DNA of 64,000 nucleotides from contig OZ004609.1 of the NCBI GenBank assembly GCA_963924565.1, forward strand, positions 7,626,001-7,690,000. The letters run 5' to 3'. Both the position numbers and the translations under genes were made by a program. This stretch comes from Ascidiella aspersa. Lineage: Eukaryota. Positions 1 through 64,000 of the stretch are shown here, piece after piece. The notes under the pieces were generated by a model. The model saw only the letters and a list, made by a program, of their open reading frames with translations, searched no databases and was not told where the DNA came from. How positions within the stretch are numbered: position 1 is the first letter of the stretch; each line of letters begins with the position of its first letter.

Positions 1-320
1 CCGACGAAGATAGGTAAGCCGAAACGGAAAGTTATTGGGATAAAAGCTGTAGCATCTAAATAAATGTGTTTGGGAGTTTTAAATGTTTTATGTTAAGGGA
101 TCCATCAACTTCTTCGCCAACACCGCATCGAAGTCGTCACCCGATTTTAGTATCAGTTTTGTCCGATATAACTGTGGTATCGTTAACGATCCGATACCAA
201 ACTAACATGTGACACAACACCCAACAATTGCTCACACATGGAACTTAAATCTTTTCAATCTTCAACAAAACTCTGCAAAGGTATCACCAAACCAAGTTTC
301 TACCTATTCTTGTTTTGCAG

Positions 321-1691
321 GTTTTCCAGCGAAGGTTTAACGGAAGTGTGAGTTTCTATCGCAACTGAACCGAATACAAAAACGGATTTGGAGAATTTTC
401 CGGCGAATTTTGGCTGGGTATGTGAGCAGCTTAAGTAAAATAAGTTCTAAAATCAAACTTTCGTACAATTGCAAAAAATCAACATAAAATCAAATGTATC
501 CAGAATGTCACACTGTCGCACACGCAACAATAATTTAACCTACTAAAACAGCCAACACTGTACGCAATCCGCGCTTTTCACATCTGAAGTTAAATGTCTT
601 AATAATGCACAGGCTTGGAAAGAATCCACATGCTAACATATGGAAAGCAATGTCGGCTTCGCGTTGATTTGTACGATTTCAACGATGCCCATGCATTCGC
701 AAAATACAGGTAAGTTGGTAAAATGGGAAGCTGTTATTATATCGTTCCTTGTTTGATCTGAATAGCACCGTGGAAGGTTTTCAGATTGGTCAGTGTTTTT
801 CGTCAAGGCTCGTCGCATTTACCACGTTAAACGCTTCACGTGCGTAATGAGTTATATTTAAAAACTTGATAAGTCCATATAACTACAAAGATTCCCATGA
901 GATGGTACAATTATAACCAATTTGCTAAAATTTTGCGGGTCCCGTGGTATTTTTTGCCTAAAATGTTGGGATTGGAATAAAATACATACGCTACAACCCA
1001 CACTACGTTTTGTCCAGTTTATTCAATGTGATGCAAGAGCTTAGCAACTACACACTACTGGTAGCTGGGTACAGTGGTACAGCTGGTGACAGTTTGGGGC
1101 CACACAACAGAAAGCAATTCTCCACCGCAGAACACGTCGACAGCAGATAGTAAGTCAATATTTAAATTTAAAGACACGAGTAAGAGTTGAATTTTTCAAT
1201 CTCATTATATAACTGATGGGTTTCTTTCCAAGGTTTAATTACTATGCAATAAAACTGTTTGAGCGTATATTTCTTTCGATTTACAAGTTGGTTTTCTTCG
1301 TTACTAAACATACTGCAATCTAATATTGTCAACGTAGACTGGTTTTATTTTTCAAATTTAGCGTCAAATTATATAAGACGCTATCATATTTTAACTTTAC
1401 CAACGTTTAATTACCGACTGATAAGTTCCAATTTAAAGAATATTCGTTTTAGATAGCATCTTGTTGTGTTTTAAATAGCATCTTGTTGTGTTTAGTACGT
1501 ACCCAAATTTCGCCAAACTCCTACACGGGGCTTGGTGGTTCGAGGATATGTTGGGAAGCCACCTGAACGGATACTGGGTAGACGAATCGAAAAAAGGTTA
1601 TGAACGGAACCCAGAAAACATCATCTGGTACGATTGGAAGGGATTTCGCGAAACGCTTAAAGCGACTACAATGAAACTTAGATGCGATTGA
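321..1691 (+). pseudogene. Fibrinogen-related domain (FReD; ficolin/tenascin/angiopoietin-like) gene, last 4 exons, with a premature stop
   Basis: Exons 321-417, 613-709, 1018-1149 and 1496-1691 have AG/GT boundaries and compatible phases. They translate to [40 protein letters not shown]...LRVDLYDF...AKYS-LFNV...NYTLLVAGYSGTAGDSL..HN...FST...GAWWF...HLNG...IIWYDWKG...LKATTMKLRCD, the classic FReD motifs. TGA at 366-368 replaces the conserved Trp. Upstream exons lie outside the window. Confidence 0.85.
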
Positions 1692-4126
1692 TCTGCTTAT
1701 AATTGATCACAGCTTGTACATACGTGTTTATTATGTGATGTAAAATTGATAAATATTTCGAATGGAAGTTGTACATTGTCAGACGGAAAAAAAATTGGTA
1801 AATAAATAGTGTCATAAGAAACACCAAGTGTCGGACATCACTATTAAGTATTAAGTAGGTCTCCTAGCTAAACAAGCGCTTCTGTTTTCCACGATATTAA
1901 TTTTATTTAAAATATATTACGAAATTTCCAACGTAACGATGTAGTTTCGTTCTAAAATGAAAATAAAAGACAAATTACTGATATCGTTGGAAACGGCTTT
2001 TTAGTTGTCAAGTGGCTAACAGTCTATTGTTATGAATTTGTAACTAACAGTGAATATTTTAGCTTATCCCCACTTTTTACGACAACAATCGTATATGCAT
2101 ATGGAAAAAGTATATTATGCAAGATTTGCTACACGCTTTTTTATTTCTCCAGCCATCTTCGTCTAGTTGCACTTCATGCAAAATATACTCAACGAGCAAT
2201 GTCAAGTGGTTAACTGACTCTGTCTAGAGAAGTAGTTCTAAAAGGTTTTTCATTTTCCTCACTGATAAGCGCACACACTGTCAATTCCTCCCAAGCAAAA
2301 ACACAAAGTATACTACCTTTTTCATATATATTACTGCGAATGCAGCCTGCTGACAAAAAATATGCAAGACAAACCTACAGGGAAAGAGTCGACAAATTAA
2401 AAACTGAATGTTAAACTGTGATGCCAAAAGACAAGACTTGTTGCACAATTTGGATGCACTAACCATCTAAAAGAAGTTTGTTTGAATGTATAACGTAGGG
2501 ATTAATTTATACCTATGTAAAAATCCCTGAATTGGTGTGCATTTCTTAAATGGCTGTAAGTGTGAAGAGGCAATAGATTTATATTATGAGCCTAATGGAC
2601 TCTTTACAATACCCATCATTACAGTTAAAAAAGCTTTTCATTTCATATTACGGATTGAATATTTTCTTTTTTATCCATTTTTCCTCTCCAGTTGCTCCGT
2701 GGAACAATTTTATTCACAAAATTAAAACTTCTTCAATAAGAGAGCCAAGTGACTACCTTTCAGAAGCAGTTGTAGAGAAAGTTCGGGTTTTTGAAATGCT
2801 TCTTTGGAGTCACTTGCTGCACTTTTCAGCCGCTTGTGCGTAGCTCGTGCTCGTGCTTTTTTATGTGTTTTTTTATATGTACCAACCGTTTGGAATGCTT
2901 AAAATAAACTTAAGTTAGGTAAATAAACATTGCATAACTCACTATTTCTTGGCCATCTTTTGAAGTTTATTGCCTTTGTTATTTGCTTGTATCCTTATAT
3001 ATGGTCTTATTAATTTGCAAATCTATATTTAATCCTTGCCCGGAAATGATGCCTCGATTAGTTTTTTAAACCTAGTTGTATATCAATTAATATTTACTGG
3101 GCGTAGTTAACAGTTTTTTTAATTGTTAATACTATTATGGCATTACGTTATAATAAAACTTGAATGGAGCATTTGATATGATGGTGTAATGAGCATAAAC
3201 TGTATGATGATATGTGTTTAAGCGAGGAAGAAACGGAGCGTCTGGGTGATGTTTATTCATTCCCTTTTGTGGGGTGTTCATCTGAAAAAGAACAGATATG
3301 GCTTTGACTGGGTGACCACCTCTGGTACTATGTTTTATGTAATAGTTTAGATCGTAAATTGTTTTGTTTTATGAAATGTACCACGCTTTTGAAGTTTGTT
3401 GTCATTCTTTCAACTGAGGTAAAGCAGACTTTATGACACCGATAAGCACGACCAGATCAATTCCTTTGTTGTCACTAGGCATTTAGTAGATTTGGGCCAT
3501 ATATGTATACTGAAAAATAAAAGTAAAATATTTTTTTTCCAAACTAAACAATTTAATTCGACCTATTTTTGTGACGCCCTCTCAAACACGTGCTCTGCCA
3601 AAGACTTAAAGAGGATAATTATCATAGATTTGTCCTTATTTCTTATTGTTAGTGGCAACTTTGCTTTAGTCAGCATTTGCCTCGATGTGGACACAAATGT
3701 TCGACATTTGCGGTATTCTCTGGACTCAAAGAAATTCAATGTGAAAAATATTTCCATATGCCTAAATTTCGTATTAGCATATATAGCATAAGTAAAGGTA
3801 TGTTTTCGTTGCATGAAAAGTGATAAACGCGGCAAAAGTAACTCGAACAAGGAGTGGAAAGCATCACGTGACTTGATCGCAAGTTGAGAGGTGTTAGAAT
3901 TGGGTTTCTATAACTCTTTTTTTCCGTGGACGTTACGTATGGCCAGTTCAATTAAAAAACAAAATTTATTTTTCAGCTGGGTTGTCATCAGCTGGGTTGT
4001 TGCTTGATATGATAGTTTTTATATTAATAAATCTTGTTTTTTCTCAAATAAAATACCTTTAATGTTTTCGAAATAATTTTGTACATTTAGTTTCGGTTTT
4101 ATAAGCTATATTTAATTACTGACTTC

Positions 4127-4270
4127 TGAAAAGTCTCCAAATCCGTTTTTGTATTCGATCCAATTGCGATAGAAATCCACACTTCCGTTAAACCTTCGCT
4201 GGAAAACCTGCAACACAAGAATTGGTGAAAACTGGTTTGGTGATAACTTTGCAAGTTTTTGTCGGCGAGT
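4127..4270 (-). pseudogene. Inverted, truncated paralogous FReD exon with upstream intron sequence
   Basis: The minus strand reads cag|[27 protein letters not shown] (exon starts 4207), and the flanking intron matches 265-320. It breaks off before EFWLG and no downstream exons are seen. Confidence 0.8.
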
Positions 4271-4647
4271 AAAAATATCAAAATTTCCCGGATTCAATTG
4301 TTGGCAGAAATTAAGGAATCGGCTACGATCCGATATTATCGGACATCCCTAGTTGGTGGGCCCATTTTAGCAGAAAAAATTCAAACTTCCTAAAATTAAC
4401 CAACAATTATATAAAGCTTACAAAATGCAATTCAAATCAATGCCCGTTTTTTGCAAATGCGTTGTTAATGCGTTGTTGGCCTCTTACCGTCCATCCGTCA
4501 TCGATGAGAAGTGTTTCCCTCCAGTTAAGTGACGTCACAATCCTTTCCAACTCTGCAAAGTTTGTTGTTGTTTACATTTACATTGGTTCGGATAATAAAT
4601 TAAACAAACACCGCATTACAAGCCACATGGCTTCCTACAGCATAAAG

Positions 4648-4820
4648 CAGTGTTGTAAACAAGTCATTTTGAAATAACCTAAGTCCCAGTCAAGTCATTC
4701 GTAAAATAACTTAAGTCCCAGTCAAGTCTTTTTGAATAAATAACAAGTCAAGTCCCAGTCCAAGTCATTAGTTGCCCAAGTCAAGTCCCAGTCAAGTTAG
4801 AGCAAGTCAACTTTAAGTCA
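4648..4820. mobile_element. Probable DNA-transposon (hAT-like) terminus with subterminal CAAGTC/CCCAGTCAAGTC repeats
   Basis: Begins CAGTGTTG and is followed by many tandem caagtc(ccagt) motifs, a typical transposon subterminal repeat pattern. The partner end was not found. Confidence 0.45.
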
Positions 4821-5099
4821 TGTCCTTGTTAAAAAAATAAAACTTTAAATTATGAAAACCGGCAAACTCCTCCGATTATTGTGAGCAACTCAAGTCAACA
4901 CATTGTGCAAAAACAACGCCACGTCCCCTGATGTCAATGTGGTTGTTACGAGCAACGCACAAGCGTGGGTAAAACCTGACAGAACTTGCAAGAGTATCTA
5001 TAAACCTGCAGTTGATGATTGAAAGTTTGGTTAGCCGCATGTTCGACCGTAATGCGTTTATATGGGAATGGCAGTCCTGGGCCACGTCGAGTTTGTTTT

Positions 5100-5950
5100 T
5101 CATTTAATATTTTTTTCAAATTGTTGATAATTTTTTTCTTTTTATTTAATTTTCTTTTTTTTTTTTTTTTTGTAATATTTTTTGATTTTTTTTTTAATGC
5201 TTTTTTTAATGAATGCTTTTTTTGATTTTTTTTTTAATTTTTTTTTAAATACAAGAGTGTAATGGTGGCCATTGGCTGCCATCCTGTTTTTTTTTTTCAG
5301 TTTAAAAAAAAAACAAAAAAATTAAAAAAATTAAAACATTTTAAAAATAATTATTAAATTAAAAATATGTAAAAAAAAATATTACAAAAATATTGAATAA
5401 AAAAAAAAAAAAATTGAAAAATATAAAAAATTAAAAAAAATTAATAATAAAAAAAAATTAGACGGGGGTGCGGTTGTTGTATATTTTATCGGGGGTTATT
5501 TTTTTACTTTTTTATTCAATTTTTTTTTTAATTTTTACAAGATTTTATTTTATTTTTTATATTTTTTTTTTTAATATTTTTTTTTAAATACAAGAGTGTA
5601 ATGATAGCCCATGGCTGCCATCTTGTTTTTTTTTCTGTTTAAAAAAAAAAAAATGAAAAAAACTATAAAAAAAATAATTATTAAATTAAAAACAATGTCA
5701 AAAAAAAAGTATTACAAAAATGTTAAATAAAAAAAAAAAATTGCAAAAAATAAAAAAAATTAATAATAAAAAAAAAACTAGACTTGGTAGTATATTTTAT
5801 CGGGGGGTATTTTTTTAATTTTTAATATTTTTAATAGATTTAGTTTTTACTTTTTTATTTTTTTTTTTTTATTTGATTTTATTTTTTTTTCATTTTTTTT
5901 TTACTTCATTTTTTTTTAACTTTTTTTACTTTATTTTTTATTTTTTACTA
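5100..5950. repeat. AT-rich low-complexity region with two diverged ~330-bp tandem copies
   Basis: aatacaagagtgtaatg..gcc..tggctgccatc occurs at ~5248 and ~5587, and tagac...tatattttatcggggg at ~5459 and ~5779. The motif ctagacgggggtgcggttgttg recurs on the minus strand at ~57190-57218 and ~60960-60986. Confidence 0.6.
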
Positions 5951-6094
5951 TTTTACATTATATATTTTATAGCCGATTGAGAATTTTTTCAAAGTCCTCA
6001 TATTCTGAACTGGGTGAAAAGTTTGCTGATTCATCTCTGTTGGTTTGATTTGCACCTGGTGATAGATTTTTTTTTATCTATTCTCCTTTCTTCA

Positions 6095-6246
6095 TGATCT
6101 TCATAGACAGAGCAATTTCAAGTAAATTAGCTTTTCCTTTTTAATATTGCTCATCATTCAAAATTACCCCGTACATCGGATCAACATAATATACTGCTGC
6201 CAGCAGCACATAGTTGGCGAGAAGTACCTTTTCACGTCGCATCATG
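6095..6246 (-). pseudogene. Degenerate hAT-like transposase fragment
   Basis: The minus strand reads MMRREKVLLANYVLLAAVYYVDPMYGVILNDEQY*KGKANLL, resembling the hAT 'LAAxYxDPRY' segment. It contains a stop. Confidence 0.45.
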
Positions 6247-7523
6247 GATGTTATAATTTAAAAAACCCAAGGATGCATTTTATTGGATGTCCTGAAGGTT
6301 AGCCATATTTTTGCATATACTTCTATAGACTGACACAGTCGGTTTTAAAAGTAACTTGGTTGCTTGCAGCAAAGGAAAAAACGCAATAATTGAAAAATAT
6401 TTAACAACAGTAGCAATAAACAAATAGTACAAATTTAAAATAACAAGTGAACATGTGATTAATAAAACTTATTGATTGTTAAATAAAACTAGCTTGCTTA
6501 GCTTTTTTCTTATTTTTTCTCCCACTATTTGTTCAGAGGTTTTCTTTCCAAGATGGTACAGCCTTATCTTACTGTAGCACTTCGATACAACTTTGATCAG
6601 TTGAAAGACATGATTATCCATCACTGTACTGTCAAACATGTGACTATCTAAATCAGGAAATAATTGGGATGCATTAATACTGTGTCATACTGATGTTGCA
6701 ATGGCATCTGGAATTCCTGTATTAATCGGTAATTTTCCACCAGAACATGCCAACAATCTTAAGAAGCATTTTTCGGTGTCAGAGCACACCCTAATTACAC
6801 TTTCTGATGGTTTCATAAGACCTCATCTGTCTTTGAATGTCAAAAAACTGGGTTGTGCTATCATTTTCTGGGAACCAAGTGCCAAGGAGCAGGTAAAACA
6901 TGTTGTTTGCTTTTTTGCCATCTTTGCAACATACCCAGCTATTTATGTAATAGCTGCTTTTTTATATTCTGATAAAACTTTTATGTTTGGACTGTCACAG
7001 TAATCATGGTCTGTTGAAATGGGCAGACGTTCAATGAGGTCATATTTTTTAATTAATGCCACATCAGTTAACTTTACCTCCGTATAATTTGTTTTACAGG
7101 TGTCGCTTATTGCATCCAGAATTGTTGTTGAATCCTGGTTGGAGCAATTACCATTTGTACCTTTAATACAGCTTCTCATCAAAAGACGCTTGAAGGCTGC
7201 TGTGAACTGTTGTGCTGTTGGGTTATTATTGCAGCCACCAGCAGTTCGGACAGCACTGAAAAACAATTCTAGGTGATCTTGGCTAAACTTGTACATTAAC
7301 AAATAACTTAGTGGAGCATTGGCTCTGCCTACTAAGTTATCGAACAAACCTTTTGTGCTCTGGATACAGGCTAAAAAACCAACAAAACCATTTTTTCTTC
7401 TGGAAATGTGCATTGGAGTGCTGTCAGTTGTTTTTAACTGCATTATGTAAGTAAAACATTCTGAAAGAAAGGGATCCCATACAAACTTATTCGCAATCCG
7501 AAGGGCAGACTTAAAACCTTTGG

Positions 7524-7823
7524 ATGAATGAAAGACACACACAAACATATGTGTTTAATAACATCTGTGATCTAGCCCCTCGGAAGTTGCTTTATGACCA
7601 ACGATTACGGCTTCCTGTGCAAAGTATTGGAATGTGCAAGTATTGGCGCATGGTTGTTTCTCGACTCGCTCCTCTCTGAGCCTGCATAGCTCAGTTGGTA
7701 GAGCGACGGTCCCGGCTTGACCGGAGGTCGTGAGTTCGAACCTCACTGCAGGCCAGTTGTTTTTCTGGCTTGCATCATAGATCGACAGATTCGGCGAGTC
7801 TGCGATGGCTTTTCGGTGTACTA
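7524..7823. mobile_element. 300-bp SINE-like retroposon with an internal tRNA-like cassette and 13-bp TSD
   Basis: TTAAAACCTTTGG flanks it directly (7511-7523 and 7824-7836). The empty site is present in the other P copy at ~18642. The minus strand ends in TTCATTCAT. Confidence 0.85.
7680..7754 (+). ncRNA. tRNA-derived Pol III cassette (tRNA-like, not a canonical tRNA)
   Basis: Acceptor stem GCCTGCA/TGCAGGC, D arm GCTC-AGTTGGTA-GAGC, T arm GTGAG-TTCGAAC-CTCAC and intact A and B boxes, with a T5 run just downstream. The anticodon loop CCGGCTT lacks U33 and R37. Confidence 0.7.
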
Positions 7824-8765
7824 TTAAAACCTTTGGCGAGGGGATTTCTTGAATTTAAAATGTCAAATAAACGATCAAACATTCGTAAGAACCTGACAGT
7901 TGGTGCACATCCCTTAAATTCCTTTAGTTTTAAATTCTCTGCACAATATTGGATGGCATCAGCCACACTAGAACTCAATGCCTGTGCTGCAAGGTTTACC
8001 TTCATTTTTTGCTGCTGCCATTTGATGTGTGCCAGCTTAAGCTTGTTGCCCAAACGCAAACCTTCATTTTGTTGGAGTTTTTGCAATGCAATAATGTATT
8101 GCCATTTGATTTTTCCTCCATCTCCATCTACCAAAGTTCCCCAATCAGCAAAAGTATTTCGCACAAGTTTAAGCATATAGCAAACGTCAAGAAGAACATA
8201 AATCCGCTCGGTTTTGTTCGAGGGATGTTCAAAGTTTGCTGTTAAGCAACCTGGTATCATAGATGCACCGAGTTCTCGTGACATAGTGAAATGACAAGAA
8301 GGACCGTCGCATGTCAGAGATACTACCTTTGCACCAGTGTATGAAACACGCTGAATACATATTTTGACGATGTTTGCACGCTCTGCACCACTTAAGCCAT
8401 CTACAAAAAAATATGCACATGGCACCTTCCAACCACTATTAATACATATAACCATTAAAACGAGAACATCCTTCGCATATGGTAAAGAGTCGTCATCATA
8501 GAGATCATTTCCATGATCTACAAAACCACGAAACTTTTTACCATCCCAAGCAATATGTTTCCTAATAGACATCTCGTCAAGCATAAGGGAGCACATACCT
8601 TGTTTACCATTGTTGTGGGCGTTTCTCACCTTTTCTTTAATTGCAATAAAAGCTGGTTTTGTAAATCCTGGATCCGCATCTATTTTGCCGTACCATTTTC
8701 GAATCTGGGCTTGGTGGGGTAATGAAAAATCGAAACTTTTACGGACAAATTCATATGCTTTAGAG

Positions 8766-11305
8766 CAGGGTTGACCAAACTTTATGGGACGCGGGACGCA
8801 TTCGGCAAGGAAATTAGATCGCGGGCCGCAATTGACATTTTTCCTCTTATACACTGTCTCACCGTACCAGATGTAAAGTAAAACACGTACAAGTGTAAAT
8901 AAATCTTTATATTTATCATAAAAACATATTGGGGAATAGATTAAAGAAGCTAAGATGTGAATACTACGAATAAGAGAGTTTTGGAAATTTTGAGCAACGT
9001 CAGTAGACCAGGAAACCTTAAAAATAACTGACAAGTATGAATAAGAATAAACCATAAATTTATTCGTAAAAAATATTTAAGGAAGTACGTAAAACGGTAC
9101 AGTTTACTTAAAATTCAGTGAGATGGGTGTGCCTGTATTTTGGAAGCCAGCTCCTTTGTGTCAATGTCAACTGAGGTTAAGGCTTCGAGAGATGTTTGTT
9201 TAAGTAGATTCCTCTCTTTGGATTTAATCGACTTCATTGCGGAAAATGCTGCTTCACAAAAGTAGGTACTGCCAAACATTGACAGCAAGTGCAATCCAAA
9301 ACGGCGTAAATTAGGATAATGCTCTTCAGAAAGAAGAGGCCAAAATTGAGTGATTGGCAGTGTAGCTTTGCAAGTCACACAATTCAAGCTGCAAATCGTC
9401 ATCGGCTTCTGATATAGTTATAGTCAGCGGAGCATTGAATACATTAAAGTTTTTCTCAAGGTGCCGGAAATCTTGAAATCGCTTGTTGAAGTCTTCAATC
9501 AGGGTATCAAGAGTTTCAACAAAGCAGCAGAAGTTATTGTCCTCTATTTCTTTAGAAATAACGTCACAACTTGGAAATTGAATCAGAATGTTACTTTGCA
9601 GATTACTTTTGAAGAGACATTTTTTGCGGAAGCCATCTATGAAACCATACAGAGAAGCAATTGTTTGATTCCTACCCTGTAAACTAAAATTGAGCTTATT
9701 CAGATGCTGAGTAATATCCGTGAAAAATGCTAGACCTTTCAGAAAGTTGACGTCTTGCAATAAACCTTTAAACCCATCAGTGTCTGCATTCAGTTCTTCT
9801 AAAAAGTTTAGAATCTCATTACGCAGACTGAAGAACTGCTGCAAACATTTCCCAGCACTAAGCCAACGAACAGTAGAATGGAGTGAAACGTCTGAAAATT
9901 CTGTATCCAAATCTTTCAAGAAATCAACAAATAGACGATGTCTCAGCGCTTTATTACCGCCTCTAATGAAATTAATAATTTTCATTACATGCCGCATCAC
10001 ATTAGATAAACGTTTACAGTGACTAGATAACGATTCTTGATGAATAATGCAATGAAGCATTGGGCAGTCGACTCCAGCATCTCTCAAGTACCCTATAACC
10101 CCTCTTTTAGCTCCAGTCATTGATTTGGCACCATCTGTAACGATGCAAGAGCATTTCTGAAATCCACCATACTTGCTCACTAAAGAATTCAGCGCTTCAT
10201 AAATATCAGATCCTTTCGTAGTGGTAAAAAGTGGGAGTAAGCCGAGTAACTCCTCACTGACATTAAACTGTGAGTCAATACTTCTAATAAAGACAAGCAA
10301 CTGGCTGACATCCCTTATATCTGTGCTTTCATCAAGAGCGAGAGAAAAATAAACACACTGCTGAATTTGATTCATGACCTTCTCCTGAACGAAATTGCTA
10401 AGCTCTTCAACACGTCTAGCAACAGTTTGATGCGAGAGTGGAATTTTTTCAAACCCACGAGCTGCATCGTTAAAGCCCATGGCCTTCCCCATAGCTGTTG
10501 CACATCGCTTAATGAGATCACCGTCAGAGAATGCCTTTTTGGATTTAGCCATCAAAAGTGATACATCATAAGAAGCAATTGTTGTAGAAGACGAAGGCTT
10601 CACTAATTGAAACATGTTTTCTTGACGCTTACGCAGGTTTGACTTGAGATCATTGAGTAGGGCTCGCCGCGCCTCACCAGTGTATTTATCATAGCCAGTG
10701 ACATGAAGAGTGCTGTAGTGTCGTTGTACATTGTACTCTTTCATAACGGATATCATTTCATTACAAATTAAACATAAAACTCGACCACTTTGTTCTTTCA
10801 CCAGGAATCTCAATTCCCAACTATCCTTGAATTTACGTCATCAGAGATTTTTCTTTTCTGAGCCATCGTAAAAAATGTGGCACTAAGTCTGAAAAGAAAG
10901 AATAAAATAGAATGTAATGGAGGATTAAGTAAAACTGAAATTATAAAGAATATTCTCAGCATAAAGCACACAGCCAATATTGCAGAAAACATTTTATTTA
11001 CAAATGCCTGACGTTTCGAGATAAACTTTTCTCATTTTCAAAGGCTACATTGTACCGGTTAGGGTTAGGCTAAACTGTTGAAAACTAGCATAAGACGTAC
11101 GAGGCAGAAATTTTATACGTAATAAACAATAACAATGCCTCTTTACCGTTGTATTCATACTTGGTTGTTATGTCACTTATATGCAGATTTTTATAAATTT
11201 ATCATTTTAAGGTTGTCTTTCTAGGGTCGGCTTATATGCGAGGATATACGGTAATTTTTAAAAGTTTTCTAGAAGAGGCGGCGGGCCAGGCTTTGGACAA
11301 CCCTG
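8766..11305 (-). mobile_element. hAT (Charlie/Buster group, GTF2IRD2-like transposase) DNA transposon with frameshifted transposase
   Basis: TIRs CAGGGTTGACCAAA / TTTGGACAACCCTG. The transposase runs 10866 to 9115 in three frames, with CLIC...HY...H zinc finger, SLALDESTD, TDGA, HCIIHQE, VRWLS, FGSTYFCEAAFS and a C-terminal QAHPSH. The 8-bp flanks differ (CTTTAGAG vs ATCTAGAA). Confidence 0.92.
11006..11045 (-). ncRNA. Penelope-type minimal hammerhead-ribozyme-like motif (variant core)
   Basis: The minus strand reads GCCT-TTGAAAAT-GAGA(aaagttta)TCTC-GAAACGTC-AGGC: stem I GCCT/AGGC, stem II GAGA/TCTC and a short palindromic stem III. The core UUGAAAA deviates from CUGANGA. Confidence 0.5.
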
Positions 11306-12029
11306 ATCTAGAAAATAAGGATGGAAATGAGTTTGAATTACTTGACTAAAGTTTTCCATTCATATCAATGCATCGTTTTATATTCAAGGTTCGAACATTT
11401 ATTTTTCAAGGTTCTTGATAAAAAAAAATAGGTTTGGTATATTTTAATTCAAAGTTTGGTATATTGCTGCCTTTACAATCTGGCAACCCTGTAAGCAACC
11501 AGCAAATAAATAAATTAACTAAACAAAATTACACCTCAAATTATAGATGAACATAATAAAACAAGACATATTGCAAACAAAAGTATAATAACAAAAATAC
11601 ACACAAAACATTTATTTATTATATTGTAGAGTGTTGAACTTGTGAATATAGAGCTTTCAGCTGTACAACATCCGGTTGTTTACCATCTGACTGAAAAGTT
11701 GTCGAGGGGTATTAAATTGAACACATTTTTTGGTAATTTGGATTTTATTTTCGATACGACACAGTTGTATATTTTCAAATAACAACAAGCAAATAAATAT
11801 AAAATGCAATACATAGAAAGTGTATACACTACAAAATTTGAAATCAACAAGAAGTATTACAATAAAAAAGTATTATTCCACAGAATACAAAGCTTCCAGT
11901 TGCAGATCTAATGTAGAACTTTAGATTGTAGAACTTGTACAACTTTGGATTTTACAACTTTAGATTGTAGAACCGTAGATTTAAGAACAAAAATAAGGAT
12001 CATTCGTTTGTAGTGAAGATGGTCTGTAT

Positions 12030-13350
12030 TAAAGAAAAGGGTTGATTTGATGGAGCAAGCAAGGCTGATTTGTAAAAAAAATGATTAAAAAGAGGTTGAT
12101 TGGTGGAGCAAGGCTGATTTGCTGACGAAGAGCTGAAAGAACTATAGATTTCTAAAAAAATGATTGAAAAGAGGTTGATTGGTGTAGCAAGGTGGATTTG
12201 CTGACGAAGAGCTGAAAGAGCAATTGATTTGTAAAAGATTGAAAAGAGGTTGATTGGTGTAGCAAGGCTGATTTGCAAACGAAGAGCTGAAAGAACAATA
12301 AATTTGTAATAAATGATTGGAGATTGATTGGTGTAGCAAGGCGGATTTGCTGACGGAGAGCTGAAAGAGCAATTGATTTGTAAAAAAAATGATTGAAAAG
12401 AGGTTGATTGGTGTAGCAAGGCTGATTTGCTGACGAAGAGCTGAAAGAACAATAGATTTGTAAAAAAATGATTAAAAAGAGGTTAATTGGTGTGGCAAGG
12501 CTGATTTGCTGACGAAGAGCTGAAAGAACAATAGATTTGTAAAAAATGATTGAAAAGAGGTTGATTGGTGTAGCAAGGCTGATTTGCTGACGAAGAGCTG
12601 AAAGAACAATAGATTTGTAAAAAAATGATTGAAAAGAGGTTGATTGGTGGAGCAAGGCTGATTTGCTGACGAAGAGCTGAAAGAACTATAGATTTGTAAA
12701 AAAAATGATTGAAAAGAGGTTGATTGGTGTAGCAAGGCTGATTTGCTAACGAATAGCTGAAAGAACCATAAATTTGTAATAAATGATTGGAGGTTGATTG
12801 GTGTAGTAAGGCGGATTTGCTGACGAAGAGCTGAAAGCGCAATTGATTTGTGAAAAAAATAATTGGAAAGAGGTTGATTGGTGTAGCAAGGCTGATTTGC
12901 TGACGAAGAGCTGAAAGAACAATAGATTTGTAAAAAAATGATTGAAAAGAGGTTGATTGGTGTATCAAGGCTGATTTGCTGACGAAGAGCTGAAAGAACA
13001 ATAGATTTGTAAAAAAATGATTAAAAACAGGTTAATTGGTGTTGCAATGTTGATTTGCTGACGAAGAGCTGCTGAACGAACAATAGATTTGTAACAAATT
13101 GATTGAAAATAGGTTGATTGTGGTAGCAAGGCGGATTTGCTGACGAAGAGCTGAAAGAACAATAAATTTGTAAAAAAAATGACTGAAAAGAGGTTGATTG
13201 GTGTAGTAGCAAGGCTGATTTGCAAAAGAATGAATAAAAAGACATGCTGATTTGCAGACGAAGAGCTGAAAAAACAATTGTTTTGTTAAAAGATGATTCA
13301 AGATTGATTGATGAAGCAAGGTTGATTTGCTAACGAAGAGCAGGAAGAAT
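12030..13350. repeat. Minisatellite, ~16 copies of a ~79-bp unit
   Basis: The unit is approximately ATGATTGAAAAGAGGTTGATTGGTGTAGCAAGGCTGATTTGCTGACGAAGAGCTGAAAGAACAATAGATTTGT(A)n with a variable A-run. It explains the many low-complexity minus-strand ORFs at 12000-13319. Confidence 0.95.
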
Positions 13351-13881
13351 AATGTTGATTTTTAATATTTGTGTAAAATAGTCTCCATGGGTCATAGTTT
13401 GATTGAGCTTGTACTTTGTATCTTTGATGTTGACAAATATACTTTATAGTTTTGTTATGTATTTTAAGCACATTTTCAATTTCAAAATGTCCTAGATTAA
13501 ACTGTTTACTTTTTAAAGGGCATTGTTATACAGTGTAATTTTTTTTGCTAAAAATATGGACAAACTCAACCATATTCCGCGCGATGGCAGATCCGTACCT
13601 TATTTTTTTAAAGATGTTTGTGTGAATATCTGAATAAGTACCATGCAAACTTAAACTTTAAAAACGGTCAAATTTTGGTATAAAAGAAAAGGTGTGCAAA
13701 AAACAATCGCACACCTCTCGATTTGGCATTGCAAACCCTAGATCTTGACACAATGTGTCATGATGTACAGGTTAACTAAACTTGACATTAAACGAATTTG
13801 TGTTACACTGGTTGCCAGAAAACGAGCAAAAATATTTAATAAAATAGACTAAAATTAATTTTGTATTCTTTATGTCAAAAC

Positions 13882-14059
13882 GGCGCTGGTCTACAATCCT
13901 ACAACAGAGTTCAAACAATTATTAAATCAATGCACAATATTTGAGTTAGGGTGTGGGTTAGCGTCTGGGTTTGAGTGGGTAAGCAATAATACTTTAATAA
14001 AACTTGACCCAACCTCACCCAAAATAATGTTTGTTGTGGTACGATTCTAGATCAGCGAC
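13882..14059. mobile_element. MITE (GGCGCTGGTCT.. TIR family)
   Basis: Ends GGCGCTGGTCTACAATC / GATTCTAGATCAGCGAC. The internal core (caatattt.ggttagggtg..ggttagcgt) is shared with ~22770-22934, 21888-22101 and 49789-49967. No clear TSD. Confidence 0.55.
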
Positions 14060-14973
14060 GAACACGTTTTTAAACTCCCAAGTTAAAGTGTAACAAACAT
14101 CGCCATTCGCGTTATGGCTTTAGCGAAAAAATGGCGGAAATCGGCCTTTAAGATGTTAATTGTTTAGATATTTTCTTTTCTTACCTACGCAATATGATCA
14201 TGCTTTTGGTGGTCATGAAAGACATCAAATAAACTGATCAAAACAGCCATTCCCAAGATATTTTCCGTGTTTACATTTGGCTTCTGCTTTTTCAGGTAAG
14301 CGGTTGGACTTGGAAGTTAAAACCACTGATCTCTATAAAACCTGGATAGCGCAACTAGCGGCACGCGTGAGCGGTTTTTGAAGCCCATTAGAAGGCTGAA
14401 ACGCCATCTTGTAAAGGTCCTAAAATGCGCAAAATTTGCATTACGCCTTATGGAGAAGGGTGTTAGTGACAGCGTTTTCTGACTATTTAGGAATGCTTGT
14501 GATTAAAATTAGTGGTTTCTAAGGCCGCAAGCCATACTTCAATTATTTAAAGGAGAAAAAATAAATAAAACTGTATAATTAACGCAAAAATCTGCTTTTT
14601 AAAGACGACTAAACCAGTGTATTTTTCCCATTTATTTTTAGACTACTTATAACTTAAAGTTGGTGGTTTCTAAAGCGACAAGCCAATATCTGACTATTTA
14701 GAAATAAAAAAACGTTAAAAGCACCTATTTTTTGTGTTTTTTTACGAGACTAAACCAGTATGACAGTTTTACACTCAACTATACTTATCTTTCTTTTGTT
14801 AATTCTTTCTGCTTGTTGGTTACTTTTGAGTTAAAACTATAATAGTACTAAAATAATGCTCTGCATTTTTGTTATGTAAAGGCTTCTATTTAAGTTTTAT
14901 TTTATTTTGTAGACAGACATGGAACAAAACTCGTGTTCGGCTAGGATATCCTTAACCAGGTTATAATTTAAAA

Positions 14974-17388
14974 CAGGGCTTCCCAAACTTTTTCGCTCGC
15001 GACCCCTTTTAACCTCCTAAACTTTTTCGCGACCCTTCACGGTTAAAATGATAAACAGTGCGAAATATGCATTTGTGATAATTATTGAAAGGCAGAAACT
15101 GAAAACAAGCTACAGATGCTCAAAGCTTACTACATTACGATTACACGATGGTAGCTTAATTATTGCAAACAAAACAAAAAAACAAACATAATAATTCAAT
15201 GTGATGGGTGCGACTGCTTTCTGCTACAAAGCAAATCCAGCCTTGGCTCAATGTTTGTTAATGCTGGCCTCAAGGCGGTTTCAATGTTACTCAAGCTGGA
15301 ACGGTATTTTGTTTTGATTGCTGTGAATGTTGAAAACGCTGACTCGCACAGATACGTCGAGACAAACGGTAGGAGTGCGGTTACTGCTGAGTCAGATAAT
15401 GATGGATATTCCGCTTTAACGCTAAGCCAAAAAGTGTGAAGCTTTTTTCCAGAAAATTCAAGCCGCAACTTCGAGTCAGAAGATAGGTCAGCAAGCTCTT
15501 CCTGAGATTTAAGAGTGAGGTGCTCGGTACTTTGTTTTTGCATTGCAAATGGGTTTTGGATCCAATCTAATTTGGTATTGTTCAATTCTGGAAGAAAATA
15601 CTTCTGAAACTGTTTCAACAGATTTGACAAATGGTCGATTACAAGAGGCTTAATAACGTTTGATTCCACATCATTGTTAGCCAAAAACTCTTCTGTTGAT
15701 GAGAACATTTCAAATGAATCAGTTTCAACCTTTTGTTTCCAGATGTTTAATTTTTTGATGAACGCTTCAATTTTAGATTTCAGTGTAAAAATATTGGTGT
15801 TTTCTCCTTGGAGGGACAAATTAAGTTCGTTTAGCTTTTCAAGCAAATCTGACAAATAACATAATTTCAACAGCCAGCTGTCATTGCGAAGATAGCAGAC
15901 CAAGTCTGATTTTTTTTCCGTTAAAAAAATCACGACTTCATTTTTCAACATTAATAGCCTTTTTAAAGCTTTGTTTTTGAAAGCCACCTTACTTCACAAT
16001 ACAGTAAAAGAGTCTTAAACTCCGATTCCATTTCACCACATAAATTTGCAAAAATACGGGTATTGAGTGCACGACTCTTAATAAAGTTGATAATTTTCAC
16101 AGCATTTAGATCAGGAGAAATTTTTTTACCTACTAAGGCCTCTCGATGAATCATACAGTGTGTAAAAGTAATAGGCGTATCACTCACAGCGCGCACTCGT
16201 GCATGAAACCCAGCTGTATGTCCTGTCATCGCAGCAGCTCCGTCAGTACACACACCAACACAGTCTGTCCAAAATAGCCCCACTTCCGTGAAAAAATCAT
16301 CAACTTTTTGAAAAATATCCATCCCATTAGTACGTTCATGCAATGGTTGACAAAACAGTAAATCCTCGTGAATGTCGTTATTGTAAATGTATCTAATATA
16401 TGACAAAAGATATGCCATATTGGTAATGTCCGTCGACTCATCAAGTTGAATGGCAAATTTACGGCTTTCTTTAATTCGTAGAATGAGTTGCTCGCGTTGA
16501 TCTTCGCTGATTTCGGAAATTCGCCTTGACACAGTATTGTTTGACAATGAAATTTTTCTCATTTCATTAGCCTCTTTTTTGCCGTGAACAATTGCGCTCA
16601 TTTTAATTGCAGCTGGTAGAATTAGTTCTTCGCCGATGTTGTAAGGTTTCTTGCTTTTTGCAATCAACAAGGAAGCCTCAAACGATGCTCTTGTATACTT
16701 CCCTTCATTTACAAATTCACTTTCAAATGATTGTCTTTGTCTTTCCGATGTTCGCAGTAAGCGACGAAAAAAATCCACAGGCTTGTTGCTATGAGAATCA
16801 TGCTTGGTTTGAAGATGTCGTTTCAACTTCGCAGGCTTAAGACTCTCACTTGCCAACACTTGATTGCAAATCAAACAAAATGGACGATGTTCATTGTTTT
16901 CCGAAATGAAAGTGAAACCATATTGCAAAAAACTTTCGTTATACATTCTCTTTTTGGCATGACTAGCCTCGTTTTTCTCATTGAACTTGCGCTTTTTCAA
17001 TGTGCAAGTCGCTGTTGTATCTGCCTCTACCGCTGCTTCAACACCATCTGCCGTAGGCTTATTACCCTTATCGTTCGATTTTTTTAACCAGCTATCCATT
17101 GATTATTTTTTTAATATTTAGCTACTAGCATGCACTGCTTTTTACTTTAAACTGTGTTTTTAGTAACATTGCTAGCCTCCCGACCCGCAGAGTTATTGCG
17201 TCATAAACCGAATACTATTTAGTAACTGAGCTCAACCTATTTACGTAGAATATGTTTTGCGTAACTACACCAGTTTTAGCAACCGTGTTTCGAATTAAAC
17301 CTCTGAAAACTTGGTATACCCTCTGCGACCCCTGAAGTTCGTTACGCGACCCCTTGCGGGGTCGCGACCCCCAGTTTGGGAAGCCCTG
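14974..17388 (-). mobile_element. hAT (Buster/ZBED5-SCAND3-like) DNA transposon nested in the P element
   Basis: TIRs CAGGGCTTCCCAAACT / AGTTTGGGAAGCCCTG with 8-bp TSD ATTTAAAA (14966-14973, 17389-17396). The transposase runs 17099 to 15196 with one frameshift near 15975 and has PFCLIC..LKRHL..KH, QLDESTD, VCTDGA, HCMIHRE, EVRWLS, STYLCESAFS and QSHPSH. The empty site is seen at ~6250-6268. Confidence 0.95.
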
Positions 17389-17601
17389 ATTTAAAAAACC
17401 CAAGGATGCATTTTATTGGATGTCCTGAAGGTTAGCCATATTTTTGCATATACTTCTATAGACTGACACAGTCGGTTTTAAAAGTAACTTGGTTGCTTGC
17501 AGCAAAGGAAAAAACGCAATAATTGAAAAATATTTAACAACGGTAGCAATAAACAAATAGTACAAATTTAAAACAACAAGTGAACATGTGATTAATAAAA
17601 C

Positions 17602-20600
17602 TTATTGATTGTTAAATAAAACTAGCTTGCTAAGCTTTTTTCTTATTTTTTCTCCCACTATTTTTTCAGAGGTTTCCTTTCCAAGATGGTACAGCCTTAT
17701 CTTACTGTAGCACTTCGATACAACTTTGATCAGTTGAAAGACATGATTATCCATCACTGTACTGTCAAATATGTGACTATCTAAATCAGGAAATAATTGG
17801 GATGCATTAATACTGTGTAATACTGATGTTGCAATGGCATCTGGAATTCCTGTATTAATCGGTAATTTTCCACCAGAACATGCCAACAATCTTAAGAAGC
17901 ATTTTTCGGTGTCAGAGCACACCCTAATTACACTTTCTGATGGTTTCATAAGACCTCCTCTGTCTTTGAATGTCAAAAAACTGGGTTGTGCTATCATTTT
18001 CTGGGAACCAAGTGCCAAGGAGCAGGTAAAACATGTTGTTTGTTTTTTTGCCATCTTTGCAACATACCCAGCTATGTATGTAATCTGCTTTTTTATATTC
18101 TGATAAAATTTTTATGTTTGGACTGTCACAGTAATCATGGTCTGTTGAAATGGGCAGACGTTCAATGAGGTCATATTTTTTAATTAATGCCACATCAGTT
18201 AACTTTACCTCCGTATAATTTGTTTTACAGGTGTCGCTTATTGCATCCAGAATTGTTGTTGAATCCTGGTTGGAGCAATTGCCATTTGTACCTTTATAAC
18301 AGCTTCTCATCAAAAGACGCTTGAAGGCTGCTGTGAACTGTTGTGCTGTTGGGTTATTATTGCAGCCACCAGCAGTTCGGACAGCACTGAAAAACAATTC
18401 TAGGTGATCTTGGCTAAACTTGTACATTAACAAATAACTTAGTGGAGCATTGGCTCTGCCTACTAAGTTATCGAACAAACCTCTTGTGCTCTGGATACAG
18501 GCTAAAAAACCAACGAAACCAGTTTTTCTTCTGGAAATGTGCATTGGAGTGCTGTCAGTTGTTTTTAACTGCATTATTTAAGTAAAACATTCTGAAAGAA
18601 AGGGATCCCATACAAACTTATTCGCAATCCGAAGGGCAGACTTAAACCTTTGGCGAGGGGATTTCTTAAATTAAAAATGTCAAATAAACGATCAAACATT
18701 CGTAAGAACCTTGGTGCACATCCCTTAAATTCGTTGTTGGTGCACATCCCTTAAATTCGTTGTTGGTGCACATCCCTTAAATTCCTTTAGTTTTAAATTC
18801 TCTGCACAATATTGGATGGCATCAGCTACACTAGAACTCAATGCCTGTGCTGCAAGGTTTACCTTCATTTTTTGCTGCTGCCATTTGATGTGTGCCAGCT
18901 TAAGCTTGTTGCCCAAACGCAAACCTTCATTTTGTTGGAGTTTTTGCAATGCAATAATGTATTGCCATTTGATTTTTCCTCCATCTCCATCTACCAAAAT
19001 TCCCCAATCAGCAAAAGTATTTCGCACAAGTTTAAGCATATGGCAAACATCAAGAAGAACATAAATCCGCTCGGATTTGTTCGAGGGATGTTCAAAGTTT
19101 GCTGTTAAGCAACCTGGTATCATAGATGCACCGAGTTCTCATAACATAGTGAAATGACAAGAAGGACCGTCGCATGTCAGAGATACTACCTTTGCACCAG
19201 TGTATGAAACACGCTGAATACATATTTTGACGATGTTTGCACGCTCTGCACCACTTAAGCCATCTACAAAAAAATATGCACATGGCACCTTCCAACCACT
19301 ATTAATACATACAACCATTAAAACGAGAACATCCTTCGCATATGGTAAAGAGTCGTCATCATAGAGACCATTTCCATGATCTACAAAACCACGAAACTTT
19401 TTACCATCCCAAGCAATATGTTTCCTAATAGACATCTCGTCAAGCATAAGGGAGCACATAACTTGTTTACCATTGTTGTGGGCGATTCTCACCTTTTCTT
19501 TAATTGCAATAAAAGCTGGTTTTGTAAATCCTGGATCCGCATCTATTTTGCCGTACCATTTTCGAATCTGGGCTTGGTGGGGTAATGAAAAATCGAAACT
19601 TTTACGGACAAATTCATATGCTTGATTTTAAAGCTGCTGAATATTGAAATCCTTTGCCAGATTTTGTTTTTTTGATTCTTGTTAATAGTTCAAATGGTAC
19701 CTCTGATAAACACTGCTTTAACATGTCTTCACAGCGAGTTGAAATTAAATTTTTATCCTTTAAAATTCTAATAATACCCTTTAAAGAATTGACCTTCAAT
19801 TTTAATCTTCTCGCTTTTTGTCTTGCAACTTTCATTTTCTTTTTTAATCGTATAATTTTTTCATTGCTTTCTTTCAATTTGTTCTCTTCGTTTTTTGAAT
19901 AAATGTTCAAGCAGTAATTATGGTCATGTGTTATGTAGTTCTTGGGAATCTTAAGTTGGTTGGTTGATCCTAGCACTTGTAGTCTGGCATTTGGTAGTTT
20001 TCTTTCTTTTGTTTGCTAAAAAAAGTTTTACACTTTATTTAAACTTCAAGTGTGTTTTAGTTTACAATGTAGTTAATGTTCAATCTTAGGGTGCTTTAGT
20101 TTTTTTTAAATAATATTTAATACATTTTGCTTAGGATACACAGTGGTGTGTCACAAATGTTTACTTTTTACATAGTATTTTTTAATGTTTAACTATAAAT
20201 GTCGTTCATTGTAATACCCTAATTTGTTATATGGGTCATTCCACATTTAATTTAAAGTTTTTCAAAATTTTCGCACCCATCTATCAAAGACCTCAAAGGG
20301 AAAATAATTTTGCAACAGACTCCAGCTATAGTGGCACTTTTAATTTTTATGGCTTGTCTAACTTTGACAAACTAAATCAATGGGTTCGAAACAATTATAT
20401 TTAGAAATAGCTAGATATTTTACAGGACAATCTAGAAAGTAATTAAATTAATCAATACATTTGTACAATTTGTACAAAATATAAATATTATTAAGCATAT
20501 TGCCACATAAAGACCAGTGGTTCTCAGCCTTTTATAAGTCATGCCCCCTTTTATAAGTCAGGTCTCTGGACATACCGCAAACCTAAACAAAATGGTTTAA

Positions 20601-21787
20601 CTAACTAAAAATTAAAATATGACATGTCTGTTGCCCCCTGAAGACTTCTTTGTGGCCCCCTGGGGCCTGAGGGACACATTTGAAAAATGCTCCTTTATTA
20701 TTATGTGTATTTCATGAAACAAAACCATTTAATTGAAATTTGTTGGTTTTCCGGCTCTTTTGTTGGGTTTCCGGCTCTATAAATTAAGCATGGAATGACT
20801 ATCCAGGTAATTTTGGAGCTGATGCGAGGTTTCTAATAACTAAACTACTATAGTATAGTATAGTAATTTAGTTATTAGACATGTCTATCAGCTCTGATAT
20901 TATCAGTATGGTATGTTTATATACATATATATATATAGAATGTATATATCTACCTTTTTTAAGTATTTTGGAAATTTTTTATGTCTGGTCGGAACCGCAT
21001 CGCTGGCAAGTCGCACTTTATATCTAGTCCGAATTATTTTTTTCTCAGCAAAATGGTCGGAACACACCATCGAATGTTTCGTCGGCGCCCAATTGCTACG
21101 GTGAATGTTTGCCACCCAAAGATTTTTTGTTTCCTGATCTGCTGGAAATCTGTCAAGAGTACTATTACATAACTCATCTATAATAGAGAAATACTTCTAA
21201 AATTCTACGGAAGTGATTTGTAATAATTATATAGAAATTGATGTGACTTCTAAATGCTAATTACTAGTATTAAAACCTGTCTAATCCTAACGAGTTTAAT
21301 CTGTCCTCATAGCTTATAGGTAACTAGTAACTGAAAGTTAAGCTAAATTAAGAACTAATATTTTCAATTAGCTAAGTGAGTAGGTAAACTAATATTCAAT
21401 CTGCAACTATCTAAGCTAACTGCATTTATTAAAAGTATGTATATTTACAGGGCCAACTGATTATAAGCGTTGTTGGTCAAAAACAGTATTATCAACCAGC
21501 ATAGTAAAGATGTACCAAATTGAAATACATCTACAACACTGACCAAGAAAACCATTTTCAAAGATTGGCTATACTACTACAGTTATTATGAGTTTTATAA
21601 CCAGTAAGACAACACTCAAACTGGATATTTCTGACATCTATTATAATTATCATACTTATGAAAATTTCTCGGAAATTTTCTCTTTAGGGACTGTTTCTTC
21701 ATCCGAGCTACCATCACTGTCACTTCTACTAGCTTTTTTGCGTTTGCGCTTTAGGCAACCAAACGCACAGCATTGCATGCCTGGCAT
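17602..21787 (-). pseudogene. THAP-domain P-element transposase (THAP9-like), 3 exons, inactivated
   Basis: Exon 1 21787-21656 (MPGMQCCAFGC...RNFHK after one frameshift), exon 2 21149-20954 (FP...W...W.P...VCSDHF...AVPT, the THAP motif), and exon 3 from 20015 (DHNY, coiled coil, LDEMSIRK, TCDG, CHMLKLVRN, QDHLELFF). Lesions include a deletion at 19623, a stop at ~19140, a 26-bp triplication at ~18710-18785 and further frameshifts. Confidence 0.9.
20515..20690. mobile_element. Degenerate hAT-type MITE in the transposase intron
   Basis: Starts CAGTGGTTCTCAGCCTTTT and has the GC-rich gcccccctggggcc subterminal palindrome near a decayed right end. Confidence 0.45.
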
Positions 21788-21887
21788 TTTTATACTTTAT
21801 TTGGATAGTTAAAGCAAAACTGGTCAACTGCAATACATATTCAAATATCATCATCAGCAGTCGATTCTCATTACCCATCTATAGTTG

Positions 21888-22101
21888 GGTAATACTAATT
21901 TACGGAGTGATGAATGGTCGGAAATGTCGGAACGCTCAATAATTTAAGTGTTACCCCGTTAAAACAATTATTAAACCAGCGCACAATATTTGGGTTACAG
22001 TGGGGGTTAGCGTTTGGGGGAAGGTGGGTCAAGTGTTATTATATTTAATAATAATACTGTGAGCGTTCCGACCATTTATCTTTCCATAAATTAGTGTTAC
22101 C
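21888..22101. mobile_element. MITE with GGTAA(C/T)ACTAATTTA TIRs (Merlin-like)
   Basis: GGTAATACTAATTTACGGA ... TCCATAAATTAGTGTTACC; same family as 49789-49967. The TSD is imperfect. Confidence 0.6.
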
Positions 22102-22344
22102 CATCTAGTTTGAATTTATGAAAAATAGCTACTTCAAAAGTATTTATATACATGCCACTGTCAGTGCCTCCTAAAAAAAAAATAGACAGAAAATGGCCAA
22201 TCTGTTCACGTTGTGCTCAAAATTACTATTAATAAATTTCTGGCCGGTAACTGTCTATACTCCAGAGTTTTACCAGCAGCTTCTCAATCAAAAATTAAGC
22301 TGAAAGGTTGGGTGGCATTGAAGTGGGAAAAAAATCATACTGAC

Positions 22345-22642
22345 CTAGAATTATACCACAACGATGACCCGACAAAACTTTTTAAGGAATTGCAATTACT
22401 TAAAATTTCAGAAATATATAAATTAGAATTTGGGAAATTTATGCACAAATTGCACAGCAATGCTCTACCTCCCACATTTAGCTCTTACTTTACTAAAATT
22501 TCTGATATACACGATCATGTTACTAGGTTAAAGGATACTAGGCAATTATTTTTACCTCGCACAAACACATCACTAGAGCAGAGATCACTTGGCTATCAAG
22601 GACCAGTGGTATGGGGAAATATTGATATCAATTTAAAATCAT
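22345..22642 (+). mobile_element. Non-LTR retrotransposon (CR1/L2-group) ORF2 C-terminal fragment
   Basis: PTKLFKELQLLKISEIYKLEFGKFMHK...LPPTFSSYF...HDHVTR...LFLPRTNT..QRSLGYQGPVVWGNI is the typical post-RT tail of CR1/L2-group LINEs. Confidence 0.75.
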
Positions 22643-23428
22643 TATATATAGTGAAATGGGGCACCTTGACTGGTAAACCTGTTGGTTGTATCGGTGCCTC
22701 CTGGCATAATATTCTTATTGCATTTGTTGTTGTATTAACGTTATGTGCCAAAATAATAAAATTGAATTGAACGCACATAATTTGTGTTAGGGTGTGCGTT
22801 AGCGTTTTGGGTTAGGGTGGGTCAATAATGAATATAATAATACCTGACCCACCCAAATCCAAAGGCCAACTCGCACCCTAACCCAAATATTGTGCGTTGA
22901 TTTAATAATTGTGGTAGGATTCCAGACCAGCGCCGTGCCTATATATTGAATATATATAGGCACGGGTTTTGTCGTTCTAAAAATGCCGATTTTTGCGTTA
23001 ATTATACAGTATTAGGTTTTTTTCTCTTCCAAATGATTAGAGTATGGCTTGCAGCCTTAGAAACCATTAATTTTAAGTAATAAATGTTAATAAATAGTCG
23101 GAAAACGCTGTTACTAGCACCTTCCTCCATAAGCCGTAATGCAAAATTTACGCACTTTAGGACCTTTTCAAGATGGAGTTTCAGCGTTCTAATTGGCTTC
23201 AATTTTCAACCACTAGTTGCGCTATCCAGGTTTTATAGAGATCAGTGGTTAAAACACGAAATAATTTGAGAAAATAGTAATAAGATTTCTATCTTTATTG
23301 GCGATTTAAGGTTTTTATGTTGTTATGACTTGGAATATATTTATGGTGTTTTAACATCTACCATTATTAATACCAAATTTAATTTAAAATAAGCACATAG
23401 ACACATCTATTTAAAATTTATGTTTTAG

Positions 23429-23910
23429 GTACTTGGCTACCGGTGATTCTCAACAAACAATTGCTTTCAACATAAATGGCAAGTATGTGATGATTCAAGC
23501 ACCTCCAATGTCTGGATCAGAATTTTTTAATTATAAAGGCCACTTTAGCATAGTGCTTCTCGCCTTATGTACTGCAGACTATTGCTTTTCCATGGTAGAC
23601 ATTGGAGATTCTGGAAGGCAGCAACTTACTTATAATTCTTTGCCTATTCCTCCACCTGGGTGCATAGAATTGTCCCGCCAATTTTGTTTTGTAGCTGATG
23701 CAGCTTTTCCATCAAAGGAAAATTTAATGAGACCATACCCTGGCCATTTTTTACCAGAAAAAAAAATCTCGTGTAAGATGAGTTATTGAAAACACTTTTG
23801 GTATTTTGACAACACGATTGAGAGTTTTTAAAAGTCCGATAATAGCCGATGTCAACAATGCGACCAACATCACGAAAGCTGCATGCTGCCTTCATAATTT
23901 TCTCCAGAAG
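23429..23910 (+). pseudogene. PIF/Harbinger (HARBI1-like) transposase remnant
   Basis: ag|(R)YLATGDSQQTIAF, IQAPPMSGSEFFNYKGHFSIVLLA, VDIG..GRQ, FVADAAFP..ENLMRPYPG, VIENTFGIL..R.RVF and KAACCLHNFL are present, with deletions and stops. Confidence 0.85.
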
Positions 23911-24064
23911 AAAGGCGACCGAAGTTGTATTACGTCAAGGATCCTCTACTAGTATTTTTATTTAGTTAAATTTAATGATCTATAATACTATTTCGTTTAA
24001 TTCGTTAAAAAGCAAATGTACACAATTGTATCAGTTTGTGTTTTATTTATTACCATATTGTAAG

Positions 24065-24271
24065 TCACACAAATAATTTAAAATATGGGCCATTAATTGC
24101 CCTGTCTGACTTTTCTTCTGGTAGCAGCCAGATTGTAGTGGCTACTAGGTTGGAATAATGAGATGCGGCATCTTCCTTGGGCTTTGAAGTTGCCTCTGAA
24201 ATGGCCTGACAGTTTTTATCCATGAGGCCAAATATTTTGTCCTGCAATGTAAAATCAACGAATCTTCTCAA
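24065..24271 (-). pseudogene. Possible remnant of the Harbinger second (Myb/MADF-type) ORF C-terminus
   Basis: Convergent with the Harbinger transposase. KEDAASHYSNLVATTIWLLPEEK resembles the BESS-like tail of such partner proteins; the match is weak. Confidence 0.3.
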
Positions 24272-25364
24272 ATATAGGGCCTAAGTGGAAATGCCTAGGC
24301 TACAATAAAAAGGGATTTAAAATCGATAAAACAAACACTTACTTGAAATTCCAATATTTTTTCTTTTGTTTAGTCTGGACGATCGTGGTCTATCCACATC
24401 CTCGTTCACGACTTCTTCAAGATCAACAAAGCCAAATATATTTTTTACAATTTTATAGTTAAAAACAAGGTGCATATGAACTTGTTTTGCAATGTGTGAT
24501 TATTCAAATATTAGAAAAAAAATCTTTTCTTGATAAAGAAATAAATAACTTTTAAATATTACAAATAAACTTTAATTAAGTAATGCAAACTCATAATTAA
24601 AGCTTTATGTGCTTGTCGTTCCACTTTAGACTGATCTGTTTACACTTACACTCGAACCCTGTTCTGAAACAAGCTATTGTCAATCTACACTCTACAGTAA
24701 CACATTTCAGCCACCACTCGTCAGCTGAACAAGTCATGTGTCCACCGATCAAGTTTGTTTGGTTAATTTTTAACCACCAATGCGCTTAATACAGTTGATT
24801 TGATTTAGAACATAAATAACGCTAAGCTGTACCTGGTTTGACTTTCAAGGCTAAAACAAACGCTGTGCCGTATTTTATTTTTTTACGCAACGAAGGTAAA
24901 GTTAATTTTTTCAATTTAATACGTGACAAAATTCCTTTTCGCAAACTACAGTTGTAGGGAATACACTATGACACCTACAAGGCAACAATACTCAACTCAG
25001 AATAATCCAAATTCTCATAGTATTAGGACCAACGCCATAATAAAGCTCAATACACAAACGACCTAATAAAGCCCAACAACACAGTCTGGCATCGGCGGTT
25101 TTGATGTAGTTTGACCGCTGTTCTGACACCGTATTGTTGTCCTAGTTTGGGATTATTGAGGGTAAAAAATATTAGGGGATTTATTGATGTACTTGGGGTA
25201 TGGTTTGGGGTGAAATAAAACGTTGAATAGGCCTAATTCTGACCAATTGGGACTTACTCTCATTTAGACGTTATCTCCACTTTTGCGAGCCCGGTTTTTG
25301 TCTGATTCCGAACGGTGTTTATTCCTACGTTGATGTTGCTCTTATTTAGGATGATGACTAGAGG

Positions 25365-25440
25365 ACCGTCAAAAGCTGAAAAGCACTGCGGAAAACCACC
25401 ATTGTAAAAAGAATCAGGTATAAATTGATAACATGGTGTC
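25365..25440 (-). pseudogene. Second Harbinger-like transposase fragment
   Basis: FYNGGFPQCFSAFDG resembles the HARBI1-type 'GFPQCIGAIDG' first catalytic Asp motif. It is very short. Confidence 0.35.
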
Positions 25441-27174
25441 ATATGTATGTCTGATGAAGATAGATTTTGTTTAAGCAAATTTTTATACCAAAATCATCAT
25501 TTTACTCAGAAAATCAATGGTGTTAGTCCTTTTGTAAACTAAATCGATGAACATTAAACAGGTACTTACTAGCGCGCACAAAGTTAATAATTTTGTTTTG
25601 CCGTTAGCCTTTGTTAATTTTTTTCACTTTTAGAGGAAGCTTTCACTAAATTGAACATACAAAAGTATTTTTGGGTCAATGGAAGCAAGCATCTTATAGA
25701 AATAAAAACTGGCCACGCTACAACAATAAAATTGGTGCTTAGATCAGCAGAAAATACATTTAAAAGAAGAGATAGGATCAATAATATTCATACAATAAAT
25801 ACAACAGCAAACAACATATTTTTGCACAGAGCACTTAGGGATTACACTGTTTAGTCAGGTTTGATGAACAAAGACCAGCAAACTTATGATCATATGACTC
25901 CCCTCGCTGTGTTGAACAGAGCCTCTTCCGGTCGTCGATGTTAAATAATCAACTTGATCCTTTTCATAAAAACGTGTTTTTTACTAGTGAATTATGCTTG
26001 TGATAAAATCTTTAAGAAACAGCGGAAACGTTTTTATCTCGTTCCTTCGCGTCTCGACCTTTTTATAAAAATGTGGTGGTTAAACTACATCGTTTAAAGA
26101 CCAAGCGATGTAGATTATGATAAAGTAAACCGCATTTTACTAGTTTATTATGCTTGTGCTAAAAGCTTTAAGAAACAGCGAAAAATGTTTTTATTTCGAT
26201 TCTTCGCGTATTATATCAATCAAATCAAAAATAACATCACGTATAATCTCTGTGTAGATTCAACCAGCTAATATTAAAAACAATAATACTTAGAAAAAAC
26301 GCGCATTTGCAATTTTAGCACTGCTAAATACGTCACTTCCATCGACGAGTCGATTATTACGTCACAAAGGTGACGCCGGGGTATCCGGAACTTCGCGTCG
26401 ACACAACATTGCGTCGCTAAGGTCGATCGAAAGTTTAAACCAAATTTTTCTGCCAACTCACTCTCCGAAAATCCACCTGTCCCCAAAATAACCCTATCAA
26501 ACCATGTTTTGAATGTTTTGATTCGACGAACAAACGTAATGTATACAACGTTAGTTGAAGTTACTTCAATGATGTGAAATATCTCCAATCGTGTTTGCAA
26601 TATTCGGATTCGCGCATTAAATATAGTGTACAATGTTATTAGAAGGTTTGGACGTTTTATGGAGTGTTTGTATATAATAAATAGATGTTTTGTAAGGTAA
26701 AACATACTCTGACTGCAATCTTGTGAAATAACGATCTCTAAGCATGATTACAAAAATTGTTTATAAAAGTATATACTGTCTATACAACGTTTATGGAAGT
26801 TTCTTACTATAAAATGCTACTTAAAAAAATTCGAAACGGTCAAAAAATGATTTACATATTCAAAATTTACCTAAATAATAAAGTGCATTTATCATGATGG
26901 GGTGTTTTTTTATTGCGGTTTCAAAAATAACGCTATTGGGGCGTTTAAGTATTAATATTTTAACAATTTTATAGTTGTAATTTTTCCTCACAGTTTCTAA
27001 GAATAAAATATGAGCATTTTGTTAAGTTAAATTAGATCCTAGCAGGAATACAAAGAAACCACTATCGGATCTTTAACTTTATTTACATTTATTGAACTTA
27101 AACCAAGAATTAAACAGCATAATATTTAGAAAAAGTTTTTCTTTGATAAAACAAATTGATAAAGAAAGATACAG

Positions 27175-30100
27175 ATGGTTTTAAAATTTCCATTTTTATT
27201 AGTTCTGTTTTTTGGTTTTGGAAGCTACGAAGCTAATGCTGGTGAGACAACTTTATTCAGTAGAAAATTTGGAAGTTGTTTCAAACATACATTTGTCGTT
27301 ATAGTGGCATGTGGTGGGGAGTTGTGTGATCGTTACATCAATTGTTCGGCTTCCTTGTTTAATGGAAGCCAGATGACGGAGTTTGCATCGATTGTGAACG
27401 AATTTCTGGACAACAGCACATGTCAATACAATCGTAAGATGCGAAGTTAATTTGGTGTATTTTATTTGATCTGTAACGCTTATTATTATATCATGAGCTG
27501 ATTAACTATATTGAAAGAGATAATAGTATTTTTGGCACCATAGTGTAAAATATATTTCTTCACTTATTCAGATAGTGTATAAATCGCTAAGGTGTGTTCG
27601 AAATACCCTGTTACGCTAAACTTTGATCGTCTTATGGTAGACTTTCTCTTGAGGCATGCACAACATACGGCCCGTTGGACTAAACAAATTAAAGTACGGA
27701 CTTGCTGGTGTATTGTACACATAACCTCAACAATAAGGTATTGCTAGCAAGATAACCTCTGAGGCGGTTGGTTCATTTGTTTTCTATGAAAGCTCTTGCT
27801 GGATTTTTAATCAGAAGACCGATTTAAAACAACATCAAGGCCGGAATAAAACACAGTTCGAAATGGAAAGACGTGGCCAAAATAAGGCCAATTTAATGTT
27901 TTACCCAGACTCTACCGCTAGCCTTATCACTAACTACCATACAAGTTTCAACCCTAACCCCACCCATGATCCGCCCCTAACCTCACACAGCGGTAAACAA
28001 TTCGGTAGAATAGTTATTTATATTCTCTTCAATAATAAGGTATAGGTAACAACAATTTAGAAAGCTGCCCGCAATTGTTTATCCTGCGACTATCTCGGGT
28101 TTCTTTAGACATGTATTAAACTTTGTTTCCAATTTATTTTACATTTTTGTTACGCATAACTATACTAAGGTTCACCAAACTATCGCTCATGGGCGATTTG
28201 TGGCTTCCGGTCTGTGGCATACTGTACTAAATACTATGTATGTTCCCTTCGTAAAACGATAAATTAAGTTAACAAAGTTTGTCACAAAATGTATGTCGGT
28301 CCCGCGATCGGTAATCCTTACTGTCATTATTACAGTTTTGTTGGATCTCAGCTAAACGATTGTAGGATCGAAAATAGTTGTATGTGTTTTCTTTTTTATT
28401 AACTTTATAAGCATTTCAATAGATTCTGAGTCAGAAAGCCAGAGCGGTTTCGTTGAGGATTGCCTTGAGCTGTTCTCCAATGATGAGCTTCGCAGCAAAT
28501 TATCAGAAAGTGGTGAACCATCGTTTTGTGTTTTTAGTATTTTTCTTACACTTCTGACAGTACGATTCAGTTGGTAAAAGTACAAATTATAATAAATCAG
28601 GCAAACTTTTTAAGATGTATCAAATATAATTGGATAAGTGGTTGTACAGTATATGTAGGATATGACATGTGTGTGTATTAGTGTTAATTGACTTAGAACA
28701 GTCCTATAAACCGTGGTTTCTAACCCACATTTGTGTCGGTCTGTCGAAAAGTTTTCTACATGTCTGTAGTTGACAAAGTTCGTTTAAATATTTTTTCTCG
28801 TTTTGCTTTTTACTATGTTGAGCTCTTTCGTAATCATTTTCAGTTGCACCAGACAATGGTGGTATGGCTGCTTTAGATTTTGCTATATGACCGAGATCTT
28901 GAGTTAGAACCTCACCACAAATTAGTCTTTCTTCCCTGGCCCTGCTTGCACTAAATCCTTGATTGATCAACCGACTCTGTTAGAAAGCTATTCTGTTTTG
29001 CTTAACAAACTTCCGAAAAAGGGGCATGAATCGCTGTTTCCTTATTTAATACCATCTAAGCGTTATAAGTTGAATGCTGCATCACCACCTTAATGATCAA
29101 CCGTTTTGATTTGTAACATGTCTTGTAAGGAAGGTTGATCATTGATAGGCGAATCTGCACCAATAGTGGATTTTAACTACACAGGAAAAACAAGTTAATA
29201 CTTGTCCCATTCACCTGGCACGGTTTTCTCAGCATTTTCTTAAACTGTTAACTGCTGAAGGCATCATATAAGCAAGCATTTAATTGTTTTAAGTCTTAAC
29301 ATTAAATCACCTTCCAGACATTATTTTAATGTAAAATTTTCTTTTTTAAATTTAGTACTGATAGCCTACTCTTATTTTAATTAATACAAAAACTGTGTTT
29401 TTATTACACGAAATTAAAATATTTATTCGTTGTTTAATTTTGTTTCTCTTGCTTTGCATTAAATCAAGTTTAAGCAAATACTTGTTTAATTCCAGGTGTT
29501 CCAGTTCTTACAAGGAAGCTTTATTGGAAGGAAGTAAATAACACGAATAAGCAACATCAGGTTGTAACTTACTGCAAGGGCTTCGGGCCAGAATCGGAAC
29601 CTTTAAAAATAGAAACAGCAGAAGAAATGAAGTTGGTCGAATGCTTGAGAGATGACCTGCATTTTTGGCTGGGTAAGATTGTTGGGTTGTTCACTATTTA
29701 ATTTGAAACAAATCGATTTTTTGAAGGAAAAATTCATCAATTTGCGGATGTAGTAAAGTTTTAACAACACAATTATTGCAAATTTAAAGTTAAAAGATAA
29801 TAAACCAGAAAATACCAACATTAAACTCATTAAATAGTTATGCAAACATATATGTAAGACTTGATTGCATACTATTCATTCAATCACTAACAACATTGTG
29901 TTAACTATTTTATTGCATTTTGTGTAGCATTTTATAGAACATGTTGCGGACCAATAATAATATTCATAAATATAAAAGTTTTTATTAGATCGAAATATCA
30001 AAGCTAGAATTTTCCGAAATTTACAACGTAGAAAGTTCAATGTGGGAATCAAAAACCTTTATTATTTGATTGCTTTATTTATTTAATCATAATTAATATC

Positions 30101-33100
30101 ATGCAGACGTTTATAGTTTTTTGTAAAGGATTTAGCCAAGAAACGTTTGAAACGAATGTTTATGTGTCGCGATGTTTGAATGTTTATGTGTGTTTTAGTA
30201 ACAAAACTGCATATTCAACACTTTCCTGTACACAGTTTGTCTAAGGCAGTTGTTACAATATCATTTAATTATAACATAACAATCTGCGTAACGTTTGACT
30301 GTCTTTTAAGTCACTGAGTTGAGAATCACTTCATTGGACTGTTCAATACTTTAGCAATAAAAAACCAAACGTGTAATTTCAAATAAATTACTAAATACCT
30401 TGAAATGTATGTAAAACTTAAAAATGGCTCTGGCTATACACAGCAAGGCAATCGGTAAAAAACCTTAAAATCGTTGTTTAAATATTAGTGTGAAGGCTTG
30501 CGTGCTTGCCGGCATATTTTTCATACGAATATTTTTTTTTCCAAACTCACAAATATTGCACTGCAAACTTAAAAATCTCTATAATTTTCCGCGGCACACA
30601 GTTTGAGAATCCCTGGCTTGAGGTTACATTTTTTGCGTACAGGCCTGACTTACCGAGGAGACGCCAATCAGACGTACAACAGAAGCTTCTGGAAGTGGAA
30701 TGACGACACCGTGACGTCATATCAGCCATGGGAGCCGGGAAACGAAGGGCCAACTGACACTCGGGGAGCAACACCCTGTGCGCTTGTCAGTGATTTCCAG
30801 TTCAAAAGTCGAAGCTGTGGTAGTTTGAGAGATCGGGCAGCAGCTTGCTACATTGAATCTGCACCTGCGCGAAGAGCCAACAACATTACTAGTAAACTTG
30901 TAACATTAATTGATATACGTTAAAATATAAATCATTATTAATTATACTCTTTAAAGATTAATAAATTGAGTTTAAAGTAACTTTTCACCAAACATCTGAC
31001 TTAGTGTTATCACATTAAAATCCTATTTTAGTGCATCCGGTTTAAGATCCTTATTTCTAGTTATTCCAATTCGAAATTCAGAACCTTGTGTTTGCAGCTT
31101 TAAACACTGACTTTTCAGCGATTTTAAGATCAAAACGTAGTTTTTGATTCTCAATCAAAATTGTAAGCCTAGTGTTTGCAGATCAAAACCCTGATTCGAT
31201 TGTGGAAAGAATTTGGAAAGCACAGGAAAGTTTGAGGAACAATGGTGTGAGTGCTAGCAAGTTGCTATCATTGGAAAGAAACCTCTCAAAGGTGATTGCC
31301 GAAAGTGGCAATATTTCGATTCACGAAACCATCGGAAAAGTCGTGGTCTATATCAACAGTTTTAATGCAACCGGGGATCGAGTCAAAACCAATTTAATTC
31401 GGCTTACCAATGTCACGTCCTTCAATTCAACGTTTGAGACTAAACACGGCTCTAATATGGAATTGGTGGCATTTGAGGTGAGTGTTTACAACCTTTCATC
31501 CAGCTTTCACAACGTTTCTTCAAGCAGTCTCAAGGGCCCGACAACTCATTTCGTGAGCCTTTCTCCGATGGTCTTTACCGGGGTTTCGAGCTACGACGCC
31601 GCAGGAGGCTCCGCACTAATTGGTTCCATCTCTCTTTCGAGGATCGTTGCACAAGACAAGGAAAGCGACCAGAGGATGTGTGAGAAAGTATGGAGTGAAG
31701 TCCCCAACAATTCCTCGACAGGATTAACAATAGATACGCTTCAACTCACATGTGTTTTCATCGACCAGTCATCTGGAACCTATTCCACTGCTGGTTGTCG
31801 CACTAGAGAGGACGGGGGGCAGGTCTTATGTGAATGTGATCACCACACAGTGTTTGCTGTTCTCCTCTCTGTAAACATGGTTTCTGTGACACAGGAGGTT
31901 AAGGTAAAGCATAATTATTGTTTGTTCAGATATTTTAACAACATGTAAAATTTTACCACTAACTAATCCGTTCCAGATCTTTTCTTACATTTGCGAATCT
32001 ATTTCGATTCTGTTCCTCACCGCCACCATCGTACTCCTGCGCATTCACAAACGCGCGATCAGCAGCGACCGTACTCTCATTCAGCTTAACGTCGCCATCG
32101 CCCTAACTTTGTTGCATTTAGCCAACCTAACTCATGATGCCGCTGCAAACGACAACACCATGTGTCTCATTCTAACGGCTGCCATTCAGTACTTCCTTCT
32201 TGCTACAGGTAATTTGAAAGCTAAAAACAAACCTACCTGCTTGCTTTATCAACAGCGTTCGACAAATGCTGTGTAGGTTATTTTAAGCAATTGTTTTAAG
32301 TAACTGGTATTTTTAAATAAATTTATCTATAAGAACAGCCAAACAATTTTTTAGCCATATATACCCTAATTAATGATAAAATAAAATACTTTTTTCGACA
32401 AGTTGACGTTGTTAAAGATCTTTTTGTAATCTTTAAAAGCCAACTTTAAACATTCACATAATATGCACAAACGAACAAAATTGTATTTAAGGTTTTTGGT
32501 TCATGTTCGATGGAATACGGATGGCGATGGCCTTGGCTTTTCCAATTCGTTTCCACACCAAAGACCCCGAGACGAGATCAAGAGTGTTCTTTGTGCTGGG
32601 ATGGTTCGTTCCAGCCGTGATAGTTGGCTCGGCGCTTTCCGTCGGTCTGCTGTATTCGGCAAACTACATGAAGCCCAGCACACACTACGAAAAATGTCAC
32701 CAATTTCAACAGGTATCCACTCATTGAAACAAGTGTTGATTTTTCACGTTTAAAATATCAAAACAGCAGGCCATATGGTCAATATAGATTTAAAGCAATT
32801 GTTTTTGCTAATGCATTGGGATATATAACCCAGTTGAGAGCATGGAAACAAGCTTGACTTTTCGGTTAGGTTTTTAAAAGGCTTAAGTAGTGTCCCTTTA
32901 TGTTTTTTAGAATATCCGCAAGTACGACAGATGCTGGTTGGCTCCCGGTACATTGGTGTACATTTTCTCGGTGACTGTCCCGCTCGGGATTGTTCTGGTG
33001 GTGAACTTCTTTGCATCTCTCATCGCAGCTTATGCAGCGCTCCCATTCAGGGGAAGGGAGGAGCGGAGACAAGGAGAAGAGATGGAAAATGCAAAGAAGT

Positions 33101-34254
33101 TCATTTTCTCCTTTGTCTTCGTGATGCTGGTTCTCGGAGCAAGCTGGGTTCTTGGATTTTTCTCAGGTTGAAGTGCATTTGCAGTTAAAGTAACAATTTC
33201 TCTATCTATAAATGTTTTTTCACACGGTAGAATACATTTTATTTTGCACGTTTGTATAAAGTGTTGTCACGTTTCTATAAAACAGGGGTTCCCAACCTTT
33301 TTAGGATCTCGTACCACGTGGACGCTCTGTAGTGTCACGCGTACCACACTAATTTGATCAAATCATATTTTGAGCTTACAACTAGCACTTTTCAACGCTA
33401 TTTGAGGCGTAAGATATAAAACAGTAGATTATACAGTAGATTAGTGCAATCATTTGACATAATTAAGCTCACGTTCCCATAGCGTTGTAGCCTACGCTTT
33501 ATACAGCAACTGTGCTCCTTGTCAACAATTGACATGGCTGTATTTTGAAGATTGCATTGTTTTGAAACAACAGGAATAGTTACGTAACAACAAGAATGGG
33601 CTTCGGGGGAAAATTTTTTTATGTAAACAAAAACAGATGAACAAAATATAAAGTTGTGAGTCCACGGTTTTGTGAAAAAAAACGAAGCTACTCGCGTCCC
33701 CTGAAAAACCTTCGCGTGCCACTAGTGGTACGCGTTAAAAAAATCTTTTCAAATTTTGTATAAAGAAATTCGACACAATTTGGTATAATAAAGCACGTTT
33801 GTTGAAAGTAAAGTTGATATGAGATGATAAAGATTTTCTACCAATTAAAATTACACTTTTTTATATATCATGTGAGTTGGCTCGTTTTGACAAACTATAT
33901 GGTTTAACGTTTGTGTGAATTTTTTACAAGGTTAATGATTGTGTGTATTTTCCTAAAATAAATTGCTCATATTAAAACGCTGATCATTTTAAATTTAATG
34001 CAACGTTTAAACAAACAGATATTTCTTGTTGCTGTGCAGGTCTTGGAAACGAAGTTACGTCACTTGTGATGATGTACATCCACACGACAGTCAACGGTCT
34101 GCAAGGAGTGGTGGTGTTCATCTTCTATTGCCTCCAGAACAGAACCATCGCAAACAGACTGGGATTCCCTCGAAAGCGACCAAAACCAACTTCGTCGACC
34201 TTCAATCTTCAAAACAGGGATTTTAGCGTGAGAACAAATATGTCTCGCTTTTAA
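27175..34254 (+). CDS. Adhesion GPCR with signal peptide, C-type lectin-like domain, GAIN/GPS and 7TM (~785 aa)
   Basis: Exons 27175-27241, 27305-27433, 28423-28512, 29496-29672, 30643-30891, 31182-31903, 31977-32208, 32492-32712, 32911-33166 and 34040-34254 are all GT-AG, phase-consistent and stop-free (2358 nt). Motifs: CTLD YC...FWLGL...WKWND....YQPWEPG...C...C...C; GPS CVF...STAGC...CECDHHTVFAVLL; secretin-like 7TM with QYFLLA, GWFVPA, CWL, LGASWVLG and NGLQGVVVFIFYCL. Exon 3 is the least certain. Confidence 0.88.
33283..33735. mobile_element. hAT-type MITE in the last GPCR intron (right end truncated)
   Basis: Left end CAGGGGTTCCCAACCTTTTT..CGTACCAC; subterminal palindrome CGCGTGCCACTAGTGGTACGCG at ~33713-33734. 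Confidence 0.55.
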
Positions 34255-35385
34255 AAAGGTTTAAATTAAAAAGTTAACCTTAACCCAACCGTTTTAAAAT
34301 GTTTTTCTTAAAACGAAAACAACGCTTTACAAAATTCTAAAGTAATTTGTAAAAAGTAAAAACAATATAAGCTGAAATAAGTGTAGAAAAGTCGCATATT
34401 ACAGTTTGCTAAACCTCATCAAACCAGTAGTTTCCATAAATACTATAAAATATTATGCTACTATACTTTATTGCAAACATTCTTGGCAAATAATAAACAA
34501 TTTGTTACGAGTGGTAGATGCATTTTATTAAAAAGGATGCAATATATAAGTAAATTCTTCTTGGAAATAGTCTTAAAATAAGATATAAAAATGGCGTATT
34601 AATGCTGTCAAGATAAAATATAGTCATTTTGTGTTGAATATATTTATTTGTTTGCAGTAAACATGTTTTGGGGTCTAATATGGCATTCGTTCTGTGTACT
34701 TAAATTTCACATATCTATTATTTTAATTTATTGACTTTATTGTGTTATGTAATTATTTTTACCCTATTGATATTTTTTCGCTGCGTTTTTTCTCTAATTT
34801 GGTAACTATATTTCATTTCAACAACACTTTTCAACTACTTTACACGTTAAAAAAAATCTCATTCATTTCGATAACTTTAACATTTGATATGGGAAATTGC
34901 CCGACTTTAATGAGAAGCAACTTATTGCTTCGTCATTGTTTCAATTCCGCTTCGTAATGTGTTTTAAATTCCTCGAAAAATCATTTAGTGAATAAACAGC
35001 ATCTTGTACAATTTTTCAATTAAAACTTCCGTTGTATTTTAACCTATCGCCCGATTTCACTAGAGGTAGCAAGGTGAGCCACGTTTCTCTTCCTGTCCCT
35101 TTAAGACCACATGCCGGCGACCGACCGGCGAACACATTTAGACGGGCAAACTTTGTTTAATCTATGTTGCACATTTCCTATATTAAAAGGCTGTAAAAGC
35201 GTAACGTTATTCATGCTGCAAGACTTCAATCAATGCTATCTCGCCACTTTTCACCCATAACTGTTTTTAAATTCTCGAAATTCAAAACATGAACACAAAT
35301 AGACGTATAACGTTGGATAAAGAGAAGAATGCGGCTCGTGGGCTACATCTGTAAACACTTTAAAAACAAGTCGACGACCAAGAGG

Positions 35386-35598
35386 TTAAATGATCACGCA
35401 GTCGGGCTGGTTCTTTTGGTTTTCTTCCTTTACGTTTTCAAACAGATTATCAAGTTGAGCGGTGCATCTTCCTTGGAATCTTTCCGGCGACGAATCGCAA
35501 TCTCGAAGTCTCGCTACGTATTCATTCGTGAGGGTCTTGAGCACTTCGCGATGTACCCCTTGCAAAATGTCTGGATCCACGTACTTGTTGTTGCAAAC
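35386..35598 (-). CDS. Alternative terminal exon 18b of the atlastin-like GTPase, ending in a CaaX box (CVII)
   Basis: Phase-0 acceptor tttaag| followed by VCNNKYVDPDILQGVH...RFQGRCTAQLDNLFENVKEENQKNQPDCVII*. It is clearly paralogous to exon 18a ([16 protein letters not shown]...[24 protein letters not shown]). Splicing 37803 to 35598 gives an ~872-aa isoform. Confidence 0.75.
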   Translation of the reverse strand, partial: VCNNKYVDPDILQGVHREVLKTLTNEYVARLRDCDSSPERFQGRCTAQLDNLFENVKEENQKNQPDCVII

Positions 35599-36397
35599 CT
35601 TAAAGGATCAAACAGACAGCATTTCGTGAAGTGAATAGGCTAGTGGGTAGTTCTGGACTGATAATAGTTGTTTTATTAGTTGCGTTCGCAATAGTTGTTT
35701 GCAACTTTCGACAAAACGTCGCGAATAAAAAAATATTTTCGCTAAAAATTAAGTACGTTGTAAAAGTGAAACACTTATCTCGGTTTAACAGATAAACACA
35801 TATCTCAACAAGTCAAGCCAAGAATCACGCAGTAAGTCAAGTAACTAGGCTCGAGGTGCATTTCTAACTAAATCGGTTAAAATGCAGTTAATGCAAATTG
35901 TTATTCTACGATCTAAATCAATTTGTTTGTCCAACGCACTTCAGCCAACCTTTGCGTGTGACTTATTTCAGTAATTTTCCTGTGCGATTAAGGCAAAACT
36001 TTCTTAATAACTAAACTGTCATTTTCTATAAAATAAGGATTTAGTATGTTCCAGTCTCCTATAGAAGAAAACCTAATTCAACACGGACCAAAATTATTAT
36101 TTATGGAGTGTTCTGGTTGCTAAAAATAAATTGTTCTAAATCAATGACAAACAGCGAAATATCTCCGTCTGTCGTTTTTTATTATTTTTGTTAACAACAT
36201 CCACTTCTGTCGACGCAACAAGCGTAAAGCGTTATGCAAATATACAGGAGTTATTAATACATAGGTCATAGACAAAAGAAATAAAAAAGTACTCAATATA
36301 TGGTTTCAGACTACAGCAAAGCCATTATCAAATTAAAGCTAACACACTACAACTTTTGAATACATAAGGACACATTCCAATACACAAAGCTCTTCAA

Positions 36398-39300
36398 TTA
36401 GTCAAATAAGCTCACAACAGCATTGACACCAGTTTCAATACCAGATTTAATCGGTTTCACTACATATTTCTCGAAAGGTTGTGCAACATATTGATCCACG
36501 GTACTTGAAATGCGATACCAAAGGGTTCTGTTTTCCTCGTTTAGTTTCTTCACAGACTTGTACTCTTTGTTCAGCTCCGATTTGCATCTCTCCAAGAATG
36601 GTTCAAGAAGCTCCCTACTCTCCGATGCTGATTCGATTTGCCGTCTTCCGCGCGACTGAAGTCCATCATGTACATTTTGGAGGACTTCCTCCTCTACGTA
36701 ACGTCCATTGCATTGCTGTAGTTAAAGTTTAAACAAAATTTTAGGAGAAAAAATAATTCCTGTGTAATTTATTTACCTTACTATAAACAAGTCCGACATT
36801 AATCACTTTTGTAATAAGCGTTTACCTATTTTAATTATTTTTACTGTGTTCAAGGTTGGCTGTATTTTGCACTTACGTTCGAAAGAAATGGATTCTCCAT
36901 TCAGAACAGAAAATCATACATAACTATATGCTCTTGTGTTTAATACTGTTGTCTTTCCCTGATTGTACAAATTTTCACTTATTTTTGAACTAGTTTTCTT
37001 AAAGATTGCAGTTTTTTTAGATATCTCGATTCAGAATTGAGCGATGTGTTTATTTATATGTAACTAAATAGGTGAATATAAAGAACTTTAGATATAGGAT
37101 TGCAATGCAACTCACTGCTCCAACCACATAACTATGGGAAATACTCAACTATATGGTGGGCCAAAACTCGGCTTACAGTTATTAAACTTTTGTTAGGTAC
37201 CATTGAATGGCTACCACGCGGATAAAAACCCCAAACCAATAAATTTACTTTTAGACCCAAACCCTACTTTTTATAAGTGTAAGCCTACATTTGGGCCACT
37301 CTGTATACGCTATCTCGCGTTTTAAAGTATGCCCTCTTATCCATCTAGCATTTGGAAGGTCAAATTCGACAAGTTTAAGTATAGTTAAGTCCGACACCGA
37401 CTCCGCTGCTCTAATTGTGCTGAGGTTTTCAACACGTTAAGCACGACACATGCTACGAATAACCCCAACTGGCGCCTAGAGTTCGGGCATGAATTCAGCC
37501 ACCAGTAGACCACTTAACAGGGTTGCATACATCATTAATATACACAAACTATAACACTGCTTTAATATTTCTTACGCGCTTTGTATAAAATAGATTGAAA
37601 GTAGGTATATTCTATGCGTGATCTCCAGGAAACATTATCAGATATAAATCAATCAAAGCAATTTATAGGCTTTATACGGCCAGACGATTAGCTGCCAACG
37701 TATTAATTAAATTTTACTAAAAGATCTCTTGTAATAAGAATTATACACCGGACAATAAAACAAGTATCACTTGGCTAATATAACTTTAACAGATTGGCTT
37801 ACTTTTTCCATGGTCTTCATGTATTCCGCTTTTATGTCTTGCAACTCTCGTTCTGCATTTTCCTCACACGTTGCCTGCAATACAAGAAGATCTATTAAAT
37901 AAACAAACACGAGACGAGTGAAAACAATACTACTTTGAGGTATAAAAATCTGTGGACCTTATATAGCTAGTTCTAGGAGGGACTATTTAGCAAACGTTTT
38001 AACATTACGGCTAACTCCCAATAACTTGCAATTGGCATTCAACGATAAATAATTTTTATTATAATTAGGTAGTAACTTTTCTCATTGCTTTCCCATTATA
38101 AGGTTGAAATCTTTCCCTAATTTGAATTTTGGCGTATAAAATACCGCAGTGATTTGATTTACATTTTGAGGCAACGGTTTAAGGTCTGGCAAGCAAATTA
38201 AGAATTACAAAAGGCAGTTGAAGGTAAAAATGCTATATTTAACAAATTTGGACGCGAAAATAAATAACAAAAAACAACGATTGCCAAACTAAATAAACCT
38301 GTAAAAACACCAGGTTCAAACTCAATAGGTTGGGATAGAAGAACTTAATAAAGATTTTTATTGCTAAAAATCCTAAAAACGCCCAAACTTAAAGCAGTGG
38401 TTCCAAACGCCAAGAACACCAGCAACAGCAAGAGCATAAAATAACCATCCACAGTTCCAGCCCAAGGAATTTTACTCATTATTTTTTAGCTACCTTGTTT
38501 TGTTCGTTTCGCTCTTTGACTGAAACAAAATGCCCTTCAACGTCAGTCTCCAGCTTTCGACGAAACTCGTCAAAATATTTTTCAGGTTGCTTTTTGTCGA
38601 CGCGATCGTAATCGTGTAAAGCGTCGCTCTTCAGTAGCTGGTGTCTCTTGACCAACTTGGATTCTTCATGGTAAGTTTGGGAACTCTAAAATGTATTAAA
38701 ATTGTAAATCTTGGCGTAAATGTATTTCAACCTGCTCGCATGACAAACCGTAGCAGTTTTGACAGCTTCCAATAACCGAAAAGAGAATTTACATATTGCT
38801 TGATGAATTTAAAACCGATTCCGTAAATTTCACATCAATTGCACATTCTAAAACGGGATCTTAATCTGATTTTAATTTGTGACGCGGAACCTTTTGTAAA
38901 TTAATAAAAAATCATGTGTTTTCCTTTTACAATTGCATATGCAAGCAAGTGCGACTTGCATACTATCCATTAAAGAACTGGTAAAATTATGGTACTCATA
39001 TATTGCTTTGATGTCTAGGGAGTGTGACTGTCAACCTATTAATGAAAAGAGTGTGAAAAATGCGTTTTTTTTAATGGAACATCAGCAGAAAAATTACCAC
39101 TTAATTCTATCGACAGTAATTTCACCTCCTCGATTCGCCGTTGATAATGAAGGTAGGCTTCACGTTTTGCTTTTTCGAAGTCATTCCGAGCCCTTTCCTA
39201 GAAGATGAAAATGTAATCAGATATTTAAAATAAATTTAATGCATTTTCGTGCAAAGCGTTCAAGCAAAATTTGTTCTTTACTATGGGAAAATTGGCATTA

Positions 39301-42300
39301 AAATTGCTCGCTGATGGTCGTATTCATCAATCGGACCAGACTCAACAAATAGCAACGGTCCAGCTATTAATAAAACAATTTTTAAAACTAATCAACCAAA
39401 TGAAAATTAGCAGTTAAAATAACATAACAATGAGCGTCAATAAACGAATATACAAAATCTGAATATAAAAATCTCGTGGTAATTTTATTCACTACCAAAA
39501 ATATAAATACATATTTAGAAGACGCTTAATTCATCACTGTCCTTGTACAACAAATCAAAAGAAAAACTATTTATTTATGACACAATATTTCTTTCCATAC
39601 CCACCCCACGAGTGTCGTTCCGTCGTTTTATCTTGTCGAACTCGTTGTCGAGAAATTCGTCGAGCTGAGAGCGACATTGCTGTGCGAAATCTTTGCCTCT
39701 GTCCTCTTCTACAGACGCGATGATTGCTCGCGCTTTGCTCTTGCTCTCGGCATGTGCGTGCTTGAGTGTGGATTCTTCTGTGTAGCCAATACTGCAAACC
39801 TGGGTAAGAGGACAAGAGCGTGCTGTGTGGTTTATATTGACGTGGTTTATGCTGAGATGCTGTATCGGTGGAGGGTATAGGACATCAGCACAAATAAAAA
39901 GACACATAGGACCTGAGAAACAACACAGGCCGGCTGAACATGGCTTATCAAGTGATTTAGCAAGACCTGCAGCTCATGTTCCATAAAACGCATTTAATTT
40001 AGATTATTTGATCAAAAAAATTACACAAGGCATTCAAACCTATTTTTAGTTTTTCACCTTGTCAAATGAGATCATTTATACCTTTCTTTTGAAAGGAACG
40101 ACACTTTATGTGCATGTCAGATACCCTCTTTTCTTTCTGCTATAAACACATTTAATTACTCATGGGCTCAAATATAAAAATTGCCTGCTCCTGCTGCAGA
40201 AAGTAGCAATGATAACCTTTGAACACCATTTATTGGTAGTCCTGTTTGTAGAAATTTCTAAATGTATGGATATGCATTACCTGAAGGAATGGTTCTCAGC
40301 GATTAAAAGTGTACTTAAAAGAGTTTCAGTAATTATTTTGTCCGTAATAGTTAGCTAATACCTCATCTTTACTAAAAGTGCAAAGAAATCCGTTAGAAGA
40401 ATGGTACGGCATAAAAACAAAATTTTGCCTATACAAATCTAAATCTAAAACATGTTAAACGGCATAACATTTTGCTTTAGCCTTTAAATTGACAATACGT
40501 GGCGCTAGACTTAATGGACGCAGAAATTTAACACGTTTAATTTATATTTAAAAAAAAACTATAATATTAAATGTACAAAACACTTGGAAATTACTTACCT
40601 CATCCATCAAAGATGTATAGAGAGCCTTTGCTTGATTCATGATCTCAATGGTCTTGGATTCCGCTAGTTTCTGGAAAATATACGGTTTCTTTACCACGTC
40701 GTATGATTTCTTTGTACAGATTAATTTCTATCAAAAATTAACCGTCAAAAGTAGGCACAGTAGACAAAGAGTGCTTGTACGCTGTAAGAAGATAATAAGA
40801 TTGTGCTTGAAAACAATTTTTTATATTTTAATTAGAATTTATAATCCCTTATTTAGTTGGAGATTTTCGTAAATAAGATATACGAAAAAATAGGCCTAAG
40901 TCACTGAGATGTAGAGTTACTTTATAAATGATAAAATAAAAACGTTGAGTGATTGCAGGGTAGTTGTTCACTGGGATACGTTATACAAAAACAAACTTAG
41001 GATTTAATATCGCTATATGTAAATGTTGTGAGGGGTTAACATTTTTTTTAATTTTCTGCTTGGGGTTAATAGGGGTAATGGTAGGAGTTAGAAATTTAGT
41101 TGGGGTTAGTGTTTTAGGGGTGAGATTCGGGTTAGATAAAATGTATTGGCCTGATTCTTACCATTCAGGTCTTATTCCTAAGGATTGATTTATACGGTAA
41201 TTCGACTATTACGTATTAGTCCTATTTTGATCTTATTCCGAACTGTGTTTTATTCGAATGTTAATGTTGTTCTTATTTAGGTCTTATTGTTGGAGTCATG
41301 ACGAATATGCGGTGCAACAAATATCACTTGCTTTATTGATGTCGTTGGTTTGCTTCATCTTTCGTCTTTCCTCTGCGATCTTCTTCAGGAGGCGTTCTTT
41401 CTCTTCCGTCCGCTGAGGGGTTCCTCTTCCGACAGGTGAAGTTTTGAATATGTTTAGTGCGCTCTTCTGTGAAGAGTCGTGTGCCGCTTTGAAGTCGCTA
41501 TCCTCCAGGAAAACGTCGCTGCATTTCTGGGATAAACACATTGGTAACACGTCTATTTTCTATATGTTCAATGGGAAGAGGGTTAAAGGCAAAGAATGCC
41601 GTGCATTAATATATAAAAACCAAACATAGCAGTAATGTAAGAAAACAAAATCCAAAAACACGATACGTAACATTGGCGTTTTTTCCCTCAGCCTTGCATC
41701 AGGGAGTCGAACCTTTTGACTTTTTCGGTTCGGGTTCAAGGATTTTTTTGGAATCCGGTTCAGTTCCGGTTCAGCTCCGGTTCAAAGTTGTGACGTCATA
41801 CAGGAGCGAACCGCTCTAATTTACAGGTTCGGGTTCGGTACTTCCAAATTATTCGGTTCAGTTCCGGTTCGGTTCCTTAAAATCTTATAAAAACCGGTTC
41901 ATAAAGTTCCGTTACGGTTCGGAATAAGTTGACCCAAAACCGGTTCATAAAGTTCCGGTTCGGTTCCGGTTCGACTCCCTGCCTTGCATAGAGTATACAT
42001 AGGGCTATCTTTACGGATACGTGACATTTTATTCGGTTACCGACATCCGATATTTTGGTCAAAAAGGATCGCGATCCTATCCAAACCAATGACGTCATTC
42101 CTATGCTCGAACAACCATACTGGTTTAAATTGCAACGTTCCATGGTAACTTTGTCCAATTTATAAGGTCATATTTGGACTTAAAATTAACAAGTTCAGTT
42201 CGTTTAACCCACTATTTTTTTAATAAATGTACATTTTAAAGTAGAAATCGCTAAGATATATCGTAAATCGTTAACGAAATTCCTATAATAGTTTGGTGTC

Positions 42301-45300
42301 TGGTAAACTCAATGAAATCCCGTTCCAGAAGGGTGCGAACAAACGCAGCTTCCCTTAACAGCAGCTTATTCTAACTTTGCACGTTTTTAAAGCTTTGTAA
42401 CTTTTATTCGACAAAACAAGCACAAGTAAACCAGCAATAACTCACCTGTTCCATTCCCTTAATGTAAGCATCGATTGACTTCAGCGTTTCGCTTTCCAAC
42501 CGACGTCGCATTTCCTCCTGTACAAACATAACATAAGTAGTTCTGAACAAACTTCGTTATTGATGTTCTCTAGGGAGCGTATGTAGGAAACGGAAGACTT
42601 TTATGGTCACCAGGAGAGGGGCCTAACAAAGGATGTTACTCATAATTTTAGATAACATTTAGTACACTGATTAAAATAAAAACACTAATGGCAGTGTACC
42701 AAGTTTTCTTCAAATTTGTAAAGACAAACTTTACCCCTTCGTTACTTTGATTCGAGTTTTAGCATTCGGAAAATGTGCTGGATTTTATGGATAGATCTAC
42801 GAACTCAAAGACTGTGGTTTTAAATAAACAGTAGATGAAGCCGTTTTAAATAAAAAGGTAAAACGAGAGAACCTTTACAGACTATAGTGGAAACAAAAAT
42901 TGGCGTCATCTAAAAAGACGAAACTAGCTGCAGTTCAAACGGAATTCCCCGTTTACGTAGCTGGCTTTGCCTCTACAGTAAAACCGTTTCACAAGAAGCT
43001 TTTAGTGACGTCAAGTTCAAAACTAATGCCTCGACCATGGGGATTTCCACGTTGCGAAATATATGTCTTTAAATCTCCTTTTTCAAGGCAATGCTTTGAA
43101 ATGTGTGAATTTTATACGAAAAACGAAAAGCGACACGTTACTTTAAAACATCACGTTGCTGTCAAAATAAAAAAAACGCGCAAACTATTCCCGATGTTAT
43201 ATTTTATATACGCATTATCAAGCTTTTAAAAGCATTTCAGAATTTTTTCCAATGCCGCTACCACTCCAATTTTTTAATTTCAAATTTGAATAAAAAAACA
43301 TTACGAAGCAGTCACGGGCAAACAACAAAGCTATATACGTAAACGTTCCAATGCAATGTGACTAGAAATCGCTTGAATAGTTAACCCCCGCGAAAACAAC
43401 AACGAAGGGAATTCCCCTTTAAGTAGGCCACTCTTTGGCTCTTCACTAAGTAAACTCACTTCACATTGCAGAAAGCTTTGAGTTACGTCAATGGCGAAAC
43501 TAATTGACCTAGCACGCGTTTTTCCTATTGCGAATGGCACGGATTTTCTGGTTATTTTTCAAAAAAAAATAATTCCTCGAAATCTGTGACGAAATTTTAT
43601 ACGACATGTTTAAATTATTAAGTTGCTCGTAAAACTTTGAAATGTCACCTTTCTGGTTAAACAAAAAATGCTTGAAATATCCCGTATGTTATATTTTATA
43701 TAGGCATTATCAAACTTTTTAACGCAGTTCCGAAACATTTTTTTCCAATGCCGCTACCACACCAATTTTTAAATTACAAATTTGAAAAACATTGCGAAAA
43801 CATGGGCAAACAACAAATTCAGTCAAACATGGGCAAACAACAAATTTAAAGGCAAACGTTCGATTTCTCTGTGACTATAGAAATCGCTTGTTATCCATAA
43901 CTGCCGAAGCAACAATGTATCGCACGCGACAAAGAGGACAGACATTGCTTAGCAGATCGTAGATCAGGTCGTTTCAACGCTATTACAAGGCATGTCGGAA
44001 AGCCGCTGAAGTACCTGTCTGTGTTTGCTTAAACGAAACCCGTTACCCGACGCTGGTGATTCCCCATCTGAAAGCGCGTGAACTCCTGCCTCATAAGTTC
44101 GACCAGCTTGTTTCTGTATTGCTCCGTAAACTCCTGCGGGCAATCTTTGGTGTTTTGCTCGTACAAGTCGAATGCTTCTTGCCGGCTCTTGTCGTTCGCT
44201 TTGAGCAAACTCTCGTTGTTCAAGACCTCGCCTTTAGCAACCTAGCAGCGCCCGAATTGACAAATTTATTGAGGTTTACGCTACTGAGCACAACATAAAA
44301 GTGGTGAATGTTTGACAATTAGCAATGTTTTAAAATGGCAATCAGCACTAACTTACAATCTGCAAATAACTTTGCCATGACAGTGTGGCGATGTAAACGT
44401 ATTCTTACATCTCGCTGTATAACAAGTGTACTTTGCCTATATGCAAGTATGAAAACATATTTCGTATATGTGGCTTACATTTTGAAGGCTGGATGAATAT
44501 TTCTCTTCGGCCTGCGCAACAAAATCGCGAACGCGGTTCTTCAAACGTTCCTGAAAGAAAATATAAATTTATGAAAGGGGTCAACAAACCTTTCTCATAG
44601 AGGGTCAAATAACTTGACTGACTGGCGCCAAATAAAACAAATTGGAGATCACGGGCCGCTTGTAAATCTTTACATTTACCTTAGACGTATAGTTATTATC
44701 AAAGAAGAAAAGATAAAAAAATATTAAAATGTGTACACTTATGAAGTTGTTGTTTAGTTTAAAGTTTAATTTAAATTTAGCTTAATTTTGCATCGATACT
44801 CATTTCCGGATTATTTGGAAAATATGACGCGGGCCAGAAGATAAAGCAGCGCACCTGGTTTATGCGAATAGTCATAAATGTCCAGCGACACCAGCTGTTT
44901 TTATATGTTATGTCAAATTTAATTGATTTTTGTTTTGCTAGAGTGAAATCGTCACAACCGACAAATGAATTAGAATACAGCTTCGCATAACGGTATAGTA
45001 TAAACTCCATTTCGGAACTCCATTTAGTCAGTTGGCTAAATCAGAAAAGCAAATGATTGCGAATTACCATCTGTGCGATGTTAGTTTGCTCGTGGGTGGC
45101 AAACTCCTGCTTGATCATTTCGACTAACTTCTTTCTGTATTCGGCAATGAACGAGTCATTACCAAGTTTGGGAACAACGTCAAACTGCTGCAAAGCAATT
45201 GCCTGACCGGTTTCGTGTTTTTCCCGGAGAACTTTCAACTGCACAAAGCCGAACTCGTCGAAAAGCTGAAGCGACAAAAAATATCACTTGTTTAAACCAC

Positions 45301-48300
45301 ATTAAACATGGACACAAAAATGCATTTTAGTACTTTAACTTTGTAAAATAATTGCTAGTTTTACAGACCTTAGTCATTTGGTTGGAGTAAGCTTCCTTGC
45401 ATTGCTGAAGGATGGGTATCATTGCTGCCTTTGCACTTGCCTATACAAACAGAGAATAGTTGGTACTATACCCTGCTAAAAACTGTTATAGCTGTATAAT
45501 GCAATGTTGAAATCCGAATAGTTGGATTATCTTAGTTATAAAGGGAATGGAAACTATTAACTTCTGTTCACATTAATTAATTAATTCAGTATCATATGCG
45601 GAATACTAAGTGAATAAATTACGGTACTTCCGATTCGCCAACAAAAGTCGCAAAACACCTGGTTCAATTTGCTTTTGACGCTTGTAGCGCTCAAATTAGG
45701 AAAATTCGAGGCTTTGTAGCGTCTGTGTTAAAACACGTTTTAGAAATTTTACGGTTCAAGCGAACTGTGTTAGAACTGGATAAAAGTAAACAGCGAATGC
45801 GCAGACTAATCAAGCTTCGGTATGAAAGATGATAGCCAGGAACCGCATTATTCACCAAACATGTATGGTAAATACATTTACTAAAACGAGAAATAAAGCC
45901 ATTCTCAAAGTAGTTTTACTTATGTTGAATTAACAATGCTTTAGCAACAATAAAAGTCTAACCTGCTATTAACGGGGTTAAATTATAAACATTTATAATG
46001 TACAAAACTGTAAGAGAACAAATCCGTAGTCTGCATCGCTTGGCAACGTTTCGTTATGGATGATTAGTCTGCCCATTCGCTGTTCACCTGACTTGAGCGC
46101 TACAAGCGTTGAAAACAGTCAAAATAGATTATTTAGGCTAGACAAACCAACTATTGAAGCTGGACAAAATGTGACTGAAGTCCAAACTTTATTTAGAACA
46201 ATGTTATTATAGGCACGAGTTAACCTAAGTATAAGAAAAACCTAGCCAAAATATTTATGCGACTATATTCTCGAGAATGATTAGCAAAAAAACCTGCAAA
46301 ATTGTCCCGACGTCTGGCATTTTCCCACTTCGAAACACCTCGAAGTAAGCCAGCATAAAGTTGATGAGAGCTTGCCCTGTTACGATGTTGCCGTTAACCC
46401 TCTTGATGACGACATTGTGAGGCGAAAACAAATGCTGAACGAGCTCTTCCAAATGGTCGAGAAAGTCCAATTCCACTTCTGCATAATAAATAATATTATT
46501 AAACGCTTAAAAAAGTATATGACGTTGTGTCTTTAAAAAATCACTGTTCGACACAGGAATTCTAAATCGGGATATTTGACAGAAATTGTATGATATGTTG
46601 AAATGCTCGATATCAGTTTATCGACAACAATTCGATTGCTCCAGACTTAGTTTCAACTTTTCTTAGCCGATATACCGCTGACTTTGGGGCGATTTACCAA
46701 TGGAGGCCATTTTTAACTTGCAGATTACCTGCCAGACAAATAGAGCTTCCCTGTTTCTGTCCTCTGACAGCCACCTTCCTTCCAGGATGAGGCATCAGAA
46801 AGCAGGACACGTCGTCGTAAGAATCCTTCACGTTTTTTCGGACGGACTCCAAGTCTTTGTGCTTCGTCTTTACGGCCAATAAATCTTCCAAGACCTGTCG
46901 ACCGCCTCCTATACCAAGCTCGAAATCAGGGTCCTGCCAATCTCGCACCAGAAACAGCAGATTCTAAAATGTTTCGCACTCTATATTTAGGATGTATAAC
47001 GTCGTAAACTCTAAGCGTTGCTTGTTTAGGTCGCAAAATACACAATGTGGACACCATAGGTAAATGTGAATAGCATTTGATCTATTGCAACAGTCGGAAG
47101 GGTAAAATTTGTGTGTCGAAATATTAGAATTCGGGCATTTTTAACAACTGTCTCTAATATATGGTAAACTTTGAAAGCTCTAGAAACGGTCAACTATAGC
47201 GAAAAATTATTTAATAACCTACCTGAAAAGGTTTTCCGTTCAGCCTGCTAGATTTGTGGGCCGCTTTGCCGTAGTCCGTGAACAACTGGCAAATAATTGC
47301 GAAATAGTTTCAGACTAAAATATTTCAATTGTGTTAATTTCATTTATTCCTATACTTGCAAATGCTGGAGGGCGTCTTCCTGTATCTGCTGCATGACATT
47401 GTAGATTTGCACGGAACTTATCATCGTGCTTAAAGCAAATATGACGGAACAGCCTTTGACCGAAGTAGAACTGTCAAAGGCTCCCTGCGTGTCCATCAGA
47501 AACACGGCGACCTGTAATAAGGATTGTTTGGTAAGTCAGGTTGAAAAATGTTGAGAGGCAGATTACATATAGCGGCTCGATTGTCTGTAGTCCATTTATT
47601 GACTAAAATGCGATTTGCGTTACATTGTATCCTAATAAACTATATATGCATTATGTAGAAACTGTTTCTTCCAAACTCACGACCAAAACTGGTGAAATTT
47701 TGTATAGGTTCTCCTCTCTGTTAACAGTTTTGCCCAGTTTTAAGTTACTTTGATTGATAAAAAATCCATTCAGCCCTAGAATGTTGTTGTTTCATACAAG
47801 ACGCAATACAGCACTGAACAGTCAGTAGCGCAAAGAAAGCACTATAGCCAAAATTTTAGGATTCTCTTTAAATCGTTATTCGGCAAATATGAGGTTTCCA
47901 ATCAATTGCATTATGATCGAAATTATATTGCTGAAAATGCTCGTTATGTTTCTATTATGGATATATGCAGGACTCATATGCTAAAATATTACCTCTCCAG
48001 CTGGTGTATTGACAAAGAACGGTTCGTTCCACAGCCAGACTCCTTGCGTATGCCTGTCCTTGCCGCCTCTCCAACCGAAACCTTCACGAAGCTGCTCGTC
48101 TTTGTTGGCAAGCCACGACTTAGACTAAAATACAATTTAAAACTGAATATGGTCGAGTTTAATCCTGATAAGGAAAGAAGCCAATTTATTCAGCAAATCC
48201 GCAACTGAAAGCAAATGTGAAAAAAACACTATTGTAAATACACGCATCGTTCTTTGCCAGTAAAACCTATTTTTTGTGATGTTAACAGCAGATTGGATTA

Positions 48301-49133
48301 TTGATTGTTGAGGCCTTGATTACTTCATGCTAATTCATCGTCAAATAGTAAACACACTACTACACGGTACCGTAAAATCTATTACTGGGTGTATACGGAA
48401 AGGAACGCCTTGTTTACTCCTTGCTAATAAACCGCCGAATAGTGAACACACTACTGCAAAGAACTAAAATCCCACATAAATTGGTGTATATAGCAATTCC
48501 CAAACTGTGTGCCGCGGCACACTAGTGTGCCTCGAGAGATTGCCAAGTGTGCCACGAAACTTTTTTGTAATTTCGGAAAATAGAATATTTGTATTACCGA
48601 TAGACATACACGCAAGCATTTTAGACTTAAATACGCCATACCCCTAAAAAATTTATTGTATTGCAACATACATATATTTTGTTGTGTGTTAAGGGCGATT
48701 GTAAAGTTACTCTGTTGTTATTCTGTTAAAAGTGTTCCGCAAAATATTTCAGATAATTTTAGTGTGCAGCGAACCAAAAAAGTGTTTGGGAACCACTGGT
48801 GATACGAAAAGGTACGATCACGGTAAAAATGCTTGGTTTTTATCCGAACTTGAACTTGCAAATGAACCATCCGTAATCATGATCAATCCCCGGAAGCCAA
48901 CTTACCTTTCCTTGCTTCTGCGACCACAAGTAGCGAAGAAACAAGTTGAGCATGAAGGATTTCCCTTTGCGGAACGCACCAGCCAACGAATACACGGCAA
49001 CCGGAACGTCAGCGACCTGACCGAACACCCGCTCAAGTTCCACTGAGTCGATTTCGAACGAACCCGAGTCATTTGGTCGAACAATCTGGACGGCCTTGTA
49101 AGTTCCAATGTCCTTGCGTTCTGCGTAAAGCAT
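36398..49133 (-). CDS. Atlastin-like (GB1/RHD3 family) large GTPase with six tandem three-helix-bundle repeats and no TM hairpin (~907 aa)
   Basis: Exons 49133-48906, 48124-47993, 47511-47356, 47285-47223, 46963-46729, 46478-46294, 45440-45369, 45265-45068, 44550-44479, 44241-44047, 42517-42446, 41526-41332, 40670-40599, 39799-39605, 39197-39126, 38685-38494, 37874-37803 and 36715-36398 are phase-consistent and stop-free, with one GC donor at 41331. G1 GAFRKGKS, G2 [12 protein letters not shown]3 DTQG, G4 VRDW and FLMPHPG are atlastin signatures. Confidence 0.9.
41700..41981. mobile_element. hAT-type MITE in GTPase intron 11
   Basis: 14-bp TIR CAGGGAGTCGAACC / GGTTCGACTCCCTG, perfect 8-bp TSD CCTTGCAT, and internal (CGGTTC)-type repeats. 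Confidence 0.9.
43175..43890. repeat. Diverged ~200-bp direct duplication in GTPase intron 10
   Basis: ...tgttatattttatata.gcattatcaa...ttccaatgccgctaccac.ccaattttt...gggcaaacaacaaa occurs at ~43190 and ~43685. Confidence 0.7.
48491..48798. mobile_element. hAT-type MITE in GTPase intron 1
   Basis: TTCCCAAACTGTGTGCCGCGGCACACTAGTGTGCC at the left and TTTGGGAACCACTG at the right. Related ends occur at ~30590-30615 and ~54882. Confidence 0.7.
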
Positions 49134-49788
49134 TTTATTCTATGCTTTGTCTTCATTAATATTATATACACTTCAAAATAAGAATAATACGGACTCAACA
49201 AAACGCACCGCCTTTTTCAAATTCGCGTTATGTGAAAGAGTTTATGCTAAAGTTCAGGTCATAAGCACGACCTATTCGATGACAACTGTTCTAATACAAG
49301 AATGATAGAGCTAACGTTTCACTCTTTACTTACGGTTGTCAGTCATTCCATATCCGTGTTCATTTAAAATGTCTCCTGATCGATCATCACTTCGAGGCAT
49401 ATAAGACATGGTTTTAGCCAACAAACTTATATTTATAAAGAGAACTAACTATAAGGCTCTGACTGTCTTTAATCGAGTTTAATGTGCTTAAAACGAATAT
49501 TCCTGCTTGTTTTTATATACACCGCTGAAACGACATTAATAGTGAGCTTCAGAGCTTGTTATTGACAACAACAGCTACGCCGCGATTTTCGAACTAATTT
49601 GTAAAAGTCTAAGCGTACCAGGCTTACACTTGTGACTCAAACTAATGTTCTGCTTCTTGCTCGATGCGTTACGCCGCTTAAATAACACAGCATCGCACAG
49701 CGCTTGCAAGGCAGACAGAGAGTACACAGTTTTGTCGTTTTATGTGTTCAATACGGCCATGACCTTTTCTCTCCACTCGCCAGACACG

Positions 49789-49967
49789 GGTAACACTAAT
49801 TTACGGAATGATGAATGGTCGGAATGGTCGGAACGCTCACAGAATTATTATTAAATATAATAACACTTGACCCACCTTTACCCAAACGCTAACCCCCACC
49901 CTAACCCAAATATTGTGCGTTGGTTTAATAATTGTTGTAACGGGCTAACAATTAAATTAGTATTACC
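49789..49967. mobile_element. MITE with GGTAACACTAATTTA TIRs and 9-bp TSD (Merlin-like)
   Basis: TIR GGTAACACTAATTTA / TAAATTAGTATTACC; TSD CCAGACACG at 49780-49788 and 49968-49976. Confidence 0.8.
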
Positions 49968-50655
49968 CCAGACACGATAGGCTTGTTTTTTCCCGATCAG
50001 GAAAGCAGAGTTATATTTTTTAACGAGCATTTTAGATTTCAACATAATATGCCAATTATTTTGTAGTAAGCATCTTAGTGGTGCGAGCCACAATTTCAAT
50101 TTTAGCGAGGTTCCTGCTGTTTATTACCACGGAAAATGCGGGGAACCGTATTTTAACACTCAGCTATAGAGTTTCCAAACTTATTTCACGAATAATTTAT
50201 AAATGCAGAGTTGTTTGTTACAAAAAGGGCTTTTGATTTGTTCTCGATTACTTGAAATGGCAGGCCGCCCAGCAAATATCATTATTTTGGACACCCGGCG
50301 TACATACCTCACAATAAAACCATTGTGAATTGATTAATCCAAAATATGGCCGGCAGTCTTACACTGCTACTTTAAACAAACACAATTTTATTCTTTGACG
50401 TGAAAAATAGAGCCATAGGACATCCATTGAAAAGTTTGTGCTGTGTGGGGATGTTGTAGTCCCTTCAGCAGCAGCGGTACATTTCGTCGAAAATCAATGT
50501 CACATGCTCTGCCGCGAAAAATCAATCCAACTCGCAAAACTATAGGCGCGATTGCGGTTTTGTTAGAAATGACGACAAAAAAATCGCATTTAATGCCTCC
50601 TGTACAGCCAAAATAGTGTTCGTGCAAGTATTAAACATTTTGGTTACCGACAAAA

Positions 50656-51754
50656 TCTTGAACAACTAACTAGACTTTGCCTAAAGCAAACGAAAAAAGC
50701 CGCAAAGTCGCGTTCGACTTCTAAGCGCTAAACACCGAGGATTCCCCGCAGGAGTTTGTGGAGCAATAAAGAAACAAGCTCGTCGAACTCATGAGGCAGG
50801 AGTTCAAGCGGTTTCAGACGGGGAATCACCACAGACGGGAAACTGGTTTGGTGGTACATAGAAAATACAAAACAAAGACAACTATTGCTCTCTGTCTGGC
50901 GATACGTTGCCGCTGTTATAAATTACAAGCAATTTGTAGATTCCGTTAAATCCAAAGTTAGCGCCTTTTTGCTTACACAAGTATGTTAACCTGCTCTACA
51001 CATCAGTTTTTTTGTTCAATCAGAATGCAAACTTCTAAATTGTCGGGAAAGCGGCTTTAGGTAACCCATACTGCTTGAAAAGTTTATAAATGCGTAATAT
51101 AATAGGTTCGAGTGTTTTTTATGCAGATTTTGTTTTATCCCTTTGTTTACTTTCGAAATAACGTGTCGTGTTGTGTGTACAATTCTGCCAAAAAATTCAG
51201 ATGTCCGATTAGCATGAATATAAAGTTCGTACCATTCGGAATTTGGGAAGTTGGGTTTTAACCTTAACTTAGCTTACATCGGTCTGAAATGAGTCTGCCG
51301 TTTAAAACGGCGAAGTCGCTTACATATTGGGGATTTCCCTTCGAGCTGCTAGAAGTTTCCACTCTTTCCCTGAGTCGATAACTGTGCCTTGTGAATTATT
51401 TTGTTTAAATAATCTCCCCCTATGTTTATTTTGGACAACAACAGAAACATTGGCTAAATCAAAATAAAACGATTTTCAGAATGCTAAAAATCAAATGCAA
51501 TTTAGGTTTAGGTATTGCTTTCCTTTGCCTATGCGAACAAAACTTAGTACAATGCAATTTAATGTTTGTGGTTTAGGCGTTTATAAGCTTCCCAGGTCTT
51601 AGCCTGTTGGCTGTAAAGTGTTTTGTGTCTTTACAAGCCCTCGCGAGATTCAAAAAAATTGGCTTGATGTTATGTTCGTACCGAAGGAAATGTGACGTCG
51701 GTTGAAAAGCGAAACGCTGACGTCAATCAATGCTCAAGTGACGAAAATGAACAG
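50656..51754 (+). pseudogene. Inverted, decayed copy of GTPase exon 10 - intron - exon 11
   Basis: ~50656-50839 matches exon 10 (..[30 protein letters not shown], with stops and a lost donor). ~51684-51754 matches exon 11 (..EM*RRLKSETLTSINA..EQ|gt, acceptor mutated). The intervening sequence has patchy similarity to intron 10. Confidence 0.85.
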
Positions 51755-54024
51755 GTAACAGTTGCATTGCGTGTGATTCTGCTGTTCAGCCATAACCAAA
51801 TCCTGTCAAAAACGTGGATCGGAGACGTCACGCCTTTGCTATACAGATAGAAGCTTTCAATTTACTACAGAATTTTTTTATCTAAATTTACTCAATAAAT
51901 TTGAGAAACTGACAAAGATATAATCTCTGAAATACATATTAATTTATGTTTTCAGGAATAATTGAGTTTGTTGAATGTGTGTTGACCAAATTGGCACCTT
52001 TCAGGGATGTTTTTGATTGAAAAATTGAGGGTACTTTCCGATTTGCTCGTGCTTTGCTGTGAACAAATATCACATCCTTTTCTCTGTTATACCATCGTCT
52101 ATCAAAAGTTACTTAGAAAGTACGATTATTATATGACAGAATGTTTGTGCGGTTATTTACGCCGACAAGACGGGAATTTGTTAACATTCCTTGCCAATAG
52201 ATTAGGCAGAATGAATTTCTGTCTAGCGGAAATCGTATGCGCCCTCAGGCGAAAAGTAAGTTAGTTTTACTTTATCCTCGCACGTTTATTCAAAATTTAT
52301 TTTTTACGTTGCCAGGATTTAGTGCCTTTATAACATATGGTTTGTTACATGGCATATATTTTACCTATTACAAGCTTCAAAAAGAATATTTGCATTCCCT
52401 GCTTGAATATATAAGCTTGCAAACATGTCTCGTACTATTTTCACCAAACCCAGAACCAGGCTTGTTTTTATTATAGTTTTTTAATTTATCTTGGTAACAT
52501 TTTTTCTAAACTTTAGTTTGAGGCGATAGTGCGCTTGCAAAGCATATTTTAGCATATTAAACAACTAAAAACAACGGCTTACGAAATAGAAGCAGAATAT
52601 TGTTTGACCTATTTAACAACATTATTTGTCAGTCCCACAATAAAAATAGGTAAAGTTTATTCCTAAATTGGATTTAGAAATATGTTATACTAATTAAAAT
52701 AACCATCAATATGTTTTCATCAAAGTTAATTAGTTTTCCTCATTCGTACACTTTCTTGCCTGGCGAAATCTAGGATATTTTTTTTGTATTGAATACGTCC
52801 AAAGTATATATGCTGCACTAGCGAAAACTGATATATATAGGCATAAAATGCAAAAACACTGCCAACATTGATAAATGTAAAATTTGTTCGAACGAAATTT
52901 GTTTTAAGTTTGCCAAATTAAAAACAAAATAAACGTTAAACATCACCAGTAGACCAAGCAAAACCAAACTCAAGTCTATAACTTTGTTTATGATTTTGAC
53001 TTTAGCAAATCAGTTTTGTTCATTATGGTGTAGGACTCTAGGGCATATTAAATAATATATTGCCGAAAACTAAGTGTACTGTTAACTTGTCTTGTTTATT
53101 TCATACAAAAGGTCGCCGAGTAGAGGGAAGCGAAGAGACTATAGAGAAAGTGGGTCTGGCCTTGACGAGAGACAGGGCCGTTTCTCTCGAAGAGACTAGG
53201 ACAAATATATAATTATGCAATTTCACGTAAAGAAGGCGCGCTTGAAATATAACAAGAAGGTGATCGACATAAACATAGCTACAAAGTCACTACATGGCAT
53301 CATTGTATTTTTGTTAAATTTAACAGTCCAATCTCTACAAAATAAATGCAACATAAAATGATTTTAATATTACGAAAAATTCCTATTGTTGTTAGTAAAT
53401 ACATAAATCACGTCAGCTGTCCTATATAGTAGGCTAGTATTAGCACTGCGGTTCTGCTCTCTCGCGTATTAATTGTTGTATTTTTATGCATATTTAACTA
53501 CTTTTCAACTTCAAAATTTTGAAATTAAAAAACCTTATGCAACACCAAAAAAAGTTCAACGAATTTAAATTTACTTTGTGGCATGGCCTAGTAATCTCAA
53601 GCAATCGCAATTTTCACTTATTTTACTGATTTTAGTCTTTGTTGTGGTAAGAATAACATTGATATTAGGCAGAAAGTCACAAACAACCAATACGTACACA
53701 TCTACAAATTTATTTTTATGTTAACTCACGATTCTATTGTTTAAAAAAAAAATATGTTTATTTTTCCCCATTTAGCCATCGTCTTATTGAGTACCAATAT
53801 AACTCAAAACAATCATTAAAATTTATTAAGTCAGATGGCATTTTTAGACCCATTGTTGAAAGCAAATAAGCTTTTAAAGAACACCACATTATGTTCTGTA
53901 AACAAGCTTTTAAAAAAAAACTATCTCGTAATGGAACATTGCCCCAAAATATGATTTCCAAAAAATCACCCATGGCAAATAACCACTTACACAATTTTAA
54001 ACAATCTCAACTCTAGGTCTAGTA

Positions 54025-54305
54025 TTATATGGGCCGAAAATTTATTTTCGGGACATATCTTGTTTTTGCCGTTATTCTTTTTTGGTTTCCTATGGTTTCC
54101 TATGGTTTCCTATGGTTTCCTATGGTTTCCTATGGTTTCCTATGGTTTCCTATGGTTTCCTATGGTTTCCTATGGTATGTTTCAGACCTAGTTTTGTCCG
54201 AAGCTTTATAGAAAAAGTAGACATCGTAGAACCTTCAAATTTTCAGCCATGCCGTAGAGTGGTATGTAGGTGCTTTGTAAAAGTTTATGAGGCTGCACTC
54301 CCAGG
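54025..54305. mobile_element. Helentron/DINE-1-like non-autonomous element 5' region
   Basis: A short hairpin (ccgaaaat..attttcgg) is followed by a microsatellite block and then a 'ttgtcc...tagaaccttcaaatttt' core, the arrangement of DINE-1/HINE elements. The same atatgggccgaaaa motif recurs at ~57015-57035 and ~57732-57753. Confidence 0.4.
54083..54176. repeat. (TATGGTTTCC)n tandem repeat, ~9.5 copies
   Basis: Direct reading; explains the MVSYGFLWFP ORFs. Confidence 0.97.
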
Positions 54306-56202
54306 GGCCTTTGCTTGGGGGGTAAAAACCTGAAATATTGCGTTTTAGCACTTTGTAGCTAACGACAGCCATATAGCAGCAGAAAAACTTTCATACAGAA
54401 TTCGTTCATATTCGCTTGCTTTGTCCAGCTTGTGAAGTGACGAAGCGACTTACCGCCTGCTGGGCTTTATTGTCCCGCGCGTGAGACTTTCATTGTGCGA
54501 AGTGGCACGTCCTAAACTGGGCTCGTGCGACTTGCATTTTAAAACGAGGCTTCTCTTTAGTAAAATTACTTAATGCTGTTAAGAAACAACTTATTTTACC
54601 GCCGCAAATTTAAATGCAAAATCTGGTGGCAACTCTAATCCAACATATCAACACCAGGCCTACACAACTTAAAATTGCAAATTTAATAGTTTTCCCCCCA
54701 AATACCTGGCTACGCCTCTGACACTGGTCAATATTAACCATTTATTTGCGTTCTCCAATCTGCACTAACTTAAACAAAATAACATTTGCCAAAAACATCT
54801 GCACACCGTCTGCGAATTTTCGTTCTACCATTTGTTTTTCGCCAATGACCAAACCTGCTTTTTTATGTCTTAGCGTTACATCAGTGGTTCTCAAACTTTT
54901 TCAGCTTGCAGAACACTAAAAAAATCTTGAATAATTCGCGGCACACTTTAACAGAACAACAATATAGTAATTTGACAAATGGCCTTAAGACGCGACAAAC
55001 TATAATATGTAAATGTATCAATATTATTTATTTGTTAAGCATTTTTAAGTCAAAATGATTGCGTGTATGCCTATTGATAAATCTTTTGGAGTTTGGAGCA
55101 TGTTGATGTAAAGAAACCTTCGATATTGCAGAGCGACCTTGATATGCCTTGTCACCAAACAACATGTGTGTTGGAATCATAGTGTATACTACGCAAAAAG
55201 TGGGTTCAGGGCTAAAGTGGTTGCTTTAACCAAGTTAAGCGTAACTTTGAAGTGTGAAACGGCAATACAAAGCATTAGCATTTATTATGATTTTCACGAC
55301 TCTATTAAACCTTTAAAGAGATATTAATTATGTTGGTCATTAATGTTGAAGTTTGGAATAAACAATTAAGTGTTAACCATCAATAATTACAGACAACGCA
55401 ATGGAATCATAGTGCATTTTAGACTTTGCCTTCTGCTTCCACTGTCTTCAAAATTAAATTTTGCCGAAATAGAATTTTATCCCCAATCGCCAATTTTATC
55501 ACAAGTACTGGGGCCTTTGCTTGGGGGGAAAAAACCTGAAATATTGCGTTTTAGCTCTTTGTAGATAACGACTGCCATCTAGCAGCAGAAAAACTTTCAT
55601 ACAGAATTCGTTCATATTCGCTTGCTTTGTCCAGCTTGTGAAGTGACGAAGCTACTCACCGCCTGCTGCGCTTTATTGTCCCGCGCGTGAGACTTTCATT
55701 GTGCGAAGTGGCAGGTCCAAAACTGGGCTCGTGCGACTTGCATTTTAAAACGAGGCTTCTCTTTAGTAAAATTACTTAATGGTGTTAAGAAACAACTTAT
55801 TTTACCGCCGCAAATTTAAATGCGAAATCTGGTGGCAACTCCAATCCAACATATCAACACCAGGCCTGCACAACTTAAAATTGTGTATAAACTGTTGCTA
55901 CCAGGCATGGTAATGTAAATCAAAAAACAGCTCCTCTGGTAAGTGTAATTGTTAACCAACGTTTAACGTTCAATAATAGCACGAGAATCAGACTACAGGA
56001 AAAGATTATTTTTGGAATCGTGGAATATTTATAAGAAGGGTAACACCATGAACGTCAAAACTGACGTGATGCTTTCTGCATGCTACAAGCACCTGCTGAA
56101 CGCCTAGAGGCAGTCGCTAATTATTTTCTTATCGTTTTGTTGCTCGCGTTTATTTCTGCTTTTTTTCCTTTCCATTTATTGTACGAGCGTTCAGTGTCAA
56201 TC

Positions 56203-56243
56203 ACCCTGACGAAGGCGGCTTGTATAGGTTGCCGAAACGTTGG
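56203..56243 (+). ncRNA. Minimal type I hammerhead ribozyme (Penelope pLTR type), copy 1
   Basis: ACC-CTGACGA-A-GGCGGCTT(GTAT)AGGTTGCC-GAAAC-GTT-GGT: canonical core, 8-bp stem II with G-U pairs, palindromic AACGTT stem III and stem I ACC/GGT. Confidence 0.7.
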
Positions 56244-58242
56244 TTAACAATTACACTTACCAGAGGAGCTGTATTTTTATTTATATTAAAATTGTGTGTT
56301 GATATGTTGGATTGGAGTAACATACTGTACAGGTGCAAATAGCAAATATTCTCCAAATACGATTTTTTCAAATTGTATTTCATCGTATTGTCGCGGTTAT
56401 ACAAAAAGAGGTAAGGCCGTGAATAAAGTTTCACCCACCGTACAATTAAAGCAGGGAAGCATTTCGAGTAGGGATGTTCAAGGCAGAATATCGGCGACAC
56501 ATTTATAATGAAAAGCTTCGCCTAATAATCAAGTGACAATAGGGTGTATTTACCGCCGCAAATTTAAATGCGAAATCTTAAGGCAGTGTACGCCTCTCTG
56601 ATAGCACCTGTTGTGCATGTTGCTCCAACCAACATACCAATATCAGGCCTAAACATCTAGCAAAACTTTCGATTTAATAGTTTGCGTATTGAGAACATAA
56701 TAGTTTTTTTCATATTGTTTAAAACTACAGATTTAAAGCCTGTTTTAACAGCGATTGCTCGGCCCAAGCCATGGTAAAAAATTACCGAGTAAAAGTTTAC
56801 AAAAGTATAGCAAACCATAGGCGTTCCATTTTTAGTCTTTAAGAGAATGATAATATTTGCTTTTCAAACACGTAATCTGGTAAAAATTTAATAAAATGAC
56901 CATACGCATTATCTACGTAAATTCTATTTATCAAATATATGTTTCGATCATTCCCCAAATTCTACGCCATATTTGAACCCCTTTCGCATCAAAGGCAAAT
57001 TTTAAGTGGGGACGTTTTCGGCCCATATCTGTTTTTGCTTGCAGAAACAAGTTTAGGAAAATGAAAAACAAAATATATAATATAAAGTACACAATACAAA
57101 ATATAAAAAAAAAAAATTAAACAAAAAAAAATTAAAATAAAGTAAAAATTGAAAATAAACACTAAGCCCTGAAAATATATTCCCTGACAAAATATGCAAC
57201 AACCGCACCCCCGTCTAGTTTTTTCTGTTTTTTGTTACGTTTCGGGCCTATTTTTTTAAGGATTTTAGAGAAATAAAAACGTAAAAACTTGAAGCTTTTA
57301 GATATGACGTAGAGTGGTAAAAAGATGTTAATTTAAAGATTTAGACATTGAAGACTATAAGGATTATTTCCAATTGATAAGTGTTTATTAAGCAGCAAAT
57401 TATTACTATTTCCTTTCCGCGCCCCATTTTTTTAGAATGCTACGGGTTATACGGATTATGTACTTTATGGTATAATTGAGTAAGAAACAACATATATAAC
57501 TAGAAGGGGTTGCGGTTGTTTATTTTGTCGATGGGTATTTTTCAGGGCCCTATTTTTAATGTTGGTTTGTCAATTGGTTGGGTCATTAAAAATGTAGTTG
57601 GGTATAGTTGGGTCAATAAATATATATTTATTTACCAGGTTATTTCTTGTAATATTATATATTACACTTTGGTTTGTTGGTTGTGAGGTATATATTGAGT
57701 TGTACTTTACCTTGACTTATTTCTGCAAACAAAAACAGATATGGGCCGAAAAATTCCTGCCTTCTCCTGACCTAAAGTGATGCAAAGGGGAAAGTTAGCC
57801 AACTAATACTTTTTCTGTTTTTTTTTTGTTGTAAAAAATATGTAAAAAGTATTTTTTAGTGGAGAAAGAGTTAGAGTTAGGATGAAGAGTAACAGGAAAA
57901 CGGTTGATGCATCAAATTGTGCCCGCATATTAGGGCTGGCAAATATAAAGCTCGTCTTTCACAGAACATTTTTTCATTTCATTCTCTGCCAGAGCAAAAC
58001 AAAATATACCGAGGGTCGAGCGAGACGAAAATATATCCCTCGACAAGCCCATCTCAAATGTCCTATTCTTCGTTGTTACGGTAAAGTTCACGTTCGGCTG
58101 TGCTCGGCTGCTGCCTTATTCACACATGGCGTCATCTAAATAACGTCTGGCTGATTTAACGCAACACATAAACCTCACCCATTCAATTATAACGCCAACG
58201 GAACAGGTCGGGTTCTGGTTGAATGCCGCACTATAACCCAGG

Positions 58243-58488
58243 CAGAGGCGTAGCTACGGAGTCGGTTAGGTACATATATCCCCAAGCGCCCAGGTATGCC
58301 CAAATAAGGCTTGCAAATGCTTAAATGAGAGTGAGACTGCTTTTTATTACAATTGTTCTGTTAAAATTTGTTTTTTTTTCCCCTATGAAGTAATGTATAT
58401 TATGTTAATGTAATAGAAAATGTGGTTAAACATGGAGGAGGGGCGCAAATTTAATAGTTTTCCCCCCAAATACCTGGCTACGCCTCTG
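58243..58488. mobile_element. MITE with CAGAGGCGTAGC TIRs (second copy at ~62011-62255)
   Basis: CAGAGGCGTAGC ... GCTACGCCTCTG. Only the right end survives in the first array copy (ends ~54720). Confidence 0.7.
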
Positions 58489-59970
58489 ACACTGGTCAAT
58501 ATTAACCATTTATTTGCGTTCTCCAATCTGCACTAACTTAAACAAAATAACATTTGCCAAAAACATCTGCACACCGTCTGCGAATTTTCGTTCTACCATT
58601 TGTTTTTCGCCAATGACCAAACCTGCTTTTTTATGTCTTAGCGTTACATCAGTGGTTCTCAAACTTTTTCAGCTTGCAGAACACTAAAAAAATCTTGAAT
58701 AATTCGCGGCACACTTTAACAGAACAACAATATAGTAATTTGACAAATGGCCTTAAGACGCGACAAACTATAATATGTAAATGTATCAATATTATTTATT
58801 TGTTAAGCATTTTTAAGTCAAAATGATTGCGTGTATGCCTATTGATAAATCTTTTGGAGTTTGGAGCATGTTGATGTAAAGAAACCTTCGATATTGCAGA
58901 GCGACCTTGATATGCCTTGTCACCAAACAACATGTGTGTTGGAATCATAGTGTATACTACGCAAAAAGTGGGTTCAGGGCTAAAGTGGTTGCTTTAACCA
59001 AGTTAAGCGTAACTTTGAAGTGTGAAACGGCAATACAAAGCATTAGCATTTATTATGATTTTCACGACTCTATTAAACCTTTAAAGAGATATTAATTATG
59101 TTGGTCATTAATGTTGAAGTTTGGAATAAACAATTAAGTGTTAACCATCAATAATTACAGACAACGCAATGGAATCATAGTGCATTTTAGACTTTGCCTT
59201 CTGCTTCCACTGTCTTCAAAATTAAATTTTGCCGAAATAGAATTTTATCCCCAATCGCCAATTTTATCACAAGTACTGGGGCCTTTGCTTGGGGGGAAAA
59301 AACCTGAAATATTGCGTTTTAGCTCTTTGTAGATAACGACTGCCATCTAGCAGCAGAAAAACTTTCATACAGAATTCGTTCATATTCGCTTGCTTTGTCC
59401 AGCTTGTGAAGTGACGAAGCTACTCACCGCCTGCTGCGCTTTATTGTCCCGCGCGTGAGACTTTCATTGTGCGAAGTGGCAGGTCCAAAACTGGGCTCGT
59501 GCGACTTGCATTTTAAAACGAGGCTTCTCTTTAGTAAAATTACTTAATGGTGTTAAGAAACAACTTATTTTACCGCCGCAAATTTAAATGCGAAATCTGG
59601 TGGCAACTCCAATCCAACATATCAACACCAGGCCTGCACAACTTAAAATTGTGTATAAACTGTTGCTACCAGGCATGGTAATGTAAATCAAAAAACAGCT
59701 CCTCTGGTAAGTGTAATTGTTAACCAACGTTTAACGTTCAATAATAGCACGAGAATCAGACTACAGGAAAAGATTATTTTTGGAATCGTGGAATATTTAT
59801 AAGAAGGGTAACACCATGAACGTCAAAACTGACGTGATGCTTTCTGCATGCTACAAGCACCTGCTGAACGCCTAGAGGCAGTCGCTAATTATTTTCTTAT
59901 CGTTTTGTTGCTCGCGTTTATTTCTGCTTTTTTTCCTTTCCATTTATTGTACGAGCGTTCAGTGTCAATC

Positions 59971-60011
59971 ACCCTGACGAAGGCGGCTTGTATAGGTTGC
60001 CGAAACGTTGG
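59971..60011 (+). ncRNA. Minimal type I hammerhead ribozyme, copy 2
   Basis: Identical to 56203-56243, shifted by one repeat unit (+3768). Confidence 0.7.
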
Positions 60012-63000
60012 TTAACAATTACACTTACCAGAGGAGCTGTATTTTTATTTATATTAAAATTGTGTGTTGATATGTTGGATTGGAGTAACATACTGTACAG
60101 GTGCAAATAGCAAATATTCTCCAAATACGATTTTTTCAAATTGTATTTCATCGTATTGTCGCGGTTATACAAAAAGAGGTAAGGCCGTGAATAAAGTTTC
60201 ACCCACCGTACAATTAAAGCAGGGAAGCATTTCGAGTAGGGATGTTCAAGGCAGAATATCGGCGACACATTTATAATGAAAAGCTTCGCCTAATAATCAA
60301 GTGACAATAGGGTGTATTTACCGCCGCAAATTTAAATGCGAAATCTTAAGGCAGTGTACGCCTCTCTGATAGCACCTGTTGTGCATGTTGCTCCAACCAA
60401 CATACCAATATCAGGCCTAAACATCTAGCAAAACTTTCGATTTAATAGTTTGCGTATTGAGAACATAATAGTTTTTTTCATATTGTTTAAAACTACAGAT
60501 TTAAAGCCTGTTTTAACAGCGATTGCTCGGCCCAAGCCATGGTAAAAAATTACCGAGTAAAAGTTTACAAAAGTATAGCAAACCATAGGCGTTCCATTTT
60601 TAGTCTTTAAGAGAATGATAATATTTGCTTTTCAAACACGTAATCTGGTAAAAATTTAATAAAATGACCATACGCATTATCTACGTAAATTCTATTTATC
60701 AAATATATGTTTCGATCATTCCCCAAATTCTACGCCATATTTGAACCCCTTTCGCATCAAAGGCAAATTTTAAGTGGGGACGTTTTCGGCCCATATCTGT
60801 TTTTGCTTGCAGAAACAAGTTTAGGAAAATGAAAAACAAAATATATAATATAAAGTACACAATACAAAATATAAAAAAAAAAAATTAAACAAAAAAAAAT
60901 TAAAATAAAGTAAAAATTGAAAATAAACACTAAGCCCTGAAAATATATTCCCTGACAAAATATGCAACAACCGCACCCCCGTCTAGTTTTTTCTGTTTTT
61001 TGTTACGTTTCGGGCCTATTTTTTTAAGGATTTTAGAGAAATAAAAACGTAAAAACTTGAAGCTTTTAGATATGACGTAGAGTGGTAAAAAGATGTTAAT
61101 TTAAAGATTTAGACATTGAAGACTATAAGGATTATTTCCAATTGATAAGTGTTTATTAAGCAGCAAATTATTACTATTTCCTTTCCGCGCCCCATTTTTT
61201 TAGAATGCTACGGGTTATACGGATTATGTACTTTATGGTATAATTGAGTAAGAAACAACATATATAACTAGAAGGGGTTGCGGTTGTTTATTTTGTCGAT
61301 GGGTATTTTTCAGGGCCCTATTTTTAATGTTGGTTTGTCAATTGGTTGGGTCATTAAAAATGTAGTTGGGTATAGTTGGGTCAATAAATATATATTTATT
61401 TACCAGGTTATTTCTTGTAATATTATATATTACACTTTGGTTTGTTGGTTGTGAGGTATATATTGAGTTGTACTTTACCTTGACTTATTTCTGCAAACAA
61501 AAACAGATATGGGCCGAAAAATTCCTGCCTTCTCCTGACCTAAAGTGATGCAAAGGGGAAAGTTAGCCAACTAATACTTTTTCTGTTTTTTTTTTGTTGT
61601 AAAAAATATGTAAAAAGTATTTTTTAGTGGAGAAAGAGTTAGAGTTAGGATGAAGAGTAACAGGAAAACGGTTGATGCATCAAATTGTGCCCGCATATTA
61701 GGGCTGGCAAATATAAAGCTCGTCTTTCACAGAACATTTTTTCATTTCATTCTCTGCCAGAGCAAAACAAAATATACCGAGGGTCGAGCGAGACGAAAAT
61801 ATATCCCTCGACAAGCCCATCTCAAATGTCCTATTCTTCGTTGTTACGGTAAAGTTCACGTTCGGCTGTGCTCGGCTGCTGCCTTATTCACACATGGCGT
61901 CATCTAAATAACGTCTGGCTGATTTAACGCAACACATAAACCTCGCCCATTCAATTATAACGCCAACGGAACAGGTCGGGTTCTGGTTGAATGCCGCACT
62001 ATAACCCAGGCAGAGGCGTAGCTACGGAGTCGGTTAGGTACATATATCCCCAAGCGCCCAGGTATGCCCAAATAAGGCTTGCAAATGCTTAAATGAGAGT
62101 GAGACTGCTTTTTATTACAATTGTTCTGTTAAAATTTGTTTTTTTTCCCCTATGAAGTAATGTATATTATGTTAATGTAATAGAAAATGTGGTTAAACAT
62201 GGAGGAGGGACGCAAATTTAATAGTTTTCCCCCCAAATACCTGGCTACGCCTCTGACACTGGTCAATATTAACCATTTATTTGCGTTCTCCAATCTGCAC
62301 TAACTTAAACAAAATAACATTTGCCAAAAACATCTGCACACCGTCTGCGAATTTTCGTTCTACCATTTGTTTTTCGCCAATGACCAAACCTGCTTTTTTA
62401 TGTCTTAGCGTTACATCAGTGGTTCTCAAACTTTTTCAGCTTGCAGAACACTAAAAAAATCTTGAATAATTCGCGGCACACTTTAACAGAACAACAATAT
62501 AGTAATTTGACAAATGGCCTTAAGACGCGACAAACTATAATATGTAAATGTATCAATATTATTTATTTGTTAAGCATTTTTAAGTCAAAATGATTGCGTG
62601 TATGCCTATTGATAAATCTTTTGGAGTTTGGAGCATGTTGATGTAAAGAAACCTTCGATATTGCAGAGCGACCTTGATATGCCTTGTCACCAAACAACAT
62701 GTGTGTTGGAATCATAGTGTATACTACGCAAAAAGTGGGTTCAGGGCTAAAGTGGTTGCTTTAACCAAGTTAAGCGTAACTTTGAAGTGTGAAACGGCAA
62801 TACAAAGCATTAGCATTTATTATGATTTTCACGACTCTATTAAACCTTTAAAGAGATATTAATTATGTTGGTCATTAATGTTGAAGTTTGGAATAAACAA
62901 TTAAGTGTTAACCATCAATAATTACAGACAACGCAATGGAATCATAGTGCATTTTAGACTTTGCCTTCTGCTTCCACTGTCTTCAAAATTAAATTTTGCC

Positions 63001-63739
63001 GAAATAGAATTTTATCCCCAATCGCCAATTTTATCACAAGTACTATATTTGGAACGATTTTTTTTTCGTTAGATATAACTTTGTTTTATATTGCTGAAAC
63101 AAGATCAAAATATATTGTTTACGTCTTGGCAGAAATAAAAAAATCTTTCCGCATCGATGTAGGAAAATTAATGACGATGAAGAGTTTATTTTATATCGTG
63201 TTTTTTTTTCTATTTATGTATTTTGTCGTTGGCAGTTTTGGTTGATATTGTTACAATGTTAAATGGTAGACAATACTGTGCATATAGCGCTTGTCTATCA
63301 ACGCGCTTTTGATGTAGTTTGTTATTTTTATGTCATTTTATAGCTGTTTGCGCCTTAACCAAAAATAAAAAATAATTGGGTTTCAATATAGAACAAATTT
63401 CGTGCTATGTCAGTATAAGTAGGGATTAAAAAGTTTGTATTATTAATTTAAGTTTCAACGCGCAGTAGCGAGTCACTATTAATTAATTATTAGAATGGTA
63501 TCGTTGTTGTGCTGTATTCACAAGAAAGCAAATTATTCCGTTGGCTTTATTGGTACGATTCTCTATTGTGTAGTCATGTCATATATCCTGCGATAAACTT
63601 CTTGGCAGTTCACTTTTCGAAAACATATCATCGCCCTAATCATGCACCAAATATTAAAAGGTTGTACTTTTACTCCAGCATTTGGCTAACTAAAAGTTAT
63701 TGATTTATTTTCAACTAGCAATTACCTAGCAATGGGCAT

Positions 63740-63985
63740 TTAAATTGGGTAAAAAACCCAAAAAAATTTGGTATCCTTGTGGGGCAACCCAAATTTTTTT
63801 AGGTTGTTTATGCTGTTTTACCCCACTAGTTTACCCAACAATTATGGGGTAAATGTCTAATTTACCTAATTTTTACTGAAATTTTGTTGGGTTAAATTCT
63901 GTTTTACCCAATAATTATTGGGTAAATGCCAAAATTACCCAAGTTGTACTGTTTCTTAATTTGGGTACACTATACCCAACAAACA
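63740..63985. repeat. Palindromic TTGGGTA/TACCCAA motif cluster, probably a MITE
   Basis: Many alternating ttgggt / acccaa motifs. The termini and TSD are not resolved. Confidence 0.4.
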
Positions 63986-64000
63986 TGCATATTTCAAAAC

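What the first reader, a model, noticed from the sequence alone, without database searches (positions are those of the whole stretch)
35386..36715. Duplicated alternative last exons switch the membrane anchor: putative amphipathic tail versus CaaX prenylation
Seen: two paralogous phase-0 exons can each complete module 6 after exon 17. Exon 18a (36715-36398) extends into [42 protein letters not shown] and has a downstream AATAAA (~36180, minus strand). Exon 18b (35598-35386) ends QPDCVII*, a good CaaX box. I found no 72-bp partner exon between them and no in-phase donor in 18a, so they look mutually exclusive. Established: CaaX prenylation anchors GBP1/2/5, whereas atlastins use TM segments plus an amphipathic helix. 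Inference: one locus yields a prenylated GBP-like isoform and a non-prenylated isoform, a splice/polyadenylation-controlled localisation switch.
Basis: partly seen in the sequence, partly recalled or inferred. Interest (0 to 1): 0.88.

Follow-up and report, generated by a model that had tools for sequence, protein, structure and literature searches.

The report
Two alternative last exons, one CaaX
A large immune-type GTPase gene (GBP/atlastin family, probably from a sea squirt) carries two rival final exons, one ending in a 42-residue tail and one in a lipid-anchor signal (CVII); comparison of gene copies and of another species suggests both are real, but no RNA evidence could be obtained.

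Summary
On the minus strand, the last 72-nt stalk exon (37874-37803) is followed by two terminal-type exons in the same phase. Exon 18a (36715-36398) is a half-module plus a 42-residue tail. Exon 18b (35598-35386) is a half-module ending in CVII and a stop. They are 29% identical. No partner exon lies between them, and neither has the donor that internal exons have.

- 18b is an island of conservation. It is 94% identical between two paralogue lineages, while introns are 71-82% identical and the spacer cannot be aligned.
- Its acceptor, reading frame and CaaX box (CVII or CVIT) are kept.
- A paralogue on another chromosome and a metagenome contig from a different species both carry tandem terminal exons with distinct tails conserved as coding sequence. 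Alternative last exons therefore look like a family trait.
- 18b belongs to the type that normally ends in a hydrophobic, glycine-rich tail. Here a CaaX box replaces that tail.

This is a new variant of a known kind (INF2, Cdc42, GBP-5ta). My confidence in the switch is about 0.5.

The parts
37803..37874 (-). Exon 17, the sixth and last 72-nt 'a' exon of the stalk. It is the shared donor exon (donor gtaagc after 37803).
   Evidence: 72 nt, phase 0, open frame; 100% conserved in gene C and in copy c3
36398..36715 (-). Exon 18a, the proximal terminal exon. The half-module core is 36715-36524 (64 aa). The tail is 36523-36401, starting with the invariant TLWYR motif. The stop is 36400-36398.
   Evidence: 105-aa frame; the tail is conserved in paralogue C3:7834775 (64% identity); NRT-WYR is invariant in six 18a-type exons
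36178..36183 (-). AATAAA polyadenylation signal for the 18a isoform
   Evidence: 214 nt after the stop; AATAAAAAACGAC is kept in all five copies although the surrounding sequence has diverged
35599..36397 (-). Spacer: the 3'UTR of 18a plus sequence that would be intronic in the 18b isoform. It holds no partner exon.
   Evidence: no plausible phase-0 exon; apart from the first ~43 nt after the 18a stop and the last ~37 nt before 18b it does not align with lineage c4, and with c5 only a 95-nt stretch (36264-36170) does
35386..35598 (-). Exon 18b, the distal terminal exon. It is a half-module of the 'YVDP...KNQP' (T3) type, ends in the CaaX box CVII (codons 35400-35389), and stops at 35388-35386.
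   Evidence: intact in four of five copies; 94% nt identity between lineages; the only indel is 3 nt and in frame; CVII or CVIT is kept
35599..35625 (-). Acceptor region of 18b (pyrimidine-rich tract, tttaag)
   Evidence: the last ~14 nt (-1 to -14) are identical in c1-c4, while sequence further upstream diverges
35156..35161 (-). ATTAAA, a candidate polyadenylation signal for the 18b isoform (weak)
   Evidence: 224 nt after the stop; the other copies carry other A-rich hexamers in that area; not distinguishable from chance in AT-rich DNA

Best explanation
The minus-strand gene (about 49.1 to 35.4 kb) encodes a GBP-family large GTPase with an atlastin-like head. Its helical stalk is built from six modules, each a 72-nt exon followed by a roughly 195-nt exon.

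After the last 72-nt exon there are two terminal-type exons. Each starts at the same module position in phase 0 and each has its own acceptor and stop. I think they are mutually exclusive alternative last exons.
- Splicing 37803 to 36715, with cleavage after the AATAAA at 36183, gives an isoform with a 42-residue non-lipidated tail (TLWYR...).
- Skipping 18a and splicing 37803 to 35598 gives an isoform that ends six residues after the module in CVII. That is a CaaX box, which would be prenylated (probably geranylgeranylated, since X = Ile), cleaved after the cysteine and methylated, so that a lipid tethers the GTPase to membranes.

In evolutionary terms, 18b descends from the family's distal terminal exon type, which in a paralogue and in other species carries a hydrophobic, glycine-rich tail. 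In this subfamily that tail was replaced by a CaaX box.

Shown: the anatomy, the paralogy, the constraint on 18b, and family-wide tandem terminal exons. Inferred: that 18b is spliced to exon 17, that it is prenylated, and that the choice is regulated.
For: 1. Anatomy. Both exons start in phase 0 at the conserved Cys-Asn position of the 'b' half-module and run to a stop. All five internal b exons have a donor directly after the N..N.. motif (four GT, M3b GC); 18a and 18b do not. No partner exon lies between them.

2. Constraint on 18b.
- The 18a+18b pair occurs at five loci on the same chromosome.
- Between the c1-c3 lineage and c4, 18b is 94% identical with a single in-frame 3-nt indel. By comparison the 18a core is 89%, the 18a tail 74% and intron HSPs 71-82%; the rest of the spacer and the downstream DNA cannot be aligned.
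- About 14 nt (-1 to -14) of the acceptor are identical in c1-c4.
- Three nucleotide changes fall in the last four codons, yet the motif stays CaaX: CVII in c1-c3, CVIT in c4 and c5.
- A chance frame end with a strict CaaX occurs at about 0.3%.

3. Family trait.
- The paralogue on contig C1 has two tandem terminal exons: T1-type at 34281550 and T3-type at 34283223.
- Metagenome contigs L054 and L056, from another species, have three (T1, T2, T3) after their last 72-nt exon.
- T1 and T3 are each other's best matches across species (39% over 186 aa and 41% over 111 aa), while the non-coding DNA does not align.
- Each has its own stop, so they can only be alternative ends.

4. Type of 18b. After the C1 T3 exon, the next-best matches of T3 in this genome are the 18b copies (38-43% identity), ahead of every 18a-type exon. 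T3 tails are hydrophobic and glycine-rich.

5. Established knowledge. CaaX prenylation anchors human GBP1, GBP2 and GBP5 (PMC9005921). Alternative terminal exons toggle a CaaX in INF2 (PMC3237625) and change the lipid signal in Cdc42 (PMC6411841).
Against:
- Coding constraint is not statistically shown. Between c1 and c4, 18b has dN/dS 0.48 (8.5 non-synonymous and 4.5 synonymous changes). Variable sites by codon position are 6/5/10.
- dS of 18b (0.11) is lower than that of the 18a core (0.26). Exon-sized gene conversion between copies could mimic conservation.
- Intact 18b copies also sit in c3 and c4, which are 3' fragments without a GTPase head. Intactness alone is therefore not proof of use.
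- The acceptor is AAG, not CAG or TAG. No AATAAA occurs within 640 nt after the 18b stop; there is only an ATTAAA at 224 nt.
- No relative found carries a CaaX: not Clavelina XP_076818142, not the metagenome contigs, not the other 16 terminal-type exons of this genome.
Confidence: 0.5

Rival explanations
1. 18b is an unused relic. It would be a truncated leftover of the family's distal (T3-type) terminal exon, carried along in the segmental duplications and kept similar by recency or by gene conversion. The gene would then make only the 18a isoform.
For: - The hydrophobic tail that is conserved in T3 exons of other genes and species is missing.
- Intact copies persist in the headless fragments c3 and c4.
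- dN/dS is 0.48 between c1 and c4, and 0.9 between c1 and c3.
- dS is lower than in the 18a core, as conversion would give.
- There is no transcript evidence.
Against: - 18b is the best-conserved piece of the whole 3' region between the two lineages (94%), and it sits inside DNA that cannot be aligned.
- Its only indel is in frame.
- Its acceptor and its CaaX box are both kept despite three substitutions in the box.
- A conversion tract that matches the exon borders would be a coincidence.
- No remnant of the old tail lies downstream, so the truncation is old and yet the frame has stayed clean.
Confidence: 0.27
2. 18b is used, but the CVII end is not a prenylation substrate in this organism. 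The switch would then be between a tailed isoform and an essentially tail-less, soluble one.
For: - X = Ile (and Thr in c4/c5) is not the classical Leu/Phe or Ser/Met/Ala/Gln choice (my own knowledge of CaaX rules).
- There is no polybasic or second lipid signal upstream: the preceding sequence is ...ENQKNQPD.
Against: - The Cys-aliphatic-aliphatic-X pattern is kept across lineages through synonymous changes in the Cys, Val and Ile codons. That is not expected if only truncation mattered.
- Ile and Thr at position X are accepted by GGTase-I and FTase respectively in other systems (established knowledge, not tested here).
Confidence: 0.12
3. 18b is spliced downstream of 18a through an in-phase cryptic donor in the 18a tail (for example GTGAGC after 36416). 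The result would be one longer protein rather than exclusive ends.
For: In-phase GT sites exist in the tail, and 18b's acceptor is in phase 0.
Against: - The GTGAGC site is lost in c3 and in c4/c5.
- c4 has a TAG upstream of it.
- It would place two half-modules in tandem without the intervening 72-nt exon, which no module of the family does.
Confidence: 0.05
4. 18b belongs to a different transcript: an independent small gene, or the antisense or neighbouring adhesion-GPCR unit.
For: The convergent adhesion-GPCR gene ends about 1.1 kb away at 34.25 kb. A 107-aa antisense open frame covers 18b.
Against: - 18b is found with 18a, not with the GPCR, at all five loci.
- It is a clear homologue of the family's terminal half-module, in the gene's strand and phase.
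- It has no start codon of its own: there is no Met in the frame.
Confidence: 0.03

Closest known systems
INF2 CAAX and non-CAAX splice variants (formin; PMC3237625)
   Same: One gene with two alternative C-terminal ends. One end carries a prenylated CaaX box that fixes the protein to membranes (ER), the other does not, and localisation differs.
   Different: It is an unrelated protein family. In INF2 both isoforms and the farnesylation are shown by experiment. Here neither is shown, and the two exons are paralogous copies of a stalk half-module.
Cdc42 alternative last exons (CaaX versus CCaX; PMC6411841, PMC4870516)
   Same: Mutually exclusive, homologous 3'-terminal exons with separate 3'UTRs that change the lipid anchor of a GTPase.
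   Different: Both Cdc42 ends are lipidated, whereas here only one would be. Cdc42 is a small GTPase, not a dynamin-superfamily one.
Vertebrate GBP1/2/5 CaaX boxes and the GBP-5ta splice variant (PMC9005921, PMC9179834)
   Same: The same superfamily branch (Pfam GBP domain), with a C-terminal CaaX as the membrane anchor. GBP-5ta is a splice form that lacks the CaaX.
   Different: - The head here is atlastin-like ([10 protein letters not shown]-loop).
- The stalk is a six-module repeat, not the GBP1 helical domain.
- The CaaX arose on a different terminal exon, so it would be an independent gain.
- GBP-5ta is a truncation, not a swap of paralogous exons.
Atlastins with variable C-terminal extensions (PMC8624677)
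   Same: An atlastin-type G domain, with C-terminal variation between forms.
   Different: Atlastins are anchored by two transmembrane segments plus an amphipathic helix. No transmembrane segment is present in 18a or 18b.
T1/T2/T3 terminal-exon arrays of the same family (C1 paralogue of this genome; metagenome contigs L054/L056)
   Same: The same gene architecture, the same acceptor position and tandem terminal exons with different tails. 18b is of the T3 type.
   Different: Their distal exon ends in a hydrophobic, glycine-rich tail, and T1 in a long tail with FFTNISHPKR and PPPY motifs. None of them has a CaaX.

Membership tests
GBP/atlastin branch of dynamin-superfamily GTPases | N-terminal large GTPase domain matching Pfam PF02263 | tested here: met
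   exons 48843-49139 and 47353-47535 match PF02263 (E 9e-8 and 2e-20). The only named homologue is annotated 'guanylate-binding protein 7-like', Clavelina lepadiformis.
Atlastin proper | Two transmembrane segments followed by an amphipathic C-terminal helix | tested here: not met
   there is no hydrophobic stretch of transmembrane length in 18a or 18b. The 18a tail has only a modest hydrophobic moment (0.55; 31 of 2000 shuffles reach it) and a low-confidence fold.
CaaX-prenylated proteins | Cys at -4, aliphatic residues at -3 and -2, and a free C-terminus directly after X | tested here: met
   CVII then stop; CVIT in c4 and c5.
CaaX-prenylated proteins | Actual transfer of farnesyl or geranylgeranyl, then -aaX cleavage and methylation | not testable with these tools
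   Needs expression and labelling. No prenylation predictor was available.
Alternative last exons (splice/polyadenylation choice) | Two terminal exons that share one upstream donor, each with its own acceptor, stop and 3'UTR | tested here: met
Alternative last exons (splice/polyadenylation choice) | A polyadenylation signal after each exon | tested here: inconclusive
   a conserved AATAAA follows 18a. After 18b there is only an ATTAAA at 224 nt, and AATAAA from 644 nt on.
Alternative last exons (splice/polyadenylation choice) | Transcripts showing both junctions | not testable with these tools
The protein databases lack this species.
Tandemly duplicated mutually exclusive exons | The two exons are homologous, of like phase, and adjacent | tested here: met
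   29% identity, six invariant columns across terminal exons, both in phase 0. However, 18b is nearer to the T3 type (38-43%) than to 18a, so the duplication is old.

The most novel reading that the evidence does not exclude
This GBP/atlastin-like family, expanded to more than 50 G-domain copies in this genome, diversifies where the GTPase sits by choosing among a cassette of alternative terminal exons. Each of these exons completes the last stalk module and adds a different anchor:
- a long tail with a PPPY motif (T1);
- a short tail (T2 and the 18a type);
- a hydrophobic, glycine-rich tail (T3);
- in one young subfamily, a CaaX box that replaced the hydrophobic tail.

That last case would be an independent, convergent gain of prenyl anchoring in a GBP-type immune GTPase outside vertebrates.
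Probability: 0.4. Interest if true: 0.7.

Novelty: new variant of a known kind. Interest (0 to 1): 0.55.

Why it matters
GBP-type GTPases defend cells by coating pathogen membranes, and in mammals the CaaX lipid decides which family members can do so. How invertebrate relatives reach membranes is essentially unknown.

If this locus really yields a prenylated and a non-prenylated isoform, it would show two things:
- an independent invention of prenyl anchoring in the family;
- a compact genetic device, the choice of terminal exon, for sending one enzyme to different places.

The cross-species conservation of tandem terminal exons makes this directly testable with ordinary RNA-seq and localisation experiments.

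Tried and rejected
Its T1 core is therefore known only from search hits and from the part inside L006.
- The search for homologous proteins found nothing for either 18b or 18a. The database evidently lacks this species in that length range, so these blanks say nothing.
- A profile search of 1.84 billion representatives gave only two hits.
- An ML tree of the terminal-exon cores was unresolved: 12 of 16 inner branches were open. I used it only to see that the 18b copies group together.
- A search for a remnant of the hydrophobic tail downstream of the 18b stop found nothing.
- AlphaFold on the 18a exon alone gave a low-confidence model (mean pLDDT 57; tail below 50). It neither supports nor refutes an amphipathic helix.
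- dN/dS and codon-position counts lack the power to prove coding constraint.
I re-ran it from file references.
- All searches and the fold were done exon by exon, by reference. As a result the fold of module 6 with either ending, and searches with a full-length product, were left out.
Full report
**What is there**

The window is G000:C3:7626001-7690000. A gene on the minus strand runs from about 49.1 kb to 35.4 kb.

Its first exons match the Pfam GBP large-GTPase domain (PF02263, E 9e-8 and 2e-20). The P-loop is of the atlastin kind.

From 45440 downwards the gene is built of six modules. Each is a 72-nt phase-0 exon followed by a 192-198-nt phase-0 exon:
- 45440-45369 and 45265-45068
- 44550-44479 and 44241-44047
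- 42517-42446 and 41526-41332 (this one with a GC donor)
- 40670-40599 and 39799-39605
- 39197-39126 and 38685-38494
- 37874-37803, followed by the finding

This agrees with two other first-stage notes on this window, s1-790815 and s1-791076.

**The observation**

- Both start in phase 0 at the conserved x-Cys-Asn start of a 'b' half-module, behind an AG.
- 18a reads 64 residues of module, then a 42-residue tail that begins TLWYR, then TAA.
- 18b reads 65 residues of module, then DCVII and TAA.
- They are 28.6% identical over 63 residues (E 4e-5 and 7e-6 within the window).

All five internal 'b' exons carry their donor directly after the N..N.. motif (four GT, M3b GC). 18a and 18b do not and read on instead. 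The same holds for the terminal exons of relatives.

Between the two exons there is no 72-nt open AG..GT/GC exon and no plausible one of 45-150 nt.

AATAAA lies at 36183. In-phase GT dinucleotides do exist inside the 18a tail, but the best of them is not conserved.

**Paralogous copies in the same genome**

The 18a+18b pair occurs five times within 180 kb.

| Copy | Position | What it is |
|---|---|---|
| c1 | the window | complete gene A |
| c2 | 7754-7768 kb | complete gene C, 96-100% identical exon by exon |
| c3 | directly downstream of gene C's 18b | 5.2-kb tandem partial duplicate: part of M5b, exon 17, 18a, 18b |
| c4 | 7710-7717 kb | 3' fragment with no GTPase head upstream |
| c5 | 7837-7842 kb, plus strand | 3' piece within a disordered array of duplicated stalk modules |

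c1-c3 differ from one another by about 3%. c4 and c5 are close to each other (92-98% in non-coding DNA) and far from c1-c3.

Identity between the two lineages (c1 against c4):

| Segment | Identity |
|---|---|
| 18b | 94% (13 substitutions in 213 nt, plus one in-frame 3-nt insertion) |
| 18a core | 89% |
| 18a tail | 74% |
| alignable intron blocks | 71-82% |
| most of the spacer between 18a and 18b, and DNA beyond ~50 nt downstream of 18b | not alignable by blastn |

18b is therefore an island of conservation. About 14 nt of its acceptor are identical in c1-c4.

The CaaX codons differ at three nucleotides between the lineages, yet they read CVII in c1-c3 and CVIT in c4 and c5.

c5 has lost the 18a acceptor (AG to AT) and the first part of 18b with its acceptor. 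c4 has a TAG and a frameshift in the 18a tail.

By chance, 0.3% of open frames in this cluster end in a strict CaaX, and five of those thirteen frames are the 18b copies themselves.

**Limits of that evidence**

- Nei-Gojobori estimates for c1 against c4 are dS 0.11, dN 0.053, ratio 0.48 for 18b. For the 18a core they are dS 0.26, dN 0.081, ratio 0.31. Counts are small (4.5 synonymous and 8.5 non-synonymous changes), so the ratio is not significantly below 1.
- Variable sites by codon position are 6/5/10.
- The lower dS leaves room for exon-sized gene conversion.
- Intact copies in the headless fragments c3 and c4 show that an open frame by itself does not prove use.

**Relatives**

A profile of the terminal half-module (A1) found only two proteins among 1.84 billion representatives.
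- One is XP_076818142, 'guanylate-binding protein 7-like', from the tunicate Clavelina lepadiformis. It has the same head-and-stalk plan and a hydrophobic C-terminal tail.
- The other is a 107-residue metagenome ORF that ends in a glycine-rich hydrophobic tail.

From this I infer, but have not shown, that the window comes from a tunicate.

A scan of metagenome contigs gave four loci. In L054 and L056 the last 72-nt exon (4554-4625) is followed by three terminal-type exons in tandem. Each has its own acceptor at the same module position, its own stop and a different tail:
- T1, about 6751-7329: a long tail with a hydrophobic stretch and a PPPY motif
- T2, 7819-8061: a short tail
- T3, 10001-10342: a hydrophobic, glycine-rich tail

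In the window's own genome the profile finds 21 terminal-type exons. Tandem pairs occur only in the 18a/18b group and in a gene on contig C1, at 34281550 and 34283223.

L056 T1 has its best match in this genome at C1:34281550 (39% over 186 residues, open frame of 189). T3 has its best match at C1:34283223 (41% over 111). Shared motifs such as FFTNISHPKR and PPPY are visible.

At the nucleotide level only 55 nt align between the two loci. Two tandem terminal exons, each with a stop, have therefore been kept as coding sequence in two species whose non-coding DNA is saturated. The only reading I can see is that they are alternative ends of one gene.

**Where 18b comes from**

After the C1 T3 exon, the next-best matches of T3 in this genome are the four intact 18b copies (38-43% over the 65-residue core). 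They rank ahead of every 18a-type exon.

All other terminal exons continue after the N..N.. motif with an aromatic-aliphatic-Arg motif (TLWYR, TWIRN, IWLR, TFLRK). Only 18b has DCVII and a stop there.

So 18b is not a recent copy of 18a. It is the distal (T3-type) terminal exon with its hydrophobic tail replaced by a CaaX box. No trace of the old tail remains downstream. An ML tree of the cores was too poorly resolved to add anything.

**The 18a tail**

Its first part (TLWYR..VD..YVAQP.EK) is conserved in six 18a-type exons, including a paralogue that is only 63% identical overall. The last 15-20 residues vary.

The best 18-residue hydrophobic moment is 0.55, which 31 of 2000 shuffles reach. 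That stretch contains Pro and Gly.

AlphaFold on the exon alone continues the second module helix to about residue 77 and puts a short helix at 90-104, but pLDDT is below 50 throughout the tail.

'Amphipathic membrane-binding tail' therefore remains a guess. The tail is not a transmembrane segment.

**How it most likely works**

Inferred model: transcription through 18a gives a choice.
- Use the 18a acceptor and the conserved AATAAA at 36183. This gives the tail isoform.
- Skip 18a, use the 18b acceptor 1.1 kb further on, and polyadenylate downstream. An ATTAAA at 35161 is the nearest signal and it is weak evidence. This gives the CaaX isoform.

From established CaaX rules (my own knowledge), X = Ile favours geranylgeranylation and X = Thr favours farnesylation.

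I put 0.5 on this switch. The rivals:

| Rival | Confidence |
|---|---|
| unused relic kept similar by recency or conversion | 0.27 |
| used but not prenylated | 0.12 |
| spliced after 18a through a cryptic donor | 0.05 |
| part of another transcript | 0.03 |

**Comparison with what is known**

- A CaaX toggled by alternative C-terminal exons is established for INF2 (PMC3237625).
- Homologous alternative last exons change the lipid signal of Cdc42 (PMC6411841).
- CaaX anchoring is established for GBP1, GBP2 and GBP5, and invertebrate GBPs are called poorly understood (PMC9005921).
- GBP-5ta is a splice form that lacks the CaaX (PMC9179834).

The mechanism is thus of a known kind. What would be new is its occurrence in an atlastin-headed, repeat-stalk GBP relative of a probable tunicate, an independent origin of the CaaX on a terminal exon that otherwise encodes a hydrophobic anchor, and the family-wide cassette of terminal exons.

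**Procedural remarks**

Noticed in passing
window 50668-50946 (+); also G000:C3:7769430 (+): An inverted, isolated copy of the M2b stalk exon (70% aa identity, residues 9-65) lies about 1.5 kb upstream of the gene's first G-domain exon, on the opposite strand. The same fragment sits upstream of the duplicate gene C.
   Followed up: partly
window 41332 (-), donor of exon 41526-41332: The third long stalk exon appears to use a GC-AG intron (donor gcaagt). No GT donor is available in phase at the module end.
   Followed up: no
G000:C3:7748944-7752250 (-), loci L003 / L043: A 5.2-kb tandem partial duplication (part of M5b, exon 17, 18a, 18b) lies directly downstream of gene C's 18b. That gene therefore has four candidate terminal exons in a row. 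dN/dS of the extra 18b against c1 is about 0.9.
   Followed up: partly
G000:C3:7794388-7855000 (+), loci L047-L053: A gene with one G domain is followed, after a 20-kb gap, by a disordered array of repeated stalk modules (M3-M5 sets) and at least four 18a-type terminal exons (7831387, 7834775, 7840784, 7854718). This looks like a birth-and-death zone for stalk and tail exons.
   Followed up: partly
G000 genome-wide: At least 56 matches to one G-domain exon, in clusters on contigs C1, C2, C3, C4 and C6. Many in the C6:27.0-27.4 Mb cluster carry a TAG inside the match. This is a large lineage-specific expansion of GBP/atlastin-like GTPases.
   Followed up: no
L056:6751-7329 and G000:C1:34281550-34282098: The T1-type terminal exon has a long tail conserved across species. 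It contains a hydrophobic stretch (FFTNISHPKR...AG.AG) followed by a hydrophilic region with a PPPY motif, a possible WW-domain/Nedd4-type ligase binding site.
   Followed up: partly
window 31148-34254 (+): An adhesion-GPCR gene (GPS motif PF01825, 7tm_2 PF00002) is convergent with the GTPase gene. Its stop lies about 1.1 kb from the 18b stop, so the two 3' ends may overlap.
   Followed up: partly
window 54900-62900: A tandem repeat with a period of about 3768 bp: identical open frames recur at 56065/59833, 57598/61366 and 54955/58723/62490.
   Followed up: no
window 6283-8435 and 17416-19298 (-): Two copies of a transposase remnant (TNP-like RNase H C-terminal domain, PF21789, E 4e-21). A hAT-type element with a 379-aa and a 265-aa frame lies at 17102-15199 (hAT dimerisation domain at the Pfam cut-off).
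   Followed up: partly
window 12000-13400: A low-complexity tandem array with strong GC skew (+0.41) and long open frames in two minus-strand frames made of repeated 'SALRQQISLATPINLFSIIF'-like units.
   Followed up: no

Follow-up and report, generated by a model that had tools for sequence, protein, structure and literature searches.

A Six-Module Stalk of Repeated Exon Pairs in an Atlastin-Type GTPase Gene of Ascidiella aspersa

Results

Organization of the locus

The window, which is the whole stretch of DNA analyzed, comprises 64,000 nt of Ascidiella aspersa (OZ004609.1, positions 7,626,001-7,690,000) and contains the stalk gene on its minus strand. The features are the following.

49409-49334, 49120-48906, 48124-47993 and 47511-47356, minus strand: GTPase exons 1-4, atlastin-type domain (46294..49409)
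47285-47223, 46963-46729 and 46478-46294, minus strand: GTPase exons 5-7, same domain (46294..49409)
45068..45440, minus strand: module 1, the ancestral atlastin bundle; 72-bp exon 45440-45369 and 198-bp exon 45265-45068 (RNA joints, module tree)
44047..44550, minus strand: module 2; 72-bp exon 44550-44479 and 195-bp exon 44241-44047 (RNA joints, module tree)
42518..44046, minus strand: intron following module 2; its gene-strand transcription reaches exon-like depth
41332..42517, minus strand: module 3; 72-bp exon 42517-42446 and 195-bp exon 41526-41332 with a GC donor (RNA joints)
39605..40670, minus strand: module 4; 72-bp exon 40670-40599 and 195-bp exon 39799-39605 (RNA joints)
38494..39197, minus strand: module 5; 72-bp exon 39197-39126 and 192-bp exon 38685-38494 (RNA joints)
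37803..37874, minus strand: module 6, 72-bp short exon (RNA joints)
36398..36715, minus strand: terminal exon A (major), long part of module 6 and tail
35386..35598, minus strand: terminal exon B (alternative, minor), a second copy of the long exon of module 6, with the CaaX-like end CVII

An earlier note on this DNA had described six short exons of exactly 72 bp, long exons of 198, 195, 195, 195 and 192 bp plus a terminal exon, and phase 0 at every junction. Both length series were borne out by the coordinates and RNA joints, and all stalk exons were phase 0 and stop-free. With one splice-site filter, the region held six candidate 72-nt exons against a shuffle mean of 0.47 (maximum 4, 200 shuffles) and, with the same filter, five candidate exons of 192-198 nt against a mean of 0.055 (maximum 1, 200 shuffles). 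The exons listed in the note were indeed spliced, although the list was incomplete in omitting the second terminal exon at 35598-35386.

An inverted and decayed copy of a long exon of module 2 (50656-50852) and a short exon of module 3 (51667-51756) lies on the plus strand. This pseudo-exon pair (50656..51756) is 81-84% identical to the exons of the gene and contains in-frame stops.

The GTPase head

The head is a GB1/RHD3 GTPase domain with atlastin-type G1, G3 and RD motifs, preceded by approximately 30 residues among which no cysteine-rich RING was found. Joints 46963/47223 and 45439/46293 were present in RNA. The Pfam match of the head was GBP N-term, a search with GTPase exon 6 matched atlastins only (E 1e-14), and identity to this genome's own canonical atlastin was 41%. 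A relative from Clavelina scored 250 bits against atlastin versus 56-67 bits against GBPs. Judged by sequence, the head is of the atlastin type and not the GBP type.

Homology of the modules

A profile of modules 2-6 matched the bundles of atlastin-3 and atlastin-1 in the PDB (E 4e-9 to 4e-5) and also Sey1p (E 8e-5), with GBP5 reaching only E 0.61. The first 72-bp exon gave a gap-free alignment with helix 1 of canonical atlastin. By homology, each exon pair is one atlastin three-helix bundle. The modules share only 12-24 identical residues per pair of approximately 90; nonetheless, the similarity on which the earlier note had made its duplication model depend was found in 21 of 21 module pairs relative to shuffles (z 2.6-10). 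None of seven single long exons gave a Pfam match above the cut-off, and word-index searches returned no match for one long exon and two proteins only for the Clavelina stalk. The dN/dS was 0.13-0.33 in all six modules, consistent with the earlier claim that these diverged yet stop-free modules are under selection, and the stalk as a whole had a low value (0.24), so that this comparison does not point to an arms race.

The canonical atlastin of this genome is a single intronless ORF of 532 aa with one bundle and is therefore useless for comparing intron positions. Exon 11 of human ATL1 is 72 bp long. An intron of human ATL1 separates helix 1 of the bundle from the later helices (Tyr367 in exon 11, Arg403 in exon 12; PMC11377504), and atlastin exon boundaries were not found in passages of two other reports (PMC6580333, PMC13458517).

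Expansion of the gene family

The genome contains 45 loci matching a GTPase exon, mostly in tandem clusters and including decayed fragments, with long-exon counts per gene from one (the canonical atlastin) up to 12 and 17. A copy with 97.7% identity at C3:7.754-7.768 Mb may be either a paralog or a second haplotype. A tree of the modules of five genes, in which the short exons are 72 bp in 42 of 46 cases and 75 bp in four, grouped the modules by position into six classes, each starred. In the 12-module paralog all 12 pairs are intact and run in the order 1, four copies of 2, 3, 4, four copies of 5, and 6. The 17-exon paralog carries an extra 3-4-5-5-5 block (74-92% DNA identity) and one module without most of its short exon. 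The pair and block duplications in the tree, together with the atlastin bundle matched in the PDB, uphold the proposal that the stalk grew by exon-pair duplication, and the differences in stalk length among paralogs are the result of genomic pair and block duplication.

Relatives with several modules, and of various lengths, were found in other ascidians and in arthropods. Those of ascidians, which are annotated automatically (Clavelina XP_076818141/2, Ciona XP_078494352/3, Phallusia CAB3224314 and Styela XP_039260676), likewise consist of a GBP-N head and multiple modules, and are named GBP7-like, atlastin-like or uncharacterized in the database. The two six-module Clavelina proteins retain the module order 1-6 and lie nearest to the Ascidiella protein in the tree (51% identity). 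Moth proteins of 768-790 aa contain three or four stretches that match the module profile. In a quick tree the arthropod forms lay nearer canonical atlastin than did the ascidian forms, so that the long stalks may be independent. No study of the ascidian relatives was found, and neither a repeated-bundle atlastin nor the ascidian expansion came up in searches of titles and abstracts open without subscription.

Unequal crossing-over in a gene with phase-symmetric exons could have produced the length differences among paralogs as neutral by-products, with only the six-module form of importance. The many fragments and broken copies in the same cluster fit this explanation, as does the defective short exon of the 17-exon paralog. 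It is nevertheless improbable, given that the 12-module paralog is intact and its additional copies of classes 2 and 5 are well diverged yet open, and that the multi-module relatives found in other ascidians and in arthropods also vary in length.

Splicing of the stalk

Splicing was evaluated with an RNA run of spliced contigs (X3) and one of raw reads (X4), alongside two DNA-like runs (X1 and X2). All 12 successive junctions between GTPase exon 7 and the terminal exon were found in X3 contigs, and seven of these also in X4 reads. Joint 40670/41332 (CT..GC), the GC-AG intron after module 3, was present in both RNA runs. The joints examined were the best 15 of 19, comprising the 12 consecutive joints and three derived from repeats; no pair-skipping joint was among them, in short-read data of low depth and in contigs from which rare variants are lost. 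An internal exon-pair difference was found in none of six ascidian isoform pairs compared. The stalk exon pairs are probably spliced constitutively, and at this depth minor skip isoforms may have been missed.

These results do not support the suggestion in the earlier note that isoforms of one to six bundles arise by splicing. That skipping a pair keeps the frame is correct, since all junctions are phase 0, but the same is true of any single exon and the phase pattern is therefore no argument for pairs. A single gene that yields isoforms of one to six bundles through exon-pair skipping would be in keeping with that phase pattern, with the uneven junction depth along the gene in X3 (52-233), with a beetle isoform pair in the database that differs by one 68-aa repeat and with a Ciona pair that differs by exactly one 24-aa exon. 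The want of a skip joint among the best 15 of 19, the ascidian isoform pairs, and the fixed 1-6 order across ascidians with position-specific module classes, which suggests neighbor-specific packing, make such a mechanism very unlikely. Rod length varies mainly between gene copies and at the 3' end rather than by pair-skipping.

Read-through of the intron after module 2 could also supply a two-bundle product to a splice-tuned gene. The intron contig had a depth of 52.8 in X3, where the spliced joint stood at 52.5 and six further pieces of intron at 2-8; in X4 the depth of intron 42518-44046 on the gene strand was approximately 2. Read-through adds five more residues to module 2 before a stop, for a predicted product of 538 aa, and would give either this head-plus-two-bundle form or an unproductive transcript. 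The signal may reflect retention or intronic termination. The contig end at 42616 was considered as a poly(A) site and rejected, because the two DNA-like runs show breaks at these positions too and the site lacks a canonical signal.

Alternative 3' ends

The form ending in exon A is 928 aa in length; the joint into this exon (36715/37803) had a depth of 102 and AATAAA is located beyond it at 36183. The exon A tail is moderately amphipathic (moment 0.48) and non-transmembrane. A likeness of this tail to the atlastin tail, perceived by eye, did not reach significance; alignments to four of four atlastin tails were no better than shuffles and a PDB search returned no atlastin match.

Exon B resembles exon A (z 9.1), and its splicing would give a predicted protein of 893 aa with a putatively prenylated tail exchanged for the amphipathic one. 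All four local copies of exon B end in CVII or CVIT and are recent copies of one exon; these four are the only CaaX endings among the terminal exons read. Coverage of exon B was 5-9 in X3, the same as other introns, with none in X4, and a junction into it was absent from the best 15 of 19 joints. The dN/dS values of exon B were 0.14, 0.52 and 0.99, each from few changes. Among relatives, the Clavelina proteins and the C1 paralog have glycine-rich hydrophobic tails at the C-terminus, and those of barnacle and midge have the CaaX-like ends CTIL and CQIL.

Predicted structure

The AlphaFold model is of a six-module Clavelina relative of the Ascidiella protein and gave pLDDT 80.3 and pTM 0.48, with module 5 at pLDDT 42-69 and the relative orientations of the modules uncertain; alignment A2, in which exon fragments were stacked on module 1, was left out of folding. 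Long shared helices at residues 335-390, 425-480, 517-572 and 696-749 predict continuous helices of approximately 55 residues, each made up of helix 3 of one module and helix 1 of its successor. The 72-bp exon would encode a loop-free helix with a register nearly intolerant of indels and the long exon would contain the two loops, which would explain the pattern of exon lengths. Residues 1-363 of the model superimposed on ATL1 (Z 32.6, rmsd 2.4, 343 aligned). Residues 1-454, comprising the head and modules 1-2, span GBP1 47-483 (Z 21.8, rmsd 19.9, 400 aligned); GBP alignments end by residue 549, and the C-terminal part consists of further modules. No transmembrane segment was detected in the Ascidiella protein by 19-residue hydropathy, for which the highest values were 0.85 and 0.59 versus 2.34 for canonical atlastin. 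Calculated from helix rise, the reach would be approximately 4 nm per module, and six modules would reach approximately 25 nm, close to the length of open GBP1 (27-28 nm).

Discussion

Overall, the results favor a constitutive six-segment stalk on an atlastin-type GTPase without a transmembrane segment, and this protein probably functions in GBP-like membrane-coating defense. The six modules are predicted to form a spectrin-like rod of three-helix bundles. GTP would drive dimerization of the heads, as in GBPs, and the rod would space the head from a membrane to which the C-terminus is anchored. A cell-autonomous defense role is proposed from the clustered birth-and-death expansion and the antiviral silkworm protein BmAtlastin-n.

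It has also to be considered that the protein is a long-range tether or remodeler in housekeeping traffic, peripheral via its tail, with a stalk like that of Sey1p or mitofusin and no immune role. Such a role is compatible with the intact motifs of the atlastin-type head, the age and conservation of the six-module form, purifying selection and the match of Sey1p to the module profile. It appears unlikely, since the protein has no transmembrane hairpin, an intact canonical atlastin is also present in the genome, and a housekeeping fusogen would not usually have 45 loci that show turnover and decayed copies.

For the preferred defense function, we offer tentatively, and with more doubt than conviction, a broader scheme in which an ascidian atlastin gave rise to a GBP-like defense family with rods of 2-16 bundles (approximately 8-70 nm in steps of approximately 4 nm, according to the number of duplicated exon pairs). 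Within a gene, a switch between prenyl and amphipathic terminal exons and a two-bundle form would add further variety, and each version would fit microbial coats or membrane gaps of a particular thickness. Current coat models give a central place to the extended length of GBP1, 27-28 nm (PMC12091997; bioRxiv 10.64898/2026.10.29.762752). With one to approximately 16 bundles on the same dynamin-superfamily GTPase, the family provides a natural series of lengths in which the effect of the stalk on reach, tethering or coat formation could be tested. Whether invertebrate atlastins took over the defense functions of GBPs is posed as an open question in a review (PMC9005921), and the 45-locus expansion is a direct test case. 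The two-bundle middle domain of GBPs could itself arise from a one-bundle atlastin via duplication of two phase-0 exons.

Canonical atlastins (ATL1-3 and Drosophila atlastin; PDB 6b9e, 3q5e, 5vgr and 3x1d) have in common with the Ascidiella protein the GTPase domain, the G1, G3 and RD motifs and the first bundle. They have one bundle and a two-segment transmembrane hairpin, whereas the Ascidiella protein has six bundles and no hairpin, and its gene has alternative terminal exons, of which B is weakly covered, and a 45-locus family. RNF112/neurolastin carries a RING finger at its N-terminus and transmembrane segments at its C-terminus, and the Ascidiella protein has neither. BmAtlastin-n, a silkworm protein of 770 aa that is antiviral and described in the accessible text only as coiled-coil (PMC4926086), is similar in its atlastin head, long helical middle and lack of a transmembrane segment. 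The likeness to GBP1, GBP2 and GBP5 extends to a large GTPase head, solubility, the tandem clusters in which GBP genes also occur (PMC9005921), a CaaX-like end in one predicted isoform and, in the model, chained bundles with a shared helix, the GBP middle domain spanning modules 1-2. The Ascidiella protein differs from GBPs in its atlastin-type head and in the further modules that are predicted in place of the alpha12-13 effector domain, and its reach would come from repeated bundles and not from an opening arm.

Structure and expression of the gene

Apart from the paired stalk exons, the gene comprises the following features.

49409-46294, minus strand: seven exons upstream of the stalk, encoding a GB1/RHD3 GTPase domain
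36715-36398, minus strand: terminal exon A, with an open frame and an RNA junction
35598-35386, minus strand: alternative terminal exon B, a duplicate of the last long exon with C-terminal CVII

The six 72-bp exons (minus strand, at 45440, 44550, 42517, 40670, 39197 and 37874) are paired with long exons of 198, 195, 195, 195 and 192 bp and then terminal exon A; every stalk junction is phase 0, and the donor site of the third long exon is GC. One splice-site filter left six open candidates of 72 nt in the region versus a shuffle mean of 0.47, and the identical filter left five of 192-198 nt versus 0.055. RNA confirmed every one of the 12 successive junctions between GTPase exon 7 and the terminal exon (12 in assembled contigs of run X3, seven in raw reads of run X4). 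In these reads the gene is indistinguishable from another copy on the contig with 97.7% identity. The periodicity, sizes and phase described in the earlier note are exact. The whole-gene copy (G000 C3:7754147-7768169), a paralog or a second haplotype, is followed by a second partial copy (G000 C3:7748944-7752247) with module 5-6 and both terminal exons.

The spliced product has 928 aa and no computed transmembrane segment, and its nearest named relatives are ascidian proteins. GTPase exon 6 matched only atlastins in the PDB (E about 1e-14), and the head plus module 1 shares 41% identity with the canonical atlastin of this genome. The gene is expressed, and its product is an atlastin-derived GTPase that has six conserved modules and no membrane-spanning anchor. 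The canonical atlastin is a single intronless ORF of 532 aa with a transmembrane hairpin (locus L059:4084-5682) that likely arose by retroposition; it is the intron-bearing copies that make up the expanded family.

Elsewhere in the window, 54677-63044 holds a near-perfect (99.9%) tandem duplication of period ~3.8 kb flanked by inverted 374-bp repeats, either recent or an assembly artefact, and 12066-13365 a tandem array of ~79-bp units with strong GC skew. A neighbouring convergent gene at about 31000-34200 (plus strand), judged by eye to encode a cysteine-rich motif and then hydrophobic segments, is perhaps adhesion GPCR-like.

The repeat module

Aligned with the atlastin bundle, the first 72-bp exon matches helix 1 without gaps, and helices 2-3 are covered by the long exon. 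A PDB search with a profile of 65 long exons, none from the first position, also found the atlastin bundle (best E 4e-9). All 21 module pairs were related (z 2.6-10), and dN/dS versus the neighbouring paralog was 0.13-0.33 in all six modules, indicating purifying selection, results that support the proposed duplications under selection. Of 46 short exons in five genes checked by hand, 42 were 72 bp and four were 75 bp, and internal long exons measured 186-198 bp; the automatic pick across all loci, from a model seeded with 72-bp exons and omitting weaker picks, gave 72 bp in 100/119.

In an AlphaFold model of a six-module Clavelina relative (34 sequences, pLDDT 80.3, pTM 0.48, module 5 weak), helix 3 of each module runs into helix 1 of the next, and the head with modules 1-2 covers the GBP1 head and middle domain. 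The stalk is predicted by this model to be a rod of chained bundles. The exon periodicity may arise because the short exon encodes only helix, as part of an uninterrupted longer one, with the loops confined to the long exon.

Isoforms

The earlier note had proposed isoforms with one to six bundles. No pair-skipping joint occurred among the best 15 of 19 RNA joints (12 consecutive, three repeat-derived), a result limited for rare isoforms by the X4 depth of 2-3 and their loss from contigs, and one that does not support the proposal. Ten database isoform pairs were compared. The differences within the six from ascidians lie at the N-terminus, in four residues, in a single 24-aa exon (Ciona) or in the last exon (Ciona, Styela), and a 68-aa repeat distinguishes the members of one beetle pair. 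A splice-tuned ruler, with isoform lengths set by exon-pair skipping, is regarded as improbable.

Two other alternatives lie at the 3' side, neither part of the earlier account. The intron after module 2 had gene-strand coverage in both runs, with an X3 depth of 52.8 versus 52.5 at the spliced joint and 2-8 over other intron segments. Read-through adds five residues before a stop, and the transcript is predicted to encode a 538-aa head-plus-two-bundle protein or to be a decay target. Exon B had low RNA coverage and its junction was not among the joints listed; CVII or CVIT is kept in four local copies, and two tandem terminal exons also occur in one distant paralog.

Gene family and stalk length

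One GTPase exon had 45 matches in this genome among the 56 candidates that were scored; most lie in tandem clusters. Automatic counts over 46 anchors gave 1 to 18 long exons per locus, mostly 2-7. Orphan fragments inflate two of these counts (12 and 18), an exon of a neighbouring gene is included in some others, and some are lower bounds owing to limited sequence windows around anchors. Two loci checked by hand had 12 intact pairs and 17 long plus 16 short exons, respectively.

The module-versus-module tree suggested earlier, built from 50 modules of five genes together with canonical atlastin, grouped modules by position into six starred classes and revealed pair and block copies; given few columns and long branches (tool warning), branching order among classes is not to be read. 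The canonical bundle fell with class 1 at weaker support (90/78). The 12-module gene has the order 1,2x4,3,4,5x4,6, and the 17-exon gene an additional diverged block 3-4-5-5-5. That such stalk-length differences are neutral drift is given little credence. Two Clavelina proteins have six modules with best class scores in order 1-6, although module 3 of one scores slightly above with class 6; the six-module form is thus old.

At 50656-51756 (plus strand), ~1.2 kb before the start codon, the long exon of module 2 and the short exon of module 3 recur as an inverted, stop-bearing copy, showing that long-plus-short units are copied as well. P-loops are altered in many paralogs of the C6 clusters (GMLRRGKS in 10/45 motif matches, GAFRKGKS in 17/45), which suggests diverged GTPase properties. 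In the cluster at C6 11.5-11.65 Mb, a bundle-like long exon 5' of the GTPase exons (L097:2310-2513 and L085:1803-2000, both minus strand) is perhaps an N-terminal module.

The module profile matched 155 representative proteins, those named being from ascidians, an ostracod, a barnacle, insects and a nematode. Domain scans of 39 found 28 with a GBP N-terminal domain, three more with GBP_C only and several unrelated coiled-coil matches. In P0006, P0046, P0065 and P0004 (ostracod and other proteins), the same modules are joined to DnaJ or Macro domains, or occur as tandem GTPase-plus-stalk units.

Proposed function and comparison with known systems

Family knowledge suggests that the heads would dimerise on GTP, that the C-terminal anchor would be amphipathic or prenyl, and that assembly would occur on membranes. 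The product probably acts in a GBP-like manner. A possible defence role is suggested by the turnover within clusters, by the CaaX-like end (present too in barnacle and midge relatives) and by BmAtlastin-n, antiviral according to PMC4926086. A housekeeping membrane tether is an alternative, and an unlikely one. Helix rise would give ~4 nm per module and ~25 nm for six, near the 270-280 A length of open GBP1 (PMC12091997).

The product is not a canonical atlastin, three features of which were not clearly found, and it is not a GBP by descent. No account of a repeated-bundle stalk was found in the literature searched; the stalk is shared by database proteins. The locus adds a within-genome length series, position classes, alternatives for the terminal exon and evidence from RNA that pair-skipping is not common.

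Follow-up and report, generated by a model that had tools for sequence, protein, structure and literature searches.

An atlastin-type GTPase with a predicted six-bundle stalk and no transmembrane hairpin from the ascidian Ascidiella aspersa

Canonical atlastins, such as human ATL1-3 and the Drosophila protein, carry one three-helix bundle (3HB) and a hairpin of two transmembrane (TM) segments. They end in an amphipathic helix that perturbs the bilayer, and they carry out GTP-dependent homotypic fusion of ER membranes. RNF112/ZNF179 has an atlastin-like G domain with a helical domain, and also a RING finger and TM segments. Guanylate-binding proteins (GBPs) belong to the same PF02263 family and are encoded by clustered multigene families. 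They have no TM segment and a helical stalk that starts with two 3HBs, and GBP1, GBP2 and GBP5 end in a CaaX box. Immune signals induce GBPs, which coat the membranes of pathogens. Candida Sey1p has a stalk of four 3HBs linked by continuous helices, and this long stalk is required for fusion (PMC4576867). The Bombyx mori protein BmAtlastin-n (770 aa) has no TM segment, contains a long helical "coiled-coil" middle domain, is cytoplasmic and is antiviral (PMC4926086). It is the one functionally studied TM-less atlastin that we found in the literature searched. A review raises the question of whether atlastins assumed the functions of GBPs in those invertebrates that lack them (PMC9005921). Our literature search for atlastin-like expansions in innate immunity, or for tunicate GBPs, returned nothing relevant.

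We analysed a window of 64,000 nucleotides of the A. aspersa genome (contig OZ004609.1, positions 7,626,001 to 7,690,000). A first-pass annotation, made from the letters of this window, had proposed an 18-exon gene on the minus strand at 49133-36398. The analysis confirmed its coordinates and strand: the frame opens with a Met at 49133 and closes with a stop at 36400-36398, on the minus strand. Of the 17 introns, 16 are GT-AG and the remaining one is GC-AG. The 905-aa product consists of a G domain (~1-331, exons 1-6), six bundles (~332-865, encoded by the remaining 12 exons as six pairs of 72 bp and ~195 bp) and a tail of 40 aa with no TM segment. The stop of the last exon is followed, after 215 nt, by a polyA-type hexamer. 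The features are given below by their position in the window, with P0059 standing for the Clavelina lepadiformis protein XP_076818141.1, named "guanylate-binding protein 7-like" by NCBI.

48906..49133, minus strand: exon G1, begins with the start Met and holds the P-loop (GAFRKGKS); PF02263 E 9e-8; GT donor, phase 0
47993..48118, minus strand: exon G2, switch-1 region (GFGWRGG...T.G); 46% identity to P0059 147-187; AG/GT, phase 0
47356..47511, minus strand: exon G3, DTQG (G3 motif); PF02263 E 2e-20; PDB atlastins 2e-18 versus GBPs 0.05 or worse
47223..47285, minus strand: exon G4, collinear tblastn match of P0059 and canonical atlastin; AG/GT
46729..46963, minus strand: exon G5, with FLMPHPG and the G4 motif RD; phase-1 donor; PF02263 E 2e-9; Atlastin-1 E 1e-14
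46294..46478, minus strand: exon G6, last part of the G domain, then linker; 47.5% identity to P0059 340-399; phase-1 acceptor fits the G5 donor
45369..45440, minus strand: exon M1a, 72 bp, helix 1; 54.5% identity to P0059 400-421; in the module alignment
45068..45265, minus strand: exon M1b, 198 bp, helices 2-3; leave-one-out E 6e-6; best PDB match Atlastin-3 358-406; in the tree with the canonical atlastin 3HB
44479..44550, minus strand: exon M2a, 72 bp, phase 0, AG/GT; in the module alignment
44047..44241, minus strand: exon M2b, leave-one-out E 3e-3; clusters with Clavelina module 2 (86/80)
42446..42517, minus strand: exon M3a, 72 bp, phase 0; in the module alignment
41332..41526, minus strand: exon M3b, GC donor supported by RNA (8 reads); clusters with Clavelina module 3 (98/97)
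40599..40670, minus strand: exon M4a, RNA junction to M4b (10 reads)
39605..39799, minus strand: exon M4b, RNA junction; leave-one-out E 5e-14; clusters with Clavelina module 4 (98/95)
39126..39197, minus strand: exon M5a, RNA junction to M5b (6 reads)
38494..38685, minus strand: exon M5b, RNA junction; mean depth of 6.1 (200-base bin); clusters with Clavelina module 5 (89/83)
37803..37874, minus strand: exon M6a, 55% identity to P0059 852-871; 100% conserved in the duplicate copy; zero RNA reads in the sample
36398..36715, minus strand: exon M6b with the 40-aa tail and stop, terminal exon type 1; aligns to P0059 873-971 including the tail; RNA over 36100-36499; Kyte-Doolittle maximum of the tail 0.85
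35386..35598, minus strand: duplicated b-type exon, candidate alternative terminal exon type 2; ends in CVII-stop (CaaX box); tblastn versus M6b E 4.5e-5; AG acceptor
50668..51755, plus strand: inverted orphan paralogue pieces outside the gene, M2b-like (50668-50853) and M3a-like (51669-51755); tblastn 69% and 59% identity

Sequence searches were run exon by exon. Exons G1, G3 and G5 matched PF02263 above the cut-off, and all four G motifs are present in the translated exons: the P-loop with its arginine, DTQG, and RD, with FLMPHPG, which canonical atlastins share, after G4. The proposed atlastin-signature G domain is thus upheld, and the PDB searches place atlastins ahead of GBPs by 13-16 orders of magnitude. 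Exon G5 matched no GBP at ≤1e-3. Exon G3 matched atlastins at 2e-18 to 5e-15 and GBPs at 0.05-0.3, and RNF112 fell well behind the atlastins at 2e-5. The fold comparisons, computed on a model of the Clavelina orthologue P0059, gave the same first rank. Foldseek returned ATL1 at E 1e-30, RNF112 at 3e-19 and GBP at 1e-17 or worse, and VIA-align gave Z 35 for ATL, 23-26 for GBP, 25 for RNF112 and 19.3 for Sey1p (the last over model residues 81-756 with a large rmsd of 24.5 A). GBPs differ from the ascidian protein in their GBP-type motifs, their GBP_C domain and their back-folding GED. The GBP_C profile (PF02841) had zero matches in 10 exon ORFs (E up to 1) or in P0059 (1e-3), and the Clavelina model contains a repeat rod instead of a back-folding GED helix. 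Both sequence and model support an atlastin derivative, not a GBP.

Canonical atlastins differ in having one bundle, whereas this gene encodes six. All six module exon pairs (72 bp plus 192-198 bp) are in phase 0. In a leave-one-out HMM search of 2347 six-frame segments of the window, every second (b) exon was recovered by the profile of the others, at E 5e-14 to 3e-3. The first (a) exons, searched alone, gave a non-significant E of 0.03-52 because 24 aa are too short; their assignment draws on size, phase, position and an invariant Tyr only. Run against the PDB, the b-exon profile matched the 3HB of Drosophila atlastin (residues 356-413, E 2e-8), of ATL3 (3e-8) and of ATL1 (1e-4). These searches and the module alignments bear out the six homologous modules of the first-pass annotation, whose consensus pattern agrees with the consensus of both alignments. 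In the module tree, module 1 joins the canonical atlastin 3HB (81/77), and modules 2-5 cluster by position across species with the values listed above, so the repeat is old. Sequence comparison identifies module 1 as the ancestral atlastin 3HB, and modules 2-6 as products of internal duplication of the 72-bp plus 195-bp phase-0 pair, pre-dating the split from Clavelina. Compared with a paralogue, the ten stalk exons from M1a to M5b have dN/dS ratios of 0.09-0.49, a range that marks purifying selection on the stalk modules.

The AlphaFold model of the Clavelina orthologue, not of the A. aspersa protein, was built from a 10-row alignment with two rows informative for the stalk; single-exon rows were dropped because MAFFT piled the repeats onto one another. 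It has a pTM of 0.39 and a stalk pLDDT of 70-88, and it contains six 3HBs in which 56-aa helices alternate with ~20-aa helices running on between the bundles. The predicted six stacked 3HBs after the G domain were thus found, in a model of the Clavelina orthologue. From this model we infer that the six bundles form one rod, which would be roughly 25 nm long if straight, as estimated from helix lengths. Sey1p/RHD3 proteins resemble this design in their multi-3HB stalk with continuous inter-bundle helices. The likeness is one of design only, as the G domain is nearer to atlastin. The four Sey1p bundles are not recognizable as sequence repeats and are followed by two TM segments, and Sey1p fuses ER, whereas the six ascidian bundles are homologous in sequence and no TM segment follows. 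Within a single branch of the dynamin superfamily, the ascidian protein would extend a series of 3HB numbers (one in atlastin, two at the start of the GBP1 stalk, four in Sey1p, six here). Because its bundles remain recognizable sequence repeats from a symmetric exon pair, it illustrates how a stalk can lengthen step by step.

Transcription was assessed in an RNA-seq sample of ~6% of one run, which gave 89 reads over a 6-kb stretch without G-domain exons. Spliced reads span the junctions M3b-M4a, M4a-M4b and M5a-M5b, and the GC donor of M3b is confirmed because eight reads with a loose end at 40670 continue into M3b sequence. Read strand agrees with a minus-strand RNA, and reads extend into the 3'UTR beyond M6b. 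The junctions M4b-M5a, M5b-M6a and M6a-M6b were absent among the 89 reads (~6% of one run), and M6a had a depth of zero. The 18-exon model is therefore corroborated at three stalk junctions; neither the M5-M6 junctions nor the junction of G domain and stalk, which lies outside the 6-kb stretch, were seen. The reads do not discriminate between this gene and a near-identical copy 93 kb away (C3:7748-7768 kb), whose protein is 92-100% identical. Since every module exon begins and ends in phase 0, the pairs could behave as cassettes, such that the main product has fewer modules or stops at the end of module 5, the 905-aa form being rare. The zero depth of M6a against 6.1 for M5b fits this idea, as do runs of b-type exons elsewhere in the genome that vary from 1 to >10 exons. 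We nevertheless consider it improbable: three Clavelina paralogues have the full set of six modules in their NCBI models, positional conservation extends to each module, and reads reach the 3' end of M6b and the 3'UTR. The near-identical copy and the orphan exon pieces nearby, which have no G domain upstream on the plus strand, could also suggest a decaying or mis-assembled duplicate without function. We give this explanation almost no credence, as it is already largely refuted by a frame open over 905 codons, correct splice sites including the confirmed GC-AG intron, spliced RNA, and dN/dS <0.5. At the level of sequence, the gene proves to be intact and transcribed, and it encodes 905 aa with complete atlastin-type catalytic G-domain motifs.

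The ascidian protein further differs from canonical atlastins in the absence of a hairpin and of a recognizable atlastin C-terminal helix. The maximum Kyte-Doolittle 19-residue mean over the stalk and tail exons is 0.85, compared with 2.34 in the canonical atlastin of the same genome, and a search of the 64-kb window found no likeness to the atlastin TM or C-terminal region. Hydrophobic ORFs at 38201-38485 were considered as a TM exon and rejected. They are intronic after the M5b donor, with a depth of 0.07 versus 6.1 next door, and they belong to 106 chance segments of the AT-rich window that are just as hydrophobic. A search downstream for further modules or TM exons found the CaaX exon (35598-35386) alone. 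The CVII ending of this candidate alternative exon resembles the CaaX box of GBP1/2/5. The exon is intact in 4/5 copies of the C3 cluster, with a nucleotide identity of 94-99% versus 61-95% in its flanks. It had zero reads in the RNA sample (~6% of one run), and no CaaX isoform was seen among the four predicted Clavelina and Ciona proteins. The 40-aa tail after module 6 is conserved with Clavelina and disordered in the Clavelina orthologue model. Considered as an atlastin-type amphipathic helix, it has a hydrophobic moment (muH 0.59) that does not stand out from those of the stalk helices (0.49-0.66). The first-pass annotation had described the protein as soluble and without an anchor. The missing hairpin stands, but the description is too strong because of the conserved tail and the conserved candidate CaaX last exon; the protein is probably attached peripherally to membranes.

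Relatives were found in two other ascidians, at 25-71% identity exon by exon. Three Clavelina paralogues, P0059, P0067 (LOC143462270) and P0196 (LOC143463183), are named "guanylate-binding protein 7-like" or uncharacterized. They share with the A. aspersa protein a collinear layout in which the G domain is followed by six modules and a C-terminus lacking TM segments. A relative in the laboratory model Ciona intestinalis (LOC100183836, P0203) has at least four modules and no TM segment. P0059 and P0067 have ~80 additional N-terminal residues, which form three short helices in the P0059 model; a search of the window for an exon like this extension found none. We found no experimental study of these predicted proteins in the literature searched. 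The idea of an undescribed family holds in part: a TM-less antiviral atlastin (PMC4926086), tandem 3HB stalks (PMC4576867) and the Clavelina and Ciona orthologue predictions are already known. The first-pass annotation had also suggested a lineage-specific family. A tree of the G5 exon (77 columns, without BmAtlastin-n) agrees: the ascidian long forms make up their own clade (97/99), apart from canonical atlastins including the ascidian ones, on a long branch (0.77).

Across the genome, matches to atlastin-type G-domain exons number at least 46, and those to module exons at least 72. They are clustered, and the clusters include near-identical duplicates and orphan exon pieces. In the C6 27-Mb cluster, the single exon checked is of atlastin type. 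An exon-by-exon search of the genome for GBP_C (PF02841), run without a positive control, gave zero matches. By these sequence data, the gene is a member of a tandem cluster that is shaped by birth-and-death evolution and falls in an ascidian-specific clade distinct from canonical atlastin. The canonical, TM-anchored atlastin of the same genome (L017:2093-3679) is a single-copy, intronless ORF, whereas the long-form gene is multi-exon and multi-copy. The G-domain exons of the two are 37-69% identical, exon by exon, and the long form keeps all dimer and catalytic motifs. It might therefore be a regulator of canonical atlastin, its TM-less G domain and 3HB heterodimerizing with ER atlastin to damp or tune fusion. 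The soluble cytosolic fragment of atlastin has such an effect on fusion in vitro. This explanation appears still less probable to us than the cassette one, because the separate clade on its long branch speaks against it and because it leaves the six conserved bundles, the membrane-directed C-termini and the dozens of paralogues unexplained.

The best overall explanation, to which we assign a probability of about 0.5, is a six-bundle, anchorless atlastin that tethers or coats membranes without fusing them, in a GBP-like cell-autonomous defence. On binding GTP, the G domains would pair head to head in the manner of atlastin, Sey1p and GBP, with the first bundle acting as a lever, and the rod would keep a long distance between the G domain and the C-terminus. 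Peripheral attachment of the C-terminus to a membrane would come from the tail isoform or, by use of the alternative last exon, from a prenylated CaaX isoform. Membranes would thereby be tethered or coated in a GTP-driven manner but not fused. Should the rod, dimerization driven by GTP and an anchor that switches between lipid and tail all prove real, they would make the protein a natural molecular ruler that tethers membranes without fusing them. The weakest step is the biological role, for which cell-autonomous defence, as in GBPs and BmAtlastin-n, seems most likely over ER network fusion. An ascidian-specific family may thus perform the job of vertebrate GBPs, and it offers a concrete case for the question posed in the review (PMC9005921) among the invertebrates most closely related to vertebrates. 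Several observations point to an immune role: the large clustered family, its near-identical duplicates and orphan pieces, the lack of a GBP_C match in the exon-by-exon search, the atlastin type of the one C6 exon checked, the antiviral activity of BmAtlastin-n (PMC4926086) and the question raised in the review. Selection on the stalk is purifying and not diversifying, which points away from it.

The old, positionally conserved six-module layout and its purifying selection are unlike those of an arms-race protein. They would suit a constitutive long-range tether or spacer with a housekeeping function and no defence role, acting on ER or organelle membranes ~25 nm apart or with canonical atlastin. 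Low-level transcription in an ordinary RNA sample and the dependence of Sey1p fusion on its long 3HB stalk (PMC4576867) are compatible with such a tether. On the other hand, the genome already has a canonical atlastin, and the large copy number, the birth-and-death clusters, the lack of a TM segment and the candidate CaaX resembling that of GBP1/2/5 fit it poorly. We hold it to be unlikely, if the most serious competitor to GBP-like defence. To our knowledge, ascidians have no interferon. More tentatively, and with our doubts outweighing our confidence, the defence reading can be extended: ascidians may have rebuilt GBP-like defence from atlastin. A large, tandemly expanding set of TM-less GTPases would then polymerize on pathogen-containing membranes, or tether them, in a GTP-dependent manner, with plug-in 3HB pairs that set the reach (other numbers in paralogues) and duplicated last exons that switch the anchor.

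The ascidian protein and the BmAtlastin-n type have in common an atlastin-clade G domain, an extended helical middle, the absence of TM segments and a similar size. BmAtlastin-n is an insect protein, and the likeness of its middle domain to the ascidian stalk rests on the published description (PMC4926086). In the G5-exon tree, from a short alignment of 77 columns, insect multi-module proteins group with Apis atlastin (92/90), which suggests that the long atlastins of insects and ascidians may have arisen independently.

The gene was modelled from stop-free segments and a reading of the splice sites as 18 exons on the minus strand, running from a Met codon at 49133 to a stop at 36398. Its coding sequence is 2718 nt long (905 codons), and 16 of its 17 introns are GT-AG, the other being GC-AG. 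The head is encoded by the following exons:

49133-46294, minus strand: G-domain exons G1-G6, carrying [14 protein letters not shown] and FLMPHPG

Three of these six exons match Pfam PF02263. We compared G3 and G5 with solved structures. Exon G5 matched Atlastin-1 at 1e-14 and no guanylate-binding protein (GBP) at or below 1e-3; for exon G3 the E-values were 2e-18 to 5e-15 with atlastins, 2e-5 with RNF112 and 0.05-0.3 with GBPs. The first-pass annotation had claimed an atlastin-type head, and these matches bear it out: at the level of sequence, the G-domain exons are far closer to atlastins than to GBPs.

Downstream of G6 there are six exon pairs (M1a/M1b to M6a/M6b), each composed of an "a" exon of 72 bp and a "b" exon of 192-198 bp, all in phase 0. 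Identity of the b exons to the first b exon is just 11-22%. Despite this low identity, every b exon was found by a profile built from the other b exons in a search of the window's complete set of 2347 six-frame segments (E 5e-14 to 3e-3). The joint b-exon profile matches helices 2 and 3 of the middle domain in Drosophila atlastin (residues 356-413, E 2e-8), ATL3 (356-412) and ATL1 (380-438). Judged from these profiles, the b exons are clearly homologous, and the proposed six modules of the atlastin three-helix bundle (3HB) type stand. The a exons cannot be assessed statistically at their short length; they have the same size and phase and an invariant Tyr in common.

The product had also been described as lacking an anchor. 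None of the stalk and tail exons reaches typical transmembrane (TM) hydropathy: their maximum 19-residue Kyte-Doolittle mean is 0.85, compared with up to 2.34 in the canonical atlastin of the same genome. That protein is encoded on another contig by a single 529-aa ORF without introns, and it combines one 3HB with a TM hairpin and a tail. Its nearest relatives are the canonical atlastins of Phallusia (71%), Clavelina (68%) and Ciona (66%), which shows that the genome belongs to an ascidian. No resemblance to the atlastin TM or C-terminal region was found anywhere in the window. Hydrophobic ORFs at 38201-38485 were considered as a TM exon and ruled out, being intronic and without RNA reads. Module 6 is followed by a 40-aa tail that can be aligned to that of the Clavelina orthologue, and the last exon has a duplicate, here called the CaaX exon:

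35598-35386, minus strand: duplicate of the last exon ~800 bp downstream, with a proper acceptor and ending ...CVII-stop

Of the five copies in the cluster, four have an intact CaaX exon. Its nucleotide identity among copies, 94-99%, is well above the 61-95% of the flanks; the exon is conserved and is a candidate alternative end. We found no in-phase donor after the module in M6b, so M6b and the CaaX exon can only be alternative ends after M6a. The absence of a TM segment by hydropathy holds, and the conserved tail and the candidate CaaX-ending exon qualify the broader statement that there is no anchor.

We examined the transcription of the gene in one stranded RNA-seq run with the same species label, using ~6% of the run and the 6 kb at 35300-41299, a region without the G-domain exons (89 reads). 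Spliced reads support the M4a-M4b (n = 10) and M5a-M5b (n = 6) junctions of the 18-exon model. A loose read end translating to ...[10 protein letters not shown] (n = 8) confirms the M3b-M4a junction together with its GC donor. The M4b-M5a, M5b-M6a and M6a-M6b junctions were not seen among the 89 reads, and no read fell on M6a or the CaaX exon. In all spliced reads the first mate lies on the plus strand, as expected for minus-strand RNA in most stranded libraries. Reads over 36100-36499 agree with a polyA hexamer 215 nt beyond the M6b stop. Two of eight reads carry a variant (38617 T>C) that is the allele of a near-identical gene copy, so the reads stem from the gene, its copy, or both.

The b-exon profile retrieved just 58 matches at E ≤0.001 from 1.84 billion representative proteins. 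The closest full-length relatives are a Clavelina lepadiformis "guanylate-binding protein 7-like" (983 aa), two "uncharacterized" Clavelina paralogues and Ciona intestinalis LOC100183836 (917 aa). Each of the three from Clavelina is collinear with the gene and carries six modules; at least four modules are recognisable in the Ciona protein, and none of these relatives has a TM segment. The Clavelina GBP7-like protein (P0059, XP_076818141.1) also has an N-terminal extension (residues 1-79), absent from the gene. It is modelled as three short helices at a pLDDT of about 70-78, looks UBA-like and has no match in Pfam.

Fold was assessed on a predicted model of the Clavelina orthologue, not of the protein encoded in the window (mean pLDDT 71, stalk 70-88, pTM 0.39). 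After the G domain, helices of ~21 residues alternate with helices of ~56 residues [quoted passage not shown], and the last 50 residues are disordered. From the helix lengths we estimate that the rod would be ~25 nm long. Foldseek matched ATL1 at E 1e-30 over the G domain and first bundle, and VIA-align gave Z-scores of 35 for ATL, 26 for GBP2, 25 for RNF112 and 19 for Sey1p, the last alignment running to model residue 756. The Sey1p stalk has four bundles of the same topology, whereas the modelled orthologue has six modules; the GBP1 stalk starts with two bundles (PMC4576867).

In a tree of b-exon modules, sequences group by position and not by species (M3 98/97, M4 98/95, M5 89/83, M2 86/80), which implies that the six-fold repeat predates the divergence of these ascidians. 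Module 1 groups with the canonical atlastin bundle (81/77) and is thus the original bundle. In the tree built from the G5-exon region, all long forms of ascidians fall into a single clade (97/99) that is distinct from canonical atlastins and has expanded separately in each species. Multi-module atlastins of insects (Bactrocera, Planococcus) group with insect atlastin there; on this short alignment, the grouping suggests independent origins in insects and ascidians. One of them, the Bactrocera oleae "atlastin" (P0061/P0004), combines four 3HB modules with one TM segment at the C-terminus (KD 2.22); this tail-anchored multi-bundle form seems to have evolved separately from the ascidian family. 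Ciona intestinalis LOC100181965 (P0022/P0195) and Ciona savignyi H2ZF54 (P0015) are gene models of 384-424 aa that contain three stalk modules but lack a G domain. Either the proteins consist of the stalk alone or the models are incomplete; the two LOC100181965 entries also carry a hydrophobic Gly/Ala-rich segment (KD 2.12).

The initial observation is confirmed and its interpretation supported in part: the reading as an atlastin derivative with six 3HBs is retained. TM-less atlastin paralogues and multi-3HB stalks are kinds already known, and the suggested undescribed family is represented in databases by predicted proteins, which are uncharacterised there.

Genome-wide, we detected at least 46 matches to exon G5 and at least 72 to the b-exon profile, mostly in clusters on three contigs. 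A copy of all 18 exons lies ~93 kb away (contig C3:7748001-7768000), with 92-100% protein identity. In this copy, the final four exons (partial M5b, M6a, M6b and the CaaX exon) have gone through one more tandem duplication. A third paralogue, again with six modules, is on the opposite strand within 100 kb of the gene (60-100% identical by exon), and orphan exon pieces occur within the same distance. Two of these are inverted, lie head to head with the 5' end of the gene, and are debris of cluster rearrangement:

50668-50853, plus strand: orphan M2b copy, 69% identical
51669-51755, plus strand: orphan M3a copy, 59% identical

Runs of b-type exons elsewhere in the genome suggest paralogues with 1 to >10 modules. 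The largest other cluster, at C6:27.02-27.39 Mb, adds ~20 G-domain exons of the atlastin type. They share 38-46% identity with G5, and the stalk-module profile has no matches in this cluster. One of these exons was checked against the PDB and matched atlastins at E 1e-10 and no GBPs. This cluster is, by sequence comparison, a second, distinct atlastin expansion.

With the architecture of the gene product shown, we infer its mechanism from the family. The G domains would dimerise head to head in a GTP-dependent manner, the first bundle would work as a lever, and the far end would attach peripherally to a membrane via the tail or a prenyl group, resulting in membrane tethering or coating without fusion. 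The case for a defence role is indirect. It draws on the high copy number and birth-and-death clustering of the genes, on the CaaX option, and on a weak genome search for GBP_C that found nothing. It also draws on the TM-less BmAtlastin-n of silkworm, which is antiviral (PMC4926086), and on the open question of atlastins taking over GBP functions in invertebrates (PMC9005921). Between the gene and the third paralogue, dN/dS is 0.09-0.49 for the ten stalk exons M1a-M5b, and purifying selection on the gene calls for caution about the defence reading; the protein may instead be a housekeeping tether. It is also possible that it regulates the canonical atlastin. For the question of how dynamin-family immunity and membrane tethers evolved, the gene is of good interest.

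Several other features were recorded in the window. A tandem repeat with a period of ~3768 bp occupies 54300-64000 and reaches the window end. In the stretches that were compared, at least three of its copies show 100% identity. Apart from one ORF of 99 aa, the array contains none of ≥90 aa; it represents either a macrosatellite or a tandem duplication of recent date. A 79-bp satellite at 12067-13223 (~14.7 copies, 87% matches) accounts for a local GC-skew spike of 0.41. Transposon-derived ORFs lie on the minus strand at 6946-20015, and exons of an adhesion-type GPCR are found ~3 kb downstream of the CaaX exon on the opposite strand:

~7778-9076 and 17927-19627, minus strand: two copies of a P-element/THAP9-like transposase, with TNP-like RNase H and GTP-binding insertion domains
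9329-10837, minus strand: hAT-like ORF with Spin-doc zinc finger and DUF4371
31148-32273, plus strand: adhesion-type GPCR exons with GPS motif (PF01825) and 7tm_2 (PF00002)
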